A stretch of DNA of 64,000 nt from an uncultured Candidatus Rokubacteria bacterium. GTDB taxonomy: Bacteria; Methylomirabilota; Methylomirabilia; Rokubacteriales; DASRDR01. The notes under the pieces are model-generated. The model made no database searches and was not told the DNA's origin. It worked only from the letters and a program-made list of their open reading frames with translations. The stretch is from contig CAWGVS010000006.1 in the NCBI GenBank assembly GCA_963826115.1, positions 64,001 through 128,000 of the forward strand, in the 5' to 3' direction. Within the stretch, counting starts at the first letter, position 1; each line of letters begins with the position of its first letter. The position numbers and the translations under genes were made by a program. This document shows, in pieces, positions 1-64,000 of the stretch.

Positions 1-2
1 GC

Positions 3-137
3 GCCCTGGCGAACGTCGCGGTCAGCGGGCTCCTGTTCTCCCGCGGCTGGCCCCGCGGGGCAGCCGTGGTCGCCGGGGCGCTGGTCGGAGCGGGCTGGAA
101 CTACACCATGAGCCGCCTCGCCACGTGGAAGCAGTGA
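3..137 (+). CDS. Partial CDS, C-terminus of a GtrA-like membrane domain (probably glycosyltransferase-associated)
   Basis: Open frame from the window edge reads ALANVAVSGLLFSRGWPRGAAVVAGALVGAGWNYTMSRLATWKQ*; the WNY...W ending is typical of GtrA; stop overlaps the next GTG. Confidence 0.55.
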   Translation, partial: ALANVAVSGLLFSRGWPRGAAVVAGALVGAGWNYTMSRLATWKQ

Positions 138-1699
138 CGCGGGCCCGGGCGCCCGTCGGCCTGGCGGACGCCGCGGTCCTCGGCGCGGTGGCCCTGGCCG
201 GTCTCGCCAACCTGCCGATTCCCTTCGACAATGATCAAAGCTTCTTCGCCACGGGGGCGCGACGCCTTCTCGAGGGCGGGGTGCTGTACCGGGACTTCTG
301 GGACATCAAGCAGCCCGGAATCTTCTGGTTCTACGTGGTCGCCGCCCGGGCGGTTGGGCTCCGCGAGATCGCGATCCATGCGGTCGAGCTCGGCTACATG
401 CTGGCCCTCGCCACCACGCTGCTCGTCGCGCTGCGCCGCCTGACCGGCTCGGCCCGGATCGCCCGGCTGGCCCCCGTCCTGACCGTCGGCGCGTACTACG
501 CGGGCGTCGGGGCCAACCATCTGACCCAGGTCGAGGGGCTGGTCGGATTCCCGCTCTTTCTCAGCCTCTGGTGGGCCGTGCGCGCCGCCGACGCGGGGGA
601 GGAGGCACCGGGGCGCCTGTTCCTCTCAGGCGTCGCCGGTGGCGCGACGCTCCTGTTCAAGCTCGTCTTTCTCCCGATTCCCCTGGCCATCTGGCTGGTC
701 GCGCTCTGGGACACGGAGTTACCGGGCCGGGGTCGGGCCATGGCCCGTCTGGCGCGTCGCGGCGCGGTCGTCGGTCTCGGGGCCGCGGTGCCGCTGCTGG
801 CGGGTGTCGGCGTGCTCTACCTGCAAGGCGCGCTGGGGGCCGCCGTCTGGACGTTCTTCATCTACACGGCCCAGCAAGCTCGCGCGACCTCGGGGATCGG
901 GGTGCCCGACTCCCTGGTGGCCGGGCTCATGTGGTTCGGCGAGCGGTTCGCGCCGCTCATCGCGTTCGCGCTGGTCGGCGCCCACGCCACTCTCGGCCAG
1001 GGGGGGCGCCCGGGCCGCCGGGCAACGATCGACTTCACGCGCGGGCTCGTAGTCTGGATCGTCGTGGGAGCGGGCGTCATCGCCCTCCAGCGCAAGTGGT
1101 TTCCCTATCACCACCTGTTGCTGCTCGTCCCGCTGGGCATCCTGGCCGCGATCGGCGTGGACGCGGTCTGGCGGCGCGCCACCGCACGGATGGAGGACCC
1201 GGCGCCGCGCTGGCTGGCCGGCGGCGCTCTGGCCTTGCTCTTTCTCGGCCTGATCGGCGCGCTCGCCTACAAGGTGGTCCTCGTGCCCAACGGCCTCGGC
1301 TGGCGAGGCGCGGAGCGACAGGTCCACTACATGGGCCGGTTCAACGCGGAGTATCCCGTCGTGATGGCGGAGACCGCATTCCTTCGCGATCCCGCGAGCC
1401 AACCCGGGGCCATCTACATCGTCGGCAATCCCCTGGGTTACTACCTTGGGGGCCGGACGCAAGCGGCGGCGTTTGCCGGGTCCTGGGCCCAGGACTACGA
1501 TCGAGACATGTGGGCCCGCGTCGTCGACGACCTGACCCGGATCCGGCCTCCGTACATCCTCCTCGTCGACCAGTCGCGCCCCATCCTCGACGCGCGGGGA
1601 CAGGACGTCCTGCGGCTGCTTTCCGAGCGGTATCGGATCCTTCGTCGTGGCCCGGGCGAGACGTGGTACGAGCGCGCGCCGGGCGACGGGGGAGGGTAG
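134..1699 (+). CDS. Multi-pass GT-C type glycosyltransferase (ArnT/PMT-like)
   Basis: Many TM segments; DNDQ and YRDFWDIKQPG motifs in the first loop; start GTG 134 (GTGA overlap) or 125. Confidence 0.65.
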   Translation: MTRARAPVGLADAAVLGAVALAGLANLPIPFDNDQSFFATGARRLLEGGVLYRDFWDIKQPGIFWFYVVAARAVGLREIAIHAVELGYMLALATTLLVALRRLTGSARIARLAPVLTVGAYYAGVGANHLTQVEGLVGFPLFLSLWWAVRAADAGEEAPGRLFLSGVAGGATLLFKLVFLPIPLAIWLVALWDTELPGRGRAMARLARRGAVVGLGAAVPLLAGVGVLYLQGALGAAVWTFFIYTAQQARATSGIGVPDSLVAGLMWFGERFAPLIAFALVGAHATLGQGGRPGRRATIDFTRGLVVWIVVGAGVIALQRKWFPYHHLLLLVPLGILAAIGVDAVWRRATARMEDPAPRWLAGGALALLFLGLIGALAYKVVLVPNGLGWRGAERQVHYMGRFNAEYPVVMAETAFLRDPASQPGAIYIVGNPLGYYLGGRTQAAAFAGSWAQDYDRDMWARVVDDLTRIRPPYILLVDQSRPILDARGQDVLRLLSERYRILRRGPGETWYERAPGDGGG

Positions 1700-1759
1700 C
1701 GTGGTCGGCCGCCCGTCCTCGAGGCGACCGGGCTCCCGGTCGCGGCCCGGAAGGCGGGC

Positions 1760-2545
1760 TTACTCGACGCCGGCCATCTCCACGCGCCAGACCGGCCCGT
1801 TCAGGAACATCGCGCCCTCGAACCGGACGAACGCCGGCAGATCGCCGAGCGCGATCCAGTAGCGAAGGTCGGGGGGACTCTTTCCGATCATCGAGGCGAC
1901 CACACCGGTGAGCCCCCCGATCTCCAGGTTCACGAGGAAGCGGGCGGCCTGCCGCGGGTTGCCGGCGAACACCACGCGGTCCTCGCCTTCCTGGCCGAGC
2001 TCCATCTTGAGGAGGCGCGGCTTCGGAAGGAACGCCACCATCTGGGCCGTCGTCCGCTCCCCGGCCGGAAGGTTCTTCAGGAGAAGGAGCGTCATGCCGT
2101 TCGCGAGATCGGCCGGCATGTCGAACTCCCCGCTCGACGTCTCCTCGGCGCCGCCGATCTTGTCGCGGGTCTTCGCCTGGTAGCGCCCGGTCTTCCGGTC
2201 GAATGACACCTCCGAGCCGGGGAACGACGGGCCGCGCTGCGTGAGGCGATAGGCCTCCAGCCGGAAGACCCCCCGCTGGGAGTACGTCGTGGTCTCGTCG
2301 TGCACCGAGCCGTCCTTGAACTGGAGGAGGAGGCGGCTGTCGACCTCGTCCCCGCGCGGTCGCTGCGTCAGCTCGCCGTGCCCGATGCGTTCTCCCTGGG
2401 GCGTGCGCACGGCCAGGAATCCTCGCGTCACTCCCTCGGTGAAGCGCACCTTCACCGGCGCGGCGTCGCTCGCCGTCGCGCAGAGCAGCGAGACCACGAC
2501 CAGCAGGGCGGAGAGACTCCAGCGTCCCGACATCGTCACGTCCAT
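1760..2545 (-). CDS. Exported hypothetical protein
   Basis: Signal-peptide-like N-terminus ending in ASDA; normal globular composition. Confidence 0.6.
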   Translation of the reverse strand: MDVTMSGRWSLSALLVVVSLLCATASDAAPVKVRFTEGVTRGFLAVRTPQGERIGHGELTQRPRGDEVDSRLLLQFKDGSVHDETTTYSQRGVFRLEAYRLTQRGPSFPGSEVSFDRKTGRYQAKTRDKIGGAEETSSGEFDMPADLANGMTLLLLKNLPAGERTTAQMVAFLPKPRLLKMELGQEGEDRVVFAGNPRQAARFLVNLEIGGLTGVVASMIGKSPPDLRYWIALGDLPAFVRFEGAMFLNGPVWRVEMAGVE

Positions 2546-2773
2546 CGTGCGGGAGAACGGAGGTCTTGTCGAGGGGTTGCGAGGGTGCCGCGCTCGCGCG
2601 GGACGACCGCCTCGTGACCCCGCGTCGGGGGCAGGAGACTCGAGTCCCGGCCAAGCGGGCTCGCCGGGCGCCGACCCGGGACCGCTTGATTCACCTGCCG
2701 ACTTCCCCGATCATCGCGGGGGGCGCGCAGCGTATCCCGCTTCACCCACGGACCCAGAGCGAACGGAGGCCCG

Positions 2774-3946
2774 ATGGAGACCGCGGATGTCGTCGTCATC
2801 GGCGGCGGCGTCATGGGGACCAGCATCGCCTTCCACCTGGCGCGTCGCCGCGCGGGCCGGATCGTGCTCATCGAGAAGGGGACGGTGTGCTCCGGCACGT
2901 CGGCAAAGTCCTCGGCCATCGTTCGCACCCACTACACGACGCGACCGACCGCGCAGATGGCCCTCCTGGCGCGCGGCGTCTTCGAACGCTGGGCCGACGA
3001 GATCGGCGGCGAGTGCGGCTTCGTGCGCACGGGCATGCTGTTCATCGGCCCGCCCGAGAGCCGCGAGCGCGTGGAGCGCACCCTCCGGATGAACCAGGAG
3101 GTGGGGATCGAGGCGAGCCTGATCGGGCCCGACGACGTGCGCCAGATCAGCCCGCACCTTCGCGTGCCCGAGGGATCGGCCGTGGTCTACGAGCCGCGCT
3201 CGGGCTACGGGAGCCCCCACGAGGTGGCGTCGAGCTTCGCCCGCCGCTTCACGGAGCTGGGGGGCGACCTCCGCCAGTCCACGCGGGTCACGGCCATCGA
3301 CACGCACGGGGGCCGGGTCCGCGGCGTGACCACGCCGAAGGGCGAGATCGCGGCCGCCCACGTGGTGATCGCGGCCGGGCCCTGGGCGGGGCCGGTCGGG
3401 CGGCTGGCAGGGCTCGACCTGCCCGTCACGCCGAGCCGCGAGTCGATCATCACGCTCCGGCCGACGTTCGACTGGAGCCCGACGCATCCGGTCACCGGCG
3501 ACCTCCTCAACGAGGTCTATCTCCGGCCCGAGACCGGCGGGCTCATCCTGGTGGGCAACACCAACGACACGATCCACCGGGGCGATCCCGACAGCTACGA
3601 GGACCGCCCCAGCGCCGAGCACACGACCGAGGTCCTCACCCGGCTGGCGCGCCTCATGCCGGGGGCCGCCACCGCGGCCATCACCGGCGGCTGGTCGGGC
3701 ATGTACGAGGTGAGCCCCGACTGGAACCCGATCATGGGCACCGCGCCCGAGGTGGCCGGGCTCCACTACGCCGTCGGCTTCTCGGGCCACGGCTTCAAGC
3801 TGTCCCCCATCGTGGGCAAGCTGATGGCGGAGCAGGTCCTCGACGGCCGCGCCCGGACCATCGACATCGCGCCGTACCGGCTCGAGCGGTTCCGCGAGGG
3901 CCAGGAGCTGCGCGTCGCGTACCAGGGCGCCGGCGTCATGGGGTAG
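2774..3946 (+). CDS. FAD-dependent oxidoreductase, DAO/sarcosine oxidase beta family
   Basis: VVVIGGGVMG FAD motif, GFSGHGFKLSP C-terminal motif, GGAGG RBS. Confidence 0.9.
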   Translation: METADVVVIGGGVMGTSIAFHLARRRAGRIVLIEKGTVCSGTSAKSSAIVRTHYTTRPTAQMALLARGVFERWADEIGGECGFVRTGMLFIGPPESRERVERTLRMNQEVGIEASLIGPDDVRQISPHLRVPEGSAVVYEPRSGYGSPHEVASSFARRFTELGGDLRQSTRVTAIDTHGGRVRGVTTPKGEIAAAHVVIAAGPWAGPVGRLAGLDLPVTPSRESIITLRPTFDWSPTHPVTGDLLNEVYLRPETGGLILVGNTNDTIHRGDPDSYEDRPSAEHTTEVLTRLARLMPGAATAAITGGWSGMYEVSPDWNPIMGTAPEVAGLHYAVGFSGHGFKLSPIVGKLMAEQVLDGRARTIDIAPYRLERFREGQELRVAYQGAGVMG

Positions 3947-4000
3947 ACGGCCCCTTCCGGGGCGACCTTCCTTCGCGCGGAAAGGACGGGCGACGGCGAC

Positions 4001-4951
4001 ATGGACAAGACGTGGGTGCTGATCGAGCTGCTGCCGCAGCAGCTGATCAACGGACTGACGATCGGGTCGGTCTATGCCCTCATCGCCCTCGGCTACACGA
4101 TGGTCTACGGCGTCCTCCAGCTCATCAACTTCGCCCACGGCGACCTCTTCATGCTGGGGGCGATGGTCGCGGTGTTCGTGCTCGCCGGGATGGGGGTCAC
4201 CGAGGGGCTCTCGCTCGGTCTCGCGATCCCCCTGCTCGTGGCGGTCTTCCTCGTCTCGATGGCGGTCATCGCTGCCCTCGGCGTCACGATCGAACGGGTG
4301 GCCTATCGCCCGCTCCGGCACGCCTCGCGGCTCGCCCCGCTCATCAGCGCCCTGGGCGTATCGGTGTTCCTCGAGAACGCCACGATGAACGTCGTGGGCC
4401 CCGGTCCCCGGTTTTTTCCGGATTTCCTCCCGACGGCCGAGATCCACTTCCTCGGGGTCACGATCCAGGACAAGCAGATCCTCATCCTGGTCGTCGCCAC
4501 CGCGCTCATGGTGTGGCTCCACTACCTGGTCAACCACACGACGTTCGGGCTCACGGTGCGGGCGACCGCCGAGGACAAGGACGCCGCGAGCCTCATGGGC
4601 ATCGAGATCGATCGCGTCATCGCGCTGGTGTTCGTCCTCGGCCCGGCCCTGGGTGCCGCCGCCGGCGTCCTCTTCGCGATGTTCTACGGGGTCGTGCTGT
4701 GGAACGTCGGCTTCCTGGCCGGGATCAAGGCGTTCACCGCCGCCGTCCTCGGCGGGATCGGCAACATCCCGGGCGCCATGCTGGGCGGGCTCCTGCTCGG
4801 GCTGATCGAGACCTTCGGCGCGGGCTACCTCCCCATCCTGACGCACGACGTGATCGGCCCGGAGTACAAGGACATCTTCGCGTTCGTCATCCTGATCCTG
4901 GTCCTCATCTTCCGGCCGATGGGCATCCTGGGCGAGCGGGTCGCGCGATGA
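4001..4951 (+). CDS. livH: Branched-chain amino acid ABC permease
   Basis: YALIALGYTMVYGVLQLINFAHG and KAFTAAVLGGIGNIPGA motifs. Confidence 0.92.
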   Translation: MDKTWVLIELLPQQLINGLTIGSVYALIALGYTMVYGVLQLINFAHGDLFMLGAMVAVFVLAGMGVTEGLSLGLAIPLLVAVFLVSMAVIAALGVTIERVAYRPLRHASRLAPLISALGVSVFLENATMNVVGPGPRFFPDFLPTAEIHFLGVTIQDKQILILVVATALMVWLHYLVNHTTFGLTVRATAEDKDAASLMGIEIDRVIALVFVLGPALGAAAGVLFAMFYGVVLWNVGFLAGIKAFTAAVLGGIGNIPGAMLGGLLLGLIETFGAGYLPILTHDVIGPEYKDIFAFVILILVLIFRPMGILGERVAR

Positions 4952-4973
4952 GGGAGCGCGCGGAGCGGACGGC

Positions 4974-6953
4974 GTGAGCACCTTCAACCAGGCGGTCAGC
5001 GTCCCTCTGCAGGCGGTCGCGCGGTGGAGCCGGGCCCGGAAGATCGTCCTGCTGCTCGCGCTGGCGACCCTGCCGCTCTTCCTCGGGCACGTCATGGCCG
5101 CCATCGGCACCGTCCTGCCGCTGTCCTTCTTCCGGGCCGGAGATCGCTACCTGTTCCGCGTCCTCGACCAGGCCGGCATCTACGTGCTGCTCACCCTGGG
5201 CCTCAACATCGTGGTGGGTTACGCGGGGCTGCTCGACCTGGGATACGTCGCCTTCTACGCCATCGGCGCGTACTCGTATGCGCTCGTGGCCTCGCCGCAG
5301 CTCGGGCTCCACGTGCCGTTCTGGTTGATCTTGCCGGTGGCGCCCTTGCTCGCGGCCCTGTTCGGGGTCCTCCTCGGCGCGCCGACCTTGAGGCTGCGCG
5401 GGGACTACCTCGCGATCGTGACGCTCGGGTTCGGCGAGGTGATTCGCATTCTCCTCAACAACCTCGACCCCATCACGAACGGGCCCCGCGGGCTCATCAA
5501 CATCGACCCGGCGACGCTGGACGTGACCCACCTCGACCCCCGCTCCGTCGCCACGGCGAAGCTCCTGCTGTACCCGCCGTTACCCGACATGCTGCACTGG
5601 CTGCCGCTGACCCTGACGTCGCCGATCCAGTACTACTACCTGATCCTGATCCTGTGCGCGGGCGCCGTCTTCTTCTCGTACCGGCTGGAGGGTTCGCGGA
5701 TCGGGCGCGCGTGGGCGGCCATCCGCGAGGACGAGGACGCCGCCCAGACCATGGGCATCAACAAGACGACGACGAAGCTTCTGGCGTTCGCGATGGGCGC
5801 GAGCACCGCCGGGTTCTCCGGCGTGATCTTCTCGGGCCTCCAGGGGTTCGTGAGCCCGGAGAGCTTCATCCTGCTCGAGTCGATCACGATCCTGTCGATG
5901 GTGGTGCTGGGCGGCATGGGCAGCATTCCGGGCGTCGTGCTGGGCGCGATCATCCTCGTCGTGGTCCCGGAAGTGCTCCGGGAGTACGCGCAGTACCGGT
6001 TCACGATCTTCGGCCTCGGTCTGACCCTCATGATGCTCGTCCGGCCGGAGGGCCTGTGGCCGGTCCGGGTGCGCCCGTCGACCGCGCCGGACGTCGCGGA
6101 GCCCGAGCCGGCCGCGGCGGCGAGTCGGGAGGCGCCGCCGCGGGTGGAGATCCTGTCCGGCGCGATCTCCGAGACGGGGATGGCCGCGCGCGAGGGGTTC
6201 CTGGCCGTGGACGGCGTGAGCAAGAGCTTCGGCGGGCTGCGAGCGGTGAACAACGTGTCGTTCTCCGTCACACGGGGGCAGCTGGTCGCGGTCATCGGCC
6301 CGAACGGGGCCGGGAAGACGACGCTGTTCAACCTGATCACCGGGGTGTTCCCGGTCACGTCGGGCGTCATCCGCTTCGCCGGACAGCCCATCCAGGGGCT
6401 GCCCCCGCACGAGGTCACCGCCCTCGGCGTCGCCCGCACCTACCAGAACATCCGCCTGTTCCGGGGCATGTCGGTCCTCGACAACGTGATGGTCGGAACG
6501 CACTGTCGCACCGGCGCCGGCGTGCTCGACGCCATGGTTCACTCGAAGCGGGCCGGTCGGGAGGAGCGCGAGAGCCGGGCACGAGCCCGGGCGCTGCTCG
6601 ACTTCTTCGGGATCCGGAAGTACGAGGACCAGCTCGCGATGAACCTGCCCTACGGGGATCAGCGGCGGCTCGAGATCGCCCGGGCGCTCGCCACCAGGCC
6701 GGCGCTCCTGCTCCTCGACGAGCCGGCGGCGGGCATGAACCCCGCCGAGACGCTGGAGCTGATCGCGCTGATCCGCCGCATCCGCGAGCTGGGGATCACC
6801 GTCGTGCTCGTCGAGCACGACATGAAGGTGGTCATGCAGGTCTCGGAGAACATCGTCGTCCTCGACCATGGCGAGAGGATCGCCGAAGGCCCGCCGGCCC
6901 AGATCCAGCGCGATGCGCGGGTGATCGAGGCCTACCTCGGGAAGGCGAGTTGA
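4974..6953 (+). CDS. Fused LivM permease and LivG ATPase
   Basis: LRLRGDYLAIVTLGFGE permease motif, then GPNGAGKT, LLLLDEPAAG and VEHDM in a single frame. Confidence 0.9.
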   Translation: MSTFNQAVSVPLQAVARWSRARKIVLLLALATLPLFLGHVMAAIGTVLPLSFFRAGDRYLFRVLDQAGIYVLLTLGLNIVVGYAGLLDLGYVAFYAIGAYSYALVASPQLGLHVPFWLILPVAPLLAALFGVLLGAPTLRLRGDYLAIVTLGFGEVIRILLNNLDPITNGPRGLINIDPATLDVTHLDPRSVATAKLLLYPPLPDMLHWLPLTLTSPIQYYYLILILCAGAVFFSYRLEGSRIGRAWAAIREDEDAAQTMGINKTTTKLLAFAMGASTAGFSGVIFSGLQGFVSPESFILLESITILSMVVLGGMGSIPGVVLGAIILVVVPEVLREYAQYRFTIFGLGLTLMMLVRPEGLWPVRVRPSTAPDVAEPEPAAAASREAPPRVEILSGAISETGMAAREGFLAVDGVSKSFGGLRAVNNVSFSVTRGQLVAVIGPNGAGKTTLFNLITGVFPVTSGVIRFAGQPIQGLPPHEVTALGVARTYQNIRLFRGMSVLDNVMVGTHCRTGAGVLDAMVHSKRAGREERESRARARALLDFFGIRKYEDQLAMNLPYGDQRRLEIARALATRPALLLLDEPAAGMNPAETLELIALIRRIRELGITVVLVEHDMKVVMQVSENIVVLDHGERIAEGPPAQIQRDARVIEAYLGKAS

Positions 6954-7702
6954 CGCCGCCGTCGACGGGCGGGAGCGCAGGGGGCGGCGGCCCCATCCTG
7001 GAGGCCCAGGACCTCGTCGCGGGCTACGGCCAGATCCGCGCGCTGAAGGGCATCTCGTTCCGGGTGGGCGAGGGCCAGGTCGTCGCTCTCATCGGGGCGA
7101 ACGGGGCGGGGAAGTCGACGACGCTCCGGGTGCTCTCCGGGCTCATCCGGGCCCAGGCGGGTCAGGTGCGTCTCAGAGGCGAGGATCTCGGCCGGGCCAC
7201 GCCGGCGGAGATCGTTCGGCGCGGGGTTGTCCACTGCCCGGAGGGGCGCCGCATCTTCACGCGGCTGTCCGTACTGGAGAACCTGCGCCTCGGGCACTAC
7301 ACGCGGCGCAAGACCGCCGACGAGGCCGCGGCGCTCGAGCGGGTGTTCACCCTCTTTCCGATCCTGCGAGAGCGGCAGAGCCAGTTCGGCGGGACGCTGT
7401 CGGGTGGTGAGCAGCAGATGCTGGCCATCGGGCGGGCCCTCATGACGGAGCCGAAGGTCCTGCTTCTCGATGAGCCCTCGCTCGGGCTGGCGCCGCTCCT
7501 GGTCCAGCAGATCTTCCGGACGATCCAGGAGATCAATCGCCAGGGGACCGTGGTGCTGCTGGTGGAGCAGAACGCGAACCTCGCCCTCCGGATGGCGGAT
7601 CGGGCCTACGTGCTAGAGGCCGGCCGGATCGTGCTCGAGGGCAGCGGCGCGGAGCTCCTCGCCAACGACGCCGTGCGGAGAGCCTATCTCGGCGAGGACT
7701 AG
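6950..7702 (+). CDS. livF: Branched-chain amino acid ABC ATPase
   Basis: GANGAGKS, LSGGEQQML, LLLDEPSLGLAP; TTG start overlapping the upstream TGA. Confidence 0.9.
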   Translation: MTPPSTGGSAGGGGPILEAQDLVAGYGQIRALKGISFRVGEGQVVALIGANGAGKSTTLRVLSGLIRAQAGQVRLRGEDLGRATPAEIVRRGVVHCPEGRRIFTRLSVLENLRLGHYTRRKTADEAAALERVFTLFPILRERQSQFGGTLSGGEQQMLAIGRALMTEPKVLLLDEPSLGLAPLLVQQIFRTIQEINRQGTVVLLVEQNANLALRMADRAYVLEAGRIVLEGSGAELLANDAVRRAYLGED

Positions 7703-7833
7703 CGGCCGCCGCCCGATGCGAGTCCCGGAACGCCGTCGGCCCGCCGGAATGCTCGCGCAGGAGCACCCGGCGGGCCGAGTCGTGTCACTCGAGGGACGCG
7801 GTCAGCCGCGCGGGCGGCCGGCCGGGCGCCCGA

Positions 7834-9018
7834 TCACTCCTTCCACTGCTCGACGAGCTTGATTTCGCCCTTCTCCACCGTATAGATGTAGAGCGGGCCG
7901 TTGATGACGTCGCCGTTGTCGTCGAACTTGTACTCGGGGATCAACAGGCCCGGCACCGCCGACTTGTGCATGACGTCGATGATCTTGTTCTTGTCGGTGC
8001 TGCCGGCCTTCACGATCGCGTTGGCGACGATGTTGGCGAAGTCGTAGCCGTAGCTGTCGTAGTTGGCCGGGTCCTTGCCGTACTTCTTCTTGAACTTCTC
8101 GGAGAACTCCTTCACCTTCGGCGGGGCCTGTGGCCCGGTGTGAGGCGGCGCCTGGAAGGTGAAGTACACGGCCTCCGCATCCGACTTCTTGTCGACCGCG
8201 GCCCCAGCAGTCTTCACCATGCCGGCGTCGAAGTATCCGTCGCAGCCGACGATCGGCTTCTTGTATCCGAGCTGACGAGCCTGCTTGATCATCAGACCGA
8301 TGGAGGTGGGGAAGTTCGAGCAGTAGACGAGGGCGTCCGGATTCTCGGTCTTGACGATCTTGGTCAGCACCGCGGTGTAGTCGACGTCGTTGCGCTCGAC
8401 GCCGCCGGACGATGTAATCATGCCGCCGGCCTTCTCGATGGTGGCCTTGGCGACATCGGTTACGCCCTGGCCGAAGGCCTGCTTGTCGTTGAGGAGCGCG
8501 AACTTCTTCGCCTTGAACTTCCGCATGGCATACGCCACGCCGGCCTTGCCCTGGATGTTGTCGTTGGCGATCGGCCGGAACAGGTTCTTGAAGCCCTGCT
8601 GGGTGATCGTCGGGTTGGAGGACAGCGTCACCATCGGCAGGTTGACCTTGTTGATGATCGGCGCGCCGGCGATCGTCGTGCCCGAGCACACGTGCCCGAT
8701 GAACACGACGTTCTTGGCGTCGTCGGCGATCTTCGTGGCGACGGTGCCCGCCTGCTTCGGATCGCAGGCATCGTCCTCCGTGACGACCACGAACTTCCGG
8801 CCGCCGAGGACCCCGCCCTTGGCGTTCCACTCCTCGAAGGCGAGCTGGATGCCCTTGAGGTATCCTTGCCCGAACTGGGCGGCATCGCCCGTCAGGGGGC
8901 CCGCCCACGCGATCTGGATCGGGGCGGGCGCCTGCGCCGGAGCGGTCAGCGCCACGCCCAGCACGACGACGAGAGCCGCGAGACACCAGAAGACTCGCGA
9001 AGTGAGACACGCGCGCAT
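7834..9018 (-). CDS. Branched-chain amino acid ABC substrate-binding protein (LivK/LivJ family)
   Basis: Signal peptide; GPLTGDAAQFG, EDDACDPKQA and GHVCSG motifs; AAGGGG RBS. Confidence 0.9.
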   Translation of the reverse strand: MRACLTSRVFWCLAALVVVLGVALTAPAQAPAPIQIAWAGPLTGDAAQFGQGYLKGIQLAFEEWNAKGGVLGGRKFVVVTEDDACDPKQAGTVATKIADDAKNVVFIGHVCSGTTIAGAPIINKVNLPMVTLSSNPTITQQGFKNLFRPIANDNIQGKAGVAYAMRKFKAKKFALLNDKQAFGQGVTDVAKATIEKAGGMITSSGGVERNDVDYTAVLTKIVKTENPDALVYCSNFPTSIGLMIKQARQLGYKKPIVGCDGYFDAGMVKTAGAAVDKKSDAEAVYFTFQAPPHTGPQAPPKVKEFSEKFKKKYGKDPANYDSYGYDFANIVANAIVKAGSTDKNKIIDVMHKSAVPGLLIPEYKFDDNGDVINGPLYIYTVEKGEIKLVEQWKE

Positions 9019-9151
9019 GATCAGATCCCCCTTGGTTATGGGTGCGATGCGCGAAGCCCTACGCCGTGGTAGGCGCGTCCCAGGAGCTTGGCCTGGGTGG
9101 CTGGTGAGCGGATAGGCCTCCCTGACATGCCGCATGGGCCAGGTTGGCGGA

Positions 9152-9181
9152 ATTCTACGGCGGGCTTCCCGGCAGGGTCAA
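9152..9181 (-). promoter_or_regulatory. Sigma70-like promoter for the LivK-family gene
   Basis: Minus strand TTGACC-N18-TAGAAT. Confidence 0.55.
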
Positions 9182-9236
9182 GCCGGGGGGCCGCCGGAGG
9201 CGTGACGGTCTTCACATGGACGATCGGAGGAGATCC

Positions 9237-10592
9237 GTGACCGAGGGACGCTACGAGGCCGTGGTCGTGGGCGGGGGCATCGCCGGGCTCACCGCGGGCT
9301 GGACCTTGCGGGACCGGAAGGTCCTCGTGCTCGAGGCGACTGGCCGGGTCGGCGGGCGGATGCGCTCGGAGCCCCGGGGCCCCTACTGGCTCAACCTGGG
9401 CGCCCACCTGTTCGGCGGTCCAGGCACGCTCATGGACCGACTCGTGACGGACACGGGCCTCGAGACGCGGCTCATCCCGGGGAACCGGATGGGGCTCGCG
9501 CTCCGGGGGCGAATCGTCGCCAGCGGCCGCCCGGAGACCTATCCGTTCCGCCTGCCGCTGTCCTGGGCCGCGCGGCTCTCCTTCATCCGCGCCGGCCTGC
9601 GCCTCCGGGCGGCGGCCCAGGAGCACGTGCGCGCCGCCCGGCTCCGCCCCGGGGAGACGCCCTCGGCCCGGCGGGCCCGCGTGCTCGCGCACCGGGACGA
9701 CCAGACCTTCGCCGACTACCTGGGTGAGATCCATCCGGACGTGGCGGCGATCTTCCGGGCGATCGCCGAGCGGGTGACCGGCGAGCCCGAGCAGATCTCG
9801 GCCGGCTGCGGCGCCGCGCTCTTCGCGATCGTATGGGGCGACGACAAGAGCGGCTCGGCCCGCAACCTGATCGGCGGGTCGGAGCTCCTGCCGCAGGCGC
9901 TCGCGCACCGGCTGGGCGACCGGGTCCGGACGGGCGCGACGGTCGAGGAGGTCTCCCTCCACGCCGACGGCGTGCGCGTCCGCTTCGTCCGGGACGGCGT
10001 CCCGGCCGAGATCTCGGCCGACTACGCGGTGGTGGCCACGCCCGCCTACGTCACCCGGCAAATCGTGCGGAACCTGCCGCCCGACACCGCGGAGGCCCTC
10101 GCCGCGATCCGGTACGGCCCGTTCATCTGCGGCGCCTTCCTGACCGAGGAAAGCGGGCCCATGCCGTGGGACCACATCTACGCGGTCGCCGTCGTGGACA
10201 AGTCGTTCAACATGCTCTTCAACCACGCGAACCCGCTCCGCGCCGAGGGCAAGCGCGAGCCGGGCGGCAGCCTCATGGTCTACGCGGGGGGCGATCGTGG
10301 GAGGCGGCTCCTCGCGCTCTCGAACGACGAGATCCGGGCGCTCTTCCTGAAGGACCTCCACGACGTCCTGCCGGAGACGCGGGGCATCATCCGGGAGGTC
10401 CTCATCCAGCGCTGGGAGCACGCGATCCCGTACGCGCCGCCGGGCCGCGCGCGGATCCAGGCCGCGCTCACCCGTCCGCTGGGCCGGATCTTCTTTGCCG
10501 GGGACTACCTCGAGTTTCCGGAGATGGAGGCGGCGGCGGCCACGGGGCTCGAGGCGGCCACCGAGGTGCGGCGGCGCCTCGGCGCGGTCTGA
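9237..10592 (+). CDS. Flavin amine oxidase / protoporphyrinogen-oxidase-like FAD oxidoreductase
   Basis: VVGGGIAGLTA, LEATGRVGGR and FFAGDY motifs; GGAGG RBS before GTG. Confidence 0.8.
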   Translation: MTEGRYEAVVVGGGIAGLTAGWTLRDRKVLVLEATGRVGGRMRSEPRGPYWLNLGAHLFGGPGTLMDRLVTDTGLETRLIPGNRMGLALRGRIVASGRPETYPFRLPLSWAARLSFIRAGLRLRAAAQEHVRAARLRPGETPSARRARVLAHRDDQTFADYLGEIHPDVAAIFRAIAERVTGEPEQISAGCGAALFAIVWGDDKSGSARNLIGGSELLPQALAHRLGDRVRTGATVEEVSLHADGVRVRFVRDGVPAEISADYAVVATPAYVTRQIVRNLPPDTAEALAAIRYGPFICGAFLTEESGPMPWDHIYAVAVVDKSFNMLFNHANPLRAEGKREPGGSLMVYAGGDRGRRLLALSNDEIRALFLKDLHDVLPETRGIIREVLIQRWEHAIPYAPPGRARIQAALTRPLGRIFFAGDYLEFPEMEAAAATGLEAATEVRRRLGAV

Positions 10593-10608
10593 CGCGCGCG
10601 GGGATCGC

Positions 10609-11019
10609 TCACGGCCGCGGCGCCGCCGGGCACGGGCCGCCGCCCTCCAGGTAGTCGAGGAGATCACGCCGGTCCTCGACCGCGGCCAGCGCCGCGATCC
10701 ACATGGCCGAGCCGGGGACGACCCCCTGCGGGTCGACGACGAACGCGTCGAGGGTGGCGCGCGTCCAGACGAGGCCGCGCTGGCCTGCCTCGATCATCGC
10801 CGGGGAGAAGACAAAGCCCGGCAGCGCGCCGGCCTGACGGCCGAGGACGCAGCGGAGGCTCGGACCCGGCAGACCCTCCTCGCCCGCCACCACGGAGTGG
10901 CACGCGTAGCAGCGCTGGAACACGCGCTCGCCGCGCGCGGGATCGGCCGCGGCCCGCGACGCTGGGGACAGGAGCAACGCGACGAGGAGGACGAACCCGC
11001 TCGCCGCGGCCGCGATCAC
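10609..11019 (-). CDS. Class I cytochrome c (c2-like)
   Basis: Signal peptide, CYACH heme motif, GPSL, PGSAM axial Met. Confidence 0.88.
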   Translation of the reverse strand: MIAAAASGFVLLVALLLSPASRAAADPARGERVFQRCYACHSVVAGEEGLPGPSLRCVLGRQAGALPGFVFSPAMIEAGQRGLVWTRATLDAFVVDPQGVVPGSAMWIAALAAVEDRRDLLDYLEGGGPCPAAPRP

Positions 11020-11984
11020 TTCCGGCGGAAGACGACCAATCGATCGGCGCCGGACTCCGCGACCCAGACCTCACCGGCTCGGCCGTACATCTGCCGGACG
11101 TTGGCCCCGCGCCGGTCGCTCGGGAACGCCGTGAAGCGCTCCGTCTCCGGGTCGAACATCACGACCGCGTTCGCGCTCCATTCGCTGAGCCACACCTTGT
11201 CCTGGTCGTCGACGTAGACCGAGTAGGTCTGGGGCCGGTCGCCCGGCAGCTTCCACGTTTTCCAGGTCCCGGTCCGGGGGTCGTAGCGGCTCACGTTCCC
11301 GGAGTTCCACTCGCTGACCCAGATCTGGCCCCGGGAGTCCGACCAGACGCGCCGCGCGCCCTGACTCTTGGTCGGCGGCTCGATGACCGTCGCCGCGCCG
11401 GTCTCGACGTCGACGCGCGCGATGTGGCTCCCGGCGAGCGAGGCGTAGTAGACGGCGCCGTCCGGCGTCGTCGTGATGCCGTAGGGCCCCCGGCCGCGCG
11501 GGGCGTCCCAGACCTGCATCGCGCCGCTCTTGGGGTCGAGCCGCCCGTAGATCCCGTTCTGGCCCGTGAACCAGATGCGGCCCTGCTTGTCGAACGTCGC
11601 CGTGTTGAGGTTGACGTAGCCGCGGCCCTCGGGCAGGGGCCACCGCGTCACCTCGCGCGTCTTGGGGTCGACGCGGACGATCGCGTTCGTCCCGCCTTCG
11701 GTGACCCACGGGGCGCCGTCGGGTCCGATGATCACGCCGTGAGGCGCCGCTCCGGCGCCGAGCGGGACGAGGTCGATCTTGCCGGAGGCGGGATCCAGGC
11801 GGCCCAGCGCGCCGTTCCGCTGGGCGGTGTACCAGACGATGCCGTCCGCGCCGACGGCGACGTCGTGCGGATACCCGCCGCCCTGCGGCAAGGCATAGGT
11901 CTGGCTCGCGATCTCGGCGTAGGCGGGCGGGAGGAACAGAACCACGGCGAGCAACGCGAAGAGCACCGGGCGCGCGAGACGCAT
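11016..11984 (-). CDS. Exported virginiamycin B lyase (Vgb)-family beta-propeller
   Basis: Signal peptide; repeated PHDV/PHGV/PYGI...DG.VW blades; AAGGAGG RBS. Confidence 0.8.
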   Translation of the reverse strand: MRLARPVLFALLAVVLFLPPAYAEIASQTYALPQGGGYPHDVAVGADGIVWYTAQRNGALGRLDPASGKIDLVPLGAGAAPHGVIIGPDGAPWVTEGGTNAIVRVDPKTREVTRWPLPEGRGYVNLNTATFDKQGRIWFTGQNGIYGRLDPKSGAMQVWDAPRGRGPYGITTTPDGAVYYASLAGSHIARVDVETGAATVIEPPTKSQGARRVWSDSRGQIWVSEWNSGNVSRYDPRTGTWKTWKLPGDRPQTYSVYVDDQDKVWLSEWSANAVVMFDPETERFTAFPSDRRGANVRQMYGRAGEVWVAESGADRLVVFRRK

Positions 11985-12034
11985 GCGGACCTCCTTCACC
12001 GAGCGGCGACCGTCTTCAGGTTCACTATGCGCCG

Positions 12035-12469
12035 CTAGTGGCGGAGGCTCAAGAGGAGCACGCCGGCGCCCACGAGGGCGATGCCCGCCCACTCGCGCCC
12101 CCCGGGGCGCTCGCCGAGGGCGGCCACGGCGAACAGGGCGACCAGGACGACGCTCAGCTTGTCCACCGGCGCGACCTGCGACGCCGGGCCGATTTTCAGC
12201 GCGCGGAAGTAGCAGAGCCAGGACGCGCCGGTGGCCAGGGCGGAGAGCACCAGAAAGACGACCGACTTCGACGGCAGGACCCACGGACTCTGCCACTTGC
12301 CCGTGGCGTAGATGAGCGCGCCGAGCGTCAGCACGATGACGACGGTGCGGAGCAGCGTCGCGTAGTCGGAATCGATCCCCTCGAGCCCGATCTTGGCGAA
12401 GATCGCGGTCAGGGCGGCGAAGACGGCGGAGAGGAGGGCCCAGGGCAACCAGGTCGCGAGCGTCGGCAT
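12035..12469 (-). CDS. Small EamA/DMT-family transporter
   Basis: SAVFAALTAIFAKIG and SWLCYFRALKIGPASQVAPVDKLS motifs. Confidence 0.85.
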   Translation of the reverse strand: MPTLATWLPWALLSAVFAALTAIFAKIGLEGIDSDYATLLRTVVIVLTLGALIYATGKWQSPWVLPSKSVVFLVLSALATGASWLCYFRALKIGPASQVAPVDKLSVVLVALFAVAALGERPGGREWAGIALVGAGVLLLSLRH

Positions 12470-12498
12470 GGCATCCACCTCGATTCGTCGCTCGCCCG

Positions 12499-13494
12499 TC
12501 AGGTGTCGGCGTCCTGGGCGACGAGGTCCGCCGCCGGCAGCGGCTCGCCGGCGAGCACGCGCTGGACGTTCCGGAAGGCGTGGCGGGCGACGTTGGCGAC
12601 GTTGTCGAAGACCGAGCCGGCGACGTGGGGGGCCAGCACGAGGCCCGGTGCCCGGCTGCGCAGGAGTGGATGGTCGGGCGGCGGCGGCTCCCCGCCGAAG
12701 ACGTCGATCCCCGCGCCGCCGAGCGCCCCCGACTCGAGCGCCTCGGCCAGCGCGACCTCGTCCACGACCTCGCCGCGCGCGGTGTTGATCACGATGGCGC
12801 CGGGCCGGAGCCGCGCGATGCGCTCCCGCGACAGCATCCCCCGCGTCGCGCGGGTGTAGGGCACGTGGAAGCTCACGATGTCGGCCTCCGCGAGGAGCGG
12901 GTCCAGCTCCTGGAACGCCACGTGGAGCGCCTGCTCCTCCGTCACCGTCGGCCGCCGGATGTCGAAGTAGCGGACCTCGACGTCGAACCCCACGAGCCGC
13001 TTGGCGACCTGGCGGCCGATGGCGCCCAGCCCGATCAAGCCGACGCGCCGCCCGCGCAGCGAGCGAGCGTCGAGGCGTGTGTCGTCGCGCGCCCGGTGCC
13101 AGTCGCCGCCGCGAAACTGCGTCTGCCGCTGGGGCAGCCGCCGCAGCACGGCCAGCATCAGGAGCAGCGTGAACTCGGCCACGGGCACCGCGTTGGCGCC
13201 CGCCGTGATGGCCACCGGGACGCCACGGGCCCGCGCGGCCGCCAGGTCGATCTTGTCCACGCCGATGCCCCACTTCTGGATGAGCCGGAGCCCCGGCGCG
13301 GCGTCCATCAGGCTCGCGGGCAGGGGCGTGATGCCGCCGACGAAGAAGGTAGCGTCGCGCGCCAGGGCGAGCCGGTCGGCGGGATCGGAGGACGTGGCCA
13401 GGCGGAGCTCCAGCGACGGCGGGCACTCGGCCGCGATGACCGCGCGCACCTCGGGGGCGTGGACGTCGAGAAAGACGACGACCGGCCGTGACAT
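12499..13494 (-). CDS. D-isomer-specific 2-hydroxyacid dehydrogenase
   Basis: GLIGLGAIG, INTARG, GIDVF..EP and PHVAG motifs. Confidence 0.9.
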   Translation of the reverse strand: MSRPVVVFLDVHAPEVRAVIAAECPPSLELRLATSSDPADRLALARDATFFVGGITPLPASLMDAAPGLRLIQKWGIGVDKIDLAAARARGVPVAITAGANAVPVAEFTLLLMLAVLRRLPQRQTQFRGGDWHRARDDTRLDARSLRGRRVGLIGLGAIGRQVAKRLVGFDVEVRYFDIRRPTVTEEQALHVAFQELDPLLAEADIVSFHVPYTRATRGMLSRERIARLRPGAIVINTARGEVVDEVALAEALESGALGGAGIDVFGGEPPPPDHPLLRSRAPGLVLAPHVAGSVFDNVANVARHAFRNVQRVLAGEPLPAADLVAQDADT

Positions 13495-13498
13495 GGGG

Positions 13499-15181
13499 CT
13501 AGCCGTCCCGCCGGCGCGCCGCGGTCGCCGGCACGGGGAACTCGTCGGGGTCGATCGGGATCTCGACCACCGCGGGCTGATCGGCATCGAGCGCCGCGCG
13601 GACCGTGTCGGCGATCGCCTCCGGCCGGTCGACGTAGTAGCCGCGCGCGCCGAACAGCTCCGCGTAGCGATCGAACCGGGGGTTGGCGAGATCGGTGCCG
13701 ACATATCGGCCGCCGTAGAAGTGCCGCTGGTAGGCCTTCTCCGAGCCCCAGCAGTTGTTGTTCATCACCAGGGCGACGGCCGGGATGCGGTGCCGCACGG
13801 CGGTCTCGAGCTCCTGCGCGTTCATGAGGAAGCCGCCGTCCCCGTGGATGGCGAGCGCCGGGGCGTCGGGTCGCCCCAGCTTGGCCCCGAGCGCGGCCGG
13901 ATACGCGAAGCCGAGCCCGCCGAGGTCGAGCGGCGTGAGGAAGGTCCGCGGCCGCGTGAATCGAAGCCGGTCGTAGCCGTACGCCGGGGCGGCGCCCGCG
14001 TCGAGCGTGACGATGGTGTCGGGTGGGAGCGCCCGCCGGAGCTCGGCGTAGACTCGCTGGGGCTTCACGGGCCGGACGTCGAGGGCCGCCTCGGCGTCGA
14101 GTCGCGCCTCCCGCCGGGCCCGGAGCTCTCGCGCCTCGGCCTGCCAGGCGTCGGGGGCCGGCCGGGCCCGCGTCTCGCCGAGAAGCGCTAGGAGGGCGGC
14201 GAGCGTCTCGCGCGCGTCGGCCTGGATGCCGAGGGCGACCGGATACACGCGGCCGATGTCTCGCTCGTCCACGTCGACCTGCACGATCGCCGCGCCGGGC
14301 TGGATGTAACGCGCGTCGTAGAAGCTCGTGAACTGGCCCAGGCGCGAGCCCACGACCAGCAGGAGGTCGGCGCGCCGGCACGCCTGGGCCGCCTCCGGCG
14401 AGCCCGCGCGCCCGAGCGGCCCCACGTAGAGCGGGTGGTCGTTCGGGACGGCGTCGTTCCGGCCGTACGCCGTCACCGCCGGGACGCCGTAGGTCCGAGA
14501 GAGCCGCGCGAGGATCTCGCCGCCCATCGCCCACGTCACCCCGCCGCCGGCGACGAGGAGGGGTCGCTCGGCCTGCGCGAGAAGGCGCGCGGCCTCGCGG
14601 ACGGCCTCCGGGTGCGGCGGCACGGGGCGGGTCGGTCGATAGGCCTCCGGGGCGAGGGCGACCATCGACACGCTCTGGTCGTTCAGCACGTCCCGCGGGA
14701 TGTCGACGAACACGGGCCCCTTGCGCCCGGTCATGGCGGTACGAAATGCGAGGCGGAGCATGTCGGGAATCCGGCTCGCCTGCGTCACCTGGACGGACAG
14801 CTTCGTCACCGGACGGAACAGGCTGACGAGGTCGAGCTCCTGGAACGCGTCCCGGCCCTGCTGCCCGAGGGGGGAGCCCCCGGCGATCGCCACGACCGGC
14901 GAGTGCGCGACGTAGGCCCCTGCGATCCCGGTGAGGAGGTTCGTCGCGCCGGGACCGCTGGTCACGAGGCACGCGGCGAGCCCGCCCGTGACCCGCGCGA
15001 GCCCGTCGGCCATGAAGGCGCCGCCCTGCTCGTGGCGGACGTTCACGTACTCGACGCTCTTGTCGTCGTGGAGGACGTCGAGCACGTCGAGGAACGTCGA
15101 GCCGACGATCCCGAAGATGTGCCGCACGCCCTCGGCCTTCAAGAGCTCGATCACGGCCCGGCCGGCGCTCATCTCGGTCAC
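13499..15181 (-). CDS. ThDP-dependent enzyme (acetolactate synthase / sulfoacetaldehyde acetyltransferase-like)
   Basis: RHEQGG, TSGPGATN, and GDGGF...NNNCWGSEK ThDP-binding motif. Confidence 0.85.
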   Translation of the reverse strand: MTEMSAGRAVIELLKAEGVRHIFGIVGSTFLDVLDVLHDDKSVEYVNVRHEQGGAFMADGLARVTGGLAACLVTSGPGATNLLTGIAGAYVAHSPVVAIAGGSPLGQQGRDAFQELDLVSLFRPVTKLSVQVTQASRIPDMLRLAFRTAMTGRKGPVFVDIPRDVLNDQSVSMVALAPEAYRPTRPVPPHPEAVREAARLLAQAERPLLVAGGGVTWAMGGEILARLSRTYGVPAVTAYGRNDAVPNDHPLYVGPLGRAGSPEAAQACRRADLLLVVGSRLGQFTSFYDARYIQPGAAIVQVDVDERDIGRVYPVALGIQADARETLAALLALLGETRARPAPDAWQAEARELRARREARLDAEAALDVRPVKPQRVYAELRRALPPDTIVTLDAGAAPAYGYDRLRFTRPRTFLTPLDLGGLGFAYPAALGAKLGRPDAPALAIHGDGGFLMNAQELETAVRHRIPAVALVMNNNCWGSEKAYQRHFYGGRYVGTDLANPRFDRYAELFGARGYYVDRPEAIADTVRAALDADQPAVVEIPIDPDEFPVPATAARRRDG

Positions 15182-15939
15182 GCGCCGGCTCCTCCGGGGG
15201 CGTCCAGGTCGAGGCCCTCGGGCCAGCGGTCGCGCGGCTCGTAGCCGAGCAGCGTCTTCGCCGGGCGGAGGTCGTAGCGAGGCATCCCGACCGGAAGACT
15301 GCAGACGTGCACGACCGTGAAGCGGGGCAGGCCTTCCGCCTCCACCGCGGCGGCGAAGCCGCGCCCGGCGTCCCCGGGACTGAGATAGCCGTCCTGTCCG
15401 TGGGCGCTTGCCGCGAGCTCGGCGGCGTGCGCGCGGTCGCGCGGCACCCAGCCCGGGCGGACGACCACCACGTTCACGCCGTGGGTGGCCGCGTAGACCT
15501 GGCCGGCCGCCTCGGTCAGGACCTTCGTGAGCGAATACCAGTTGCGAGGCGCAATGGGCGTGGCCGGGGTGATCGGGAGCGGGCCGTCGTGGCCGCGGTA
15601 GAGCTGGCCGCTGCTGATCAGGACCACCCGCTCGAGTCGGGCCTGGCGCGCCGCCTCGAGCATTCGGTAGAGCCCGACCACGTTGTTCGGGAGGAGCAGC
15701 GTCATGAAGTCGGCCTCGTCCGGCGTGGCGGCCAGGTGGACCGCCGTGTCCATGCCCTCGACCGCCCGCAGGAGGTCGTCCGGGCTCGCGACGTCGCCCA
15801 CGACGGCGTCCCGGAGGGCGGGCGAGGGGACGCGATCGAAGCCGCGCACGCGGTGGCCGCGGGCGAGCAACTCGGCGCTCACGGCCCGGCCGATCCGGCC
15901 GGCGGAGCCCGTCACCAGGACCGCGTGCGCGCGCGCCAT
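15178..15939 (-). CDS. NAD-dependent epimerase/dehydratase (uronate dehydrogenase-like)
   Basis: TGSAGRIG, VHLAA and YSLTK motifs. Confidence 0.8.
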   Translation of the reverse strand: MARAHAVLVTGSAGRIGRAVSAELLARGHRVRGFDRVPSPALRDAVVGDVASPDDLLRAVEGMDTAVHLAATPDEADFMTLLLPNNVVGLYRMLEAARQARLERVVLISSGQLYRGHDGPLPITPATPIAPRNWYSLTKVLTEAAGQVYAATHGVNVVVVRPGWVPRDRAHAAELAASAHGQDGYLSPGDAGRGFAAAVEAEGLPRFTVVHVCSLPVGMPRYDLRPAKTLLGYEPRDRWPEGLDLDAPGGAGA

Positions 15940-15940
15940 C

Positions 15941-16981
15941 CTAGGACGGCGCCGGTCCCGCGGGCGGCTCGACGAACGCGGACCCCATCGCGCCCGCGGG
16001 CACCGCGGGCGCCTCCCGGTCGAGGTAGCAGGCGACGACCCGGTGCGTCGCCGTGCGGAAGAGCGGGGGCGCGGCCGTTCGGCAGACCGGCATGGCCGAC
16101 GGGCAGCGGTCCTCGAAGAGGCACCCGCGGTCGTTGGTGTCGCCGCGCGCGGCTGTCCGCGGAGGCGCGCCGTCGGCCGTCCACGTCCGCTCCACGCCGG
16201 GAACGGGGATCGAGCCGACCAGGAGGCGGGTGTACGGGTGGCGAGGGTCCTTCACGACCAGCTCGACGTCGCCCGCCTCCACCACCGAGCCACGGTACAG
16301 CACGACGATGTTCTCCGCGACCTGGTAGGCGGTCGCCAGGTCGTGCGTGATGTAGACGACGGGGATCCGGAGGTCGAGCGTCATCTGCCGGAGCGCGCCC
16401 AGGATCGTCGCGCGGAGCGAGGCGTCCACCATCGAGACGGGCTCGTCCGCGAGGATGACGCGCGGCCGCAGGAGGAGCGCCCGCGCCACCATCACGCGCT
16501 GCCGCTGGCCCCCGGAGAGCTGGTGCGGGAAGCGGCCGAGGGTCTCGTCGGGGCGGAGCCCGACCGCCCGGAGCGCGTGCTCGATCAGGCTCCGGGCCTC
16601 GGCGCGGGAGGCCGCCAGGCCGAACTTCGCGACCGGCACCGTCAGGACGTGGTCCACCCGGTAGAAGGGGTTGTAGACCTCGTACGGGTCCTGGAAGACC
16701 GCCTGCACCTCGCGGCGGAAGGTCCGCCGCTCCGCGGCCGACATCGCGGTGAGGTCGCGCCCGCGGTAGGCGATGGACCCCGCCGTCGGCGTGAGGAGCC
16801 CGAGGAGGAGCCGGGCGAGCGTCGTCTTGCCGCTCCCGCTCTCACCGACCACCGCGGTGACGGACGGGCGCCCCTCGGCCAGCGCGAGCGAGAACTCGCG
16901 GAGCGCCACCGTGTGCCGCCGGTCGAGCAGTCCGCCGCCGAAGGCCTTGGTCACCGCGCGAGCCTCGAGGAGGGCCGCCAT
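15941..16981 (-). CDS. Opp/Dpp-family ABC ATPase (OppF-like)
   Basis: GESGSGKT, LSGGQRQR, HPYT and C-terminal Cys cluster. Confidence 0.9.
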   Translation of the reverse strand: MAALLEARAVTKAFGGGLLDRRHTVALREFSLALAEGRPSVTAVVGESGSGKTTLARLLLGLLTPTAGSIAYRGRDLTAMSAAERRTFRREVQAVFQDPYEVYNPFYRVDHVLTVPVAKFGLAASRAEARSLIEHALRAVGLRPDETLGRFPHQLSGGQRQRVMVARALLLRPRVILADEPVSMVDASLRATILGALRQMTLDLRIPVVYITHDLATAYQVAENIVVLYRGSVVEAGDVELVVKDPRHPYTRLLVGSIPVPGVERTWTADGAPPRTAARGDTNDRGCLFEDRCPSAMPVCRTAAPPLFRTATHRVVACYLDREAPAVPAGAMGSAFVEPPAGPAPS

Positions 16982-16985
16982 GCCG

Positions 16986-17942
16986 TTACGCCAGGTGGCA
17001 GGCCGCCCAGCCGTCGGGGCGCGCCTCGCGGAGCTCGGGGACCTCGTGCCGGCACCGGTCCACCGCGAGCGGGCAGCGGGGATGGAAGGCGCACCCGGCC
17101 GGGAGATCCCGGAGCGGCGGCGGGAGCCCCGGGATTCCCCGGAAGACGCCCTTCCGCTCGAGCGAGGGCAGGCTGGCGATGAGCATGCGCGTGTAGGGGT
17201 GGAGGGCCTCGGTGAAGACGTCGCGGACCGGGGAGAGCTCGACCAGCCGGCCCGCGTACATGACGCCCAGGCGGTCGACGAACTGGGCCATCAGCCCCAT
17301 GTCGTGGCCCACCAGGATGACGGAGGCGCCGAGCTCGGCCTGGGCCCGCCCGAGCGTGTCCATGACCTGCCGCTGGACGACGACGTCGAGCGCGCTCGTC
17401 GGCTCGTCGGCCACGAGGACGCGCGGGGAGAGGCTCACGGCGATCGCGATGCACGCCCGCTGCTTCATGCCGCCGGAGAGCTGGTGGGGGAACATGCCGG
17501 CGACCTCGGGATCGAGGCCCACGCGCGGGAGGAGGTCCCGGAGGCGCTCCGCGAGCGCGCGTCCGGTCAGCGGCGCGCCGTGGTCGCGGAGGGCGTCGGC
17601 AACCTGGTCGCGGATCCGGAGCACGGGGTTGAGGGAGTTCATCGATCCCTGCGGGACCAGCGCGATCCGCGCCAGCCGCTGACGCCGCATCTCCTCCTCC
17701 GGCAGCGTGAGGAGATCCCGGCCCTCGAGCCACACCGAGCCGGCCTCGATGTGGCCGGGCGGCTTGATCAGACGCAAGAGGGCCAGCGCCATCGTCGACT
17801 TGCCGGAGCCGGATTCCCCGGCGATGCCGAGTCGCTCGCCGGCCCGCAGGTTGAACGTCAGGCGGTCGGCCGCCCGCACCGCGCCCGCCGGGGTGTGGTA
17901 CCGCACCGTGAGGCCCTCGACGCGGAGCACGTCCGGGGTCAC
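16986..17942 (-). CDS. Opp/Dpp-family ABC ATPase (OppD-like)
   Basis: GESGSGKS, LSGGMKQR, DEPTSALD, GCAFHPRC; GTGA overlap start. Confidence 0.9.
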   Translation of the reverse strand: MTPDVLRVEGLTVRYHTPAGAVRAADRLTFNLRAGERLGIAGESGSGKSTMALALLRLIKPPGHIEAGSVWLEGRDLLTLPEEEMRRQRLARIALVPQGSMNSLNPVLRIRDQVADALRDHGAPLTGRALAERLRDLLPRVGLDPEVAGMFPHQLSGGMKQRACIAIAVSLSPRVLVADEPTSALDVVVQRQVMDTLGRAQAELGASVILVGHDMGLMAQFVDRLGVMYAGRLVELSPVRDVFTEALHPYTRMLIASLPSLERKGVFRGIPGLPPPLRDLPAGCAFHPRCPLAVDRCRHEVPELREARPDGWAACHLA

Positions 17943-18835
17943 ACGGCCCTCCGGAGCCGGGGGTTGGCGACCTCGTCGAGGCCCACGGTGACGAAGAAGA
18001 GCCCCAGGAACACGACGAGGATCACGACGATCGGCGCGGCCCACCACCACCACCAGCCGTTGATGAGGGCCGCGTTGAAGTTGACCCAGTAGAGGGTCAT
18101 CCCGAGCGTCGGCGAGTCGATCGGCCCGAGGCCGAGGACCTCGAGGAACACCGAGGCGAGGATCGCGCTCGAGACCGCGTTGACGAGCGTCGCCCCCAGG
18201 TACGGCAGGAGGTTCGGCGCGAGCTCGCGGACGATGATCTCCGGGCCGCGCATGCCGGAGAGGCGCGCGACGTCGACGTAGCCGCGCTCGCGGAGACTCA
18301 GGGCCTGGGCCCGGATGGCGCGCGTCGGGCTGAGCCAGGCCAGCGACGCCACGACGATCGCCATCTGGTCGACGGTCAGCCCTTCCTTGATCGAGACGGC
18401 GATGATGATGAGCACCAGGAGCCCGGGCACCGTGAGGCCGACGTCCACGACGCCCCGGATGATCGCGTCCGTCGCGCCCCGGTAGTACGCCGCGGTGAAG
18501 CCGAGAATGGCGCCGAGGCCCACGCCGATCACGCCGGCGATGAAGCCGATGCGGAGCGTCAAGGGCGTGCCCGCGACCATCACCGCCAGGAGATCGCGTC
18601 CCTGGCGGTCCGTGCCGAGCGGGTACTGGCGGGACGGCGGCCGGAGGGTCGGGGCCGAGAGCGGCCGCGCCTTCGACGTGTCGACGACCAGGTGGCCCAC
18701 GCCCACGAAGGCGGTCAGGGCGCCCAGGAGGACGAGCCCGACGGCCAGCGCCACGTTGCGGCGCAGGTAACGACCGAGGGCGGGCGCGACGCCGGGCCAC
18801 GGAGCGGGCGCCGGCGGGACCGGGAGGTCGGCCAC
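17939..18835 (-). CDS. Opp/Dpp-family ABC permease (OppC-like)
   Basis: PLGTDRQGRD and YVDVARLSG EAA loop. Confidence 0.9.
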   Translation of the reverse strand: MADLPVPPAPAPWPGVAPALGRYLRRNVALAVGLVLLGALTAFVGVGHLVVDTSKARPLSAPTLRPPSRQYPLGTDRQGRDLLAVMVAGTPLTLRIGFIAGVIGVGLGAILGFTAAYYRGATDAIIRGVVDVGLTVPGLLVLIIIAVSIKEGLTVDQMAIVVASLAWLSPTRAIRAQALSLRERGYVDVARLSGMRGPEIIVRELAPNLLPYLGATLVNAVSSAILASVFLEVLGLGPIDSPTLGMTLYWVNFNAALINGWWWWWAAPIVVILVVFLGLFFVTVGLDEVANPRLRRAV

Positions 18836-18842
18836 GGCGCGG

Positions 18843-19847
18843 CTACGCCTTCCGGTAGGTGATGCGCGGGTCGAGGAGCGGGTACACCGCGTCGAGGATG
18901 AGCGTCGCGAGTCCGAGCGCGACGATGACGATGAACACGATGCCTTGGATCAGGAAGTGGTCGTTCTCGCGAATGGCCTGGAACAGGACCGTGCCGATGC
19001 CGGGGTACCCGAAGATGACCTCGACGAGCACCGCCCCGGACACGATCTGGCCGAGCGCCAGCGCGAGCCCGGTGGCCTGCGGGAGGAGCGCGTTCCGGAG
19101 GCAGTAGTGGACGAAGATGGTGAGACTCCGGAGGCCCTTCGCCTCGGCGAACGTCACGTAGTCCTCGCCCTGGGTCGTCACCATCATGCCCCGCATCGAC
19201 AGGGCCCAGCCGCCCGTCGCCACCAGCACGATGGACAGGGCGGGCAGGACCGCGTGCTGGAGCACGTCGAGGACGAAGGGGACCGTCAGCGCCGGGAAGG
19301 CGCCGGCGCTGTAGCCGCCGAACATCGGCAGCACCGGGAAGCGGAACGCGAACACGTAGATCAGCATGAGACCGAGCAGGAAGAACGGGATCGCGTGGAG
19401 CGCCCAGAGGGGCGGCATCAGCCAGCGCATCCAGCGCGGGGCCCGGGGCCAGCCGAGGAGCGCGCCCAGGAACGTCCCGAGGGTGAAGGACACGAGCGTC
19501 GTGGTGCCGAGGAGCGCGACGGTCCAGGGGAGGGCCTCGGCGATCATGTCGTTCACGGTGCGGGGGTAGTTGGCGATCGAGTAGTTGAAGCGGAGCCGCG
19601 CGGCGTCCCGGAGGAAGCTCCCGTACTGCGCCCACAGCGGGCGATCGAGCCCGAACCGCTTGTCGTATTCCTTGACCATCTCGTCGATGCCGGCCTGCAC
19701 GTGGCCGCCGAGCTGCGCCTGCTGGAGGAGCTTCACCCGCACGGGGTCCTGGCCGGTGAGCCGGGGCAGGAAGAAGTTGAGGGTGGCGGCCAGCCACGCG
19801 ATCAGGAGGAACACGCCGACACGACGGAGGAGATAGCTAGCCGACAC
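18843..19847 (-). CDS. Opp/Dpp-family ABC permease (OppB-like)
   Basis: GLDRPLWAQY, DYVTFAEAKGL and VEVIFGYPGIG motifs. Confidence 0.9.
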   Translation of the reverse strand: MSASYLLRRVGVFLLIAWLAATLNFFLPRLTGQDPVRVKLLQQAQLGGHVQAGIDEMVKEYDKRFGLDRPLWAQYGSFLRDAARLRFNYSIANYPRTVNDMIAEALPWTVALLGTTTLVSFTLGTFLGALLGWPRAPRWMRWLMPPLWALHAIPFFLLGLMLIYVFAFRFPVLPMFGGYSAGAFPALTVPFVLDVLQHAVLPALSIVLVATGGWALSMRGMMVTTQGEDYVTFAEAKGLRSLTIFVHYCLRNALLPQATGLALALGQIVSGAVLVEVIFGYPGIGTVLFQAIRENDHFLIQGIVFIVIVALGLATLILDAVYPLLDPRITYRKA

Positions 19848-19892
19848 GGGAGACGATCCTGGCGCGTCGCTGGCCGCGGCGCCCGTCGGAAG

Positions 19893-19931
19893 GGCGGCCG
19901 GGTCGCGCGGCGATCACGCGACCCGGCCGCC
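19893..19931. terminator. 15-bp perfect intergenic stem-loop between the SBP and oppB (mRNA stabiliser or attenuator)
   Basis: GGCGGCCGGGTCGCG-N9-CGCGACCCGGCCGCC. Confidence 0.6.
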
Positions 19932-19945
19932 GGAGCGCGGGTGGC

Positions 19946-21763
19946 CTACTGCGTCGGCTGGAGATTCCAGAGCACCATCGCGTAGGTGAGGTGCCAGAAC
20001 GCGCCGTTGACGTACGGCGTCTCCGCCGTCGGCCAGTTCTGCCAGTACGTCGTGTTCATGGGGATCCGGTGGATGTTGTGGACGAGCGGGATGTCCGGGA
20101 GCTCGGGGAGCCAGATCTCCATCGCCTTGTGGAAGAGCTCCATCAGGCGCGCCTTGTTCCGCATGTCGGTGACGAACACGTCGTCGACGATCTTGTTGTA
20201 GGCCTCGTTCTTCCAGCGGGCGAAGTTGACGAGGTGCGCGCCGGGCACGGCGACGGTGCTGCTCTGGTAGAGGCGGAGGGTGTAGTAGGGGTCGTTGACC
20301 CCGCCGCCGTGGCCGTAGATCGCCCCCGTGAACTGGCCCTTCTGGAACCGGTCGTCGAAGTCCGGCGGCAGGTTCATGCTCGCGTCGACTCCCTGCCGCT
20401 TGAGGAGCTCCACCAGGACGGGCCCGATCGCCGGGCCGCTCGAGCCGAACCCGATGATGTCGAGCTTGAGCCGGTTGCCCTGAGCGTCGACCCACATCCC
20501 CTGGGCGTCCTTCTTCCAGCCCTTCTTGCCGAGGAGGGCCTCGCCCTTCTTCGGGTCGAACTCCAGCGTGTTGTGCTTGGCGAGGAGGTCCTTCACCCCG
20601 TCGATGTACGGCTTCAGCGCCGGGTACTCGGGGAGCGGCAGCGGGGACACCAGCGCGGCGCCGAGGTACCCGACGTCGACGATCTGCTGGCGGTCGATGA
20701 ACGAGCTGATGGCCCACCGCACGTCCTTGTCGTCGAACGGCGGCCGCTCGTTGTTCACGTAGAGCGAGATGGGCCACCAGTCCATGTAGCCGTACGGCGG
20801 CTTCTGCCCGGAGTGCGTGATGATCTTCGGGTTCTGCCGGAAGATCGTCTGGAACGTCGCGGGCTGCATGGATCCCGCGTAGTCGATCTGGTTGGAGATC
20901 AGCAGCTGGGCGTTCTGCTGCTCGGTCGCGTTGGGGAGCCAGATGTTGCGCTCCACCTTGGGCATCGGCGCCAGGCCCGCCTTGGCCGCCCACCACTCGT
21001 CGCGGCGGTCGATCACCTTCTGCTGGGGCGAGGAGAACGCCACCTGCCAGGGGCCCGTCGTCACCGGCTGGCCCTTGGCGACGTCGAAGTGCTTGAACGT
21101 CGTCCAGTCCTGGCCCTGGAAGATGTGCTTCGGCACGATGTAGACGCCGATGTCGTACTTGTAGGTCAGGAAGAAGAAGAACCGGGGCGCGGGGACCTTG
21201 AACTTGATCACGACCGTGTTGGCGTCGGTCGCGCGCGCCTCCTGCATGAACTGCTGGACGTCGACGCCCCAGCGGACCTTCGGGCCGAGGTCCCGCAGGC
21301 TGGTGAGCGTGTAGGCCACGTCCTCGGCCGAGAAGGGCGCGCCGTCGCTCCACTTGATCCCGGAGCGGGTCTTGATCGTCAGCTCCTTGAAGTCCGGGCT
21401 GTACCGGTAGCTCTCGGCGAGCCACAGGTACTCCTTGTCGGCGAAGGCGCTGTAGTAGGCCAGGGGCTCGTAGAGGATGCCCGGCCCGTTCTGGTGGTTC
21501 GACCCGATGGAGTACGGGTTCCACAGCTCGAAGTCGACCCACCGGCCCTCGCGGCTGCCGATCCAGACGAGGCTGAGCGTGCGGTTCCGGGCGACGGTCT
21601 TGAGCTGGGCCGAGGCCGGCCGGGCCGGGAGGACGGCCGCGGCGCCCACGGCGCCCGCCGCGAGGGCGCCCGTCTTGATGAGGTCCCGGCGGCTCAGCCC
21701 GCCCGCGCGCGCGGGCGTGACGCCGGTCCCGTTCAGGCCGTTCGAGGTCCCGTCGTGAGACAC
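19946..21763 (-). CDS. Family 5 ABC substrate-binding protein with Tat signal
   Basis: LSRRDLIK Tat motif; KWSDGAPFSAEDVAYT SBP5 motif. Confidence 0.9.
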   Translation of the reverse strand: MSHDGTSNGLNGTGVTPARAGGLSRRDLIKTGALAAGAVGAAAVLPARPASAQLKTVARNRTLSLVWIGSREGRWVDFELWNPYSIGSNHQNGPGILYEPLAYYSAFADKEYLWLAESYRYSPDFKELTIKTRSGIKWSDGAPFSAEDVAYTLTSLRDLGPKVRWGVDVQQFMQEARATDANTVVIKFKVPAPRFFFFLTYKYDIGVYIVPKHIFQGQDWTTFKHFDVAKGQPVTTGPWQVAFSSPQQKVIDRRDEWWAAKAGLAPMPKVERNIWLPNATEQQNAQLLISNQIDYAGSMQPATFQTIFRQNPKIITHSGQKPPYGYMDWWPISLYVNNERPPFDDKDVRWAISSFIDRQQIVDVGYLGAALVSPLPLPEYPALKPYIDGVKDLLAKHNTLEFDPKKGEALLGKKGWKKDAQGMWVDAQGNRLKLDIIGFGSSGPAIGPVLVELLKRQGVDASMNLPPDFDDRFQKGQFTGAIYGHGGGVNDPYYTLRLYQSSTVAVPGAHLVNFARWKNEAYNKIVDDVFVTDMRNKARLMELFHKAMEIWLPELPDIPLVHNIHRIPMNTTYWQNWPTAETPYVNGAFWHLTYAMVLWNLQPTQ

Positions 21764-21936
21764 CGTCGTCTCCTTTCGCCCCGGCCGGCGGGCGCCGGCC
21801 GAGTCTCGCGTGCGTTCGAGCCAGGGAACCCCTTGCGCCCGAGGTGAAGGAAGTATATGAAACCCATCACGAACCCGCGTGGTCTGTCAAGCGGACGCCC
21901 GCGCGCGGGAACGACACGGACCAGGGAGGACCGAGC

Positions 21937-22983
21937 GTGGCACGGTTCAAGGTGGTGACGCCCGAGGGAGTGAGCTTCGGCCCGCCAGGGGTGGGCTACG
22001 ACAGCGAGATGGAGGCGCTCGGGCCGATCGGCGCCGAGATCGTCGACATCCCGCCGGGGAGCGACGACGAGTTCATCGCGGCGGCCCGGGACGCCGACGC
22101 GCTCTACGTCAAGGTTCGGCGCATCAACAAGCGGATCATCGACGGGCTGGAGCGGTGCCGCGTGATCTCGCTCGGGATGGTCGGCGTGGACTCGGTCGAC
22201 GTCGCGGCGGCCACCGCGCGCGGCATCCCGGTCACCAACGTGCCCGACACGTTCATCGAGGAAGTCGCCGACCACGCGCTCATGCTGATCCTGGCCTCGT
22301 ACCGGCGCCTGACCCTCATGGACCGGTACGTGCGCGAGGGCCGCTGGGCCGAGGGCCGGCCGCACCTCTCGCTGTTCCCCCGGCTGTGGGGCCTGACCCT
22401 CGGGCTGATCGCCTTCGGCCACGTGGCCCGCGCGGTCGCGAAGCGGGCGCAGCCGTTCGGCCTGCGGATCCTCGCCTACGATCCGTACGTCGACGAGACG
22501 GTGATGACCCAGCACGACGTCGAGCCGGTGGGGCTCCACGACCTCCTGCGGCGCTCGGACATCGTCTCCATGCACGCGCCGGCGACGGCGGACGCCTTCC
22601 ATCTCCTGACCGAGGAGCACTTCAGGTTGATGAAGCGGGAGGCCCTGTTCGTCAACACGGGCCGCGGATCGACGGTCGACGAAGCCGCCCTGGTGAAGGC
22701 GCTGGAGGAGGGCTGGATCGCGGGCGCCGGGCTGGACGTGTTCGAGCAGGAGCCGGCGATCACGACCAACCCGCTGCTCCGGATGGAGAACGTCATCCTC
22801 ACGCCGCACGTCGCCTCGGCGTCGGCGCGCATGGATCCGGAGCGGCGCCGCCGCGTGGGCCGCGAGATCGCCCTCGTGCTGACCGGCCGCTGGCCGATGA
22901 GCTGCGTGAACCCGACGGTGCTGGAGAAGACGACGCTCAGGCGCTGGCAGCCGTACTCGATGGAGCGCGGCCCCGGCAACTGA
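21937..22983 (+). CDS. D-2-hydroxyacid dehydrogenase (CtBP-like)
   Basis: EEVADHA, FVNTGRG, LDVFEQEP and TPHVAS motifs; GGAGG RBS. Confidence 0.88.
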   Translation: MARFKVVTPEGVSFGPPGVGYDSEMEALGPIGAEIVDIPPGSDDEFIAAARDADALYVKVRRINKRIIDGLERCRVISLGMVGVDSVDVAAATARGIPVTNVPDTFIEEVADHALMLILASYRRLTLMDRYVREGRWAEGRPHLSLFPRLWGLTLGLIAFGHVARAVAKRAQPFGLRILAYDPYVDETVMTQHDVEPVGLHDLLRRSDIVSMHAPATADAFHLLTEEHFRLMKREALFVNTGRGSTVDEAALVKALEEGWIAGAGLDVFEQEPAITTNPLLRMENVILTPHVASASARMDPERRRRVGREIALVLTGRWPMSCVNPTVLEKTTLRRWQPYSMERGPGN

Positions 22984-23023
22984 CCGGTTCGCGCGGCGGG
23001 GGGACTCGGGGGCGGCGCGCCCG

Positions 23024-23695
23024 TCAGGACGTCGTGGTGCCCGCCTCGCCCCCGAAGAGGCCGCTGTCGAGGGCGTAGCGGACGAGCTCGGCGCGGCTCT
23101 GGAGCCCGAGCTTCTCCACCAGGCGGGCCCGGTACGTCTCGACGGTCTTGACCGAGAGCCCGAGGTGGTCCGCGATCTGCTGGTTGGTGTAACCCTGGGC
23201 CACCAGCTCCAGGACCTCGCGCTCCCGCTGGCTCAGCGGGGTGGCCGGCGTGCCGCCGGTGGCGCCGCGCCGGCGGAGCCCGCTCTGCACCACGCTCGCC
23301 GCGAGCGCGGGGTCGAGCGCGGTCCGCCCGCGGTGCACGTCGCGAATGGCGGCCAGGAGCGCGGAGTCCGCCGCGCGCTTCACGACGTACCCCGAGGCCC
23401 CCGCGGCCAGCGCGGCGCGGAGATACGCCGGCATGTCGTGCATCGTGAGGACGAGCACGCGCGTGGCCGGCGCCGCCTCACGGATGCGCTCGATCGCCTT
23501 GATGCCGCTGGACCCGGGCATGCTGATGTCGACCAGCGCGACGTCGGGGCGGAGCGCGGAGGCCTTCCGCACGGCCTCGTCACCGTCGCTCGCCTCACCC
23601 ACCACCTCCAGGTCCCGCTGGCTGCTGATGAGCATGCGGAGCCCGGACCGGAGGACGGCGTGATCATCCGCGATGAGGATCCGGATCCTTGCCAT
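23024..23695 (-). CDS. NarL/LuxR-family response regulator
   Basis: ADDH and DISMP receiver motifs; LSQREREVL...LSVKTVETYR HTH. Confidence 0.93.
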   Translation of the reverse strand: MARIRILIADDHAVLRSGLRMLISSQRDLEVVGEASDGDEAVRKASALRPDVALVDISMPGSSGIKAIERIREAAPATRVLVLTMHDMPAYLRAALAAGASGYVVKRAADSALLAAIRDVHRGRTALDPALAASVVQSGLRRRGATGGTPATPLSQREREVLELVAQGYTNQQIADHLGLSVKTVETYRARLVEKLGLQSRAELVRYALDSGLFGGEAGTTTS

Positions 23696-25685
23696 CAATG
23701 CCTCCAGAGACTGGCACCCGCACGTAGATCGTAGTGCCCTCGCCAGGAGTCGATTCGATCGTGACCGTTCCGTCGAGGAGCGCCGCGCGCTCCCGCATGC
23801 CGTGGAGTCCGAGCTGCGCCCGCGCGGCGGGCGTGCGCAGGGTGGCCTCGACGTCGAACCCGCAGCCGTCGTCGGACACGATGGCCTGGACCAGCTCCCG
23901 GCGCCGCTGGAGCACGACGTTCGCGGTCCGCGCGCCCGAGTGCTTCGCCGCGTTCGTCAGGGCTTCCTGGATGATGCGGTAGAGGGCGGCCTCGACGGTG
24001 GGCGGCACCCGCCCCGCCCCGAAGCCCACGGCGCTCACCTCGACGGCGATGCTCCGCATCTGTGCGTGGTCGAGCGCCAGCTGCTCGATGGCCGGCACCA
24101 GCCCGAGCTCGTCGAGCACGCCGGGCCGGAGCCCGCGGGCCAGCCGGCGGACCTCGTCGAGGGTCCGCGCGGTCACCCGCCGGAGGTCGGCGGCCTGGTC
24201 GTGCACCGCCTCGAGGGTCGGCGCCTCGGTGAGGGTGCGGAGACCGACCAGGAGCGAGGTGAGCGACTGCCCGGTCTCGTCATGGAGCTCGCGCGCCAGG
24301 CGCCGTTGCTCCTCCTCCTGAGCCGCCGTCACCTGCTCGAGGAGCCGCGCCCGCACCTCGGCGTGCCGGCGGCGCTCCGTCACATCGTGGGTCACGACGG
24401 AGTACCCCACGAAGCGCCCCTCGTTGCGGACCGCGGTGATCAGCCCCTCGGCCCAGAACCGGCTGCCGTCCTTGCGGATGCGCCAGCCCTCCTCGACCGC
24501 CCGCCCCTCCGACGCCGCGCGCTCGAGGGCGCGCGCCGGGCCGCCCTGCCGCGCCTCCTCCGGGAGGTAGAACGTCCCGACCGGCTGGCCGACGATCTCC
24601 TCCGCGGTGTAGCCCTGCAGGCGCTCGGCGCCGGCGTTCCAGCTCTCCACCCGTCCCGCGCGGTCCAGCATGTAGAAGGCGTAGTCGCGCACGCCGTCGA
24701 CCAGGAGTCGGAAGCGCCCCTCGGCGGTCTCCGCGTCGTGGCGCGCGCGCTGCTCGGCCTCGAAGAGCCGAGCCCGGCCGATGGCGGTGGCGATCCGGTC
24801 CGCGACGAGCTCGAGGAGCCGGGTGTCGTCCGGGGTGAAGCGCCGCGGCGACAGGCTGCCGACGTGGACGACGCCGATGCCGCGGCCGTCGAGGACGAGC
24901 GGGGTACCGAGGAGCGTGTGGAGGCCCTTGCCCCGGAGGATCGGGCTCACGACCTCCGCCTTGTTCACGTCCTCGATGACCATCGTGACGGCGCGGGCGG
25001 CGATGGTGCCGGCGATCCCGCGCCCGAACGGGATCCGCATGTCGAGCTTCACCTCTTCCTCGAGCCCGTGCGCCGCCTTCACCGCCAGCTCCGTCCCCTC
25101 GTCGTTGAGGAGGAGGATGACCACCGTGTCGGCGACCATCGCGTCGCGGACTCGCCCTAGGAGCTCGGGCAGGAGGTCGTCCAGGCGCAGGTGCGTGAGC
25201 GCGGTGTCCGTCACCCGCTGCACGGCCCGGATCTGGTGCGCCGCCGCCTCGAGCGCGAGCCGCGCGCCCTGCTCGCTGGCGGCGAGGGCCTGGGCGCGCG
25301 ACTCCGTACGGCGGAGCACGCCGCACACCGCGCAGATGACCAGCGCCTCGACCACGAAAACCCCGAGCCGCGTCACGACCGCGGTGTTGATCGAGCCGAT
25401 GTCGGCGCCCGAGCCGATCAGCGCCCGCACCCCGACGAGCGCGCCCACCGCGGTGGTGAGGAGGCCAGGTCCGAGCCCCCCGTACCACGCGCTCAGCATC
25501 ACCGCTCCGAGGTAGAGGGGGAAGTCCCCGCGATCCACGTACGGCTCGAGCGGATACGACAGGAGCCAGGCGGACGCCGAGGCCACCGCGGCCAGGAGGT
25601 ACTCCCGGACGGGCTGGCCGGCCGCGCGGGTGGGCGCGGCGGCGGGGGCGGCGCCTTCTAGCGGGGTACGTAGAGGTCCGGCCAC
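23664..25685 (-). CDS. Membrane sensor histidine kinase (TM-GAF-PAS-HisKA_3-HATPase)
   Basis: ARELHDETGQ, QEALTNAAKHS and DDGCGF motifs; PAS RKDGSRFW; start uncertain. Confidence 0.88.
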   Translation of the reverse strand: MAGPLRTPLEGAAPAAAPTRAAGQPVREYLLAAVASASAWLLSYPLEPYVDRGDFPLYLGAVMLSAWYGGLGPGLLTTAVGALVGVRALIGSGADIGSINTAVVTRLGVFVVEALVICAVCGVLRRTESRAQALAASEQGARLALEAAAHQIRAVQRVTDTALTHLRLDDLLPELLGRVRDAMVADTVVILLLNDEGTELAVKAAHGLEEEVKLDMRIPFGRGIAGTIAARAVTMVIEDVNKAEVVSPILRGKGLHTLLGTPLVLDGRGIGVVHVGSLSPRRFTPDDTRLLELVADRIATAIGRARLFEAEQRARHDAETAEGRFRLLVDGVRDYAFYMLDRAGRVESWNAGAERLQGYTAEEIVGQPVGTFYLPEEARQGGPARALERAASEGRAVEEGWRIRKDGSRFWAEGLITAVRNEGRFVGYSVVTHDVTERRRHAEVRARLLEQVTAAQEEEQRRLARELHDETGQSLTSLLVGLRTLTEAPTLEAVHDQAADLRRVTARTLDEVRRLARGLRPGVLDELGLVPAIEQLALDHAQMRSIAVEVSAVGFGAGRVPPTVEAALYRIIQEALTNAAKHSGARTANVVLQRRRELVQAIVSDDGCGFDVEATLRTPAARAQLGLHGMRERAALLDGTVTIESTPGEGTTIYVRVPVSGGIDGKDPDPHRG

Positions 25686-26740
25686 TGGTCGTTCCCGGGG
25701 TGATGGGTGAGCCGCACCGCCTCGCTCACCGGTCGCCCGATCGGCCACACGAAGATCTCGTAGTCGGCGCGGTCGTGCTCGTGTCCGCTCGCCGCCGCGC
25801 CCCAGGCGAGCCAGCGCCCGTCGTTGGAAACGCGCGGGAAGTACTCGTGGCTGTAGGTGCCGGGCAGGTCCATGAACGTGGTCCGCTCCCGGCCCGGTCC
25901 GCCGCTCACGATCCGGGTGCCGCCGTTCCCCTCGGCCTCCATCCACAGGAGCGCGTCCGACCCCGGCATCCAGGTGATCTGGCACGCCTGGCCCGGCGAC
26001 AGCCGGGTGACCGCCCGCGTGGCGAGGTCCACGACGGCCACGCCGCCGTACTGGCGGCTCCGCACGGTGACGGCGAGCCGCGTCCCGTCGGGGGAGAGCT
26101 CCGGCGTCTCCATCCCGCCCGCGATGCCCGCGGTCGTCGGTCCGTCGAGCAGGACGGATTCCCGTCCGGGACCGTCGCCGTCGAGCGTGAGCCGGATCAC
26201 CTGATCGCCCCGGAGGAAGATGATCGCGTCCCCCGTGGGAGCCCACTGCGGCGAGTACCCGTTCCGGGCGAGTAGCCGCTCGCCCGACCCGTCCACGCGC
26301 ATGACGTAGACGTCCCAAGCGGTGGGGTCACGGGGACTCACGTAGTCCCGCTGGCTCCGGGCGAAGAGGATCCGCCGCCCGTCCGGCGAGAACCGCGAGA
26401 AGAACTCGACCTGGGGGGTGTGCGTGAGCTGTCGCACGGTCCGCGTCCGGAGGTCGAGGAGGTACAGCTCGTGGTTGCCGGTGCGGTTGGACGACCACAC
26501 CAGGAGCCCGCCGAGCCGGTGGGAGAGCGTCTCGACCGCGGCCTGCTCGGGTGGGGTCAGCCCCGCCAGCCGGACCCGGCGCGGCACGCGGGGCGGGAAC
26601 ACGGTCGCCAGCAGCCGTTCCGGCAGGTTGGCGACCGTCGCCAGCGAGTGCGGCAAGTGGGGGCTGATCTGCGGCAGGGCGAAGAACAGGCCGACGAGCG
26701 CGGCGAGGCCGAGGCCAGCGAGGATCAGCCCACGGCGCAT
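25658..26740 (-). CDS. TolB-like PD40 beta-propeller protein with N-terminal membrane anchor
   Basis: FSPDGRRI, LSPDGTRLA and SNDGRWLA repeats. Confidence 0.8.
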   Translation of the reverse strand: MRRGLILAGLGLAALVGLFFALPQISPHLPHSLATVANLPERLLATVFPPRVPRRVRLAGLTPPEQAAVETLSHRLGGLLVWSSNRTGNHELYLLDLRTRTVRQLTHTPQVEFFSRFSPDGRRILFARSQRDYVSPRDPTAWDVYVMRVDGSGERLLARNGYSPQWAPTGDAIIFLRGDQVIRLTLDGDGPGRESVLLDGPTTAGIAGGMETPELSPDGTRLAVTVRSRQYGGVAVVDLATRAVTRLSPGQACQITWMPGSDALLWMEAEGNGGTRIVSGGPGRERTTFMDLPGTYSHEYFPRVSNDGRWLAWGAAASGHEHDRADYEIFVWPIGRPVSEAVRLTHHPGNDQWPDLYVPR

Positions 26741-26826
26741 CCTCACGCCAGTATCGCACGAGCGCATCGGGGGATCGGCGGGCGGCCAGGTGACGGCGCG
26801 CGCCGGGGTCGGGGGCGACAGCGCGG

Positions 26827-27327
26827 TCAGATCGCGGGCCGTCGATAGTACCGGCCCAGCTTGCCTTCATCGGCGACCGCGACGGGCTGCCAGTCCACCC
26901 ACCGGGCGAGGTACTCCTCCACCGAGCCCGCGGCGGCCCAGCATCGATACTCGGCGTCCGCGATGACGGACTCGGCCAGGCACGCGTACTCCACGTAGCC
27001 GTCCGAGCGGGTGAGGTCGAGCTCCGCGAAATCCTCAGGCCGGAACGCTCGGACGTGCAGCACCGTCTCGCTCTCCGGTCCGAACCGGAACGCTTTCGCG
27101 ATGTGGGGGAACGCGCAGACGAAGCCGACGCCCTCGACGCCGGCCCGTTTCAGCCCCGCCAGGACCGCGTCCCGGTCGAGGCCCGTCCGGTCCCACTCGT
27201 ACCGCTCGGGCCGGGCCCGGCCGACGATGTCGATGTAGTAGACCTTGAACGCGTGCGGGCCGTGCTCGTAGACCGCGCGGCCGGCGGGGCGGGCGGCGTA
27301 GCTCTGGCACGCGTCGATCGGGTGCAC
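26827..27327 (-). CDS. Hypothetical protein
   Basis: Normal composition; starts 3 nt after the metB-like stop. Confidence 0.65.
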   Translation of the reverse strand: MHPIDACQSYAARPAGRAVYEHGPHAFKVYYIDIVGRARPERYEWDRTGLDRDAVLAGLKRAGVEGVGFVCAFPHIAKAFRFGPESETVLHVRAFRPEDFAELDLTRSDGYVEYACLAESVIADAEYRCWAAAGSVEEYLARWVDWQPVAVADEGKLGRYYRRPAI

Positions 27328-27330
27328 GGC

Positions 27331-28584
27331 CTACACCCGGCCCAGGGCCTGGTCGAGGTCCGCGACGAGGTCGTCGCCGTCCTCGATCCCGACCGCGTAG
27401 CGCACCAGCGAGTCTCGGATCCCGATCCGGAGCCGCTCCTCGGTGGTGAGCTCGTAAAAGCTCATGAGGGCGGGCTGCTCGATCAGGCTCTCCACGCCGC
27501 CGAGCGACGGCGCGATCCGCGGGATGCGGCAGGCGTCCACCAGGCGAGACGCGGCGGCGAGGTCGCCCCGCACCTCGAACGAGACGACGCCGCCGAATCC
27601 CTTCATCTGGCGCCGCGCGAGGTCGTGCTCGGGGTGGCTCTTGAGCCCCGGGTAGTGCACACGCTCGACCTTCGGGTGCGCCTCGAGGAACTCGGCCACG
27701 CGCTGGGCGTTCTCGTTCTGGCGCGCCACCCGGAGCGCCAGGGTCTTGATGCCCCGGATGAGGAGGTAGGCGCCGAGCGGATCGGGCACCGCCCCGACCA
27801 CCGAGTGGAGGTCGCGGATCGCGCTCACCAGGCTCCGGCTGCCCAGCACGACGCCCGCCATCAGGTCGTTGTGCCCGCCGAGGTACTTGGTGGCGGAGTG
27901 GATGACCAGGTCGACGCCGAACTCGAGGGGCCGCTGGTTGATCGGCGTCGCGAAGGTGGAGTCGATGACCGTCTTCACGCGGTGGCGGCGGCCGATCTCG
28001 GTCAGGCGCTCGAGGTCGACGACCCGGTTGTAGGGGTTCGTCGGGGACTCGCTGAAGATCACGCGCGTCGCGCCCCGGATCGCCTCCTCCATGCGCTCGT
28101 AGTCGCCCGCGGGCACCGTGGTGACCTCGACCCCGTACCGGCGCAGGACCTGGTTGAGGAACTGGCGGGTGCGCCGGTAGGCATCGTCCGTCACGACCAC
28201 GTGGGCCCCCTTGGCGAGCATCGCGAAGAGGGTCGTGGTGATCGCCGCCATGCCGCTCGAGAAGAGGAGGCCCTCCTGGGCCCCCTCGAGGGCCGCCAGC
28301 TTTCGTTCCGCCACGCGCTGGGTCGGGTTGCCGTAGCGGCCGTACTCGTCGCGCTCGACGCGCCCCTCGAAGTGGTCCGCGATCTCCTGGCTGTCGCGGA
28401 ACGCATAGGTCGCCGTCTGGACGATGGGCGCCGTGAGCGCGCTGGCCAGCTTCTGGCGCGGCTCTCCGCCGTGGACGGCCTGGGTGCTGGGGCCCGGCTC
28501 GCGGGACGGCTCGCCGGCGGCCCGGGGCGGGGTCGCGGGGGCGGGCGGCGGGGCGGGGGTCCGGTGCTGTCGCGAGTTGGGCAA
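27331..28584 (-). CDS. metB: Cystathionine gamma-synthase (plant-type-like)
   Basis: YGRYGNPT, ESPTNP, HSATKYLGGHND (PLP Lys) and APSLGGVESL motifs. Confidence 0.82.
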   Translation of the reverse strand: MPNSRQHRTPAPPPAPATPPRAAGEPSREPGPSTQAVHGGEPRQKLASALTAPIVQTATYAFRDSQEIADHFEGRVERDEYGRYGNPTQRVAERKLAALEGAQEGLLFSSGMAAITTTLFAMLAKGAHVVVTDDAYRRTRQFLNQVLRRYGVEVTTVPAGDYERMEEAIRGATRVIFSESPTNPYNRVVDLERLTEIGRRHRVKTVIDSTFATPINQRPLEFGVDLVIHSATKYLGGHNDLMAGVVLGSRSLVSAIRDLHSVVGAVPDPLGAYLLIRGIKTLALRVARQNENAQRVAEFLEAHPKVERVHYPGLKSHPEHDLARRQMKGFGGVVSFEVRGDLAAASRLVDACRIPRIAPSLGGVESLIEQPALMSFYELTTEERLRIGIRDSLVRYAVGIEDGDDLVADLDQALGRV

Positions 28585-28585
28585 A

Positions 28586-29935
28586 TCAGGCCTCCATGAG
28601 CCGCATCTTGTCCGCGTGCCGGCGGATCGCGTCGTGCACGAGCCGGGGATCGGGCCCGATCTCCAGCGGCCGATTCGCGTACGTGGACGACAGGCCCGGG
28701 ATCAGTCCCATGTGGTACGCGGTCTTCTGCTCGGCGAACTTGAGCCCGTGCGCCGTGGAGATCACCACCACGCGCTCGTTGGAGCGTATGATCTTGCGCT
28801 CGACGAGCTTCCGGAGGACCGCCAGGGCGACGCCGGTGTGCGGGCAGTTGAACATCCCGGTGCGATCGGCGCGCGCCGCCTCGTCGGCGAGCTCGGACTC
28901 GGTGGCCTGCTCGACGACGCCGTTGAACTGCCGGAGGGCCTTGACGGCGCGCTTGTAGCTGACGGGGTTGCCGATCTGGATGGCGCTCGCGAGCGTCTTC
29001 TCCGCCTGCACCGGGTGGTAGGTCTCGAAGCCCCGGAGGTAGGCGAGGTAGAGGGGATTCGCGTTCTCGGCCTGCGCCACCGCGATGCGGGGGAGCTTCT
29101 GGATGAGCCCGAGCTCCTTCATCATGAGGAAACCCTTGCCGAGCGCGCTCGTGTTTCCGAGGTTCCCGCCCGGGATGACGACCCAGTCGGGGACCTCCCA
29201 GTCGAACTGCTGCACGAGCTCGATGGACACGGTCTTCTGCCCCTCGAGGCGGAGGCTGTTCATGGAGTTGGCGAGGTAGATCGTCCGCTCCTCGGTGATC
29301 TCCTGGACCAGCGCCATGCACCCGTCGAAATCGGTGTCCAGCGCGAGCACGAGCGCCCCGTTCGCCAGCGGCTGCACGAGCTGCGCGGGCGAGACCCTGT
29401 TGCGCGGGAGCAGGACCACGGCCGGAATCCCGGCGGCCGCGCAGTAGTTGGCGAGCGCGGCCGACGTGTCCCCGGTGGACGCGCAGGCGATGGCGGTGAT
29501 CGAGGCCCCCTCCTTCATCATCTGCTTGACCACCGACACGAGCACGGTCATCCCGAGGTCCTTGAAGGACCCGGTGTGGGAGTTGCCGCACTGCTTGACC
29601 CAGAGGTCGTCGACCCCGAGCATCTTCCCGTAGCGGTCTGCCCACAGGAGGTTCGTGCCACCCTCGTAGGTCGACACGATGCTCTCGTTGTCGATGAACG
29701 GGACGACCCACTCCTTCTTGCCCCACACCCCGGACCCGTAGGGGAACACGTTCCGGCGGTACCGGTCGTCGAAGAGCTGCATCCACGCGGCGGCCGACCG
29801 GCGGCGGAGGGGCTCCAGGTCGTGGACCACGTCGAGGAGGTCGTTGCACGTGGGGCAGCGATAGATGATCTCGAGGAGGCTGTAGCGGCCGGGGCAGCCG
29901 TTGACGCACTCGAACCAGGCGCTGTACTCGCTCAT
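28586..29935 (-). CDS. thrC: Threonine synthase (plant-type-like)
   Basis: [28 protein letters not shown] and PGGNLGN motifs. Confidence 0.92.
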
Positions 29936-30164
29936 GACACACACCCTCTCGAAGGTCGCAAAGCGCCCTATCGTCCCATGGGGGGGCAGGGTGGCTCAAC
30001 TGGAGCCGTGGCCCCCCGGGGTCCGCTCCGGCCGGTCCGTCACGGGGGCGGCGAGCGTTGCTCCTCGCCTAGGCCAGAGGGTACACTCCGTTACGAGGCG
30101 CTGGTGCCCGGGCGAGGCCCGAATAGGGCGAGGTTTCCCCGGGTCTAACCAGCGCGAGACGACG

Positions 30165-30722
30165 ATGAGCCTCTCTTGCTGGCTGACCCGACGCCGACTG
30201 GACGCCTACCAGGACGGGGAGCTGTCCCCCCGCCTCGGCCGCCGGGTCGAGGGTCATCTCGGGCGGTGCGAGGTCTGCGGCCGCGAGGGGGCGGCCCTCG
30301 CCCGACTCCGGACGGCGCTGGCGGCGTCCGCCGCGGCGGACCCGTCCGAGGGGGTCTGGACGGCGTTCTGGCCGCAGGTGCGGGCCCGGATCGCCACACC
30401 GGCTCCGGCGCCAGCCTGGGAGCGGGCGTGGGGGAGCGTGCGAACCCGGCCCCGGCTTGCGCTGGCGCCGGCCCTGGCCGCTGGCACCCTCGCCGTCCTG
30501 GCGGTGGTGGCGCCGTGGCAGCGGGCCCCCCAGCACGTCCCCGGGTCGGGCCCGGTCCCGGGCGGCGTCGAGGTGGCGGGCCTCCAGCCGGCCATCCTGG
30601 ACGAGGTCGTCATCCAGTCGATCGAGACCGACGACCCCGATGTCCCGGTCATGGTCTACGCGAGCCCGGAGTCGGACGTCACCGTGCTCTGGGTGTTCGG
30701 CCTGCCGAAGACCGATACCTAG
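30165..30722 (+). CDS. Zinc-finger (zf-HC2) anti-sigma factor
   Basis: YQDGEL...HLGRCEVC (HxxxCxxC) followed by one TM helix. Confidence 0.8.
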   Translation: MSLSCWLTRRRLDAYQDGELSPRLGRRVEGHLGRCEVCGREGAALARLRTALAASAAADPSEGVWTAFWPQVRARIATPAPAPAWERAWGSVRTRPRLALAPALAAGTLAVLAVVAPWQRAPQHVPGSGPVPGGVEVAGLQPAILDEVVIQSIETDDPDVPVMVYASPESDVTVLWVFGLPKTDT

Positions 30723-30759
30723 CCGCGCCCGGAGGGCTGCCCGCCGGGGCGGGACCCGC

Positions 30760-31614
30760 TCAGCGCTTCCGGATCCTCGCCAGCTCTTCCTTCGCCTGGA
30801 CGGCCTCTTCCGTCGTCGGGAACTGATCCAGCACGAACTGTAGCCGGGCCTCCGCCAGCTGGAGCTGGCCGAGCTCGGCGAGGGCCAGCGCCTCCTTGAA
30901 GAGCGCGGCCGGTACGCGGTCGCCCCGCGGATACTGGATCACCACCCGACGGAACTCCTGGACGGCCTTCTCGAGCTCCTGGACCGCCCGGTCCGGCTCG
31001 TTCCGCGCCTGGTGCCCGCGCGCCAGGCTGAAGTGGGCCTCGCCGATCCAGTACTGGGCCTTCTCGGCGAGCGGCGTGTTGGGGTACTGGCGGACGTACT
31101 CCCGGAAGGCGGCGATCGCGAGATTGTAGTGTCCGCGCGTGAAGTCGATGTACGCGGTCTGGTAGAGATCGCTCGCCTGGGTGCCGGGCGGCGCCGGTCG
31201 CTGGGCCTGCGCCGAGGGGCCTGGCGGCGCGGACGGCGCGGGCGTGCTGCCCCCTGACGGCGGCCCCGCGGCATCCATCTGGAGCGCCAGCGTGTCGATG
31301 CGCCGGCGCAGCTCGTCCAGGCGACCCTGGAGCTGCCCCGTCTCGCGCCCGAGTTCGTCGAGGCGCGTGCCGAGCCGCGCCATGCCCCGCTGGACCTCGG
31401 TCAGGGTCTGGGTGGTCCGGCGGTCGGTGGCCTGGATCTCGGCGAGGAGGGCGGACCGGCTCCCCTGGACCTCCTGCTCGACCCGGGAGAGATCCGCGCG
31501 GAGCCGGTCAAAATCCTCGTGGAGGAGGGGGGAGGCTTCCGGGGCGCACCCTGCGAACAGAGTGAGCACCCCGGCGACGGCAGTCAGCCAGCCCCCCGGC
31601 CTCCACGACGTCAC
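30760..31614 (-). CDS. cpoB: Tol-Pal associated TPR lipoprotein CpoB/YbgF
   Basis: FAGC lipobox, coiled coil, AQYWIGE TPR; directly after pal. Confidence 0.85.
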   Translation of the reverse strand: MTSWRPGGWLTAVAGVLTLFAGCAPEASPLLHEDFDRLRADLSRVEQEVQGSRSALLAEIQATDRRTTQTLTEVQRGMARLGTRLDELGRETGQLQGRLDELRRRIDTLALQMDAAGPPSGGSTPAPSAPPGPSAQAQRPAPPGTQASDLYQTAYIDFTRGHYNLAIAAFREYVRQYPNTPLAEKAQYWIGEAHFSLARGHQARNEPDRAVQELEKAVQEFRRVVIQYPRGDRVPAALFKEALALAELGQLQLAEARLQFVLDQFPTTEEAVQAKEELARIRKR

Positions 31615-31622
31615 TCAGTGCG

Positions 31623-32330
31623 CTACTGCTTGACCAGGAAGTGGGCCCGGCGATTCTTGGCCCAGCACGGCTCGGCCTTCTCCGTGCAAGTCGGGCGCTC
31701 CTCGCCGTAGCTGATGACGGTGATCCGGCCCGCGTCGATGCCGACGGACACGAGATAGTCGCGGGTCGCCTTCGCCCGGCGCTCGCCGAGCGCGAGGTTG
31801 TACTCGTTCGTGCCGCGCTCGTCGGCGTGCCCCTCGATCAGGAGCAGGGCGCTCGTGTTGCTCTTGAGCCACTTGGCGTTCTCGTCGAGCGTGCCCTTGT
31901 CGCCAGCGCGGACGTCGTACCGGTCAAAGTCGAAGAACACGTCGCGGAGCGCGGCGCTCTCGACGAACTCCTTCGGCGACGGGAGCGACGGGATCGTCGT
32001 GCCGGTCGCGGCGCCGGCGCCGCCCGCGCCCGCCCCGCCGGCACCCGCGCCGCCGGCACCCGCCCCGCCGCCGGCGCCCGAGCCGGCACCACCCGCGCCC
32101 GCCCCGGCCGCGCCAGGGCCGCTGCCCATCGCGCCGCCCGAGCCGGCGCCGCCCGCGCCCGCTCCGCCGGCTCCGGAGCCGGCCCCGCCACCCGACACGG
32201 TCGGGCCAGCGCCGCCGCCCGGGCCGGTGCCGGCCTGCGGCGCCGGTTTCTTCGGACACCCCGTCAGAACTACGGACGCGGCGAACAGCGCTAGCACGGT
32301 GAACGTCGTCTGCCAGGGTCTCCGGGTCAT
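31623..32330 (-). CDS. pal: Peptidoglycan-associated lipoprotein with long Gly/Ala linker
   Basis: LTGC lipobox; FFDFD, IEGHADERGTNEYNLALGERRA and NRRA motifs. Confidence 0.95.
   Translation of the reverse strand: MTRRPWQTTFTVLALFAASVVLTGCPKKPAPQAGTGPGGGAGPTVSGGGAGSGAGGAGAGGAGSGGAMGSGPGAAGAGAGGAGSGAGGGAGAGGAGAGGAGAGGAGAATGTTIPSLPSPKEFVESAALRDVFFDFDRYDVRAGDKGTLDENAKWLKSNTSALLLIEGHADERGTNEYNLALGERRAKATRDYLVSVGIDAGRITVISYGEERPTCTEKAEPCWAKNRRAHFLVKQ
32011..32200 (-). repeat. Low-complexity GAGGAG/GAG coding repeats in the Pal linker
   Basis: Imperfect tandem GCGCCGCC(C/G)GC(A/G)CCC units encoding Gly-Ala repeats. Confidence 0.75.
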
Positions 32331-32367
32331 ACCACGCTCCTTTCGCTGGTGGGGCTCCATCGAGGCC

Positions 32368-33714
32368 TCATTGTGGGCGCGGCGACCAGGTGGGGCTGGA
32401 CGCCTCACCCCGGTCTCGGGTAAGTGGCTGCTGCTCGGTGCCATCGGCCAACATCGTGAAGAGCTGCGTCCGGCCTCCCCGGCTCGACGAGAACACCACG
32501 TGGCGGCCGTTGGGCGCCCAGGAGGCCGCCTCGTTGCTGCCGGTGCCCTGGGTCAGGGGCCGGGCGTTCGACCCATCGGGATTGATCGCCCAGAGATCGA
32601 AGCCGCCGGCCGTCCGGCGGGTGAAGATGATCGTATCGCCCCGGGGCGACCAGCGGGGCTGGGTGTCGAACGAGCCCCCGAACGAGATCCGCCGCGCGTT
32701 GGTGCCCTCGGCGTCCATCACCCAGATCTGGGGCGATCCGGTGCGGTCCGAGGTGAAGGCGATCTCGCGCCCGGTGGGCGACCAGGTCGGGTCCGTCTCG
32801 ATGCCCCGATTGCTGGTGAGCTGCCGGAAGTCCGAGGTGCCCACGCGCAGCGAGAAGATGTCCGGGTTCCCGCCCTTGGACAGGGTCAGCGCGATCATCC
32901 GCCCGTCCGGAGCCCAGGCCGGCGCCGTGTTGATCCCCGGCCACGCGGACATGAGCTCGGGCTCCTGCCCGCGGCGGCGCGGGTTGAACGGGAAGATCCG
33001 GAACAGGTACGGGTACCCCTTGAAGAACGAGGTGAAGGCCACCGACGAGTCGACGGGGCTCCAGGCCGGGGACAGGGACGTGCTGCGGAGGTTCGTGAGC
33101 GGGACGTGGTTGAACCCGTCGTAGTCGATCATGACGAGCTCTTTGTTCGGGGCGGCCTGCGAGACGTACGCGATCTTCGTCTCGGAGACGCCGCGCTCCC
33201 CGGTGAACTGGTACACGACCTCGTCGGCGATGCGGTGCGCGAGCCGCCGGTGGTCGGCGAGGGGCTCGACCCAGAACATCTTGGAGGCGATCATCCGGAA
33301 TTCCGGGTTCGTGAGGTCGTAGAGCCGGAACTCGATCGTGAGGCGCTGGCCGTCGATGCGCATGAGCCCGTGCATCGCGGCATGGGCGCCCGCCTGCTGG
33401 AACTTCGTGAATTCCTGGCGGATACCGTCCTGCGCGGCGGGGAGGGCCGGCGTGTTGGCGACCGCGAAGAGCGCGGAGAACCGGAGGTCGTTGCCGATGA
33501 TCTCCGGCACGCCGCGCGCGAAGTTGCCGTCGTCGGGCGCCGCGGTGAGCCGCGTGAACTCGGGGATGGCGATGCCGAGCTTCGTCGAGCCACCCTTCGT
33601 GACGTTGAGGAAGACCTCGACGCCCTGTGAGTGAAGCTGCGGCGGGGACGCGAGGAGGCCGATCGCGAGGGCCACCCCCAGCGCGACCAGGAGACCCGCG
33701 GGACGCATGCGCAT
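32368..33714 (-). CDS. tolB: Tol-Pal periplasmic protein TolB
   Basis: AHRIADEVVYQFTGERG plus PD40 repeats; operon position. Confidence 0.93.
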   Translation of the reverse strand: MRMRPAGLLVALGVALAIGLLASPPQLHSQGVEVFLNVTKGGSTKLGIAIPEFTRLTAAPDDGNFARGVPEIIGNDLRFSALFAVANTPALPAAQDGIRQEFTKFQQAGAHAAMHGLMRIDGQRLTIEFRLYDLTNPEFRMIASKMFWVEPLADHRRLAHRIADEVVYQFTGERGVSETKIAYVSQAAPNKELVMIDYDGFNHVPLTNLRSTSLSPAWSPVDSSVAFTSFFKGYPYLFRIFPFNPRRRGQEPELMSAWPGINTAPAWAPDGRMIALTLSKGGNPDIFSLRVGTSDFRQLTSNRGIETDPTWSPTGREIAFTSDRTGSPQIWVMDAEGTNARRISFGGSFDTQPRWSPRGDTIIFTRRTAGGFDLWAINPDGSNARPLTQGTGSNEAASWAPNGRHVVFSSSRGGRTQLFTMLADGTEQQPLTRDRGEASSPTWSPRPQ

Positions 33715-33716
33715 GC

Positions 33717-34742
33717 CTAGCCCTTGTCCAGCCCCGGGTTGAACCCGAAGTTCACCTTCAGGTACTGCCCGGGGAAGTCACGCGGGAGGGGCGGGAAGGG
33801 AATTGAGTCCATCACTGCCCGCAGCGCGGACTGGTCGTAGACCTCGTTCCCCGAGCTCTGCTTGATCTTCGGCTGGCCGCGCATCTGGCCCTCGCGGTCG
33901 ATCTCGAAGTAGATCATCACGGTGGTCTGCTCGGTCGCCACCAGCGGCGGCCGGCGCCAGCGCTCCGACACCTTGGCGTGGAGCTGCCGGATGTAATAGG
34001 TGAACGGGAAGTCGCTGGCGTCCACCGACAGGTTGCTGCCCGACACCGTCGCCGCCGTTGGGCTTCCGACGCGGGCCGTCTCGGTGGCGGGCCGCCCGGG
34101 CACGGGGCTCGCGGGCGGCGTCGCCGGCGCTGACGGCGGGGTGGCGATCCGCGGCGGCTCCGGCAGCTTTGGCGGGTCCGGCAGCCGCGTCGGCGCGGCG
34201 GGGGCCGAGGCAGGCGGCGTCACGGGCGGCGGCGGCGGAAGGCTCCGCTCGATCGGGCGCGCGGTCGGCGGAGCCAGCGCCGGGCTCTCCTTCTCCGCGC
34301 GCCGGGGCAGGGCCAGCTCCGAGGGCTCGAGCGCCTTCGGCCGCGGGGCCGCGAGCTCGGGCGCGCGGGGCGGGGGCGGCTCGACGACGCGCTCCGGCGG
34401 CCGTGCGGCCGCCGGCGGCGGCGGCTCGGGGCGGGGCGCGGCCTTCGGGGGCGCCTTCTCCTCGGCCTTGGGCGCGGGGGGCGTGGGTCTCGACTCCGGT
34501 GTCCGGACAGCCGGCGGCGCCTCGGGCGCCGGACTCCCGAGCGTCGGCGTGGCCGGCACCAGGTTCACGATGTAGACCTTCGACTGGTCGACCCGCGAGC
34601 CGAGGAACGCGGAGAGGCCAAGGGCCGCCCCGAAGCACGCCATGTGCGCGACGAAGGACACCGCGAGGAGCCCGTAAGGCGGCGGATCGTCGGGGAAGCT
34701 GATGAAGCGGCGCGGGACGCGGTACACGACCGGCGCGGCCAT
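33717..34742 (-). CDS. tolA: TolA/TonB-family energy transducer
   Basis: SxxxH TM motif, Pro-rich stalk, SSGNEVYDQSALRAV C-domain. Confidence 0.8.
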   Translation of the reverse strand: MAAPVVYRVPRRFISFPDDPPPYGLLAVSFVAHMACFGAALGLSAFLGSRVDQSKVYIVNLVPATPTLGSPAPEAPPAVRTPESRPTPPAPKAEEKAPPKAAPRPEPPPPAAARPPERVVEPPPPRAPELAAPRPKALEPSELALPRRAEKESPALAPPTARPIERSLPPPPPVTPPASAPAAPTRLPDPPKLPEPPRIATPPSAPATPPASPVPGRPATETARVGSPTAATVSGSNLSVDASDFPFTYYIRQLHAKVSERWRRPPLVATEQTTVMIYFEIDREGQMRGQPKIKQSSGNEVYDQSALRAVMDSIPFPPLPRDFPGQYLKVNFGFNPGLDKG

Positions 34743-34744
34743 CG

Positions 34745-35176
34745 CTACTCCCGCCTCGGGAGCGGCTCGGTCACCATGCCGACCCGCTCGACGCCGGCGC
34801 GCCGCACCCGGTCCATGGTCTCGACGACCTGCCCGTAGGGGAGCTCCTTGTCGGCCTTGATGAAGATCGTCCGGTCGGCGCGGTCCCGGAGGAGGTCGCG
34901 AAGCCGCGTCTCGAGGTTCGCCAGCGGGAGCGGGCGCTCGTTGAGGTAGAGCACGCGGTCCTTCGTGATCGTCAGGACCAGCCGCTCCTCGACCGCCGTG
35001 GGCTTGCCCCCGCTCCGCGGCAGGTTCACGTCGATGCCCCGGTACATCATGGGCGCCGTCAGCATGAAGATGAGCAGCAGGACGAGGACGACGTCGACGA
35101 GAGGAATGACGTTGATCTCGGCCAGAGTGCTGCGGGTGCCAGCACCCTCCGTGCCGGCATCGGCCTTGATCGCCAT
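34745..35176 (-). CDS. tolR: TolR
   Basis: EINVIPLVDVVLVLLLIFM and IKADKELPYG motifs. Confidence 0.92.
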   Translation of the reverse strand: MAIKADAGTEGAGTRSTLAEINVIPLVDVVLVLLLIFMLTAPMMYRGIDVNLPRSGGKPTAVEERLVLTITKDRVLYLNERPLPLANLETRLRDLLRDRADRTIFIKADKELPYGQVVETMDRVRRAGVERVGMVTEPLPRRE

Positions 35177-35177
35177 C

Positions 35178-35906
35178 CTAGAAGGGCTTCGTGCTCCGTA
35201 CGAGCCGGCGCTCGACCACGTTGGCCAGCTCGAGCGCGAAGTTCTCCATCTCGGTCATCCAGTGGCGCATCCGACCAACGAAGTAGTTGTAGCCGATGAC
35301 CGCGGGGATCGCCGCCGCCAGGCCGGCCGCGGTGGCGACCAGGGCGCCCGAGATGCCGGGGGCGACGACGGCCAAGCTCGCCGACCCCTGCGTGCCGATG
35401 GCCTGGAACGAGTTCATGATGCCGACGACCGTCCCCAGGAGGCCGACGAAGGGCCCCGAGCTCGCCGTGGTGGCGAGGAATGGAAGGTAGCGCTCCATCC
35501 GCTCGACCTCGGTCGACTGCACGCGACGCATCGCGCGCTGGACCGACTCCAGGCGGTCGGGCGAGATGCCCTCCTCGCCCGGCTCGGCGGGACCGTCCAT
35601 CACGTCCGGCGGCGGCGCGCCGCCCGCGGAGAGCTCCTGATACGCCGCGAGGTACACGCGCCCGAGCGGGCTCTGCCGGAGGCGCTTGGCGCCGGAGGCC
35701 ACGAGCGAGAAGCGGCGTGACTCGCGGTAGGTCTTCAGGAAGCGCCCGCTCTCGGCGGCGACCATGCGGAACTGGAGCGCCTTCTGAAGGATGATCGCCC
35801 ACGAGATGACCGACATCGCGAGGAGGACGACCAAGACGACCTTCTCGAGGGGACCGACATCGGAGAGGATCTCGCCGAAACCACCGAGACTGGAAAGCCC
35901 GGGCAC
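35178..35906 (-). CDS. tolQ: TolQ
   Basis: PFVGLLGTV and APGISGALVATAAGLAAAIPAV motifs; start uncertain (GTG 35906). Confidence 0.9.
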   Translation of the reverse strand: MPGLSSLGGFGEILSDVGPLEKVVLVVLLAMSVISWAIILQKALQFRMVAAESGRFLKTYRESRRFSLVASGAKRLRQSPLGRVYLAAYQELSAGGAPPPDVMDGPAEPGEEGISPDRLESVQRAMRRVQSTEVERMERYLPFLATTASSGPFVGLLGTVVGIMNSFQAIGTQGSASLAVVAPGISGALVATAAGLAAAIPAVIGYNYFVGRMRHWMTEMENFALELANVVERRLVRSTKPF

Positions 35907-35975
35907 GACGCTCAGACCCTCGAATCCTGCTTGTGTGTTCTGAGCAGCAACCAGACCTCCTGCAACGTTTCGTTC

Positions 35976-36005
35976 ATCATACCTAGCGGCTCGGAAGAGT
36001 GTCAA
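35976..36005 (-). promoter_or_regulatory. Sigma70-like promoter of the tol-pal operon
   Basis: Minus strand TTGACA-N18-TATGAT in an AT-rich divergent spacer. Confidence 0.7.
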
Positions 36006-36092
36006 ACTTATTTCCAATTTTGCGGGCGCTTCCGACGCGGTCCGGGGGCATTTTCGTTTGACACCCCGAGTGCCGTGGGGTAATAGGGAGCC

Positions 36093-36908
36093 GTGTTCCG
36101 GTCCCCCGGGCCGATCGCCCTCGCGTTTCACCTTCCGGCTGGTCTCCCGCTCGTCGGCGGCCTGTCGGTGTCGATCCGCTGGTACGGCGTCCTCATCGCC
36201 TCGTCGATGGCGCTCGGGCTCTGGCTCGCGGCGCGCGAGGCGACGCGGCGCGGCGAGTCGCCCGACGACCTGCTGAAGGCGGCCGAGATCGCCCTGATCG
36301 GCGGCCTGGTCGGGGCCCGCCTCTACTACGTGCTCTTCAACCTCGACTACTACCAGACCCAGCCGTGGTGGCGGATCTTTGCCGTGTGGGAGGGGGGGCT
36401 CGCGATCCACGGCGGAATCATCGCGGGCCTGCTCACGGGCGGCGCCTACGTCTGGGCCAAGGGGCTGCCGCTCCTGACCTACCTGGACATCGTGGCGCCC
36501 TCCATGGTGCTCGCTCAGGCGATCGGGCGGTGGGGCAACTTCTTCAACGAGGAGGCGTTCGGCCGCCCGACCGAGCTCCCCTGGAAGCTCTACATCGCGG
36601 AGGCCCGCCGGCCGCCGGCCTTCGTGGACCACCAGTTCTTCCATCCCACCTTCCTCTACGAGTCCCTCTGGAACGGGGCGGCCTTCCTGCTCCTCTACTT
36701 CGTCCTCCGGCGGCGGTTCGAGCGCGCGCCGGGCGCCCTGTTCCTCGCGTACCTCGGGCTCTACTCGCTCGGGCGCTTCTGGGTCGAGGGGTTGCGGACC
36801 GACAGCCTCATGTTGGGCTCGTTCCGGATCGCGCAGCTCGTGAGCGTCGCGGCGGTTTTGGTGGCCGCCGTCGGCATCCCGATCCTGCTGCGGCGCCGCT
36901 CGAGCTGA
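36093..36908 (+). CDS. lgt: Prolipoprotein diacylglyceryl transferase
   Basis: IRWYG, GGLAIHGG, GRWGNFFNEE and HPTFLYES motifs. Confidence 0.96.
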   Translation: MFRSPGPIALAFHLPAGLPLVGGLSVSIRWYGVLIASSMALGLWLAAREATRRGESPDDLLKAAEIALIGGLVGARLYYVLFNLDYYQTQPWWRIFAVWEGGLAIHGGIIAGLLTGGAYVWAKGLPLLTYLDIVAPSMVLAQAIGRWGNFFNEEAFGRPTELPWKLYIAEARRPPAFVDHQFFHPTFLYESLWNGAAFLLLYFVLRRRFERAPGALFLAYLGLYSLGRFWVEGLRTDSLMLGSFRIAQLVSVAAVLVAAVGIPILLRRRSS

Positions 36909-36934
36909 GGGCGCCGCCCGAGAGGGCCCGCGGC

Positions 36935-37774
36935 ATGGGACCGAGCCGGTCGGCCCGGGCGTCCCGACAGCAGCGCGCGCCCGCACGCCGCGCCGCCCGG
37001 CCGGCCGGCGAGGACCTCTCCTTCGCGTGCCTCGGCACCTCCGGCGCGGTCCCGTCGGTCGCGCGGGATACCACCGCCTTGGTCGCGCGCGCGGGCCGGA
37101 CCCTCTGCCTGATCGACGTGGGCGGGAGCCCGGTGCAGAAGCTCCGGCGCGTCGGCGTGGACCCGGTCGCGCTCTCGGCGGTCGTGGTGACCCACACCCA
37201 TCCGGACCACGTGTATGGGCTGCCGGCGCTGATCCAGGGCCTCCTCATCCTCGGGCGCAAGGCCCCGCTGCCCGTCTACTGCCGCGTCGAGCACGTCCCG
37301 CTGGTGGAGCGGCTCCTCGGCCTCTTCGGACTCCGCGACGAGGGGCTCGACGTGCCCGTCCGGCCCGTCGAGCCGCAGGAGGCGGTTCGCGTGCTGAAGA
37401 CACCGGACCTCGTGGTGACGGCGTCCCCGAACGTCCACGGGAGCATGCCCAACCTCGCGGTGCGCGTCGACGCGGGCGGGCGGAGCCTCGTGTACTCCTC
37501 CGACACGCGGCCATGCGCCCAGGTGGAGACGCTCGCCCGGGGGGTGACCACGCTCATCCACGAGGCGACGTTCGCCCGGCCGAATCCCGCGGAGTGGCAT
37601 TCCACCGCGCGGGAGGCCGGCGCCGTGGCCCGGGCTGCCGGCGCCGGCCGCCTCTACCTGGCGCACGTGGGCTACACGGTCCATGGCGCGATCCGGGCCC
37701 ACGTGACGGCGGCGCGCGCCGGGTTCGGCGGGCCGGTGGCGATGGCGGAGGAGCTCCGCTGGTATCGGGCCTAG
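36935..37774 (+). CDS. MBL-fold hydrolase, RNase Z/BN-like
   Basis: LGTSG, THTHPDHVYG, YSSDT and HEATF motifs. Confidence 0.85.
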   Translation: MGPSRSARASRQQRAPARRAARPAGEDLSFACLGTSGAVPSVARDTTALVARAGRTLCLIDVGGSPVQKLRRVGVDPVALSAVVVTHTHPDHVYGLPALIQGLLILGRKAPLPVYCRVEHVPLVERLLGLFGLRDEGLDVPVRPVEPQEAVRVLKTPDLVVTASPNVHGSMPNLAVRVDAGGRSLVYSSDTRPCAQVETLARGVTTLIHEATFARPNPAEWHSTAREAGAVARAAGAGRLYLAHVGYTVHGAIRAHVTAARAGFGGPVAMAEELRWYRA

Positions 37775-37848
37775 GGCTCCTCGGCCGGCTTGGCCGGCTC
37801 CGGCGGCGGCGGCCCGCGCCCGAGTCGATCCCGGTCGCCCGCGGGCCC

Positions 37849-38754
37849 GTGGACGCAAGCGCCGCGACCCTCTCGACGCTCGCCGGCCGGATCGGCGTGG
37901 GCCTGCTGGCCGCCCTGGCCTGCCTGATCTTCACGCTGGACCGCCGGGCCGGCGCCGATGTCACCCTGGGCCTGATCCACATGGCGATCGTCGCCCTGGC
38001 CAGCTGGCGCTTCCGATCTGTCGGCCGCTGGGCGACCGTCGGTCTCGCCACCACCGGGTGGAGCGCCGCGCAGCTCGTCGCCGCGGGGACACCCGTCGGC
38101 GACGTCCCCACGGAGGCGCTGACCTGGCACGTGGGCCTCCGCCTGGCCGCGCTGGCGAGCGTGGCCGCCACGGTGGGCGCGGGGCGCGAGGCCGTGCGGC
38201 GACTCCTCCGGACGGAGGACGCGCTGGCGCTCTCGCTTCTCCGCGAGCGCGACTCGGCCCGCCGAGACCGGCTGACGCGGCTCTGGAATTCCCGCTACCT
38301 CCACGAGGCGCTCGAGGGCGAGATCTACCGCTGCCGGCGGTACGGTCGCCCGTTCGGCATCCTGGTGGTCGACCTCGACGGCTTCAAGGCGGTGAACGAC
38401 ACGGGGGGCCACGAGGCTGGGGACAGAGTCCTCCAGATCGTCGGGCGCGTGATCCGCGAGAATTGCCGCACGACCGACATCCCCGCGCGGCTGGGCGGCG
38501 ACGAGTTCGCGGTCATCCTGCCCGAGGCCTCGCGGCTCACGGTGCCGCGGTACGCCCTGAAGCTCGTGGACCTCATCGGGCGCGCGCCGTTTCCGCCGGG
38601 GCTGCCGCGGGTCACGGCCAGCGTCGGCGCAGTCGCGTTCGAGCGAGCCCCGGAGTCGGTGGAAGCGGCGCTCGGCGTCGCCGACGAGGCGATGTACGCC
38701 GCCAAGCGCGAGGGGAAGAATCGGGTGATCGTACGGGACGGGGGGGCCTCGTGA
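37849..38754 (+). CDS. Membrane diguanylate cyclase
   Basis: TM helices, DLDGFKAVND, RTTD I-site and intact GGDEF; start uncertain. Confidence 0.88.
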   Translation: MDASAATLSTLAGRIGVGLLAALACLIFTLDRRAGADVTLGLIHMAIVALASWRFRSVGRWATVGLATTGWSAAQLVAAGTPVGDVPTEALTWHVGLRLAALASVAATVGAGREAVRRLLRTEDALALSLLRERDSARRDRLTRLWNSRYLHEALEGEIYRCRRYGRPFGILVVDLDGFKAVNDTGGHEAGDRVLQIVGRVIRENCRTTDIPARLGGDEFAVILPEASRLTVPRYALKLVDLIGRAPFPPGLPRVTASVGAVAFERAPESVEAALGVADEAMYAAKREGKNRVIVRDGGAS

Positions 38755-39446
38755 ACTTCGTCCTGGACATCGAGACGATCCCGCGCGACCTCCGGGCGGA
38801 GCCCCGGAAGATCCAGGAGTACGTCTGGGAGCGGGTGACCCGGCGGGGTGACGCGGAGGACGGGGCGCCGGCCCTCGACCAGTTCCTGGCCGGGATGGAC
38901 GACGAGGCGTTCGCGGGTCTCCGCCGCGACGTCGAGCGCTACATGGCGCTCCGGGCGGAGTTCGGCCACGTGATCTGCATCGGCATGGGCCACGATGGGC
39001 GGGGCGAGCTCGACACGAAGGCGCTGACGGCGCGAACGGTCGCCGACGAGCGGGGGATCCTCGAGGCGTTCTGGGACGTGGTCCGGAGCGCGCGCGACTG
39101 GCGGTTCGTCACGTACAACGGCCTCTCCTTCGACCTGCCCTACCTCATCCGGCGTTCCATCTACGTGGGCGCCGCGCCGACGGCGGGCCTTCCCCTCCGC
39201 CCCTATGCGCCCGACAGGCACTTCGACGTGATGCGCGTGCTCTCCAACTGGGAGCGCACCGACGCGGTGCGGCTCGACGTCGTGGCCGAGCTCCTCGGGC
39301 TCCAGAAGTGGCCCCCCGGGATGGAGGGGTCCCAGGTCCTGGGCCTCTGGCGGGCGGGGCGGACCGACGACATCGAGGCCTACTGCCTCGGCGACGTCCG
39401 GCTCACGTACGACGTCTTCCTGCGCGTCGAGCCCTACTTCCGGTAG
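38751..39446 (+). CDS. Stand-alone PolB-like 3'-5' exonuclease (DEDDy)
   Basis: LDIET, YNGLSFDLPY and YCLGD motifs. Confidence 0.85.
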   Translation: MNFVLDIETIPRDLRAEPRKIQEYVWERVTRRGDAEDGAPALDQFLAGMDDEAFAGLRRDVERYMALRAEFGHVICIGMGHDGRGELDTKALTARTVADERGILEAFWDVVRSARDWRFVTYNGLSFDLPYLIRRSIYVGAAPTAGLPLRPYAPDRHFDVMRVLSNWERTDAVRLDVVAELLGLQKWPPGMEGSQVLGLWRAGRTDDIEAYCLGDVRLTYDVFLRVEPYFR

Positions 39447-39461
39447 CGCGCGGGCGCCCTC

Positions 39462-40733
39462 CTAAGGCGCCGCGAGGCGGTCCCGGACCAGCGCGATGAG
39501 GCGGTCGTGCGTCAGGGCCTCGCCGGTGCGCGACTCCACCCGGGCCTCGGTCTTGAGGCCGGTCTCGGTGAGGACGCAGCACACCGTCGCCGCGGGATCG
39601 AGCGCCCCTTCGGACAGGAGCCGTCGCGCGGCCGCGAGCGTCGCGACGCCGGTCGGGCCCGCGTAGACGCCCTCGGTCCGCGCGAGGAGCCGCTGCGCGT
39701 CGAGGATGGCCGCGTCCTCCACGTCGGTCGCGAGACCGCCGTGCTGCCGGAGGAGGCGCAGCACCCACGCGCCCTTCGCGCCGGGGTCACCGACCGCGAG
39801 CCCCTCGGCCACGGTGTAGGTGAGAGGCACGGGCCGGATCTCGCCGCCTTCCCGCCACGCGCGGACGACGGGGTTGGCGCGGGCGGCCTGGGCCGCCACC
39901 AGGCGCGGCGCCGCGTCGATCCAGCCGAGCGCGCGCATCTCCTCGAAGGCGCGCCAGCCGGAGATGAACGCCTCCCCCACGGCCACCGGGTAGACCACGA
40001 CGTCCGGCAGCCGGTACCCGCAGTCCTCGGCGATCTCCCAGGCGAGCGTCTTCTTCCCTTCCTGCTTGAAGACGTTCCGCGAGGCGCCGCCGTCGAACAC
40101 CGGCTCCTCGTCGATCATCCGGTCCCAGAGCCGGATGAGGTCGTCGTAGAAGCCGCGGTAGAGGACGAGGTCGGAGGCCACCAGGCCCATGTGGGCGAGC
40201 TTCGGAGCCGACGCCTGCTCGTAGCAGAAGATGAGGGCCCGCAGGCCGGCCCGCGTGGCGTACGCGGCGAGGGACGACCCGGCGTTCCCGGTCGAGACCA
40301 CGGAGACCGCGCGGTAGCCGAACTGGCGCGCGGCGGCGACGGCCGTGGCCGACGACCGGTCCTTGATCGTGCCCGTCGGGTTGGTGCCCTCGAACTTGAG
40401 GAGGAGACGCCGGACGCCGAGGACGCGGGCCAGGGCCGGCGCCTCGATGAGCGGCGTCGCGCCCTCGCCGAGCGACACGAAGTCCGCCGGATCGCGGATG
40501 GGCAGGACCGGATGGTAGCGCCATACCCCCCGGCCGGCGAACGCCCGGCCGGGCCCCGCGCGCCGCAGCGGCTCGAGGTCGTAGACCGGCTCGAGGAGGC
40601 CGCCGCATGCCGCGCACCCCAGCCGGTACGCGGGCAGCGTCTCGGCGCCGCAGTCGATGCACCGGAGCGCCGAGAGGCACGACGTCGGGCCGCTCACGCG
40701 GGCCAACCTAGGGCGGCGCGGCGAGGCTGTCAA
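39462..40733 (-). CDS. Threonine-synthase-like PLP enzyme (second paralogue)
   Basis: CxxC/CxxC N-terminus, SLGEGATPL, NPTGTIKDR, STGNAG and TETGLK motifs. Confidence 0.82.
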   Translation of the reverse strand: MTASPRRPRLARVSGPTSCLSALRCIDCGAETLPAYRLGCAACGGLLEPVYDLEPLRRAGPGRAFAGRGVWRYHPVLPIRDPADFVSLGEGATPLIEAPALARVLGVRRLLLKFEGTNPTGTIKDRSSATAVAAARQFGYRAVSVVSTGNAGSSLAAYATRAGLRALIFCYEQASAPKLAHMGLVASDLVLYRGFYDDLIRLWDRMIDEEPVFDGGASRNVFKQEGKKTLAWEIAEDCGYRLPDVVVYPVAVGEAFISGWRAFEEMRALGWIDAAPRLVAAQAARANPVVRAWREGGEIRPVPLTYTVAEGLAVGDPGAKGAWVLRLLRQHGGLATDVEDAAILDAQRLLARTEGVYAGPTGVATLAAARRLLSEGALDPAATVCCVLTETGLKTEARVESRTGEALTHDRLIALVRDRLAAP

Positions 40734-40767
40734 CGTCCCGGCGCGCGCTCGCGCGCGGCTCGCCCGG

Positions 40768-41667
40768 TCAGCCCCGGTGGGCGAGCGCCACGCCGGCCAG
40801 AACGGCCAGCGCGCCCGCGACGAGCGCGAGGGTGAGCGTCTCCTGGCCCGCCAGCACGGCGATCGTCGTGGCGATCAGCGGGATGAGGAACGAGAACCCC
40901 ACCACGCGGGCGGTCGCCGTGCGCGCGAGCGCCACGTACCAGAGGAGGTTCGCCAGGGCGATCGTGCCGGCGGAGAGATAGGCCAGGAGGAGCCACTCCC
41001 GGAAGGACAGCGCGCTCCAGCCCACCTCGGCGAGGCCGGGCGCGCCGAGCGGGAGCAGAGGCACGACGCCGATCGCGGTCGCCCAGGTCGTCACGGCGAG
41101 CGGCGTCGCCCGCGCGAGCAGGGGCTTCCCCACCACGGTGTAGAGCGCCCAGGCGAGGCTCGCGCCGAGGCACAGGAGGTCGCCCACGAGGGAGGTGGAG
41201 CCCTCGTTGCCGCGGGCCACGATCACGGCGACACCCGCGAAGCCGAGCGCGATGCCCGCCAGGCGGCGCGGGCCGACCGTCTCGCCGTAGAGGAGCCAGG
41301 CGAGGAGCACCGCGAGGACCGGGCTCAGCGCCACCAGGATGGCGGCGTGGCCCGGCGACGTGCGATGGATGCCCGAGACCAGGAGGCCGTGGAAGAGGGT
41401 GTTCCCGAGGAGCCCCAGCAGGACGACCACGCCCCAGTCGCGCGCCCGGAGGCCCGGCCGGAGGGCGCCGCTCAGGAGGCCCACCAGGACCAGGATGGCG
41501 GCGGCGACCGCGCAGCGAAACGTGGCGAAGGCGAGCGGGGGGAAGAACGGCTGCGTCGCCTTGATCGCGGGATAGCTGCCGCCCCAGAGCAGGACGACGA
41601 AGAACAGGATCGGGACGACGGCGGCGCCGGCCGCGCGCCGTCCCGAAGGCCGGCCGGGGTCCGTCAG
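40768..41667 (-). CDS. DMT/EamA transporter, probable CTG start
   Basis: Frame extends upstream of 41484 to include LLWGGSYPAIK (EamA TM1); the only plausible start is a CTG overlapping the upstream TGA. Confidence 0.8.
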   Translation of the reverse strand: MTDPGRPSGRRAAGAAVVPILFFVVLLWGGSYPAIKATQPFFPPLAFATFRCAVAAAILVLVGLLSGALRPGLRARDWGVVVLLGLLGNTLFHGLLVSGIHRTSPGHAAILVALSPVLAVLLAWLLYGETVGPRRLAGIALGFAGVAVIVARGNEGSTSLVGDLLCLGASLAWALYTVVGKPLLARATPLAVTTWATAIGVVPLLPLGAPGLAEVGWSALSFREWLLLAYLSAGTIALANLLWYVALARTATARVVGFSFLIPLIATTIAVLAGQETLTLALVAGALAVLAGVALAHRG

Positions 41668-42005
41668 CGGGTCTTCATGTCTTCGGGGAAGTTCGAGGAG
41701 AAGGAGTAGGACTTGACCACGCCCTGGGCGTTGAAGGTGACCTCGAGCTGCTTGGAGAGGTCACCGTCCTTCCCCGATCCCTTCTGGAAGTAGTACCAGG
41801 TCCAGGTCTGGTCCCCGTCCTTCATGCCGACCTGCGTCGGATCGCCGTACATCTTGAGGAGGTCGGCCTTCGTCGTCGCGCCGTTCTTGATCTCCGCTCC
41901 CGGCTTGGGCGACGGGAAGTCGCGGCCCGTCGACAGCGCGCTGCACGCAGCGAGCGAAGCGGCGAACGCGAGGACGGACATGAGCGCGGTCAGACGGTTT
42001 CGCAT
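41664..42005 (-). CDS. SmpA/OmlA (BamE-like) lipoprotein
   Basis: LAAC lipobox; GATTKADLLKMYGDP and WTWYY motifs; GGAGG RBS. Confidence 0.78.
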   Translation of the reverse strand: MRNRLTALMSVLAFAASLAACSALSTGRDFPSPKPGAEIKNGATTKADLLKMYGDPTQVGMKDGDQTWTWYYFQKGSGKDGDLSKQLEVTFNAQGVVKSYSFSSNFPEDMKTR

Positions 42006-42040
42006 CGCGGGCCTCCTGGGTGGGGTGTTGAACGGCGCCC

Positions 42041-42128
42041 ACTGTAGCCGACCACCGTCCGGGGTGTCAACGCGCGGCGCGCGGCGCCGCCGGCCGCCTT
42101 GACACCCCTCGGGGGGTCCGCCTAGCGT
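42041..42128. promoter_or_regulatory. Back-to-back sigma70-like promoters
   Basis: Minus strand TTGACA-N18-TACAGT (42070-42041); plus strand TTGACA-N18-TAGCGT (42099-42128). Confidence 0.55.
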
Positions 42129-42321
42129 GAACCACGCTCCCATGGTCGGCCGCGCCTCACCACGGCCCGCGATCGTCGGACGCCGTCGGGTCGGGCCGCG
42201 GCGGACCGGGGATGAGGGTTCGCGTCGGCGAGCCCGGCGTATCCATCGTGCAAGGCCCGGTGCCGGAGCTGGCCGTAGTCCCGTCCGCCCCGCGCACTGA
42301 CCGGATCGGGAGGAGACGACG

Positions 42322-43443
42322 ATGCAAAGTGGCTGGCTCGAACAGTTCCACCGTCGTGTTGCCACGCCCAAGACGGAGCCCGAGGCCGCCCCGCCGCCGG
42401 AGGCGCCGGCCGAGGTGTCGCGGCGGGCGTTCATCCAGAGCGGTCTCGCGACGGGCGTCACGGCCGGCATGGCCGCGGGCGGCATGCTCGCCCAGACGCA
42501 GGTGGCGCAGGCCCAGGCGACGGGCGACACACCGCTCGGCGCGAAGTGGTGGCCGTCGAAGTGGGGCCCCCAGGATCAGGCCGGCGCCTCGAACCTGATC
42601 ACGCCGGCGAAGGTGCTGGAGGCGGCCAAGCTCATCAAGACCGGGAAGATCTACGAGCTCGGCCGCATGTACGAGGCGGGCATGCCGCTCTTCGGCTCCC
42701 GGGTCTTCGCCCTCCGCATCCCCGGCACGCCGACCGGCGGACCGTTCGGGAAGAACAAGCTCGTCTTCCACGACGAGTTCGTCGCCACGGAGATCGGCCA
42801 GGTCGGGACCCAGTTCGACGGGCTCGGCCACATCGGCTGCATCGTGGGCAAGGACGGCGACATGAACGAGATGCGGTACTACAACGGCTTCACGGAGGCG
42901 GAGATGGCGAACGCCTACGGCCTCCAGAAGCTGGGAATCGAGCACTGCAAGCCGTTCTTCACCCGCGGGGTCCTGGTCGACGTGGCGGGCCTCAAGGGCC
43001 GCATGCTGAACCTGGGCGAGGAGATCTCGGTCGCCGACGTCCAGGCGGCCCTCCAGCGTCAGAACATCGCCGAGTCCAGCATTCAGCCCGGCGACGGCGT
43101 GTTCTTTCACACCGGATGGAGCAGCCTCTGGATGAAGGACAACGCGAAGTTCAACGAGGGCGAGCCCGGCATCGGGCTGGACGTCGCGCGCTGGTGCGTG
43201 GCCAAGCAGGTGGCGCTCGTGGGAGCGGACACGTGGGCCACCGAGGTCGTGCCGAATCCGAACCCGGACCTGGTGTTCGCCGTCCACAACGAGCTGATCA
43301 CCAAGAACGGGATCTACAACCACGAGAACCTGGACTTCACGGGGCTGCTCGCGGACAAGGTCTCCGAGTTCGTCTACGTCTTCTCGCCGCTCCGCATCAA
43401 GGGCGGAACCGGCTCCCCCGGCCGCCCGATCGCGATCGTGTAG
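42322..43443 (+). CDS. Tat-exported cyclase-family metal hydrolase (kynurenine formamidase-like)
   Basis: SRRAFI Tat motif; GTQFDGLGH, HENL and GGTGSPGRPIA motifs. Confidence 0.85.
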   Translation: MQSGWLEQFHRRVATPKTEPEAAPPPEAPAEVSRRAFIQSGLATGVTAGMAAGGMLAQTQVAQAQATGDTPLGAKWWPSKWGPQDQAGASNLITPAKVLEAAKLIKTGKIYELGRMYEAGMPLFGSRVFALRIPGTPTGGPFGKNKLVFHDEFVATEIGQVGTQFDGLGHIGCIVGKDGDMNEMRYYNGFTEAEMANAYGLQKLGIEHCKPFFTRGVLVDVAGLKGRMLNLGEEISVADVQAALQRQNIAESSIQPGDGVFFHTGWSSLWMKDNAKFNEGEPGIGLDVARWCVAKQVALVGADTWATEVVPNPNPDLVFAVHNELITKNGIYNHENLDFTGLLADKVSEFVYVFSPLRIKGGTGSPGRPIAIV

Positions 43444-43455
43444 CGGCCGATTCCC

Positions 43456-43490
43456 CGCTCCGGGGCCGATCGGCGGCCCCGGAGCGTTTC
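43456..43490 (+). terminator. Putative intrinsic terminator
   Basis: CGCTCCGGGGCCG-N5-CGGCCCCGGAGCG followed by TTTC. Confidence 0.6.
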
Positions 43491-43604
43491 TCCTCTCGTT
43501 TGCCACGGGATCGCGGTGGCGTTGCGGAGCGGCCCCGCACCCGGGCTATCATCCGGTGTGCGCGCCGCGCCCGCCGTCCGACCCCGACCGATGACGCGCG
43601 TCCC

Positions 43605-44354
43605 GTGAGCTCCGGAGCCGCGGTGGGGCGCGGTCCGAGCCCATCCCGCGCGGAGGTCTGGGCCGGTGTCCGGGACGCGCTGACGACGGTCGTCCCGAGC
43701 ATCGTCGCGTACGGCATCGTCTGGGGCGGCCTCGCCCGGCAGGCCGGGCTCTCGCTGGGTGAGCTCGTCGCGATGTGCCTCCTCGTCACCGCCGGGACCG
43801 CGCAGTTCGTCGCGCTGCCGATGCTCCAGGCGGGCGCGCCCGCGTGGCTCCTCGTCGTGACCACCTACATCGTGAACCTCCGCCACTACCTGATGGCCGC
43901 CAGCCTGGCGCCCCACCTCGCCCACCTCTCGCGCGGACGCCTCGCGCTCATCGCCCACGGGGTCACGGACGAGTCGTACGCGCTCACGATGGCGCGGTTC
44001 GCGACGCACCGCCCGCACCCCGCCTACTTCGCCGGCTCGGCCGCCACGACGTACCTGGCCTGGTACGTCGGCGCCACGCTGGGCGGGCTCCTGGGCGGGC
44101 GCATTCCCGACCCGCATCGCTACGGCCTCGACTTCGTGTTCCCCGCCGTGTTCATCGCGATCCTGGCGCGAACGATCCAGTCGCCCTGGCAGTGGGCGGT
44201 GGCCGGGGTCGCCGCGGCCGTGGCGCTCCTCGTCAAGGGCACGATCGGGGGGACGTGGCACATCGCGCTGGCCGGGCTCGGCGCCTCGGCGCTCGGCATC
44301 TGGCTCGCGCCCCGCGCCGAGGCCGGCGGCGCGCGGACGGAGTCGTCGCGATGA
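43605..44354 (+). CDS. azlC: AzlC-family branched-chain amino acid exporter
   Basis: AGTAQF, VNLRHYLM, TDESYA and GLDFVFPA motifs. Confidence 0.88.
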   Translation: MSSGAAVGRGPSPSRAEVWAGVRDALTTVVPSIVAYGIVWGGLARQAGLSLGELVAMCLLVTAGTAQFVALPMLQAGAPAWLLVVTTYIVNLRHYLMAASLAPHLAHLSRGRLALIAHGVTDESYALTMARFATHRPHPAYFAGSAATTYLAWYVGATLGGLLGGRIPDPHRYGLDFVFPAVFIAILARTIQSPWQWAVAGVAAAVALLVKGTIGGTWHIALAGLGASALGIWLAPRAEAGGARTESSR

Positions 44355-44671
44355 GGCTGGGCCTCGTGCTCACCTTCGCCGCGATGGGGGTGGCGACGTA
44401 CCTGACGCGCGCGCCGCTGCTCCTGGTGCTCGCCCGGCGGCGCCTGCCGGGCTGGCTCGAGCGGTACTTCGCCGCCCTCCCGATCGCGCTCATCACCGCG
44501 CTCGCGCTGCCGCTGGTCCTGCTGACCCCGGGCGGCGCCATGCCCGGCTGGGTGACCGACCTGCCCGCCGCGGTGGCGGTCGCGGTCCTCGCGCGCCGCA
44601 CGGGACACCTCCTGGTGGCCGTGGCGGGAGGCGTCGTGCTGGTCGCCGCTCTTCGCGCCCTGCTAGGATAG
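44351..44671 (+). CDS. azlD: AzlD-family protein
   Basis: MGVATYLTRAP; hydrophobic; ATGA overlap with azlC. Confidence 0.82.
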   Translation: MRLGLVLTFAAMGVATYLTRAPLLLVLARRRLPGWLERYFAALPIALITALALPLVLLTPGGAMPGWVTDLPAAVAVAVLARRTGHLLVAVAGGVVLVAALRALLG

Positions 44672-44675
44672 GCAG

Positions 44676-46307
44676 GTGAGCGTCGGCGCGGTCGAGTCGT
44701 TCACCGCCGAGGAGCGAGCCCGGCTGGCGCCCCACTTCACGAGCGTCGACGGCCCTGTCTTCGCCCTCGTCAACCTGCCCGAGGTCGTGAAGGGCGCGCT
44801 CTTCGCCCGCTACTCGCGCTCCCCGAAGTCGCTTCGCCGGCTGTTCCTGGACGAGTTCGTCGGCGCCGAGGCGCTGGCGGACGCTGCGCCGGCCGGCGGC
44901 CCGATCGGCACCGAGCGCGCGGAGCGGCTGTTCGAGCGCGTCTTCGTCGAGTACGGCGACGACTCCGTCGCCCAGCTGGGGGGCGTCCACCTCGCGTGCG
45001 AGGGCGTCTCCAACGTGCTCACGAAGCTCCTCGAGTGGGGCCGGCTGATGGCCTACCTCGAGCAGTCGACCCGCTACGTCCCGTACGCGGACCGGCCCGG
45101 CGGGCGCTGGCGCTACCACGTGCCGGCGGAGGTGCGCGACGCGCCCCTCGTGCGCCAGTACGAGGCGACCCTCGACCTCATGTTCGAGACGTACGCCGAA
45201 TGGCTCGAGCGGGTGCAGGAGCACTTCCGGGCGGCCCATCCGCGACAGGCGTCGGACTCCGAGGCCGTGTACCGGAACACGATCCGCGCGAAGGCGCTCG
45301 ACACGCTACGCGGCCTCCTGCCGGCGGCGACACGGTCGAACGTCGGGCTCTACGGCACGGGGCAGGCGTACGAGGCGCTCCTCCTGCGGCTCCGGGCGTC
45401 CCCGCTCGCCGAGGCGCGGGCGTGCGCCGACCTCATGCTGACCGAGCTGCGCAAGGTGATCCCGGCGTTCCTCCGACGCGTGGACGCGCCCGACCGGGGT
45501 GGCGCGTGGTCGGCCTACCTCGCCGCCACGCGGGAGGCCACGGAGAGGGTGACGGCGCAGACCGTGGGGGAGACCGCCGCCCTCTCCCGCCCGGAGGTGG
45601 TCCTCACGGACTTCGATCCCGAGGGCGAGGTCAAGGTCGTCGCCGCCGCGCTCTACGCGGCCTCGGGGCTGCCCGACGACCAGCTCCTCGCGCGCGTGCG
45701 GCGGATGAGCGCCGGGGAGCGAGCGGCGATCCTCGCCGCGTACGTGGGCGAGCGCGGGAACCGCCGCCACAAGCCGGGGCGCGCCCTCGAGCGAACGAGC
45801 TACCGGTTCGACGTCCTGACGGACTACGGCGCCTTCCGCGACCTCCAGCGGCACCGGCTCCTGTCTCTCGAGTGGCAGCCCCTCGGCCCCCGACATGGCT
45901 ACGCGATGCCGGACGCGGTCGAGGCGGCGGGCGCCGGCGCCGACTGGCGGCGGGTGATGGACGCGTCCGCGGAGCTCCACGACGCGCTCTCGGCCGGGGG
46001 CCTCGCCGCCGTCGCGCCGTACGCGGTGTGCATGGCCTACCGGATCCGCTTCTACATGGAGATGAACGCCCGCGAGGCGATGCACGTGCTCGAGTTGCGG
46101 ACGGCGCCCCAGGGCCATCCCGCGTACCGGCGCGTCTGCCAGGCGATGCATCGCCTCATCGCCGAGGACGCCGGGCACCGCGGGCTCGCCGCGGCCATGC
46201 GCTTCGTCGACCACTCGGCCGTGGAGCTGGAGCGCCTCGAGGCTGAGCGGCGGACCGACGCCCGCCGGCGCACCCTGTCGGAGGCCGGCCCCGCCGAGCG
46301 CCCCTGA
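44676..46307 (+). CDS. thyX: FAD-dependent thymidylate synthase, long two-domain form
   Basis: GALFARYSRS, YGDDSVAQL, EQSTRYV, RDLQRHR and LELRTAPQGH motifs. Confidence 0.85.
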   Translation: MSVGAVESFTAEERARLAPHFTSVDGPVFALVNLPEVVKGALFARYSRSPKSLRRLFLDEFVGAEALADAAPAGGPIGTERAERLFERVFVEYGDDSVAQLGGVHLACEGVSNVLTKLLEWGRLMAYLEQSTRYVPYADRPGGRWRYHVPAEVRDAPLVRQYEATLDLMFETYAEWLERVQEHFRAAHPRQASDSEAVYRNTIRAKALDTLRGLLPAATRSNVGLYGTGQAYEALLLRLRASPLAEARACADLMLTELRKVIPAFLRRVDAPDRGGAWSAYLAATREATERVTAQTVGETAALSRPEVVLTDFDPEGEVKVVAAALYAASGLPDDQLLARVRRMSAGERAAILAAYVGERGNRRHKPGRALERTSYRFDVLTDYGAFRDLQRHRLLSLEWQPLGPRHGYAMPDAVEAAGAGADWRRVMDASAELHDALSAGGLAAVAPYAVCMAYRIRFYMEMNAREAMHVLELRTAPQGHPAYRRVCQAMHRLIAEDAGHRGLAAAMRFVDHSAVELERLEAERRTDARRRTLSEAGPAERP

Positions 46308-46322
46308 CGCGCGGCGCGCCGG

Positions 46323-47225
46323 TCAGCCGCGGGCGCCGCGCGGCGCCGGGTCCGCGTCGGCCTCGACGAGCGCGGCGAGCGCGGCGAGCCCCCCGAGATC
46401 CCGCGGCCGCCTCAGCCGGCGCACGGGCACCGTGGCCGCGAGCCGGGCGCAGCGCGCGAGGAAGCTCGACGTGCCGAGCTGCTCGAGCGCCGGCGCGATG
46501 TAGGCGTGCTGGAGCAGCTCGAAGACCGCGGTGTGCCCGCCGAGGGGCTCGAGGCCCAGCGGCTCGCCGTTGGCAAGGACGTAGAGGCGTCGGAGAGCCT
46601 GCGGGGCCATCGCCCGGATGCTGGGGACCTTCGCTCGCTTCTCCTCGTTCGCGTAGAGGCGGGGCAGCGCCTCGGGGTTCTCGCCGAGGGCGGACACCGC
46701 ATCGGGCCAGAGCTTGAGCTGGGGGAATCCCGGCACGACGGTCGGCCCGGCCGGCGCGTCGAGGTCCACGGCGAGCACGTCGTCCGCCACGACGGCGCCG
46801 CCGCGCGCGTGGAGCGCCGCCGTCGTGGTCGACTTCCCGTCGCCGGAATGGCCGAGGAACGCGACCGCGCCGCCGGCGACGGTCGCCGCGCTCGCGTGAA
46901 GAACGACGAGGCCGCGCTGGTGAAGGAGCACGCCAAGCGCCGGTCCGAGCAGGTAGAGGCGCAGGAGCTCCGGGGGCACCCCCGGCCGCGGGTCGACCGT
47001 GATCTCCTCGCCGCGGCGCAGGAGGATCGTGCCGACCTCGGGCCACGCGAGGCGGGCCTCGCCGTCCGTCACGCTGAGCAAGTGCCCGCCGGCCGGCGGC
47101 GGGCTCGGGACGTCCGGGACCCTGCCCAGGCGCACCACGACGTCCGGCGGGGCCGGGCCCGGGACGAGCTCCGGCAGTTCGAGCGCCGAGTGGATACCCA
47201 GGCCGTACGCGACGTACGTGAACAC
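46323..47225 (-). CDS. HPr-kinase-like RiPP kinase (PadeK/ThcoK-like)
   Basis: LHAS, Walker A GHSGDGKST and ADD motifs; last gene of the lasso cluster. Confidence 0.85.
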   Translation of the reverse strand: MFTYVAYGLGIHSALELPELVPGPAPPDVVVRLGRVPDVPSPPPAGGHLLSVTDGEARLAWPEVGTILLRRGEEITVDPRPGVPPELLRLYLLGPALGVLLHQRGLVVLHASAATVAGGAVAFLGHSGDGKSTTTAALHARGGAVVADDVLAVDLDAPAGPTVVPGFPQLKLWPDAVSALGENPEALPRLYANEEKRAKVPSIRAMAPQALRRLYVLANGEPLGLEPLGGHTAVFELLQHAYIAPALEQLGTSSFLARCARLAATVPVRRLRRPRDLGGLAALAALVEADADPAPRGARG

Positions 47226-47269
47226 GGGCGGCGCGCCTGGCGCCGGGGGGTCCTTCCTGGAGCCAGCCG

Positions 47270-47800
47270 TCAGGCGGCGGGCTCGGTCTCGCGCAGCGCC
47301 AGCTCGACCCGGAGGGCGGCGACGTCGCCGCGCAGCGCCCTGAGCTCGCGCTCGAGGGCTTCGAGCCGCGTCGCCTGGGCCTGCACGAGGCCGTGGAGGC
47401 CCTGGATGGCCGCGAGGGCGACCCCGGCCGCGTCGAGGGGGAAGATGTGGCGGTCGTCGACCCCCAGGCCGAAGGCCGCGGCGAAGTCCTGGGCCATCGG
47501 TCCCAGGTGACGGACCGGCTCACCCTTGTAGGACCAGCGCTCGATCGGCAGCGCAACGACCGCCGCCAGGACCGAGTGCCGATCGACGGCTTCGAATTCT
47601 TCTTTGGCGTTCCGGTCGCTTTGTACTGTGCCCGATTGGCCAAGGGTGAGAGCGGAGAGGCGCCCGTGCTCGGTGAGCCGAGGGCTTCGGTACGGCTTCC
47701 GGGCGCTGGTGGACGCCGGCGTCGCGGGCTCGGCGTCCGTCTGACCATTCGTGACGATCACGTCGCTCGTCGGTGCCTGGGTCGCGATGCGCTGGTCCAT
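47270..47800 (-). CDS. Lasso precursor-Peptidase S74 fusion A3 (176 aa)
   Basis: Leader YRSPRLTEHGRLSALTL, core GQSGTVQSD, SDRNAK, WSYK, HLGPMAQDF, coiled coil; GGAGG RBS. Confidence 0.88.
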   Translation of the reverse strand: MDQRIATQAPTSDVIVTNGQTDAEPATPASTSARKPYRSPRLTEHGRLSALTLGQSGTVQSDRNAKEEFEAVDRHSVLAAVVALPIERWSYKGEPVRHLGPMAQDFAAAFGLGVDDRHIFPLDAAGVALAAIQGLHGLVQAQATRLEALERELRALRGDVAALRVELALRETEPAA

Positions 47801-47868
47801 GGCGTCCCTCCCGAAGTCCGAAGGATCAGGCCGGCCACGCCACCCTGCGCCGGCATGGAGCGCTCACA

Positions 47869-47884
47869 AGCGGGTGCCGTGCCC
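47869..47884 (-). promoter_or_regulatory. Sigma54-like -24/-12 element upstream of A3
   Basis: Minus strand GGGCACG-GCAC-CCGCT (GG-N10-GC; CC instead of TT). Confidence 0.35.
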
Positions 47885-47931
47885 CTCTCCATCTTGCGCC
47901 GAGTGGAACGTCCGCTTCAAGGGTCGGAGCG

Positions 47932-48459
47932 TCAGGGGACGGGCTCGCTCTCACGCAGGGCGAGTTCGACCCGGAGGGCGGCGGCGTCTCCGCGTAACTC
48001 CGCCAACTGGCGCTCGAGGGCTTCGAGCCGCGTCGCCTGGGCCCGCACGAGGCCGTGGAGGCCCTGGATGGCCGCGAGGGCGACCCCGGCCGCGTCGAGG
48101 GGGAAGATGTGGCGGTCGTCGACCCCCAGGCCGAAGGCCGCGGCGAAGTCCTGGGCCATCGGTCCCAGGTGACGGACCGGCTCACCCTTGTAGGACCAGC
48201 GCTCGATCGGCAATGCGGCGACCGCCGCCAGGACTGAATGACGATCGACGGCTTCGAATTCTTCTTTGGCGTTCCGGTCGCTCGGTGGGCTGGATTGGCC
48301 AAGGGTGAGACCGGACAGGCGCCCGTGCTCGGTGAGCCGGGGGCGCGTGTACGGCTTCCGGGCGCTGGTGGACGTCTCCGTCGCGGGCCCGGCCTCCGTC
48401 TGACCCTGGGCGACACTCGGGTCGCTCGTCGGTGTCTGGCTCGGGATGCTCGAGTCCAT
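47932..48459 (-). CDS. Lasso precursor-Peptidase S74 fusion A2 (175 aa)
   Basis: Leader YTRPRLTEHGRLSGLTL, core GQSSPPSD, SDRNAK, HLGPMAQDF; AGGAGG RBS before ATG 48459. Confidence 0.88.
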   Translation of the reverse strand: MDSSIPSQTPTSDPSVAQGQTEAGPATETSTSARKPYTRPRLTEHGRLSGLTLGQSSPPSDRNAKEEFEAVDRHSVLAAVAALPIERWSYKGEPVRHLGPMAQDFAAAFGLGVDDRHIFPLDAAGVALAAIQGLHGLVRAQATRLEALERQLAELRGDAAALRVELALRESEPVP

Positions 48460-48522
48460 GGCGTCCCTCCTGAAGACCGAAGGATCGGGCCGACCATGCC
48501 GGTCGCAGGCATGGAGTGTTGA

Positions 48523-48538
48523 AGCGGACGTCGTGCCG
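48523..48538 (-). promoter_or_regulatory. Sigma54-like -24/-12 element upstream of A2
   Basis: Minus strand CGGCACG-ACGT-CCGCT (GG-N10-GC; CC instead of TT). Confidence 0.35.
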
Positions 48539-48586
48539 AGTCCATCTTGCGCCGAGTCGAACGTCCGCTTCAAGGGATTCGGGCCG

Positions 48587-49081
48587 TCAGGCGACGGGCT
48601 CCCTCTCACGCAGGGCGAGCTCGACCCGGAGGGTGGCCGCGTCTCGGCGTAGCGCTGCCAGCTCGCGCTCGAGGGCTTCGAGCCGCGTCGCCTGGGCTTG
48701 CACGAGGCCGTGGAGGCCCTGGATGGCCGCGAGCGCGACTCCGGCCGCGTCGACCGGGAAGATGTGACGGTCGTCCGCGCCGAGGCCGAAGGCCGCGGCG
48801 AAGTCCTGCGCCATCGGCCCGAGATGGCGAGCCGCCTCGCCGCGATAGGACCACCGCTCGATCGGCAGGTGGAGAAGTCCGGCCAGCACCTCGCGGGGGT
48901 CGACCGGCACGAAGCCCTCCTTCAGGGCTCGATCGCTGGTGATGGTCGACGGGCCCGCGGTGGCCGTCGCGATCGTCCCGTGCTCGACCAGGCGGGGCGT
49001 TGCGTAGGGTTTGCGAGCTCCCGCCGGTTGCGGCGGCGGGGGCGTCGCGGGCTGGGGCGTCTCGGCCGGCTTCCGCTCCAT
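48587..49081 (-). CDS. Lasso precursor-Peptidase S74 fusion A1 (164 aa)
   Basis: Hidden at the end of listed ORF 48587..50680; AAGGAG RBS; leader YATPRLVEHGTIATATA, core GPSTITSD, SDRALK, HLGPMAQDF. Confidence 0.88.
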   Translation of the reverse strand: MERKPAETPQPATPPPPQPAGARKPYATPRLVEHGTIATATAGPSTITSDRALKEGFVPVDPREVLAGLLHLPIERWSYRGEAARHLGPMAQDFAAAFGLGADDRHIFPVDAAGVALAAIQGLHGLVQAQATRLEALERELAALRRDAATLRVELALREREPVA

Positions 49082-49137
49082 GGGGTCAGCTCCTTTTCGG
49101 ACGGCGGGTGAACGACGAGCGGGGATGCGCGCGGACC

Positions 49138-51021
49138 TCACGGCGTCGCGCGGCGAAGCCACAGGGTCAGGACGGCGAGCCGCCACACGGCGCGCACCTC
49201 CCGCATCCCGTCCCGTGTCGCGTACGCGCGATAAGTGCGCCGGACGGTCTCCGACGGCACGTACGGGTCGAGCGTGCGCGCGGCCTCGCGCATGAGGACG
49301 TCGAGCCGTTCGCGGCCGTACACGGTGAGCGCCGAGCGGAGCATCAGGTCGATCGGGGCCTTCCCGCGCCGGTCCCGGATCTCGGCAGGCAAGAGCGTGG
49401 CGAGGGCGTGCCGCGCGACGATGCGCGTCAGGCCGCGCCGGATCTTCTGGGACGCCGGGAGCGCGAGGCAGAACTCCATGACCCGGCGGTCGAGGAAGGG
49501 GTCCCGCGAGTCGAGCCCCACCGCGTCGCCGGCGGCGGCCAGCGTTTCCAGGGTGGCCGCCATCCGGGGCGCGGTCAGCTGGCGCCAGTGATCGTAGCGC
49601 GCCCACTCGACGCCGGTCGGCGGCGGCCCGGGCTCCGCCGCCCTGAGCCGCTCGTCGAGCCGGATCCGCCGCGCGAAGTCGGTCCGGATCAGCGGCGGCC
49701 CCAGGACGCCCTGGCGGCGCAGGCGTCGCCAGGCGCGGCGGGCCGGCCGGGGCGCCACCGAGGCCGCGACCATCCGCAGGACGCGCCAGGCCGATCGCTC
49801 GAACGACCGCGAGAACCGGCGCGCCTCTCGGGCGAGCGCCAGCCACCGGCCCTGGCGGGCGAGGTCGCCCAGGTAACCCGTTCCGTGGGAAACGACGACG
49901 TCGCCCCCGGTTCCCTCCAGGAACGTGCGCATCCCGTCGGCGCTCGCCGCGCGGTAGAGCGCCCAGTGCATGTAGTACCCGGGCGCCCTGAACACCTCGT
50001 CCCCCGGCCCGGCCTCGCGCTCGAAATCCCCGAGCGGGTCGAGCACGTCCCCGCGGACGTGGCGCGGCGCGAGCCCGCCGCCCGCCTCGACGGCCGCGAC
50101 GTAGGCGCCCTCGTCGCAGGAGGGGATCGTCGGGAAGCGCGCCGTGTAGGTCGTGAGCGGACCCGTGCCCATCGCCGCTTGGACCGCGCGAGCGACGCAC
50201 ACCACCGCCGAGGAGTCGAGCCCGCCGCTCAGCGCGGCGGCGACGGGGCCCGCGCTGCGGAGGCGGCAGCGCACGGCGTCGGTGAACAGCTCGCGGAACC
50301 GCTCGGCGTACTCGGCGTCCGACCCGAGCCGCAACTCTCGCATCGGGTCGAGCTGCCAGTAGGGTCGCGGCGCGGCGGCGCCGGCCGGGGTCACGATCAG
50401 GGAATGCCCCGCCGGCAACCGGGCGATGTCCTCGTGGAGCGTGGCGGTCCGATTGTCGAGCCCCGGGACGAGGTAGGCGGCGATTCGGAGCTCGTCGATC
50501 CGCCGCGGGACGTCGGGGATCGCGAACAGGGCGGCCGTCCCCGAGGCGGCGGCGAACACGCGCGGGCCGGCATGATAGTAGAGGGGCTTCACGCCCGCCG
50601 GATCGCGCGCGCAGAAGAGCACCCGGCGCCGGGCGTCCCACACGACGAACGCGAAATCGCCCAGGAGCCGCGCCGCGCACGCCTCGCCCCAGCGCTCCCA
50701 GGCGCGGAGGATGAGCGCCCCGTCGCCGAGGTCGTCGGCGCGCCGCGGGTCGAGGTCGAGGGCCGCGGCGAGCTCGGCGCGGTTGTCGAGCCGCGCGTCG
50801 GCGGTGACGACCACCTCGCCGGTGTCGCTCGCCCGGGGCAGCTTCTCCTCGAGGCCCGTGGCGCCGGCCCGGAGCGCCCGGTGGCCGAGGCCGACCGGGC
50901 CGTCCAGCCAGACGCCGACGGCGTCGGCGGCGCGGGGCGCGAGACGCTCGGTGACCCGGTCGAGCGCCAGTCGGTCGAGCGGCGCGCCGTCGAGCCGCCG
51001 GATCGCGGCGATGCCGCTCAT
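49138..51021 (-). CDS. Lasso macrolactam synthetase (asparagine synthetase-like C protein)
   Basis: N-terminus MSG lacks the glutaminase Cys; ARDPAGVKPLYY, LSGGLDSS and DPFLDRRV motifs; ATGA overlap with B2. Confidence 0.9.
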   Translation of the reverse strand: MSGIAAIRRLDGAPLDRLALDRVTERLAPRAADAVGVWLDGPVGLGHRALRAGATGLEEKLPRASDTGEVVVTADARLDNRAELAAALDLDPRRADDLGDGALILRAWERWGEACAARLLGDFAFVVWDARRRVLFCARDPAGVKPLYYHAGPRVFAAASGTAALFAIPDVPRRIDELRIAAYLVPGLDNRTATLHEDIARLPAGHSLIVTPAGAAAPRPYWQLDPMRELRLGSDAEYAERFRELFTDAVRCRLRSAGPVAAALSGGLDSSAVVCVARAVQAAMGTGPLTTYTARFPTIPSCDEGAYVAAVEAGGGLAPRHVRGDVLDPLGDFEREAGPGDEVFRAPGYYMHWALYRAASADGMRTFLEGTGGDVVVSHGTGYLGDLARQGRWLALAREARRFSRSFERSAWRVLRMVAASVAPRPARRAWRRLRRQGVLGPPLIRTDFARRIRLDERLRAAEPGPPPTGVEWARYDHWRQLTAPRMAATLETLAAAGDAVGLDSRDPFLDRRVMEFCLALPASQKIRRGLTRIVARHALATLLPAEIRDRRGKAPIDLMLRSALTVYGRERLDVLMREAARTLDPYVPSETVRRTYRAYATRDGMREVRAVWRLAVLTLWLRRATP

Positions 51022-51452
51022 CGCGGCGTGCCCAGCGCCGACAGGCTCACGTAGCGGGTCTCGACCGGGCCGCCGATCACGACGCGCCCGTCGTGCTCGA
51101 GCCAGGCGTGCGCCTCGAAGCCGCGACCTCCGCCACCGGCCACCCCCAGCTTGAGCTCGCTCGGGTGCCCGTGACGGCCGAGCAGGGCGTGCGCCGCCAG
51201 CGCCCGGACGAGGCACGTCGTCCGCGGCACAAGGCAGTCGGCGGCGCCCACGGCCCAGACGATCCGTTCGACCGACGGTGTCCGGCCCGTCCGTATGCCG
51301 GGGTCATTCGCGAGCGCGCCCACCGCGCCGTGGACGCGCCGGAACGGGAGCACCCACAGTCCGACGCGGACGCCCGCCAGGAGCCCCGCGGCGGCAAGGA
51401 CCAGGCGTTGCTCGGCGGACGGCAGCGCGAGGAATCTAGCGACGCGCCTCAC
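51018..51452 (-). CDS. Lasso B2 leader peptidase (transglutaminase-like)
   Basis: TCLVRALA, LGV and AHAWLE Cys-His catalytic motifs. Confidence 0.92.
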   Translation of the reverse strand: MRRVARFLALPSAEQRLVLAAAGLLAGVRVGLWVLPFRRVHGAVGALANDPGIRTGRTPSVERIVWAVGAADCLVPRTTCLVRALAAHALLGRHGHPSELKLGVAGGGGRGFEAHAWLEHDGRVVIGGPVETRYVSLSALGTPR

Positions 51453-51735
51453 CGGAGACCTCGAGAAGCCCGGCCTCGGCCATGGTCCGGAGGAGGGCGA
51501 GGAGGTCCGCCTCGCAGCGCGCGGAGTCGACCTCGTACTCCCGGAGCAGCGCGTCCCGGACGTCCCGCACGCGCCGCGGCGTCGCGATGAGCTCCCAGAT
51601 GCGGGCTCCGATCGGGTCCAGCCCGTAGTAGACGCCGGCCTTCAGCTGGACGATCGCGACCTCGTCCTCGAGGCGGCAGGAGGCCTGCTCCTTCGAGGCC
51701 ACGACGACCGTGTCGAGCGAGATGGCGCCGTCCAC
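51436..51735 (-). CDS. Lasso B1 / PqqD-family RiPP recognition element
   Basis: GVYYGLDPIGARIWELI...EYEV...ADLLALL...GLL; about 99 aa from GTG 51735. Confidence 0.92.
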   Translation of the reverse strand: MDGAISLDTVVVASKEQASCRLEDEVAIVQLKAGVYYGLDPIGARIWELIATPRRVRDVRDALLREYEVDSARCEADLLALLRTMAEAGLLEVSGEARR

Positions 51736-51778
51736 GGTGTCAGGCGCTCCCCGGCGCGCCGTCGCTCGGCACGGCCCG

Positions 51779-51807
51779 ATCGTATCCCGGTCCCCCGCGC
51801 GCGACAA
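51779..51807 (-). promoter_or_regulatory. Sigma70-like promoter of the lasso operon
   Basis: Minus strand TTGTCG-N17-TACGAT, about 45 nt upstream of B1. Confidence 0.5.
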
Positions 51808-51819
51808 TCGCGCGCGGCG

Positions 51820-53022
51820 CTAGGCCGGGCCGCGGAAGTCGTCCTTCGCGGCCCGGAGCGCGGCCGGGTCGGCCAGGAGGTCGAGGGCGGTCAGCGCGAG
51901 AGCCTTGGCGCCGGCCACCATGCCGGCTCGCGCGAGCGGCGTCGCGTTGTGCTCCGCGAACTCGCGCGAATGGCCCGGTACCCCGTCGGGCGCCGTACGG
52001 ATGTAGGGATGGATCGTGGGGAGGGCCTGGCTCACGTTTCCGGCGTCCGTCGAGCCGTACCCCGCCTGGCCGTCGTCGGGGTCCACGGGAAAGTCGATGC
52101 GCGCGAGGTTTCGCTCGAAGAGATCCGCCATCGGCGCGTTCGGCTTGAGCGGGTCGTGGATCCGCGGATCCACCGTCACCTGGACGCGGCAGCCCGTCGC
52201 CAGGGCCGCGCCCTCCGCGGCCGCCTCGAACCGTCGCCGGATCTCCTGGAGGTACGTCCTGTCGAGCGAGCGGAGGTAGAAGTCCGCGGCGGTGTACTCC
52301 GGGATGATGTTGGGCTGCTGCCCGCCCACCGTGATCACCCCGTGGATGCGCGCGTCGGGGCGGAGCTGCTGCCGCATCGCGTCCAGCGCGTTGAAGAGCC
52401 CGATGACGGCGTTGAGCGCGTTGACCCCGCGCCACGGCCACGACGCCGCGTGCGCCGCGGTGCCGAAGTACTCCACCTTCGCCTTCATGAGCCCGAGGGT
52501 CGGGCGCCAGACCTGGGTGCCGCAGCGCGGGTGGATCATCATGGCCGCGTCGACGTCCTGGAACACGCCCGCGTCCATGAGCTTGACCTTGCCCGCGCCG
52601 CCCTCCTCCGCGGGCGTGCCGACCACCGTGATCCGGCCCGGGTAGGGGAAGTGCCCCCCGGCGAGGCTCGCGGCGGCGACGGCGAGCGCGGCGCCCGCGC
52701 CGGCGCCGGCGGTCGCGATGACGTTATGGCCGCAGGCGTGGCCGATGCCGGGAAGCGCGTCGTACTCGGCCATCACGGCGATCGTCGGGCCGTCGGCCGT
52801 GCCGGGCACCTCGGCGCGGAAGGCGGTCGGCAGGCCGCCCACCCCGCGCTCGACGCGGCAACCCCGGCGCTCGAGGAACTCCGTCAGCCAGCGCGCCGCC
52901 TGCTCCTCCTTGAACGCGAGCTCGGGGTGCGCGTGGATCTGGAGCGCGAGTCGCCAGAGATCCTCGGCCATTCCGTCGACGGCGTCGGTCACGCGGCTCT
53001 TGAGACGGTCCAGGTCGCTCAT
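51820..53022 (-). CDS. M20 amidohydrolase (ACY1L2/AbgB-like)
   Basis: HPELAFKE, EYDALPGIGHACGHN, GTPAEEG and GSTDAGNVS motifs. Confidence 0.9.
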   Translation of the reverse strand: MSDLDRLKSRVTDAVDGMAEDLWRLALQIHAHPELAFKEEQAARWLTEFLERRGCRVERGVGGLPTAFRAEVPGTADGPTIAVMAEYDALPGIGHACGHNVIATAGAGAGAALAVAAASLAGGHFPYPGRITVVGTPAEEGGAGKVKLMDAGVFQDVDAAMMIHPRCGTQVWRPTLGLMKAKVEYFGTAAHAASWPWRGVNALNAVIGLFNALDAMRQQLRPDARIHGVITVGGQQPNIIPEYTAADFYLRSLDRTYLQEIRRRFEAAAEGAALATGCRVQVTVDPRIHDPLKPNAPMADLFERNLARIDFPVDPDDGQAGYGSTDAGNVSQALPTIHPYIRTAPDGVPGHSREFAEHNATPLARAGMVAGAKALALTALDLLADPAALRAAKDDFRGPA

Positions 53023-53118
53023 GGCGGGCCTCCACGGAGGGATCGGGCGAGTGGGGCGCGACTCGGCGCGGGCCGCAGGCTCCCACGCCCGTCCCGCGAC
53101 TGTCAAGGCGACGTCCCG

Positions 53119-54249
53119 TCACCGGCCGGCGGCGCGCCGCGCCTCGGCCCGGCGGCCCGCGGCGATCCGGTCGTCCAGCGATGGGTGCGTGGCGAAGAGG
53201 AGCTCCCGGAGTCGCCCGGGCCGGCGCTCGGCGAGGTTGAGGCGGCCGAGCCGCTCCATGGCGGCGACGAAGGCCGCGGGCGCCCCGCTCACGTCGAGCG
53301 CGATCCGGTCGGCCTCGCGCTCGAGGCGCCGCGACCACGCGGCGATCGGCGGCGTGGCGAGGAGCCCCAGCACGCTGACCACCAGGGCCAGGAACGGCAG
53401 GCCCGCGGGGTCCGCGGGGCCGGCGAGGCCGAGCGACGCGACGCCCATGCGGAGAGCCCGGTCGGCGACCCAGAGGGTCGCGACCAGGAGGGCGCCGTGG
53501 AGCAGGAGACCCTGCGTCATGTGGCTCCGCGCGTGGTGTCCGAGCTCGTGGGCGAGGACGACCTCCACCTCCTCGACGGGGAACTCGCGGAGGAGCGTGT
53601 CGCTCACGAGGATGCGCCGCGTGCGTCCGAGTCCCACCACCGCCGCATTCGCGACGCGGCCCTTGCGCGAGAAGTCGGCAACCAAGACCTCCGCGGCCCG
53701 GACGCCCATCCGCGCGGCGAGCGCGAGGATCCGGGCGCGGAGCTCCCGATCCTCGAGCGGCGTCAGCCGGTAGAAGAGGGGCACGAGCCACACGGGCACC
53801 ACCAAGGTCAGGAGCACGAGGCCCGCCGCCAGCACGCCGCTCGCCCAGAGCCACCACCGCTCCGGGCTCCACTGGAGGAGGCCGTACACCACCTGGGCGG
53901 CGAGGAGCCCGAGCGCGCCGCCGATCGCGAGCGCCTTCGCGCGGTCGCCCAGCCAGCCGGCGAAACGCTGCGTCAGGAGTCCCGCCCGGCGCGGGAGGAC
54001 GAAGCCGCCGACGACGTCGAGCGGAAAGGTCAGGAGCGCCTGCGTGACGCCGAGCGCCAGCGTCATCGTCGCGACGACCGCCGCGGCGGGGAGCCACCCG
54101 TCGAGCCCCGCGGCCAGGCGCGTGGCGGCGCCGCTCCACGCCCACCACACGAGGAGCACGGCGCCGAGCCCGAGGTCGACCAGCGAGAGCGCGAACTGAC
54201 GCCGGTGATACTCGCGGGCCCGGGTGGCCTCCGCGTCGCGCGCGTCCAT
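53119..54249 (-). CDS. M48 Ste24-like membrane metallopeptidase
   Basis: NAAVVG, SDTLL, HELGH, EREAD and THP motifs. Confidence 0.9.
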   Translation of the reverse strand: MDARDAEATRAREYHRRQFALSLVDLGLGAVLLVWWAWSGAATRLAAGLDGWLPAAAVVATMTLALGVTQALLTFPLDVVGGFVLPRRAGLLTQRFAGWLGDRAKALAIGGALGLLAAQVVYGLLQWSPERWWLWASGVLAAGLVLLTLVVPVWLVPLFYRLTPLEDRELRARILALAARMGVRAAEVLVADFSRKGRVANAAVVGLGRTRRILVSDTLLREFPVEEVEVVLAHELGHHARSHMTQGLLLHGALLVATLWVADRALRMGVASLGLAGPADPAGLPFLALVVSVLGLLATPPIAAWSRRLEREADRIALDVSGAPAAFVAAMERLGRLNLAERRPGRLRELLFATHPSLDDRIAAGRRAEARRAAGR

Positions 54250-54310
54250 CGCTTCACAAGCGTAGCGCGGACGCCCGCGCGCGGCCACCCGCGCGCGCCG
54301 CGGTGGTACG

Positions 54311-55552
54311 ATGACTCGCGTGACGAAGCCGCCTCCGGCCGAGCGCCGCGCGCCCGACGTGACCGACGCGCTGGCGCCGGGGGCCGTCGGCGCGGTCCGG
54401 GTGCGCCCGAACACCCGCGTGCTCGGTCTCCTGGCGCTCGGCCACCTCGTGGTCGACATGAACCAGGGGTCGATCGCGCCGCTCTTGCCCTTCTTCAAGT
54501 CGGCCTTCGGGCTGTCCTACGCGGCGTCCGGGGTCATCCTGCTCGTGGGGAACATGACCTCGTCGATCGTCCAGCCGGTGTTCGGCTACCTCGCGGACCG
54601 GGCGCCGCGGCGTTGGCTCCTGCCCTGGGCCGTGCTCCTGTCGGCGGTCGGGGTCGCCGTGGCCGGGGTGGCGCCGTCGTACTGGGGCCTGCTGGCGGTG
54701 GTCGTCGTGTCGGGGCTCGGCGTCGCCGCCTATCACCCCGAGGGCTACCGCACGGCGAACCAGGTCGCGGGCGACCGGAAGGCCACGGGACTGTCGCTCT
54801 TCTCGATCGGCGGGAACATCGGCATCGCCCTCGGGCCGCCGGCGATCGCCTTCCTCGTCCCGCGGTTCGGCCTGCCCGGGACCCTCGGCCTCCTCGGGCC
54901 CGGCCTCGTGGTCGCGGCGCTGATCGCCGCGATCCTGCCGGCGCTCATCGCGGCGCCCGCCAAGAGCGCGCCGGCGCGCACGGCGGGGGAGCGCGGCCGC
55001 GACATGCCGGGGGCCATGGCGCTCCTCATCGGGGTCGTGACCGTGCGGTCGTGGACGCAGCTCGGCCTGATCGCCTACGTGCCCTTCCTCTACGTCGACC
55101 TCCTCGGCAAGGACCCGCGCGTCGCCGGGCCGCTCCTCTTCCTCTTCCTCGGCGCCGGCGCCGTGGGCACGCTCACCGGCGGCCCGATCGCCGACCGCTG
55201 GGGCCCGCGGCGCTATCTCGTCGGGAGCTTCCTCCTGTCGACGCCGCTGATCGCGCTCTTCCTCTGGTGGCCGGGCGGCTGGGTGGCCGCGATCACGCTC
55301 GCGGCGGCCGGCTTCGTCCTGGTGTCGTCGTTCTCGGTGACCGTCGCGCTCGGTCAGGCCTATCTCCCGCGGCGTCTCGGCATGGCGGCCGGCCTGATCG
55401 TGGGGCTGGCCATCGGCACGGGCGGGCTCGGCGTCGCGCTGCTCGGCTGGGTCGCGGACCACTGGGGCCTCTACGCCGCGCTCCACCTGATCGCCGCGCT
55501 CCCGCTCGCCGGCCTCGCCGTCGCGCTCTGTCTGCCCGAGCCCCGGGCCTAA
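54311..55552 (+). CDS. MFS transporter (Fsr-like)
   Basis: GHLVVD, QPVFGYLADR, AYHPEG and FSIGGNIG motifs. Confidence 0.88.
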   Translation: MTRVTKPPPAERRAPDVTDALAPGAVGAVRVRPNTRVLGLLALGHLVVDMNQGSIAPLLPFFKSAFGLSYAASGVILLVGNMTSSIVQPVFGYLADRAPRRWLLPWAVLLSAVGVAVAGVAPSYWGLLAVVVVSGLGVAAYHPEGYRTANQVAGDRKATGLSLFSIGGNIGIALGPPAIAFLVPRFGLPGTLGLLGPGLVVAALIAAILPALIAAPAKSAPARTAGERGRDMPGAMALLIGVVTVRSWTQLGLIAYVPFLYVDLLGKDPRVAGPLLFLFLGAGAVGTLTGGPIADRWGPRRYLVGSFLLSTPLIALFLWWPGGWVAAITLAAAGFVLVSSFSVTVALGQAYLPRRLGMAAGLIVGLAIGTGGLGVALLGWVADHWGLYAALHLIAALPLAGLAVALCLPEPRA

Positions 55553-55663
55553 TCCTGGTATCATGAGCCTTCGTGCCGGAGGGCCGCGGGGCGCGGTAGT
55601 GCGCTCCCGTCGGGGACGCCGCCGGCGAGGCGGGCCCCGCGCCCACTAGCTGAGGAGAAGGGC

Positions 55664-56575
55664 ATGTTCGCGTCCGTCGAGGAAGTCCAGGAGCGGTTCC
55701 AGGCGAGCCGGTACATCGCGAGCCGACGCATCGCCACCGTCGTGTACCTGGCGAGCCGGATGAACCGTCCGGTGCTCGTCGAGGGCCCGGCCGGCGTCGG
55801 GAAGACCGAGCTCGCCAAGGTGCTGGCCGAGACCACGAAGCGGCCCCTGGTGCGCCTCCAGTGCTACGAGGGCCTGGACGAGGCGAAGGCGCTCTACGAG
55901 TGGAAGTACGCCAAGCAGCTCCTCTACACGCAGATGCTGCGGGAGCGGATCGGCGAGCTGATCTCGGACGCGCCCACCTTGCCGGAGGCCGTCGACCGCA
56001 TCGCGCGCCAGGAGGACGCCTTCTTCTCTCGGCGCTTCCTCTCGCCGCGCCCGCTCCTCGGCGCGATCCTGGCCGAGGAGCCGGTCGTGCTCCTCATCGA
56101 CGAGATCGACAAGGCGGAGGTGGAGTTCGAGGCCTTCCTGCTGGAGGTGCTCTCCGACTGGCAGGTGTCGGTGCCGGAGCTCGGCACGATCAAGGCGCGC
56201 CACGTGCCCCTGGTCGTCCTGACCTCCAACAACGCGCGGGAGCTGACCGACGGGCTGAAGCGCCGGTGCCTGCATCTGTTCATCGACTTCCCGAGCGTCG
56301 GCGAGGAGCTGGCGATCATCCGGCTCAAGGTGCCGGAGGCGTCCGAGCAGCTCGCCCGGCAGGTGGTGAGCGCCGTCCAGAAGATCCGGGCGCTCGAGCT
56401 CCGGAAGGCGCCGTCGATCTCGGAGAGCCTCGACTGGGCGCGCGCGCTGGTGATCCTGAATGCCGACCGCCTGGACGCGGCGCTCGTCGAGTCGACGCTC
56501 ACCCTCGTGGTCAAGCACGAGCGCGACCTCGAGCGCGTCAAGGCGAGCCTCGACAAGGTCCTCGCCGACTCGTAG
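55664..56575 (+). CDS. MoxR-family AAA+ ATPase (CoxD-like)
   Basis: EGPAGVGKTELA, RLQCYEGLD, LLIDEIDK and LKRRC motifs. Confidence 0.92.
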   Translation: MFASVEEVQERFQASRYIASRRIATVVYLASRMNRPVLVEGPAGVGKTELAKVLAETTKRPLVRLQCYEGLDEAKALYEWKYAKQLLYTQMLRERIGELISDAPTLPEAVDRIARQEDAFFSRRFLSPRPLLGAILAEEPVVLLIDEIDKAEVEFEAFLLEVLSDWQVSVPELGTIKARHVPLVVLTSNNARELTDGLKRRCLHLFIDFPSVGEELAIIRLKVPEASEQLARQVVSAVQKIRALELRKAPSISESLDWARALVILNADRLDAALVESTLTLVVKHERDLERVKASLDKVLADS

Positions 56576-56613
56576 GCGCGGGCCAGCGGGCGGCCCCTGG
56601 TAGGCTAGTTCCC

Positions 56614-58038
56614 GTGGACGACCGGATCCTCGAGTTCATCGGCGACCTGCGGCGGGCGGAGGTCCGCGTCTCGACCACCGAGGCGCTCGACGCCCTCCGG
56701 GCCGCCGAGGTGCTGGGCCTGGACGACCGGGACGACTTCCGTCACGCGCTGGCCACCACCCTCATCAAGGAGACGCGCGACCTCCCGACGTTCGAGCGGA
56801 TCTTCGACCTCTACTTCTTCGACCTGAAGGGGCTCGGGGCGGAGGCGGCCAAGGCGCTCGGGCGGGAGGATCCCTGGGCGCGCGAGATGCTCCAGCGCCT
56901 CCTCGAGCAGGCGGGCGACGATCTCGACGTCGACCCGCTGGCGGAGATGCTGCTCCTGTCCGACGCGGCGTCGCTCGAGCTCGCGGTGCGGCAGGGCGGG
57001 CGCGGCCAGGGGCTCGAGCGGCTCTTCTACTTCCTCCAGGTCGGGTACTTCACCCGCAAGATCTGGGACCAGTTCCCCTGGCAGGACATCGAGGCGGACC
57101 TCGAAGCCCTCCTCCGCGCCGCGGAAGAGCAGGGCATGGATCCCGGCGCGCTCGCCCGGCTCCGGACGTACATGGAGCTCCGGATGGAGGCCTTCCGCCG
57201 CCTCGTCCGGCAGCACGTCGAGCGGGAGCTGGCGCGCCGCGGGCACGGCCAGGCGGACCGCCTCCGGCGGGACCTCCTCGCCGAGAAGCCGCTCTTCACG
57301 CTGTCGGCCGACGAGGTCGCCCAGATGCAGGCGGTCGTGGCGCGGCTGGCCCGCCGGATCAAGGACGCCCTCGCGCTCCGGCAGCGGCGGGAGGAGAAGG
57401 GGAAGCTCGACATGCACCGCACGCTCCGCGCGAGCCTGCCGTACGGCGGCGTGCCGATCGAGCTCCGGTGGCGCCGGCGGCGCCGCGAGAAGCCGCGCCT
57501 GGTCACGCTGTGCGACGTCTCCGACTCCGTGCGGAACGCCTCGCGGTTCATGCTCCAGCTCGTCTGGAACCTCCAGGAGTGCTTCTCCAAGGTCCAGAGC
57601 TTCGCGTTCGTCTCGGAGATCGCCGAGGTGTCCGAGGCGTTCCGAACGCTGCCGGTGGAGAAGGCCGTCGAGTACGCGCTCGGCCACGCGCCGGTCGACT
57701 ACCACAGCCGCTCGGACTTCGGCTACGCGTTCGCGCGGTTCTGCCGGGAGTCGCTCGACCGGCTCGACCGCAAGACGACCCTCCTGGTCCTGGGCGACGC
57801 GCGCAACAACTACAACGACCCGCAGGCGTGGGCGCTCCGGCAGATGCGCGAGCGCGTGAAGGGCATCATCTGGCTGAACCCCGAGGGCCAGTGGGGCTGG
57901 GGGGTCGGCGACTCGGTGATGCCGCTCTACGCGCCCCACTGCGATCTGGTGCGGGAGTGCCGGACGCTCACGCAGCTGGCGGAGGTCGTGGACGGCCTGG
58001 TCCAGGGCTGGTGGCGCCGTCGCGGCGCCGTGCGGTAG
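56614..58038 (+). CDS. VWA-domain protein (CoxE-like)
   Basis: DVSDS MIDAS, LGDARNN and WLNPE motifs. Confidence 0.9.
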   Translation: MDDRILEFIGDLRRAEVRVSTTEALDALRAAEVLGLDDRDDFRHALATTLIKETRDLPTFERIFDLYFFDLKGLGAEAAKALGREDPWAREMLQRLLEQAGDDLDVDPLAEMLLLSDAASLELAVRQGGRGQGLERLFYFLQVGYFTRKIWDQFPWQDIEADLEALLRAAEEQGMDPGALARLRTYMELRMEAFRRLVRQHVERELARRGHGQADRLRRDLLAEKPLFTLSADEVAQMQAVVARLARRIKDALALRQRREEKGKLDMHRTLRASLPYGGVPIELRWRRRRREKPRLVTLCDVSDSVRNASRFMLQLVWNLQECFSKVQSFAFVSEIAEVSEAFRTLPVEKAVEYALGHAPVDYHSRSDFGYAFARFCRESLDRLDRKTTLLVLGDARNNYNDPQAWALRQMRERVKGIIWLNPEGQWGWGVGDSVMPLYAPHCDLVRECRTLTQLAEVVDGLVQGWWRRRGAVR

Positions 58039-58070
58039 CGGCCCCGCCGCGCGCGGCCGCCGTCGCCCCC

Positions 58071-59180
58071 TCAGCGCAGGACGGCCAGCTTCCGGCGCCC
58101 GATCAGGTCGAAGTCGATCGCCGCGCCGAGCCCGGGGCCCTCCGGGGCGTGGACCCACCCCTGGGCGTCCACCTCGATGTCCGCGCTCAGCCCGTACTTC
58201 TGGGCGCCGGCCGGCAGGAGCACCTCGAAGAACTCGCAGTTCCGGATCGCCATGATCACGTGGAGGTTCGCCACGTTGTTGAGCGAGTTGCCGCCGTGGT
58301 GAACCTCGTAGTTCATGTGGAAGGCCTCGGCGAGATGGGCGGCCTTCACGCACGCGGTGATCCCGCCCTTGACCGCCACGTCACCCCGGAGGAAGTCCGT
58401 CGCGCGCGCCACGAGCCACGGCGCGTAGGCGGTGAAGCCGCCCGGCGAGTACTCGGTGGCCAGGATGGGGATGCGCAGGTGCTGCTTCAGGCGCACGTAG
58501 CCGTAGAGGTCGTCGTCGGCCAGCGGGTCCTCGTACCAGTGATACCCGAGCCCCTCGATGACCTGGCCGACCCGGAGCGCGGTGGGATAGTCGTACGCCC
58601 AGCTGCCGTCGAGCATGACCGTGAAGCCGTCGCCAACGGCGCCACGGACGGCCCGGCAGACGGCGATGTCCGTCTCGGGGTCCGTGGGCGGGTGGATCTT
58701 GTAGGCCGTCCAGCCCCCGGCCTTGAAGCGCGCCGCCTCCTCGCCGTACGCCGCCGGCGAGGGGTGCACGGCCGAGCTCGCGTACGCGCGGACGCGCTCG
58801 CGATAAGAGCCGAGCAGCCGGTGGATCGGCAGGCCCGCAACCTTGCCGCCGAGGTCCCAGAGCGCCACGTCGACGGCGCCGATGGCCCGCGCGGTGGTGG
58901 CGCGGCTCCGCTGCCAGAGGGCGTGGTAGAGCCGCTCGCGGTCGAGCGGATTCTGCCCGAGCACGACGGGCTTCAGGACCTCGATCAGCGAGACGCCGTC
59001 GAGGTGGGCGCCCCGCATCGCCGAGCCCAGGAACGCGTGCCCCTCGAGTCCCTGGTCGGTCGCGAGCGTCAGGAGCCCGAGCTGGCTCTCGCCGCCGAAC
59101 CGGCCGGTGTGGCGGCCGTACGTCGTGGGCGGGATGTCCGGCCACGCGAAGAGGGTCAGGGTCGCGTCGGTGATCTTCAT
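58071..59180 (-). CDS. Mandelate racemase/muconate lactonizing enzyme family protein
   Basis: AVDVALWDLGGK, WYEDP, KGGIT and PEGPGLG motifs. Confidence 0.9.
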   Translation of the reverse strand: MKITDATLTLFAWPDIPPTTYGRHTGRFGGESQLGLLTLATDQGLEGHAFLGSAMRGAHLDGVSLIEVLKPVVLGQNPLDRERLYHALWQRSRATTARAIGAVDVALWDLGGKVAGLPIHRLLGSYRERVRAYASSAVHPSPAAYGEEAARFKAGGWTAYKIHPPTDPETDIAVCRAVRGAVGDGFTVMLDGSWAYDYPTALRVGQVIEGLGYHWYEDPLADDDLYGYVRLKQHLRIPILATEYSPGGFTAYAPWLVARATDFLRGDVAVKGGITACVKAAHLAEAFHMNYEVHHGGNSLNNVANLHVIMAIRNCEFFEVLLPAGAQKYGLSADIEVDAQGWVHAPEGPGLGAAIDFDLIGRRKLAVLR

Positions 59181-59359
59181 CGTGCGCCTCGCGCTCCTTG
59201 CCGCCGGCGGGCGGGCTCGCGGTCGGGCGTCCGACCGGCCCCGGAGGGGACCGGCCGCGCGGGCCGATCCTACCGCGGGTGACCCGATCGCGCGACGCCG
59301 TCCGCTACAATGGAGCCCGCCCGCGTGTGCGGGCGGCGCGGGGGAGGAGTGATGGAGGG

Positions 59360-62017
59360 TTGACGGCGAACGCGTCCGAGTCTCGCCGCCGTCTCCGGCG
59401 GACGCGGATCCTCGCCCTGGCCGCGGGCGGAGTGTTCCTCATCCTCGCGGTGGTGGCCCAGGACGCCTGGCAGCTGTCGCCGCCCGTCCGGCGGCTCGCT
59501 ACGCGCGCGTCGAGCCGTGACCCGCTGGACGACGGCCGGGCGCGTGGCCGCGGGCTCGCCCGCGCGGTGGCGCCGGCGACCACCCCCGTCCTCATCACCG
59601 AGGTCTCGGCGAGCAACCGGGACGTGGTGCTGGACGACGACCTGGCGCCGTCGGACTGGATTGAGCTCTACAACCGCTCGGATCATCCCGTGGCGCTCGA
59701 CGGCTGGCGCCTTGTCGAGAGCGGGCGCCCGCGCCGCGGGTGGGTCTTTCCCGGGATCACGGTCGCGCCCCGCTCCTATCTCGTCGTCTGGGCCTCGGGG
59801 AAGGACCGCGTCGGCGGCGCCGCGAGCCGGCGCGTGAACACGCAGCTCACGCGGCAGGCGCGGCGCTATCACGTCGTGGACGACTTCCACACGCCCCTGC
59901 CGGGCGGGTTCTGGGAGTTGCGCCGGGCGCGCCGCGTCCTCGTGGACGTCACCTTGCCCGACCCCGGCGCGTACACGCTCTGGCTGAAGGCGAGCGCCGA
60001 GGGCGTTGCGGGCACGCTGCGGATCCGGGTCCAGGGAAACCGGGCACAGCGCGTGACGGTGCCGGGCGGCGGCCGTCCCCGCAGCCTGATGGTAGGCGTG
60101 GAGGGGGGCGTGCAGATCGAGGGCGGGGGTGCCCGCACGGTGACGGTGGCCGCGGAGACGGGCATGGTCAACCTGATCTACCTGGCCCTCGCCCGGGCCG
60201 CGCCGCCCGGGGCCGCGCCGGGCGACGACCGTTTCGTTCGCCACGTCCACGCGAGCTTTCGCCTCGGGCACGGCCGTGAAGGGGTGATGCTGGTCGATCC
60301 CACCGGGATCGTCCGGGACGAGGTCCCGGCGCTGGATCACCCGCCCATGCTGACCGTCCAGCGGGAGCCGGACACGCTCGCGTGGCGCGTCGCGCAGGCG
60401 ACGCCGGCCGGGCGGGCCTTCCACCCGGCGCCGGACCTCGCGCGGTACCCGAGCGTCGCGCCGACCTCCCTCGCGGTGTCCGTCACGCCGCCGCCCGGGG
60501 TGGAGGAGCTCCGCTACACCCTGGACGGATCGGTCCCGACGACCGACTCGCCGCGCTTCGAGGGCACGCACCGGATGACGCGGCCCACGGCACTCCGGCT
60601 TCGCGGGTACGCGGGTGGCGTTCCCGTCACGCCGGTGGCGACCCGACAGTTCTGGGTCGGCCCGCCACCGTCCGGGCCCGCCCTCATGCTGGCGCTCGAC
60701 CCACATCTCATCCGCGATCCCGAGGTCGGGATCGAGCCGAACGACCGGTGGCGCCGCCAGCAGGAGCTGCCCGACGATCCGGCCCTGGGACCGCTCCGGC
60801 TCACACGGCGCGGCATCTGGGCCCGGGAGCGGCGGGCGTACATCAAGCCGGCACATCTCCTCGCCTTCGACCCCGAGGGGCTGGTCTTCGACGGCCGGGC
60901 CCGCGTCCGGCGGTTCACGATGGCCGTCGGTCCCGGCCTCGGCCTGCACATCCGCACGCGGGACCCCTTCCGGCCCACGCGCGATGTCTTTGGCCGCGCC
61001 CTCGCGGCGCCCGGTCGGTCGATCCTCGTCGACGAGGACGACCTCAACATCCCCGCCTACGACGTGGTGCGCGCGGCCGGCGGCGTCGCGCCGCTGATCG
61101 CCTGGGGCCAGGTCGCGGTGAACGGCGCGACGCCCGAGCGCCGGGTCCTGATCGAGCCCGTCGACGACGACTTCCTCCAGGCCCGGTGGGGGCACACGCG
61201 GTTCGACCTGATCAAGGGGAAGACCTTCGCCGTGAAGCGGGGTACCCTCGCGACCTACGACGCGCTGGACCACCGCATGGAGCGGGGCCCGGTCACCGCG
61301 GCCGACGTTGCGCCGCTGGTCGATCTCCCGCACCTCACCGCGCTGCACTTCGCGGCGCTGTTCCTCGCCACCGGCCAGCATGACGAGTTCTGGCAGACCA
61401 ACTTCGTGGTTGACCACGACCAGACGCCGCCGCGCATGCACGCGGTCGGCTGGGACCTGGACCACGCCATCGAGGAGGGGCCGCTGCACGACACCTTCGC
61501 CGAGCAGCGTGGGAATGCCCGCACCTTCCAGACCCGGAACTCGTTCCTGGCGGCCCAGCTGATCGTGGCGCTGCTGGACGACGACCCAGACTTCCGGGTC
61601 GGCTACCTGCGCTACGCCGAGCGGATGATGAACCACGTGCTGACCCCGGCGTGGTGGGAGCACGAGCGCCGCGCGGCGAGACCCGCCGATCCCCGCCGCG
61701 CCGAGGAGATCGCGAGATTCTTCCGCGAGCGCCCCGCCGCCCTGTCGGGGTTCCTCGCGGCCGGGCTCGAGCTGCCTCCGCCGCACACGGTCAAGGTGCG
61801 CCTCGAGGGGGCGGGCCAGGTGACGATCGACGGGTACGCCCAGGCCGGGCCGTACGTCGGCCACTACTTTGCGGACGGGACCGTCGAGCTCGCCATCCCG
61901 GCCGAGCAGCGCGCCCGGTTCCGGGGCTTCGTGGTGAACGGGCGGCCGGAAGCGGGGCCGGCGCTGCGGTTGCCGGTCGGCGCGGACCTCGACGTGGTCG
62001 CCCGGTTCGGCGGCTGA
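59360..62017 (+). CDS. Membrane-anchored LTD + Fn3-associated/chitobiase-C + CotH-kinase-like protein
   Basis: TM anchor; ITEV..N...DWIELYN lamin-tail domain; LRYTLDGSVPT; WDLD and FFRERP CotH-like motifs; TTG start. Confidence 0.75.
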   Translation: MTANASESRRRLRRTRILALAAGGVFLILAVVAQDAWQLSPPVRRLATRASSRDPLDDGRARGRGLARAVAPATTPVLITEVSASNRDVVLDDDLAPSDWIELYNRSDHPVALDGWRLVESGRPRRGWVFPGITVAPRSYLVVWASGKDRVGGAASRRVNTQLTRQARRYHVVDDFHTPLPGGFWELRRARRVLVDVTLPDPGAYTLWLKASAEGVAGTLRIRVQGNRAQRVTVPGGGRPRSLMVGVEGGVQIEGGGARTVTVAAETGMVNLIYLALARAAPPGAAPGDDRFVRHVHASFRLGHGREGVMLVDPTGIVRDEVPALDHPPMLTVQREPDTLAWRVAQATPAGRAFHPAPDLARYPSVAPTSLAVSVTPPPGVEELRYTLDGSVPTTDSPRFEGTHRMTRPTALRLRGYAGGVPVTPVATRQFWVGPPPSGPALMLALDPHLIRDPEVGIEPNDRWRRQQELPDDPALGPLRLTRRGIWARERRAYIKPAHLLAFDPEGLVFDGRARVRRFTMAVGPGLGLHIRTRDPFRPTRDVFGRALAAPGRSILVDEDDLNIPAYDVVRAAGGVAPLIAWGQVAVNGATPERRVLIEPVDDDFLQARWGHTRFDLIKGKTFAVKRGTLATYDALDHRMERGPVTAADVAPLVDLPHLTALHFAALFLATGQHDEFWQTNFVVDHDQTPPRMHAVGWDLDHAIEEGPLHDTFAEQRGNARTFQTRNSFLAAQLIVALLDDDPDFRVGYLRYAERMMNHVLTPAWWEHERRAARPADPRRAEEIARFFRERPAALSGFLAAGLELPPPHTVKVRLEGAGQVTIDGYAQAGPYVGHYFADGTVELAIPAEQRARFRGFVVNGRPEAGPALRLPVGADLDVVARFGG

Positions 62018-62060
62018 CCGCGGTCCCGGCGCCCGGACCCCGCCGGGGTCGGACGCTTCG

Positions 62061-62762
62061 CTACACGCCGCCCTGGGGCGTCCGGAGGACCGAGAGCGCG
62101 CTGAGCGGCGTCAGCGCCTCCAGCTCGCTGCGGATCGCGCTCCAGTCGGTCCCCTCGCGGGCGCGGAACGTGTAGTTCAGCGTGGTCAGACCGTCTCGCC
62201 CGTTCAGGTGCTCGAACCGGATCCGCTTCAACCGCCCCGCGAGGATCCCCTCGATCGCGCGCGCGTGCTGCTTGTACGCCGCGTCGGCCATTGTGAGCAT
62301 CAGGAGCCCGCCGCTCCGCCTGAGGCCCGGGATCCGCCGACCCAGCGCGTGCTGGAGGAGCAGCGCGGCCACGACGAGCAGGAGCATCATGGTGAGCACG
62401 AGGTAGCTGTAGGTCGCGCACGCGATGGCCGACGCGATCACCACCATGAGGAAGCCCACTTCCTCCGGCTCCCGGATGGGGACGCGGAAGCGGACGATCG
62501 ACAGGGCGCCCAGGAGACCGAGCGAGAGCGGCAGCGAGAACTGGATCGTGATGAACAGCGTCGTGATCGCCGGGCTGATGAGGAGGAACGATCGGTCGAT
62601 CTGGGACCCGGTCGCGCTCTCCTCGTAGAAGAGGCGATAGAGGACGCGGACCAGCATGGCCACCACCGTGGAGACGACCAGCGCCAGGAGGATGCCCACG
62701 AACGGATCCTCGCCGGCGCTCGGGCGGGCCTGGCTGAGGAAGCGCTCCAGCGCCTGCGGCAT
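62061..62762 (-). CDS. DUF4956 membrane protein
   Basis: LSLGLLGALSIVRFRVPIREP motif; TGATG overlap with the VTC gene. Confidence 0.85.
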   Translation of the reverse strand: MPQALERFLSQARPSAGEDPFVGILLALVVSTVVAMLVRVLYRLFYEESATGSQIDRSFLLISPAITTLFITIQFSLPLSLGLLGALSIVRFRVPIREPEEVGFLMVVIASAIACATYSYLVLTMMLLLVVAALLLQHALGRRIPGLRRSGGLLMLTMADAAYKQHARAIEGILAGRLKRIRFEHLNGRDGLTTLNYTFRAREGTDWSAIRSELEALTPLSALSVLRTPQGGV

Positions 62763-63490
62763 CAGCGTGCGCCTCCCCGCGCGTGATCGAGACAGAGGGC
62801 GTACTTCGACACCGTGCGCTTCCGCGCGTGCCGGACGATGAACGTCGCGAGCGCGGGATGGACCGTCGGCGTGGGGCCCTTCACCTCGACCACGAAGATC
62901 GGCGGCCCGGCGCCGGCCGGCCGTGTCGGGATCCAGCTGGCCACCCACTCCACGCGGAGATCGCGGTCGACCGAGACCCGGGTCTCGTCGTCCGGCCCCC
63001 GGAGGCGCGTGCGCGTGTAGGACAGCCAGCAGGTGGGCCGCCATGCGCTGCCGACGTGCTCTCGGACGACCGGCGCGAGCGCGTCGGGGTCGAGCCCCCC
63101 GAGGGGCGACGGGCCCGCGAGCTCGAGCGCGAGCCGGCGCTTCGTGCCGCGAGACCCTTCTCGCGCCTTGACCTCGAGCCACGCGGTCCAGGGCGCCCCG
63201 CCGGCCGGCACCCCGCCGGGTCTCGCGTACCAGCGCAGCCTGAGCTTGGTCTTCAGGTAGTCTCCGTTCGCCTTCTCGGCGTAGGAGGCGAGGTCCGGGC
63301 TGTCGAAGTACACGGTGTGCACGACGTTCGTCGGGAACGCGTCATCCGGCGCGCACAGCGCCTCGAGCGACGCCGCGGCGAACTGCGCCTCGCGGGCGGG
63401 CCCCATGAACTTCACCTCGTGGCGCGCGAGGGAGACCTGCCACGCCTCGGCCGGGCCGAGCAGCGGCTCGATCAGCGCCAGTCGCGACAT
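62762..63490 (-). CDS. VTC-domain (polyphosphate polymerase-like, CYTH) protein
   Basis: RHEVKF, TVYFDS, KLRLRWY, LEVK, RVSVD, VEVK and SKY motifs. Confidence 0.87.
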   Translation of the reverse strand: MSRLALIEPLLGPAEAWQVSLARHEVKFMGPAREAQFAAASLEALCAPDDAFPTNVVHTVYFDSPDLASYAEKANGDYLKTKLRLRWYARPGGVPAGGAPWTAWLEVKAREGSRGTKRRLALELAGPSPLGGLDPDALAPVVREHVGSAWRPTCWLSYTRTRLRGPDDETRVSVDRDLRVEWVASWIPTRPAGAGPPIFVVEVKGPTPTVHPALATFIVRHARKRTVSKYALCLDHARGGAR

Positions 63491-63532
63491 CGCATCTCTC
63501 GCACGGCGTCAGGCGGTCGTTTTGCCACCGAG

Positions 63533-63561
63533 ACTTTAGAGTATCGGCACAGGGCTGTCAA
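63533..63561 (-). promoter_or_regulatory. Sigma70-like promoter of VTC-DUF4956
   Basis: Minus strand TTGACA-N17-TAAAGT. Confidence 0.65.
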
Positions 63562-63605
63562 ACCGTAGAGCGCCCCGACACGTCGGCCCGACCGGGCCGG
63601 CGGCG

Positions 63606-64000
63606 TCAGACGGCGAGCAAGGTGCCGGTGACGTCGGCTGCCGCGTCGCTCGCGAGGAACAGGATCGCGCGGGCCACCGACTCCGGCGGCACCCAGCCGC
63701 GGCGGTCGGCCGTCGGCATCGCCCGGCGGTTCGCCTCGGTGTCCATCGTGCTCGGCAGGACGGCGTTCACCGTGACCCCGCGGCCGCGGACCTCCTGGGC
63801 GACGGCCAAGGTCAGCGCGATGACGCCGGCCTTCGCCACGGTGTAGGCGACGAAGCCGCCCGCCGGGGGAACGACGGACCGCGACGCGACGTTGACGATG
63901 CGCCCCTGTCCCGCGTCCAGCATCACCGGAAGCACGGCGCGGCAGCCGAGATAGGCGGTGCGGAGGTTCAGGTTCAGCATGGCGTCCCACGCGCGCTCGT
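63606..64000 (-). CDS. Short-chain dehydrogenase/reductase, partial (5' end outside the window)
   Basis: IVNVAS, YTVAK and VNAVLPSTMDT motifs. Confidence 0.85.
   Translation of the reverse strand, partial: ERAWDAMLNLNLRTAYLGCRAVLPVMLDAGQGRIVNVASRSVVPPAGGFVAYTVAKAGVIALTLAVAQEVRGRGVTVNAVLPSTMDTEANRRAMPTADRRGWVPPESVARAILFLASDAAADVTGTLLAV

What the first reader, a model, noticed from the sequence alone, without database searches (positions are those of the whole stretch)
46323..51807. Lasso-type RiPP cluster whose precursors are fused to a self-cleaving Peptidase S74 chaperone domain (possible 'lasso proteins')
Seen: a co-directional operon RRE(B1)-B2 protease-cyclase C-A1-A2-A3-kinase. No short precursor ORF was found. 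Instead three 164-176 aa ORFs each carry an exact lasso leader (Y-17, P-14, L-12, G-8, T-2), then Gly1, then about 122 aa containing SDxxxK...WSY...HLGPMAQDF and a C-terminal coiled coil. Established: YxxPxL leaders bind lasso RREs and B2 cuts after T-x. Lasso cores are normally about 15-25 aa. The SDxxxK/GxxAQ/coiled-coil domain is the intramolecular chaperone autoprocessing (Peptidase_S74) domain of phage tailspikes and MYRF, which trimerises and self-cleaves through a Ser-Lys dyad. Inference: lasso machinery acts on a folded, trimerising autoprotease substrate. I do not recognise this architecture from characterised RiPPs. Annotation would probably label these genes 'tail fiber domain proteins' and miss the precursors.
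Basis: partly seen in the sequence, partly recalled or inferred. Interest (0 to 1): 0.95.

Follow-up and report, generated by a model that had tools for sequence, protein, structure and literature searches.

The report
Lasso-peptide precursors with self-cleaving S74 tails
A soil-bacterium operon for knotted "lasso" peptides makes its three precursors as 164-176-residue proteins ending in a phage-type self-cutting, trimer-forming domain, a design shared by a large family that I could not find described in print.

Summary
On the minus strand lie B1 (PqqD RRE), B2 (transglutaminase-like protease), C (lasso cyclase, over NCBIfam's cut-off), three paralogues A1-A3 and a P-loop kinase. Each A has a lasso leader (YxxPxL...G...Tx), then Gly1, 6-7 variable residues, then a Peptidase_S74 domain that starts exactly at its catalytic Ser (SDxxxK).

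These are the only three S74 domains, and C the only lasso cyclase, in the 6.2 Mb genome. No separate short precursor exists.

The "lasso protein" interpretation is only partly supported. The fusion is a large family in Methylomirabilota, Chloroflexota, Armatimonadota and Planctomycetota. In 8 of 12 loci with context the kinase gene is adjacent to A.

In the more distant relatives 82 of 106 unique cores are 13-20 residues, and 47 have Asp/Glu at position 8. One such cluster encodes a protein that a source names from Capsulimonas corticalis.

S74 is therefore most likely a conserved, trimerising follower that cuts itself off before its Ser. In the window's genus the core has shrunk, so S74's own Asp sits at position 8/8/9. 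What the cyclase closes on here is unresolved.

Cyanobacteria attach S74 to double-glycine-leader precursors next to YcaO genes. Ten literature searches found no description.

The parts
51436..51807 (-). B1: PqqD-type RiPP recognition element (123 aa, TTG start). It overlaps B2 by 17 nt.
   Evidence: PF05402 PqqD, E 1.7e-17, 63.9 bits. NF033536 lasso_PqqD_Bac scores 59.8 bits, below its cut-off of 80. Orthologues stand next to S74 precursors in L001, L003, L004, L006, L026 and L155.
51018..51452 (-). B2: transglutaminase-like leader peptidase (144 aa).
   Evidence: PF13471 Transglut_core3, E 1e-22. NF033537 lasso_biosyn_B2, 88.4 bits against a cut-off of 33.
49138..50946 (-). C: ATP-dependent lasso macrolactam cyclase, an asparagine-synthetase homologue (602 aa from the ATG at 50946; a GTG 21 nt upstream is also possible).
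   Evidence: NF033535 lass_lactam_cya, 588.2 bits against a cut-off of 525. Asn_synthase 2.9e-46 and GATase_7 1.4e-21. It is the only match over the cut-off in the genome.
48587..49081 (-). A1 precursor (164 aa). Leader YATPRLVEHGTIATATA, core GPSTIT, then the S74 domain from Ser49 (SDRALK).
   Evidence: Translation. PF13884, 35.4 bits against 22, residues 49-98. NF033521, 16.9 bits against a cut-off of 19.
47932..48459 (-). A2 precursor (175 aa). Leader YTRPRLTEHGRLSGLTL, core GQSSPP, then the S74 domain from Ser60 (SDRNAK).
   Evidence: Translation. PF13884, 40.0 bits. NF033521, 15.3 bits.
47270..47800 (-). A3 precursor (176 aa). Leader YRSPRLTEHGRLSALTL, core GQSGTVQ, then the S74 domain from Ser61 (SDRNAK). 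A C-terminal helix spans residues 121-171.
   Evidence: Translation. PF13884, 37.2 bits. NF033521, 22.7 bits, over the cut-off of 19. In the AF2 monomer the helix 121-171 has block pLDDT 57-96, and 82-96 over residues 131-170; the whole model is poor (mean 62.8).
46323..47225 (-). K: P-loop kinase-like protein of the HprK/PEPCK fold class (300 aa; GHSGDGKST P-loop). It follows the last A gene.
   Evidence: Hpr_kinase_C, 20.2 bits, below the gathering score of 33.3. TIGR04352, 23.4 bits against 200. AF2 model pLDDT 82.6, pTM 0.84. Foldseek best hits are PEP carboxykinases (E 5e-5) and HprK/P 1kkl (E 1.2e-4, TM 0.52 on the target). The Atlas's nearest clusters are auto-named 'Serine kinase family protein'. 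The gene is adjacent to A in 8 of 12 loci with a leader-S74 gene.

Best explanation
A1-A3 are the true precursors of this lasso-type pathway. They belong to a large family whose precursors have three parts: an RRE-binding lasso leader, a hypervariable core, and a conserved C-terminal Peptidase_S74 domain that begins at its own catalytic Ser.

Proposed course of events (all steps are inferred; only the anatomy is shown):
1. B1 binds the YxxPxL leader.
2. The kinase K, and in relatives a nucleotidyl- or glycosyl-transferase, modifies a Ser of the precursor. A candidate is the semi-conserved Ser 4-5 residues before the junction.
3. B2 cuts after T-x and frees residue 1.
4. C ties the new N-terminus to an Asp/Glu at position 7-9.
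5. The S74 domains trimerise through their C-terminal coiled coil. The Ser-Lys dyad then cuts the bond just before the Ser. The tail removes itself and so sets the peptide's C-terminus.

In other words, S74 acts as a self-removing follower. It may also serve as a scaffold or protective handle.

This scheme gives an ordinary 13-20-residue lasso peptide in the long-core relatives. In the window's genus the core has shrunk to 5-11 residues. In all three window genes the only acid within reach of the cyclase is S74's own invariant Asp, at core position 8, 8 and 9.

My split for the window:
- About 0.35-0.4: C closes the ring on that Asp, so the small ring stays covalently attached to S74.
- About 0.3: no ring is made, and short linear, possibly phosphorylated peptides are released.
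- The rest: other outcomes.
For: Identity as precursors:
- The leader pattern, the S74 domain and the lasso cyclase each occur in the genome only here, and they occur together.
- There are three tandem paralogues directly after C.
- NF033521 hits all three.
- Leader residues Y37, P40, L42 and G46 are invariant across 35 sequences that include loci titled from three phyla.

Family and context:
- 10 of 80 genome loci carry leader-S74 ORFs. Of these, 4 also have B1, B2, C and K, 1 has K on a cut contig, 1 has B1, B2 and K without C, and 4 are orphans.
- A further full cluster, C-A-K-B1-B2-NTP_transf_5, lies in G843.

S74 as a follower:
- 114 of 119 more distant relatives carry the leader.
- Their 106 unique cores are 6-22 residues long, with a mode of 16-17.
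- 54 have an internal Asp/Glu at positions 7-9. In 47 it is at position 8 (Asp in 94% of those), within the consensus G1-x-G3...T7-D8-G9-x-x-G12-S13.

Conservation pattern:
- Mean pairwise identity is 66% for the leader, 25% for the core and 82% for S74.

Autoprotease parts kept:
- SDxxxK is present in 119 of 119 leader-bearing close homologues.
- S61, D62, R63, K66, W89 and Y91 are invariant.
- In MyRF the homologous domain cuts between P586 and S587 through a Ser-Lys dyad, and only as a trimer (PMC8326128, passages).

Generality:
- 16 cyanobacterial ORFs in 10 loci have a double-glycine-type leader, then 40-50 residues, then S74.
- A fused wHTH/ThiF-YcaO gene follows in 10 loci, and a C39-ABC exporter lies in 3.

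The cyclase tracks an acceptor:
- The cyclase-less Planctomycetota clusters have 12-14-residue spacers with no acid at positions 7-9.
Against: - No step has been observed.
- 51 of the 106 long cores have no acid at positions 7-9.
- 32 of the 107 unique close-homologue cores have no acid at 7-9 either. There the S74 Asp lies at positions 10-13.
- If S74 cuts itself off in the window's proteins, the released piece is only 6-7 residues long and carries no acid. The intact and conserved cyclase would then have nothing canonical to do.
- If instead the ring closes on the S74 Asp, the S74 scissile bond lies inside that ring.
- The Asp at position 8-9 may be a by-product. The short cores look like the G-S-x4 tail of the long cores. 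Ser makes up 0.48 of residues at position -5 in the short cores, and 0.31 at position -4 in the long cores.
- Known lasso kinases act on a C-terminal Ser (PMC8498205, passages). S74 cleavage would leave its Ser on the wrong fragment.
- K's Pfam and NCBIfam scores are below their cut-offs.
- The AF2 monomer of A3 is poor (pLDDT 62.8).
- A profile of the family found no S74 structure in the PDB by sequence.
Confidence: 0.55

Rival explanations
1. True 'lasso (or lariat) proteins'. B2 frees Gly1 and C joins it to the Asp of S74's SDxxxK motif at position 8 or 9. The whole S74 trimer then remains as the tail, so the end product is a trimeric protein with three N-terminal macrolactam caps. Ring closure at the cleavage site would block or replace self-cleavage.
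For: - In the window the S74 Asp is the only acid at positions 7-9 in all three genes.
- In 62 of 107 unique cores of close homologues the S74 Asp is the only acid at positions 7-9.
- The position-8 mode equals the Asp8 ring of the long-core relatives.
- The cyclase is intact and scores over its cut-off. It is kept in L001, L003 and L004.
- Engineered C-terminal lasso fusion proteins are listed in a review (PMC8498205, section heading and reference to Zong 2016).
- In MyRF the cut site lies on a 'cable' threaded through a hole about 9 Å wide (PMC8326128). A closed ring there could plausibly prevent cutting (inference).
Against: - The Ser-Lys dyad and the aromatic residues stay invariant, which argues that cleavage is still selected for.
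- S74 is the conserved part and the core the variable part.
- Long-core relatives do not need the S74 Asp.
- 32 of 107 cores put that Asp at positions 10-13 with no other acid at 7-9.
- The spacing can be explained as the inherited tail length.
Confidence: 0.25
2. No macrolactam is made from the window's precursors. B1/B2 remove the leader, K phosphorylates a Ser, and S74 cuts itself off. This releases short linear peptides of 6-7 residues, as in the cyclase-less Planctomycetota clusters. The cyclase is then idle, or acts on something not recognised here.
For: - L006 has B1, B2, A, K and NTP_transf_5 but no cyclase.
- Its genome and two others with such precursors hold only ordinary AsnB-like genes. 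These score 95-106 bits against the window's C, compared with 311 for a lasso-type C.
- K, not C, is the constant neighbour of A: 8 of 12 loci have K, and 6 of 12 have C.
- The short cores align with the tail of the long cores, not with the ring.
Against: - C is intact, scores over the lasso cut-off and is kept in the genus.
- A1-A3 are the only leader-bearing ORFs in the genome.
- Planctomycetota spacers are twice as long as the window's.
Confidence: 0.13
3. Head-to-tail or other non-canonical cyclisation. After S74 cleavage, or through its acyl intermediate, the new C-terminal carboxyl of the 6-7-residue core is joined to Gly1. The product would be small Pro/Ser/Gly-rich cyclic peptides.
For: This rests only on composition and logic. 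The cores are made of P 0.20, S 0.17, G 0.13 and A 0.12. The cores have no side-chain acid, yet the cluster has an ATP-dependent amide-forming enzyme.
Against: I know of no precedent for a lasso cyclase using an alpha-carboxylate (recalled, not searched). Such rings would have 15-24 atoms, smaller than lasso rings of 22-29 atoms (my arithmetic). Nothing in the sequences points to it.
Confidence: 0.04
4. The S74 proteins are not substrates. They would be phage-derived or regulatory proteins that merely resemble a leader, and the real precursor lies elsewhere.
For: The three are the genome's only S74 domains. S74 is otherwise typical of long fibre-like proteins, which make up most of the 80 loci.
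Against: - There is no other leader-bearing ORF near the cluster, and only 4 other pattern hits in the genome.
- The leader is conserved across sequences from several phyla.
- Fusion and machinery co-occur in four phyla.
- The variable segment lies exactly between the B2 site and the S74 Ser.
Confidence: 0.03

Closest known systems
Phosphorylated and phosphoglycosylated lasso peptide clusters (paeninodin, pseudomycoidin)
   Same: They have split B1/B2, a cyclase C and an HPr-kinase homologue. Some have a nucleotidyltransferase as well, as in relatives L006 and L155, which carry PF14907 (PMC8498205, passages).
   Different: Their precursors are short and end in the Ser that the kinase modifies. 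Here the precursor runs on into a domain of about 115 residues. The invariant Ser is that domain's nucleophile, and it would stay on the tail after cleavage. The window holds no transferase and no ABC exporter.
Peptidase_S74 / intramolecular chaperone auto-cleavage (ICA) domain of endosialidase tailspikes, phage fibres and MyRF
   Same: The Pfam match is over the gathering score. The SDxxxK Ser-Lys dyad, the aromatic WSY motif, GPMAQDF and a C-terminal helix fit for a trimeric coiled coil are all present (PMC8326128).
   Different: There is no triple beta-helix or fibre upstream to be chaperoned. Only a leader and 5-22 variable residues precede the domain. It is encoded in RiPP operons, not in phage or fibre genes.
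Triculamin, a lasso peptide that needs a C-terminal follower peptide
   Same: It is a lasso precursor with a functional sequence after the core (bioRxiv 10.64898/2026.07.03.736388, abstract only).
   Different: By the abstract, the follower is a peptide thought to dock on the cyclase, and the pathway is called non-canonical. It is not a folded autoprotease. The window has both a leader with B1/B2 and a follower.
Engineered lasso peptide fusion proteins (Zong, Maksimov, Link 2016)
   Same: They are proteins fused behind a lasso core (cited in PMC8498205, heading and reference list only).
   Different: They are artificial, and the fused protein is not self-cleaving. I did not read the paper itself.
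Bottromycin follower peptide
   Same: It is a conserved C-terminal follower that must be removed after macrocyclisation (PMC10885120, passage).
   Different: It is removed by a separate amidohydrolase (PurAH), not by the follower itself.

Membership tests
Lasso peptide biosynthetic gene cluster | PqqD-type RRE (B1) and transglutaminase-like protease (B2) | tested here: met
   PqqD 1.7e-17 and Transglut_core3 1e-22. NF033537 scores 88.4 bits against a cut-off of 33. The lasso-specific PqqD models score below their cut-offs: 59.8 against 80, and 33.6 against 70.
Lasso peptide biosynthetic gene cluster | Asparagine-synthetase-like macrolactam cyclase | tested here: met
   NF033535, 588.2 bits against a cut-off of 525. 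It is the only such gene in the genome.
Lasso peptide biosynthetic gene cluster | Precursor leader with YxxPxL and a penultimate Thr | tested here: met
   The spacing is exact in A1-A3. NF033521 passes its cut-off for A3 only. Y, P, L and G are invariant and T is at least 90% conserved in 35 sequences.
Lasso peptide biosynthetic gene cluster | Core of about 13-26 residues, with residue 1 joined to Asp/Glu at position 7-9 and a short threaded tail (definition recalled) | tested here: not met
   Gly1 and Asp at positions 8, 8 and 9 are present. However, that Asp belongs to the S74 motif, and about 115 residues follow it. Long-core relatives do meet the rule in 54 of 106 cores.
Lasso peptide biosynthetic gene cluster | Threaded lariat topology of the product | not testable with these tools
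   This needs MS/MS, ion mobility, NMR or protease and heat tests on the product.
Peptidase_S74 / ICA domain | Profile match | tested here: met
   PF13884 scores 35.4, 40.0 and 37.2 bits against a gathering score of 22.
Peptidase_S74 / ICA domain | Ser-Lys catalytic dyad (S-x4-K) at the start of the domain | tested here: met
   SDxxxK is present in 119 of 119 leader-bearing close homologues. S61 and K66 are invariant. The dyad's role is taken from PMC8326128.
Peptidase_S74 / ICA domain | C-terminal trimeric coiled coil | tested here: inconclusive
   The AF2 monomer predicts one helix over residues 121-171, with block pLDDT 82-96 over residues 131-170. The family profile hits designed coiled coils in the PDB. 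The oligomeric state was not tested.
Peptidase_S74 / ICA domain | An upstream fibre or triple beta-helix that the domain folds and is then released from | tested here: not met
   Only 48-60 residues (leader plus core) precede the Ser.
Peptidase_S74 / ICA domain | Self-cleavage before the Ser | not testable with these tools
   This needs expression of wild type against the Ser and Lys dyad variants.
HPr kinase-like lasso tailoring kinase | HprK-type P-loop kinase fold | tested here: inconclusive
   Pfam scores 20.2 bits against 33.3, and NCBIfam 23 bits against 200. The AF2 model (pLDDT 82.6) hits PEPCK and HprK/P at E 5e-5 to 1e-4 with TM 0.3-0.55. Atlas neighbours are auto-named serine kinases.
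HPr kinase-like lasso tailoring kinase | Substrate ends in a C-terminal Ser | tested here: not met
   A1-A3 end in ...EPVA...EPVP and ...EPAA. The rule is taken from PMC8498205.

The most novel reading that the evidence does not exclude
The phage-type S74 autoprotease has been recruited as a general, self-removing, trimerising follower module for ribosomal peptide natural products. It serves at least two unrelated RiPP classes: lasso peptides, and YcaO-dependent peptides in Nostocales. It is also attached to signal-peptide-bearing Cys-rich peptides. In the window's genus the module has merged with the core, so that the lasso cyclase ties residue 1 to the autoprotease's own Asp, next to the scissile bond. 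That would give either genuine lasso- or lariat-capped proteins, or a cyclisation-gated self-cleavage switch.
Probability: 0.3. Interest if true: 0.9.

Novelty: new variant of a known kind. Interest (0 to 1): 0.8.

Why it matters
RiPP genome mining looks for short precursor ORFs. A family whose precursors are 140-180-residue proteins annotated as 'tail fibre domain' or 'hypothetical' is invisible to it.

The family is not small. In my two searches of close and more distant relatives, 119 of 122 and 114 of 119 listed proteins carried the leader.

If S74 is a self-removing follower, it would be a new way of setting a RiPP's C-terminus without a dedicated protease. It would also be a portable, self-cleaving tag for peptide engineering.

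The window's own version places the cyclase's only possible acceptor beside an autoproteolytic bond. That makes the question 'can lasso machinery act on a folded protein?' directly testable with seven genes.

A protein identical to the G843 precursor is named by a source as coming from a Capsulimonas corticalis record. If that organism can be grown, the long-core version can be tested in its native producer.

Tried and rejected
- Complex prediction of B1 (residues 25-123) with the A3 leader region (residues 28-75), each as an alignment, gave 'no answer'. Scores were 0.48, 0.51 and 0.48, but two controls scored 0.44 and 0.47. I draw nothing from it.
- The AF2 monomer of A3 was too poor (pLDDT 62.8) for a fold search.
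- A profile of the family against PDB sequences found only a designed coiled coil.
- The sequencing-run search listed no RNA holder. The best DNA holder had 0.46 of the words. I did not lay reads.
- The metagenome scan with the N-terminal 90 residues of P0165 found only two generic long S74 proteins on short contigs. The context of most long-core members therefore remains unseen.
- Phylum scans were low-yield. A leader-covering hit appeared in 1 of 401 Chloroflexota, 1 of 401 Armatimonadota and 1 of 401 Planctomycetota genomes sampled. In each case this was the known genome or G843.
- In Methylomirabilota, 10 of 251 genomes had an S74 hit, including 7 of 15 genomes of the window's genus.
- I looked for enrichment of an acid at positions 7-9 in close homologues whose S74 Asp lies beyond position 9. 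I found 7 of 39, about what composition alone gives, so there is no support either way (my arithmetic).
- The M20 and M48 peptidase genes upstream are syntenic in L001, L003 and L004. They are separated from B1 by about 1.8-2.4 kb in L003 and L004 and are absent from other phyla. I do not count them as part of the system.
- The loose leader pattern also hit two long fibre-like proteins (L031, L076) far from their S74 motif. I treated these as chance.
- Literature: none of the ten searches found lasso or RiPP precursors with S74. In one search only the top 20 of 766 papers were shown, and none of those held an S74 term.
- Subscription papers and all supplementary tables were out of reach. Large lasso-mining studies may list such precursors there.

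Full report
**What is there.** Window 46323-51807 holds seven co-directional genes on the minus strand.
- B1, 51436-51807: PqqD, E 1.7e-17.
- B2, 51018-51452: Transglut_core3, E 1e-22; NF033537, 88.4 bits against a cut-off of 33.
- C, 49138-50946: NF033535 lasso cyclase, 588.2 bits against a cut-off of 525.
- A1 (48587-49081), A2 (47932-48459) and A3 (47270-47800).
- A P-loop kinase-like gene, 46323-47225.

B1 and B2 overlap by 17 nt. The other gaps are 45-132 nt.

Each A protein reads: about 25-36 variable residues; a leader Y-x-x-P-x-L-x3-G-x5-T-x; Gly1; 5-6 more variable residues; then S-D-R-x-x-K and a Peptidase_S74 domain.

Pfam places S74 model position 1 exactly on that Ser (residues 49, 60 and 61), with scores of 35-40 bits against a gathering score of 22. 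NCBIfam's lasso leader model NF033521 hits all three, but only A3 passes the cut-off (22.7 bits against 19).

**Is it more than chance?** Yes.
- In the whole 6.24 Mb assembly, S74 matches occur only in these three genes.
- Only this cyclase passes the lasso cut-off. Five other AsnB-like genes score 150-212 bits.
- The strict leader pattern occurs 7 times in six frames, and three of those are A1-A3. None of the other four is near the cluster.
- There is no room for, and no trace of, a separate short precursor.

**The family.** A search with A3 returned 4543 proteins of 96-308 residues at E <= 0.001. The best 120 are nearly all about 175 residues long, 62-84% identical, and come from metagenomes and MAGs.

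Of 122 proteins on hand, 119 carry the strict leader, and all 119 have SDxxxK after it.

Across 117 of them the mean pairwise identity is 66% in the leader, 25% in the core and 82% in the first 90 residues of S74. So a hypervariable core lies between two conserved modules.

In genome contigs, 10 of 80 loci found with A3 encode leader-S74 proteins. By record title:
- L001-L004 are Rokubacteria/Methylomirabilota.
- L005-L007, L011 and L022 are Phycisphaerales or Tepidisphaerales.
- L026 is Chloroflexota.

The other 70 loci encode generic, mostly long, S74 proteins.

In the window's phylum, 10 of 251 species genomes have an S74 hit. Seven of the 15 genomes of the window's genus have one, all covering the leader.

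**Context.**
- B1, B2, C and K flank the A genes in L001, L003, L004 and L026.
- L002 is cut but has K.
- L006 has B1, B2, A, K and a PF14907 nucleotidyltransferase, but no cyclase.
- L005, L007, L011 and L022 are orphans.

The three Planctomycetota genomes hold only ordinary AsnB-like genes. These score 227-231 bits on NF033535, and 95-106 bits against the window's C. The Chloroflexota lasso-type C scores 311 bits against the window's C.

Counting the window and L155, K lies beside A in 8 of 12 loci, and C is present in 6 of 12.

**Long-core relatives change the reading.** A profile search of 1.84 billion cluster representatives found 18105 S74 proteins at E <= 0.001. Among the best 150, 18 have a lasso leader before the S74 Ser.

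A search seeded with these gave 119 proteins, of which 114 have the leader. Their 106 unique cores are 6-22 residues long, with a mode of 16-17.
- 54 have an internal Asp/Glu at positions 7-9.
- In 47 it is at position 8, and it is Asp in 94% of those.
- The consensus is G1-x-G3-...-T7-D8-G9-x-x-G12-S13.

These are ordinary lasso cores that end at the S74 cleavage site.

One of them, P0311, is named by a source 'hypothetical protein CCAX7_27030 [Capsulimonas corticalis]'. It is encoded identically in genome G843. There it sits in a cluster C-A-K-B1-B2-NTP_transf_5, followed about 0.5 kb on by an MFS transporter gene. Its core is FIGPNSGDGIIGSQVII, followed by SD.

Multi-cassette precursors also exist: P0204 has two leader-core units and P0123 has five.

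**What S74 does elsewhere.** In MyRF the homologous ICA domain cuts between P586 and S587 by a Ser-Lys dyad, and only as a trimer held by its C-terminal coiled coil. The cut site lies on a 'cable' threaded through a neighbour's beta-'donut' (PMC8326128, passages).

The A proteins keep S, K, W and Y invariant. They also have a confidently predicted long C-terminal helix, although the monomer model as a whole is poor.

**Best explanation.** The A proteins are the precursors. S74 is a conserved, cis-acting follower that trimerises and cuts itself off before its Ser, after or alongside leader-guided processing by B1/B2, K and, where present, C.

This fits four things: the conservation pattern, the long-core relatives, the kept dyad, and the use of the same tail in another RiPP class.

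That other class is seen in 10 cyanobacterial loci. There, 16 ORFs have a double-glycine-type leader (L[STN]D..L...GG), then 40-50 residues, then S74. A fused wHTH/ThiF-YcaO gene lies directly downstream in 10 loci, and a C39-ABC exporter lies in 3.

**The window's special case.** Here the core is only 6-7 residues, and the only acid within reach is S74's own Asp, at positions 8, 8 and 9.

In close homologues that Asp lies at position 7 in 7 rows, 8 in 35, 9 in 36, 10 in 26, 11 in 9, 12 in 5 and 13 in 1, out of 119 rows.
- 75 of 107 unique cores have some acid at positions 7-9.
- For 62 of these it is only the S74 Asp.
- 32 have none.

Either the cyclase closes on that Asp, which gives a ring fused to S74 with the scissile bond inside the ring, or it makes no ring.

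The spacing argument is weakened by one observation. The short cores look like the G-S-x4 tail of the long cores, with Ser peaks at positions -5 and -4 from the junction. Asp at position 8 may therefore be an inherited by-product of tail length.

On the other side, the cyclase is intact and kept in the genus. Also, the lineage that lost the cyclase has long spacers with no acid.

I put the ring-on-S74-Asp outcome at about 0.35-0.4 and no ring at about 0.3.

**The kinase.** Its family scores are below the cut-offs. However, a good AF2 model (pLDDT 82.6) matches PEP carboxykinases and HprK/P, and Atlas neighbours are auto-named serine kinases.

[quoted passage not shown] Here no C-terminal Ser exists, before or after the expected cut. 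The target is unknown. Candidates are the semi-conserved Ser 4-5 residues before the junction, or the S74 Ser itself.

**Novelty.** Ten full-text searches found no lasso or RiPP precursor with an S74, endosialidase-chaperone or tail-fibre domain.
- A 2023 review of RiPP leader and follower removal mentions self-cleavage only for proteases (PMC10885120, passages).
- The nearest precedent for a lasso follower is triculamin (abstract).

Subscription papers and supplementary files could not be searched, so 'not in print' is limited to these searches.

I rate this a new variant of a known kind: lasso biosynthesis with a new precursor architecture. It has a plausible wider principle, S74 as a RiPP follower module.

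Noticed in passing
L034, L043, L053, L054, L055, L058, L061, L069, L071, L080 (also L025, a cut contig): Cyanobacterial loci (Nostoc, Calothrix, Tolypothrix and Aulosira by title), mostly with pairs of 170-200-residue proteins. Each protein has a double-glycine-type leader (e.g. LSDEELAACVGG), a 40-50-residue core ending ...YDPNGSxRYx, then an S74 domain. A fused wHTH/ThiF-YcaO gene lies directly downstream in 10 loci. A C39-peptidase ABC exporter lies in L053-L055, and a TPS-domain protein lies close by, on either strand. This looks like a second RiPP class with S74-tailed precursors.
   Followed up: partly
L006 (G001), with orphans L007 (same genome), L005, L011, L022: A Phycisphaerales cluster has B1-B2-A-K-NTP_transf_5 without any lasso cyclase in the genome. 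Other leader-S74 genes stand alone elsewhere. Spacers are 12-14 residues with no acid at positions 7-9, and three of the five begin with Gln.
   Followed up: partly
L079:2682-3443 and 7641-8357; L046:7416-8330; L016:3266-3742 and 3922-4374: S74 domains lie directly behind small Cys-rich segments. In Chloroflexia these follow a twin-arginine-type signal; in a Myxococcales MAG a lipoprotein-like signal and a Ser/Thr/Gly-rich linker; in a Dadabacteria MAG a Lys-rich N-terminus. The signal types are my reading of the sequence and were not tested.
   Followed up: no
P0123 (382 aa), P0204 (189 aa): These are multi-cassette precursors. P0123 has five leader-core units; the first four are followed by a truncated S74 stub and the last by a full S74. 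P0204 has two units.
   Followed up: no
P0171 (298 aa): A protein with an N-terminal segment that looks PqqD-like, a hydrophobic stretch, a Pro/Thr-rich linker and a C-terminal S74 domain. This is read by eye only.
   Followed up: no
L111 (G648:C122) 1667-1825, minus strand: Beside three S74-tailed precursors lies a 53-residue frame with a full leader and only GGSLTDA before the stop. It is either a truncated copy or a genuinely short precursor.
   Followed up: no
window 47270-48459: A2 and A3 are 98% identical over the first 90 residues of S74 and 82% in the leader, but differ in the core (GQSSPP against GQSGTVQ). A1 is 80-81% identical to both. This suggests recent duplication or gene conversion with core diversification.
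   Followed up: partly
G000:C5:2077666 (+) and G000:C11:48013 (-): Two similar short frames (YAGPVIGS.GRPIFFTC, then AAFSS.TPGYLNA...) matched the leader pattern elsewhere in the genome. There is no acid in the following residues. They are probably unrelated to lasso biosynthesis.
   Followed up: no
window 51820-54498 (minus strand) and 44676-46307 (plus strand): The flanking genes are M20 peptidase, M48/CAAX-type membrane peptidase and a 543-residue ThyX-type protein. They are syntenic in L001 and L003. L004 keeps M20, and L002 keeps ThyX. They are not found beside the cluster in other phyla.
   Followed up: partly

What the first reader, a model, noticed from the sequence alone, without database searches (positions are those of the whole stretch)
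48920..48955. Ring-closing Asp coincides with the S74 autocleavage motif: the scissile bond would lie inside the macrolactam
Seen: the cores read G1PSTITSD8 (A1, 48955-48932), G1QSSPPSD8 (A2, 48300-48277) and G1QSGTVQSD9 (A3, 47641-47615). In all three the first acidic residue is at position 8 or 9, and it is the D of SDRALK/SDRNAK, with Ser and Lys(+5) intact. Established: lasso rings close Gly1 onto Asp/Glu 7-9, and S74 domains cleave just N-terminal to that Ser. Inference, three options: (a) cyclisation locks the autoprotease; (b) autocleavage opens the ring, giving an isopeptide-branched product or an unthreading switch; (c) autocleavage frees a 6-7-mer (GPSTIT, GQSSPP, GQSGTVQ), possibly cyclised head-to-tail through the new C-terminus or the acyl-serine intermediate. 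Any of these would be unusual RiPP chemistry.
Basis: partly seen in the sequence, partly recalled or inferred. Interest (0 to 1): 0.88.

Follow-up and report, generated by a model that had tools for sequence, protein, structure and literature searches.

The report
Lasso precursors fused to self-cleaving domain
Three tandem genes in a lasso-peptide gene cluster each join a lasso-type leader and a very short variable peptide to a phage-type self-cleaving domain, an arrangement that appears undescribed and leaves open which small or protein-bound product is made.

Summary
On the minus strand lie B1, B2, a lasso cyclase, three tandem precursors (A1-A3) and an HPr-kinase-like gene. Each precursor is a lasso leader (YxxPxLxxHG-5 residues-T-x), then 6-7 variable residues, then a complete Peptidase_S74 domain starting SDRxxK.

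- S74 domains do cut just before that Ser, according to passages of two papers.
- The Asp is a general S74 residue: 153 of 176 S74 domains, mostly not lasso-linked.
- Leader-to-Ser spacing is not held to ring size. The Asp falls at position 7-9 in 81 of 120 close relatives and at 10-13 in 39.
- Chloroflexi relatives carry a canonical G1-D8 ring and tail ahead of the S74 Ser.
- Ser and Lys are invariant, and the variable segment lies exactly between the two cleavage sites.

Best reading (0.4): S74 is a self-removing follower domain that sets the core's C-terminus, so the product comes from the freed 6-7-mer.

Main rival (0.35): the cyclase closes onto the S74 Asp. In its favour, 14 of 15 cyclase-linked precursors have an acid at 7-9, six of them only through that Asp.

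My five literature searches aimed at this fusion found no description of it. Only mass spectrometry can settle the question.

The parts
51436..51807 (-). B1: PqqD-type leader-binding protein (RRE), 123 aa
   Evidence: PF05402 E 1.7e-17. NF033536 lasso PqqD 59.8 bits, below its cut-off of 80.
51018..51452 (-). B2: transglutaminase-like leader peptidase, 144 aa
   Evidence: PF13471 E 1e-22. NF033537 lasso_biosyn_B2 88.4 bits against a cut-off of 33.
49138..51216 (-). C: lasso macrolactam cyclase. The ORF as listed runs from GTG 51216. The likely start is the ATG at 51021, which overlaps the B2 stop.
   Evidence: NF033535 607.7 bits against a cut-off of 525, with the model starting at residue 66 of the 692-aa ORF. 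PF00733 E 4e-46. The orthologue in L171 is 626 aa.
48587..49081 (-). Precursor A1, 164 aa: leader 49081-48956, core GPSTIT 48955-48938, S74 domain from Ser49 (48937)
   Evidence: RBS-like AAGGAG lies upstream.
48920..48937 (-). A1 S74 dyad motif SDRALK: Ser49 nucleophile, Asp50, Lys54. The scissile bond would be T48|S49.
   Evidence: The Pfam match starts at residue 49. S, D, R and K have zero entropy in 120 of 120 sequences. Residues 49-51 and 53-60 lie in the predicted inter-chain interface.
47932..48459 (-). Precursor A2, 175 aa: core GQSSPP 48300-48283, SDRNAK 48282-48265
47270..47800 (-). Precursor A3, 176 aa: core GQSGTVQ 47641-47621, SDRNAK 47620-47603
   Evidence: NF033521 22.7 bits against a cut-off of 19.
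46323..47225 (-). HPr-kinase-like P-loop protein (K), 300 aa, directly after A3
   Evidence: The family matches are weak: PF07475 E 4.5e-4, 20 bits against a cut-off of 33, and TIGR04352 23 bits against 200. The gene sits in the same place after the S74 precursors in L001-L005, L013 and L060.
47268..48884 (-). Tandem triplication of the precursor cassette, period 655-662 nt
   Evidence: Direct repeat families D1 (300 nt, 93% and 83% identity) and D2 (215 nt, 84%).

Best explanation
A1-A3 are lasso-type RiPP precursors in which the usual free C-terminus is replaced by a complete, trimer-forming Peptidase_S74 (intramolecular chaperone auto-processing) domain. That domain acts as a self-removing follower.

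SHOWN by sequence:
- a lasso leader with Thr(-2);
- a hypervariable 6-7-residue segment;
- then an extremely conserved S74 domain whose Ser/Lys dyad starts right after that segment.

INFERRED mechanism:
- B1 binds the leader and B2 cuts after Thr-x.
- The S74 part trimerises and its Ser, activated by Lys+5, cuts the X|Ser bond.
- The core is therefore the 6-7-mer bracketed by the two cleavage sites: GPSTIT, GQSSPP and GQSGTVQ.
- On this reading the Asp of SDRxxK is there because S74 needs it. My inference is that it caps the short helix that carries the Lys. It is not there as a ring acceptor.

The freed cores have no acidic side chain. The cyclase would therefore have only the new alpha-carboxylate to activate, which would give a head-to-tail 6-7-mer. 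Otherwise the peptides stay linear and may be modified by the kinase-like protein.

My split within this reading:
- head-to-tail closure by the cyclase, about 0.2;
- closure through the acyl-Ser intermediate, about 0.05;
- linear or otherwise modified product, about 0.15.
For: (1) Variability peaks exactly between the two cleavage sites.
- Entropy is 2.0-3.3 bits, with indels, at A1 residues 43-48.
- It is 0.07 bits at Thr41 and 0.0 at S49, D50, R51 and K54.
- It is mostly below 0.3 bits through the S74 domain, across 120 sequences.

(2) In the Chloroflexi/Thermomicrobiales subfamily the segment before the Ser is a canonical lasso core.
- It reads GGGGxxPD (G1-D8) plus a 9-12-residue tail.
- This holds in L060 and in 6 of the 6 proteins returned.
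- There, cleavage before Ser would give an ordinary 18-20-mer.

(3) SDRxxK is generic to S74. Among 176 domains in 150 representatives, S occurs in 168, D in 153, R in 158 and K in 173.

(4) Spacing is not tied to ring size.
- The pre-Ser segment is 5-11 residues long in the 120 close relatives.
- Thirty of the 120 have no acid at 7-9.
- Precursors on single metagenome contigs, as listed, put the Asp at 7, 8 and 9, or at 9 and 11-12. I read these.

(5) P0123 carries five tandem [leader - core - SDxxxK - about 20 residues] modules before one full S74 domain. The dyad is kept in every module.

(6) Two S74-less paralogues end where the S74 cut would fall.
- A 48-aa gene in cluster L171 has the same ribosome-binding context as its S74-fused neighbour and ends GGSLTDA-stop.
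- An orphan 60-aa peptide in the window's own genome ends AAPSTVTKTTP-stop.

(7) Trimer model of A1 residues 30-164.
- Score 0.88, best of 3 controls 0.12.
- The mark was reached by 20 of 30 proteins solved as pairs and by 1 of 23 solved as single chains.
- Runs agree in at least 83% of contacts and the partner's pLDDT is at least 80.
- Because S74 trimers have been solved, the pass may reflect that likeness.

(8) In MyRF the ICA domain has almost no contacts with the upstream stalk, so cleavage need not depend on a beta-helix passenger (PMC8326128 passage).
Against: - No lasso cyclase is known to activate an alpha-carboxylate. That statement is recalled, not tested here.
- All three window cores fit the canonical rule if the S74 Asp counts: Gly1 with Asp at 8, 8 and 9.
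- In close relatives the Asp is never below position 7, and its most common position is 8.
- Beside a cyclase, 14 of 15 precursors have an acid at 7-9, six of them only through the S74 Asp. In loci with no cyclase hit the count is 2 of 9 rows. That table lists L006 twice, and L001 sits at a contig start, so its cyclase may lie off the contig.
- The cyclase is intact and well conserved, so it must act on something.
- The two S74-less paralogues may be deletion remnants rather than working genes.
- Autocleavage has not been shown for any member of this family.
Confidence: 0.4

Rival explanations
1. The cyclase closes Gly1 onto the Asp of SDRxxK. The acceptor Asp sits in a constant, recognisable motif and a flexible Pro/Ser/Gly-rich loop of variable length is closed onto it. 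S74 then either cannot cut, giving a trimeric protein capped with rings, or it cuts inside the ring, leaving the peptide hanging by its N-terminus from the Asp side chain of the S74 fragment.
For: - The window cores are G1...D8, G1...D8 and G1...D9.
- The Asp is at 7-9 in 81 of 120 relatives and never below 7.
- The first residue is Gly or Ala in 89 of 120.
- 14 of 15 cyclase-linked precursors have an acid at 7-9, and 6 of them have it only through this Asp. The Planctomycetota loci without a cyclase hit (L005, L006, L007, L014, L024) have none.
- This is the cyclase's native chemistry.
- Lasso enzymes tolerate proteins fused to the core's C-terminus: astexin-1 and pandonodin (PMC13352647 passage).
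Against: - The Asp is explained by S74 alone: 153 of 176 domains.
- 39 of 120 relatives have it at 10-13, and 30 of those have no acid at 7-9.
- A single cluster would need ring sizes of 7, 8 and 9, or 9 and 11-12. Changing ring size by one residue usually lowers yield sharply (PMC13352647 passage).
- The first residue is V, D, T, Q, P or I in 31 of 120.
- Residues 49-51 lie in the predicted inter-chain interface.
- An invariant Ser/Lys dyad is hard to explain if the ring blocks cleavage, and a branched protein-peptide product has no evident use.
- The S74-less paralogues lack this Asp.
Confidence: 0.35
2. No small product is made in this clade. Either the cluster is drifting towards loss, or the S74 trimer with its variable N-terminal tips is itself the functional entity, without cleavage or cyclisation.
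For: - The distribution is patchy: 8 of 251 genomes of the phylum, and 7 of 15 in the window's genus.
- One genus member (L172) has the cyclase reduced to a 50-residue fragment, a precursor without the leader motif, and the kinase-like gene in pieces.
- No exporter gene belongs to the cluster. The flanking genes are conserved chromosomal neighbours at 74-98% identity in related genomes.
Against: - In the window all seven genes are open and score well against their families.
- The leader recognition motif, Thr(-2), the dyad and the S74 domain are under strong constraint across 120 sequences.
- There are 108 different cores among the 120, which is the pattern of a product-coding region.
Confidence: 0.1
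3. The kinase-like protein phosphorylates the invariant Ser of SDRxxK. That Ser occupies the place of the C-terminal Ser that related lasso kinases modify. Phosphorylation would mask the nucleophile, gate autocleavage, and decide whether the cyclase or the protease acts first. This can combine with either reading above.
For: - The K gene follows the S74 precursors in L001-L005, L013, L060 and the window.
- A PsmN-like nucleotidyltransferase (PF14907) accompanies it in L005, L013, L059 and L060.
- Known lasso kinases modify the strictly conserved C-terminal Ser of the linear precursor (PMC9266682 passages).
- Here the only invariant Ser next to the core is the S74 Ser.
Against: - Similarity of K to HPr kinases is weak and below the curated cut-offs.
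- Homology to the characterised lasso kinases was not tested.
- Known kinases act on a terminal Ser, not an internal one.
- Every core also holds other Ser or Thr residues, with Ser at core position 3 in 53 of 108 unique cores.
Confidence: 0.1

Closest known systems
Class II lasso peptide clusters with split B1/B2 and an HPr-kinase-like tailoring gene (paeninodin / pseudomycoidin type)
   Same: - B1 (PqqD), B2 (transglutaminase-like) and a cyclase scoring above the NF033535 cut-off.
- A leader with YxxP and Thr(-2).
- Several tandem precursors.
- A kinase-like gene downstream, and in distant relatives a PsmN-like nucleotidyltransferase as well.
   Different: - The precursors are 164-176 aa rather than about 40-50 aa.
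- The core before the S74 Ser is 6-7 residues long, with no acidic residue and no tail.
- The precursors do not end in Ser.
- A folded, self-cleaving domain follows the core.
Peptidase S74 / C-terminal intramolecular chaperone domain of phage tailspikes and fibres (K1F endosialidase, T5 pb1) and the ICA domain of MyRF
   Same: - The Pfam match starts at the catalytic Ser.
- S-x4-K dyad.
- Predicted trimer with a C-terminal coiled coil, and the cleavage-site strand in contact with a neighbouring chain.
- The best PDB profile hit is MyRF ICA, aligned over SD..K, but it is weak at E 0.051.
   Different: The passenger upstream is not a trimeric beta-helix or fibre. It is a 42-53-residue RiPP leader plus a 6-7-residue variable peptide. 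The gene sits in a RiPP operon, not in a phage.
Engineered lasso-protein fusions (astexin-1, pandonodin with proteins on the C-terminus)
   Same: They show that lasso enzymes can process a core carrying a large C-terminal protein (PMC13352647 passage).
   Different: Those fusions are man-made. They keep a full ring, loop and tail ahead of a linker, and the fused protein does not cut itself off.
Multi-core head-to-tail cyclic RiPPs such as cyanobactins and orbitides (recalled, not tested here)
   Same: A short Pro/Gly/Ser-rich core is bracketed by an N-terminal and a C-terminal cleavage site. The relative P0123 repeats the whole module five times.
   Different: There is no PatG-, POP- or AEP-type macrocyclase. 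The C-terminal cut would be made by the precursor's own domain, and the only candidate ligase is a lasso cyclase.

Membership tests
Lasso peptide biosynthetic cluster | RRE/PqqD-type B1, transglutaminase-type B2 protease, and asparagine-synthetase-like cyclase | tested here: met
   PF05402, PF13471 and PF00733. NF033537 scores 88 against a cut-off of 33, and NF033535 scores 607.7 against 525.
Lasso peptide biosynthetic cluster | Precursor leader with a YxxP motif and Thr at -2 | tested here: met
   Present in A1-A3. Thr(-2) is present in 119 of 120 relatives. NF033521 is above its cut-off only for A3.
Lasso peptide biosynthetic cluster | Core with Gly/Ala/Ser/Cys at position 1 and an Asp/Glu at position 7-9 that forms the isopeptide | tested here: inconclusive
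   The window has Gly1 in 3 of 3 precursors, but the only acid at 7-9 is the S74 Asp. Among relatives, 68 of 108 unique cores meet both rules if that Asp is counted.
Lasso peptide biosynthetic cluster | Loop and tail of several residues after the ring acid, threaded through the ring and held by bulky residues | tested here: not met
   Nothing but the S74 domain follows the Asp. After a cut at X|Ser the core is 6-7 residues with no tail. Chloroflexi relatives do have a 9-12-residue tail.
Lasso peptide biosynthetic cluster | Isopeptide bond and threaded topology in the product | not testable with these tools
   Needs MS/MS and NMR, or protease and heat stability tests.
Peptidase_S74 / CIMCD / ICA domain | Pfam PF13884 match above the gathering score | tested here: met
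   35.4, 40.0 and 37.2 bits against a cut-off of 22.
Peptidase_S74 / CIMCD / ICA domain | Catalytic Ser with Lys five residues later | tested here: met
   SDRALK and SDRNAK in the window. Ser and Lys are invariant in 120 of 120 relatives. Their equivalence to S587/K592 of MyRF and S911/K916 of endoNF rests on PMC8326128 passages and on the alignment.
Peptidase_S74 / CIMCD / ICA domain | Homotrimer with a C-terminal coiled coil | tested here: met
   This rests on a model only. Score 0.88 against a best control of 0.12. The mark was reached by 20 of 30 solved pairs and 1 of 23 single chains, with contacts agreeing at 83% or more and pLDDT at 80 or more. The result may reflect likeness to solved S74 trimers. 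The model has a helix at residues 109-160.
Peptidase_S74 / CIMCD / ICA domain | Sits at the C-terminus of a trimeric beta-helix or fibre passenger whose folding it assists | tested here: not met
   The upstream part is a 48-60-residue leader plus core, with low-confidence or no secondary structure in the model.
Peptidase_S74 / CIMCD / ICA domain | Autocleavage at X|Ser | not testable with these tools
   Needs expression of wild type against S49A and K54A mutants.
HPr-kinase-like lasso tailoring kinases (PadeK/ThcoK/PsmK type) | Kinase homologous to HPr kinase, with the catalytic His-Lys-Asp-Asp set | tested here: inconclusive
   Only weak matches below cut-off: PF07475 at 20 bits against 33, and TIGR04352 at 23 against 200. 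The catalytic set was not checked.
HPr-kinase-like lasso tailoring kinases (PadeK/ThcoK/PsmK type) | Precursor ends in a conserved Ser that is phosphorylated | tested here: not met
   A1-A3 end in ...PVA...PVP and ...PAA. The feature itself is taken from PMC9266682 passages.

The most novel reading that the evidence does not exclude
The lasso machinery and a phage-derived self-cleaving domain cooperate in a macrocyclisation not yet described. There are two versions.

(i) S74 frees the core's alpha-carboxylate, or holds it as an acyl-Ser ester. The Gly1 amine exposed by B2 is then joined to it, giving head-to-tail cyclic 5-11-mers. This would be a new route to small cyclic peptides, made with a lasso cyclase.

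(ii) The cyclase closes loops of variable size (7-13 residues) onto the constant S74 Asp, and the domain's own protease then cuts inside that ring.

In either version a folded autoprotease would be a built-in part of a RiPP precursor.
Probability: 0.3. Interest if true: 0.92.

Novelty: new variant of a known kind. Interest (0 to 1): 0.8.

Why it matters
RiPP precursors are normally a leader plus a core, sometimes with a short follower. A folded, trimerising, self-cleaving domain of phage tail-fibre origin as the follower of a lasso precursor is absent from the papers I could search.

The family is not a one-off.
- All 120 listed relatives share the architecture.
- It occurs in Methylomirabilota/Rokubacteria, Chloroflexota, an Acidimicrobiia MAG and Planctomycetota MAGs.
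- Annotation pipelines label these proteins 'hypothetical' or 'tail fiber domain-containing', so genome mining for lasso peptides probably misses them.

If the follower reading is right, S74 offers a natural, protease-free way to release a RiPP core with a defined C-terminus. That would be a useful tool.

If the short acid-free cores of the window's clade are really cyclised, a lasso cyclase is doing chemistry it is not known to do.

Either way the question is directly testable with four or five genes in E. coli and a mass spectrometer.

Tried and rejected
Steps that led nowhere:
- phmmer of A1 against PDB sequences gave no hit at E <= 0.01. A 21-sequence profile gave only a weak best hit, MyRF ICA at E 0.051, plus coiled-coil noise and TbiA leader peptides at E 0.5-0.8.
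- The AlphaFold2 monomer model of A1 was mediocre (mean pLDDT 72.6, pTM 0.43). Foldseek of it against the PDB found nothing (best E 4.7). A monomer model of an intertwined trimer is a poor probe, so I draw no conclusion from this.
- A search for short stand-alone relatives of the A3 leader plus core (residues 18-62, lengths 'shorter') found no candidate.
Only 1 of 91 S74 ORFs in 80 loci carried the leader motif.
- The flanking M20 peptidase, M48 peptidase, MFS transporter, ThyX-like and MoxR-like genes are conserved chromosomal neighbours in related genomes at 74-98% identity. I dropped them as cluster members.
- Scans of 46000-52200 found no sigma-70-like promoter and one terminator-like site. 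That site is on the + strand, opposite to the genes.

Sequencing runs:
- No run held half of the sampled words of 47270-49081.
- When laid, one RNA-library run (X20) had a single 181-nt contig on 47401-47581 with 5 differences. This may come from a relative or from carried-over DNA, so I do not count it as evidence of expression.

Literature searches:
- 'lasso peptide' with 'Peptidase_S74', with 'intramolecular chaperone' and with 'endosialidase' each returned 0 papers.
- 'RiPP / precursor peptide / S74 / autoproteolytic' returned 13 papers, of which 10 were listed; none of those 10 was relevant by title or abstract.
- 'lasso peptide' with 'Rokubacteria' returned 2 papers, each with a single mention (listing only).
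- A 2026 review of interlocked peptides (PMC13352647) contains none of the words 'autoproteoly', 'self-cleav' or 'follower'.
- These searches cover only the held library. Supplementary files were not consulted.

Not done:
- The table lists L006 twice.
- The by-contig grouping of precursors was read by eye, not computed.
Full report
WHAT IS THERE

On the minus strand of the window lies a compact operon-like row:
- B1 (PqqD-type, 51807-51436);
- B2 (transglutaminase-type, 51452-51018);
- a lasso cyclase (ORF 51216-49138, with a likely start at the ATG at 51021 overlapping the B2 stop);
- three tandem precursor genes, A1 (49081-48587), A2 (48459-47932) and A3 (47800-47270);
- an HPr-kinase-like P-loop gene (47225-46323).

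The cyclase scores 607.7 bits against NF033535 (cut-off 525). B2 scores 88 bits against NF033537 (cut-off 33). The three precursor cassettes are a tandem triplication with a period of 655-662 nt. Each has a Shine-Dalgarno-like sequence.

THE OBSERVATION

Translation gives 164-, 175- and 176-residue proteins. Each begins with a lasso-type leader of the form ...KPYxxPRLxEHG-5 residues-T-x. NF033521 scores 22.7 bits for A3, above its cut-off of 19; 16.9 bits for A1; and nothing for A2.

After Thr(-2)-x come GPSTIT, GQSSPP or GQSGTVQ, and then SDRALK or SDRNAK. Pfam Peptidase_S74 matches all three above its gathering score, and the match starts exactly at that Ser. The first acidic residue after the leader is indeed the S74 Asp, at position 8, 8 and 9.

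WHAT IS KNOWN ABOUT THE S74 CUT

In passages of PMC8326128:
- Mass spectrometry places the MyRF cut between P586 and S587.
- S587A and K592A abolish cleavage. These residues correspond to S911 and K916 of the K1F endosialidase.
- The strand bearing the site (the 'cable') runs through a ring of strands of the neighbouring subunit.
- The ICA domain barely touches the upstream stalk.

In passages of PMC4690869:
- T5 pb1 is cut at T1263|S1264.
- The Ser leaves with the chaperone domain. The phi29 appendage is a less certain exception.

THE FAMILY

A search with A1 found 1229 proteins of 90-287 residues at E <= 0.001. The best 120 are listed, 3 of them the window's own.

All 120 have leader motif, variable segment and SDxxxK, with Thr(-2) in 119.

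The segment before the Ser is distributed as follows:

| Residues before Ser | Sequences | Position of the S74 Asp |
|---|---|---|
| 5 | 18 | 7 |
| 6 | 34 | 8 |
| 7 | 29 | 9 |
| 8 | 21 | 10 |
| 9 | 9 | 11 |
| 10 | 6 | 12 |
| 11 | 3 | 13 |

So the S74 Asp is at 7-9 in 81 sequences and at 10-13 in 39. Of those 39, 9 have another acid at 7-9 and 30 do not.

The first residue is G in 65, A in 24, and V, D, T, Q, P or I in 31.

There are 108 different cores. All contain Ser or Thr, with Ser at position 3 in 53 of them. 71% of their residues are P, S, G, A or T.

Entropy is 2.0-3.3 bits, with indels, in the core. It is 0.07 bits at Thr(-2), 0.0 at S, D, R and K of the motif, and mostly below 0.3 bits through the S74 domain. 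The variable region is bracketed exactly by the B2 site and the S74 site.

THE ASP IS A GENERAL S74 RESIDUE

A scan of 1.84 billion representatives found 15,327 S74 relatives. Most carry the domain at the C-terminus of long proteins. In 176 domains of the best 150 representatives, the motif reads S in 168, D in 153 (Ser instead in 17), R in 158 and K in 173. Its presence in A1-A3 therefore says nothing by itself about ring closure.

In the monomer model a short helix (residues 51-54) follows Ser-Asp. I infer that the Asp caps that helix, which carries the Lys.

MORE DISTANT FUSED PRECURSORS

Among 79 genome loci, 16 of 101 S74 ORFs carry the leader motif.

In Chloroflexia/Thermomicrobiales the segment before the Ser reads GGGGxxPD plus 9-12 further residues. 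That is a canonical G1-D8 ring with a tail, in L060 and in 6 of the 6 proteins returned. There the S74 Asp is at position 20-22, and cleavage before Ser would give an ordinary 18-20-mer. In that subfamily S74 is plainly a follower domain.

P0123 has five tandem modules of [leader - core - SDxxxK - about 20 residues] before a single complete S74 domain, and the dyad is kept in each module.

GENE CONTEXT

B1, B2, cyclase and the kinase-like gene accompany the precursors in:
- the Methylomirabilota/Rokubacteria loci L002-L004;
- the Chloroflexota locus L013;
- the Chloroflexia locus L060.

L171 has B1, B2 and the cyclase; no kinase hit lies on the 9 kb fetched, and the precursors run to the end of that stretch. 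L059 (Acidimicrobiia) has the cyclase and B2.

The kinase-like gene always follows the precursors. A PsmN-like nucleotidyltransferase is added in L005, L013, L059 and L060.

A Phycisphaerales locus (L005) has B1, B2, precursor, K and the nucleotidyltransferase but no cyclase. Three Planctomycetota genomes have no NF033535 match above the cut-off, the best being 231 bits, which is in the range of ordinary asparagine synthases.

Within the window's phylum the fused precursors occur in 8 of 251 genomes, 7 of them in the window's own genus of 15. One genus member has a decayed cluster (L172).

EVIDENCE THAT CUTS THE OTHER WAY

For precursors beside a cyclase, 14 of 15 have an acid at position 7-9. 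Eight have an internal one and six have it only through the S74 Asp. In loci without a cyclase hit the count is 2 of 9 rows, with L006 listed twice and L001 at a contig start.

The Asp is never below position 7 in the 120 relatives, and 7 is the smallest known lasso ring. Lasso enzymes accept proteins fused to the core's C-terminus (PMC13352647 passage). So ring closure on the S74 Asp remains a serious possibility for the short-core clade, to which the window belongs.

EVIDENCE FOR RELEASE

- The Ser/Lys dyad is invariant. That would be pointless if the ring blocked cleavage.
- One quarter of the clade (30 of 120) cannot form a 7-9 ring on any acid.
- Precursors on single contigs would need rings of 7, 8 and 9, or 9 and 11-12, from one cyclase (read). 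The review states that a one-residue change of ring size usually lowers yield markedly.
- Two S74-less paralogues end just where S74 would cut. One is a 48-aa gene in cluster L171 with the same ribosome-binding context as its S74-fused neighbour, ending GGSLTDA-stop. The other is an orphan 60-aa peptide elsewhere in the window's genome, ending AAPSTVTKTTP-stop.
- A trimer model of A1 residues 30-164 scored 0.88 against a best control of 0.12. The mark was reached by 20 of 30 solved pairs and 1 of 23 single chains; contacts agreed at 83% or more and pLDDT was 80 or more. The pass may reflect likeness to solved S74 trimers. In the model, residues 49-51 and 53-60 touch a neighbouring chain, while the core residues 43-48 are not in the confident interface.

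VERDICT ON MECHANISM

At the level of the family, I read S74 as a self-removing follower that defines the C-terminus of the core.

For the window's three precursors this leaves acid-free 6-7-mers. I put 0.4 on the product deriving from these freed peptides. They may be closed head-to-tail by the cyclase acting on the new alpha-carboxylate, closed through the acyl-Ser intermediate, or left linear and modified by the kinase-like protein.

I put 0.35 on closure onto the S74 Asp, either with later cleavage inside the ring or without cleavage.

Smaller weights go to a cluster without a small product and to kinase gating, which can combine with either main reading.

None of the chemical steps is shown. 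All are inferred from sequence, context and what is known of the two parent families.

NOVELTY

Five searches of the held library aimed at a lasso or RiPP precursor fused to an S74 domain found no paper that describes one. A 2026 review lacks the relevant words. Public names for these proteins are 'hypothetical protein', 'endosialidase-like protein', 'Chaperone of endosialidase' or 'tail fiber domain-containing protein'.

I rate it a new variant of a known kind. If the short cores are cyclised, by either route, the chemistry would be new.

Noticed in passing
own genome, outside the window: G000:C6:220008-220190 (+) = L084 10008-10190: An orphan 60-aa peptide with the same leader type, an 11-residue acid-free end (AAPSTVTKTTP) and a stop. 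It has no S74 domain. It matches the NF033534 'rhodolasso' model weakly (E 5.8e-5, below cut-off). Its neighbours are a FabH-like KAS III with a long N-terminal extension, a 480-aa protein with no family hit, and an enoyl-CoA hydratase. No lasso genes lie nearby.
   Followed up: partly
L171 1664-1810 (-), in a related genome of the same genus: A 48-aa S74-less paralogue lies between the cyclase and the first S74-fused precursor. It has the same ribosome-binding context and ends GGSLTDA-stop. It may be a working short precursor or a deletion remnant.
   Followed up: partly
protein P0123 (382 aa, metagenomic; no locus held): A multi-core precursor with five tandem [leader - core - SDxxxK - about 20 residues] modules followed by one complete S74 domain.
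   Followed up: partly
protein P0185 (173 aa): An S74-fused precursor with a second leader-like stretch (KAWETPTVTSYG...) after the coiled coil at its C-terminus. With P0144, it has only 3-4 residues between the predicted leader end and the Ser.
   Followed up: no
L005 8893-12617 (Phycisphaerales MAG); also L006, L007, L014, L024: Planctomycetota versions. L005 has B1, B2, an S74 precursor, the kinase-like gene (in two overlapping frames, possibly an assembly frameshift) and a PsmN-like nucleotidyltransferase, but no cyclase. The other loci hold precursors with no lasso genes within reach. Their cores are 12-14 residues with no acid at 7-9.
   Followed up: partly
L172 6326-8671 (related genome, same genus): A decayed copy of the cluster. 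The cyclase is reduced to a 50-residue match, the precursor has lost its leader motif, and the kinase-like gene is in three pieces.
   Followed up: no
window 47657-48317: A DNA contig of run X1 (448 nt, no mismatches) joins 47657 to 48317, which would leave one precursor cassette fewer. This is either copy-number variation in the population or an assembly collapse of the repeat.
   Followed up: no
proteins P0124, P0125, P0127, P0132 (1701-4928 aa): Giant proteins with three separate S74-like stretches each, among the best hits to A3 in the representative library.
   Followed up: no
window 44676-46307 (+) and 51820-56575: The ThyX-like, M20 peptidase, M48 peptidase, MFS and MoxR-like genes flank the cluster in the same order in related genomes at 74-98% identity. 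The cluster therefore sits at a fixed chromosomal site in this genus.
   Followed up: partly
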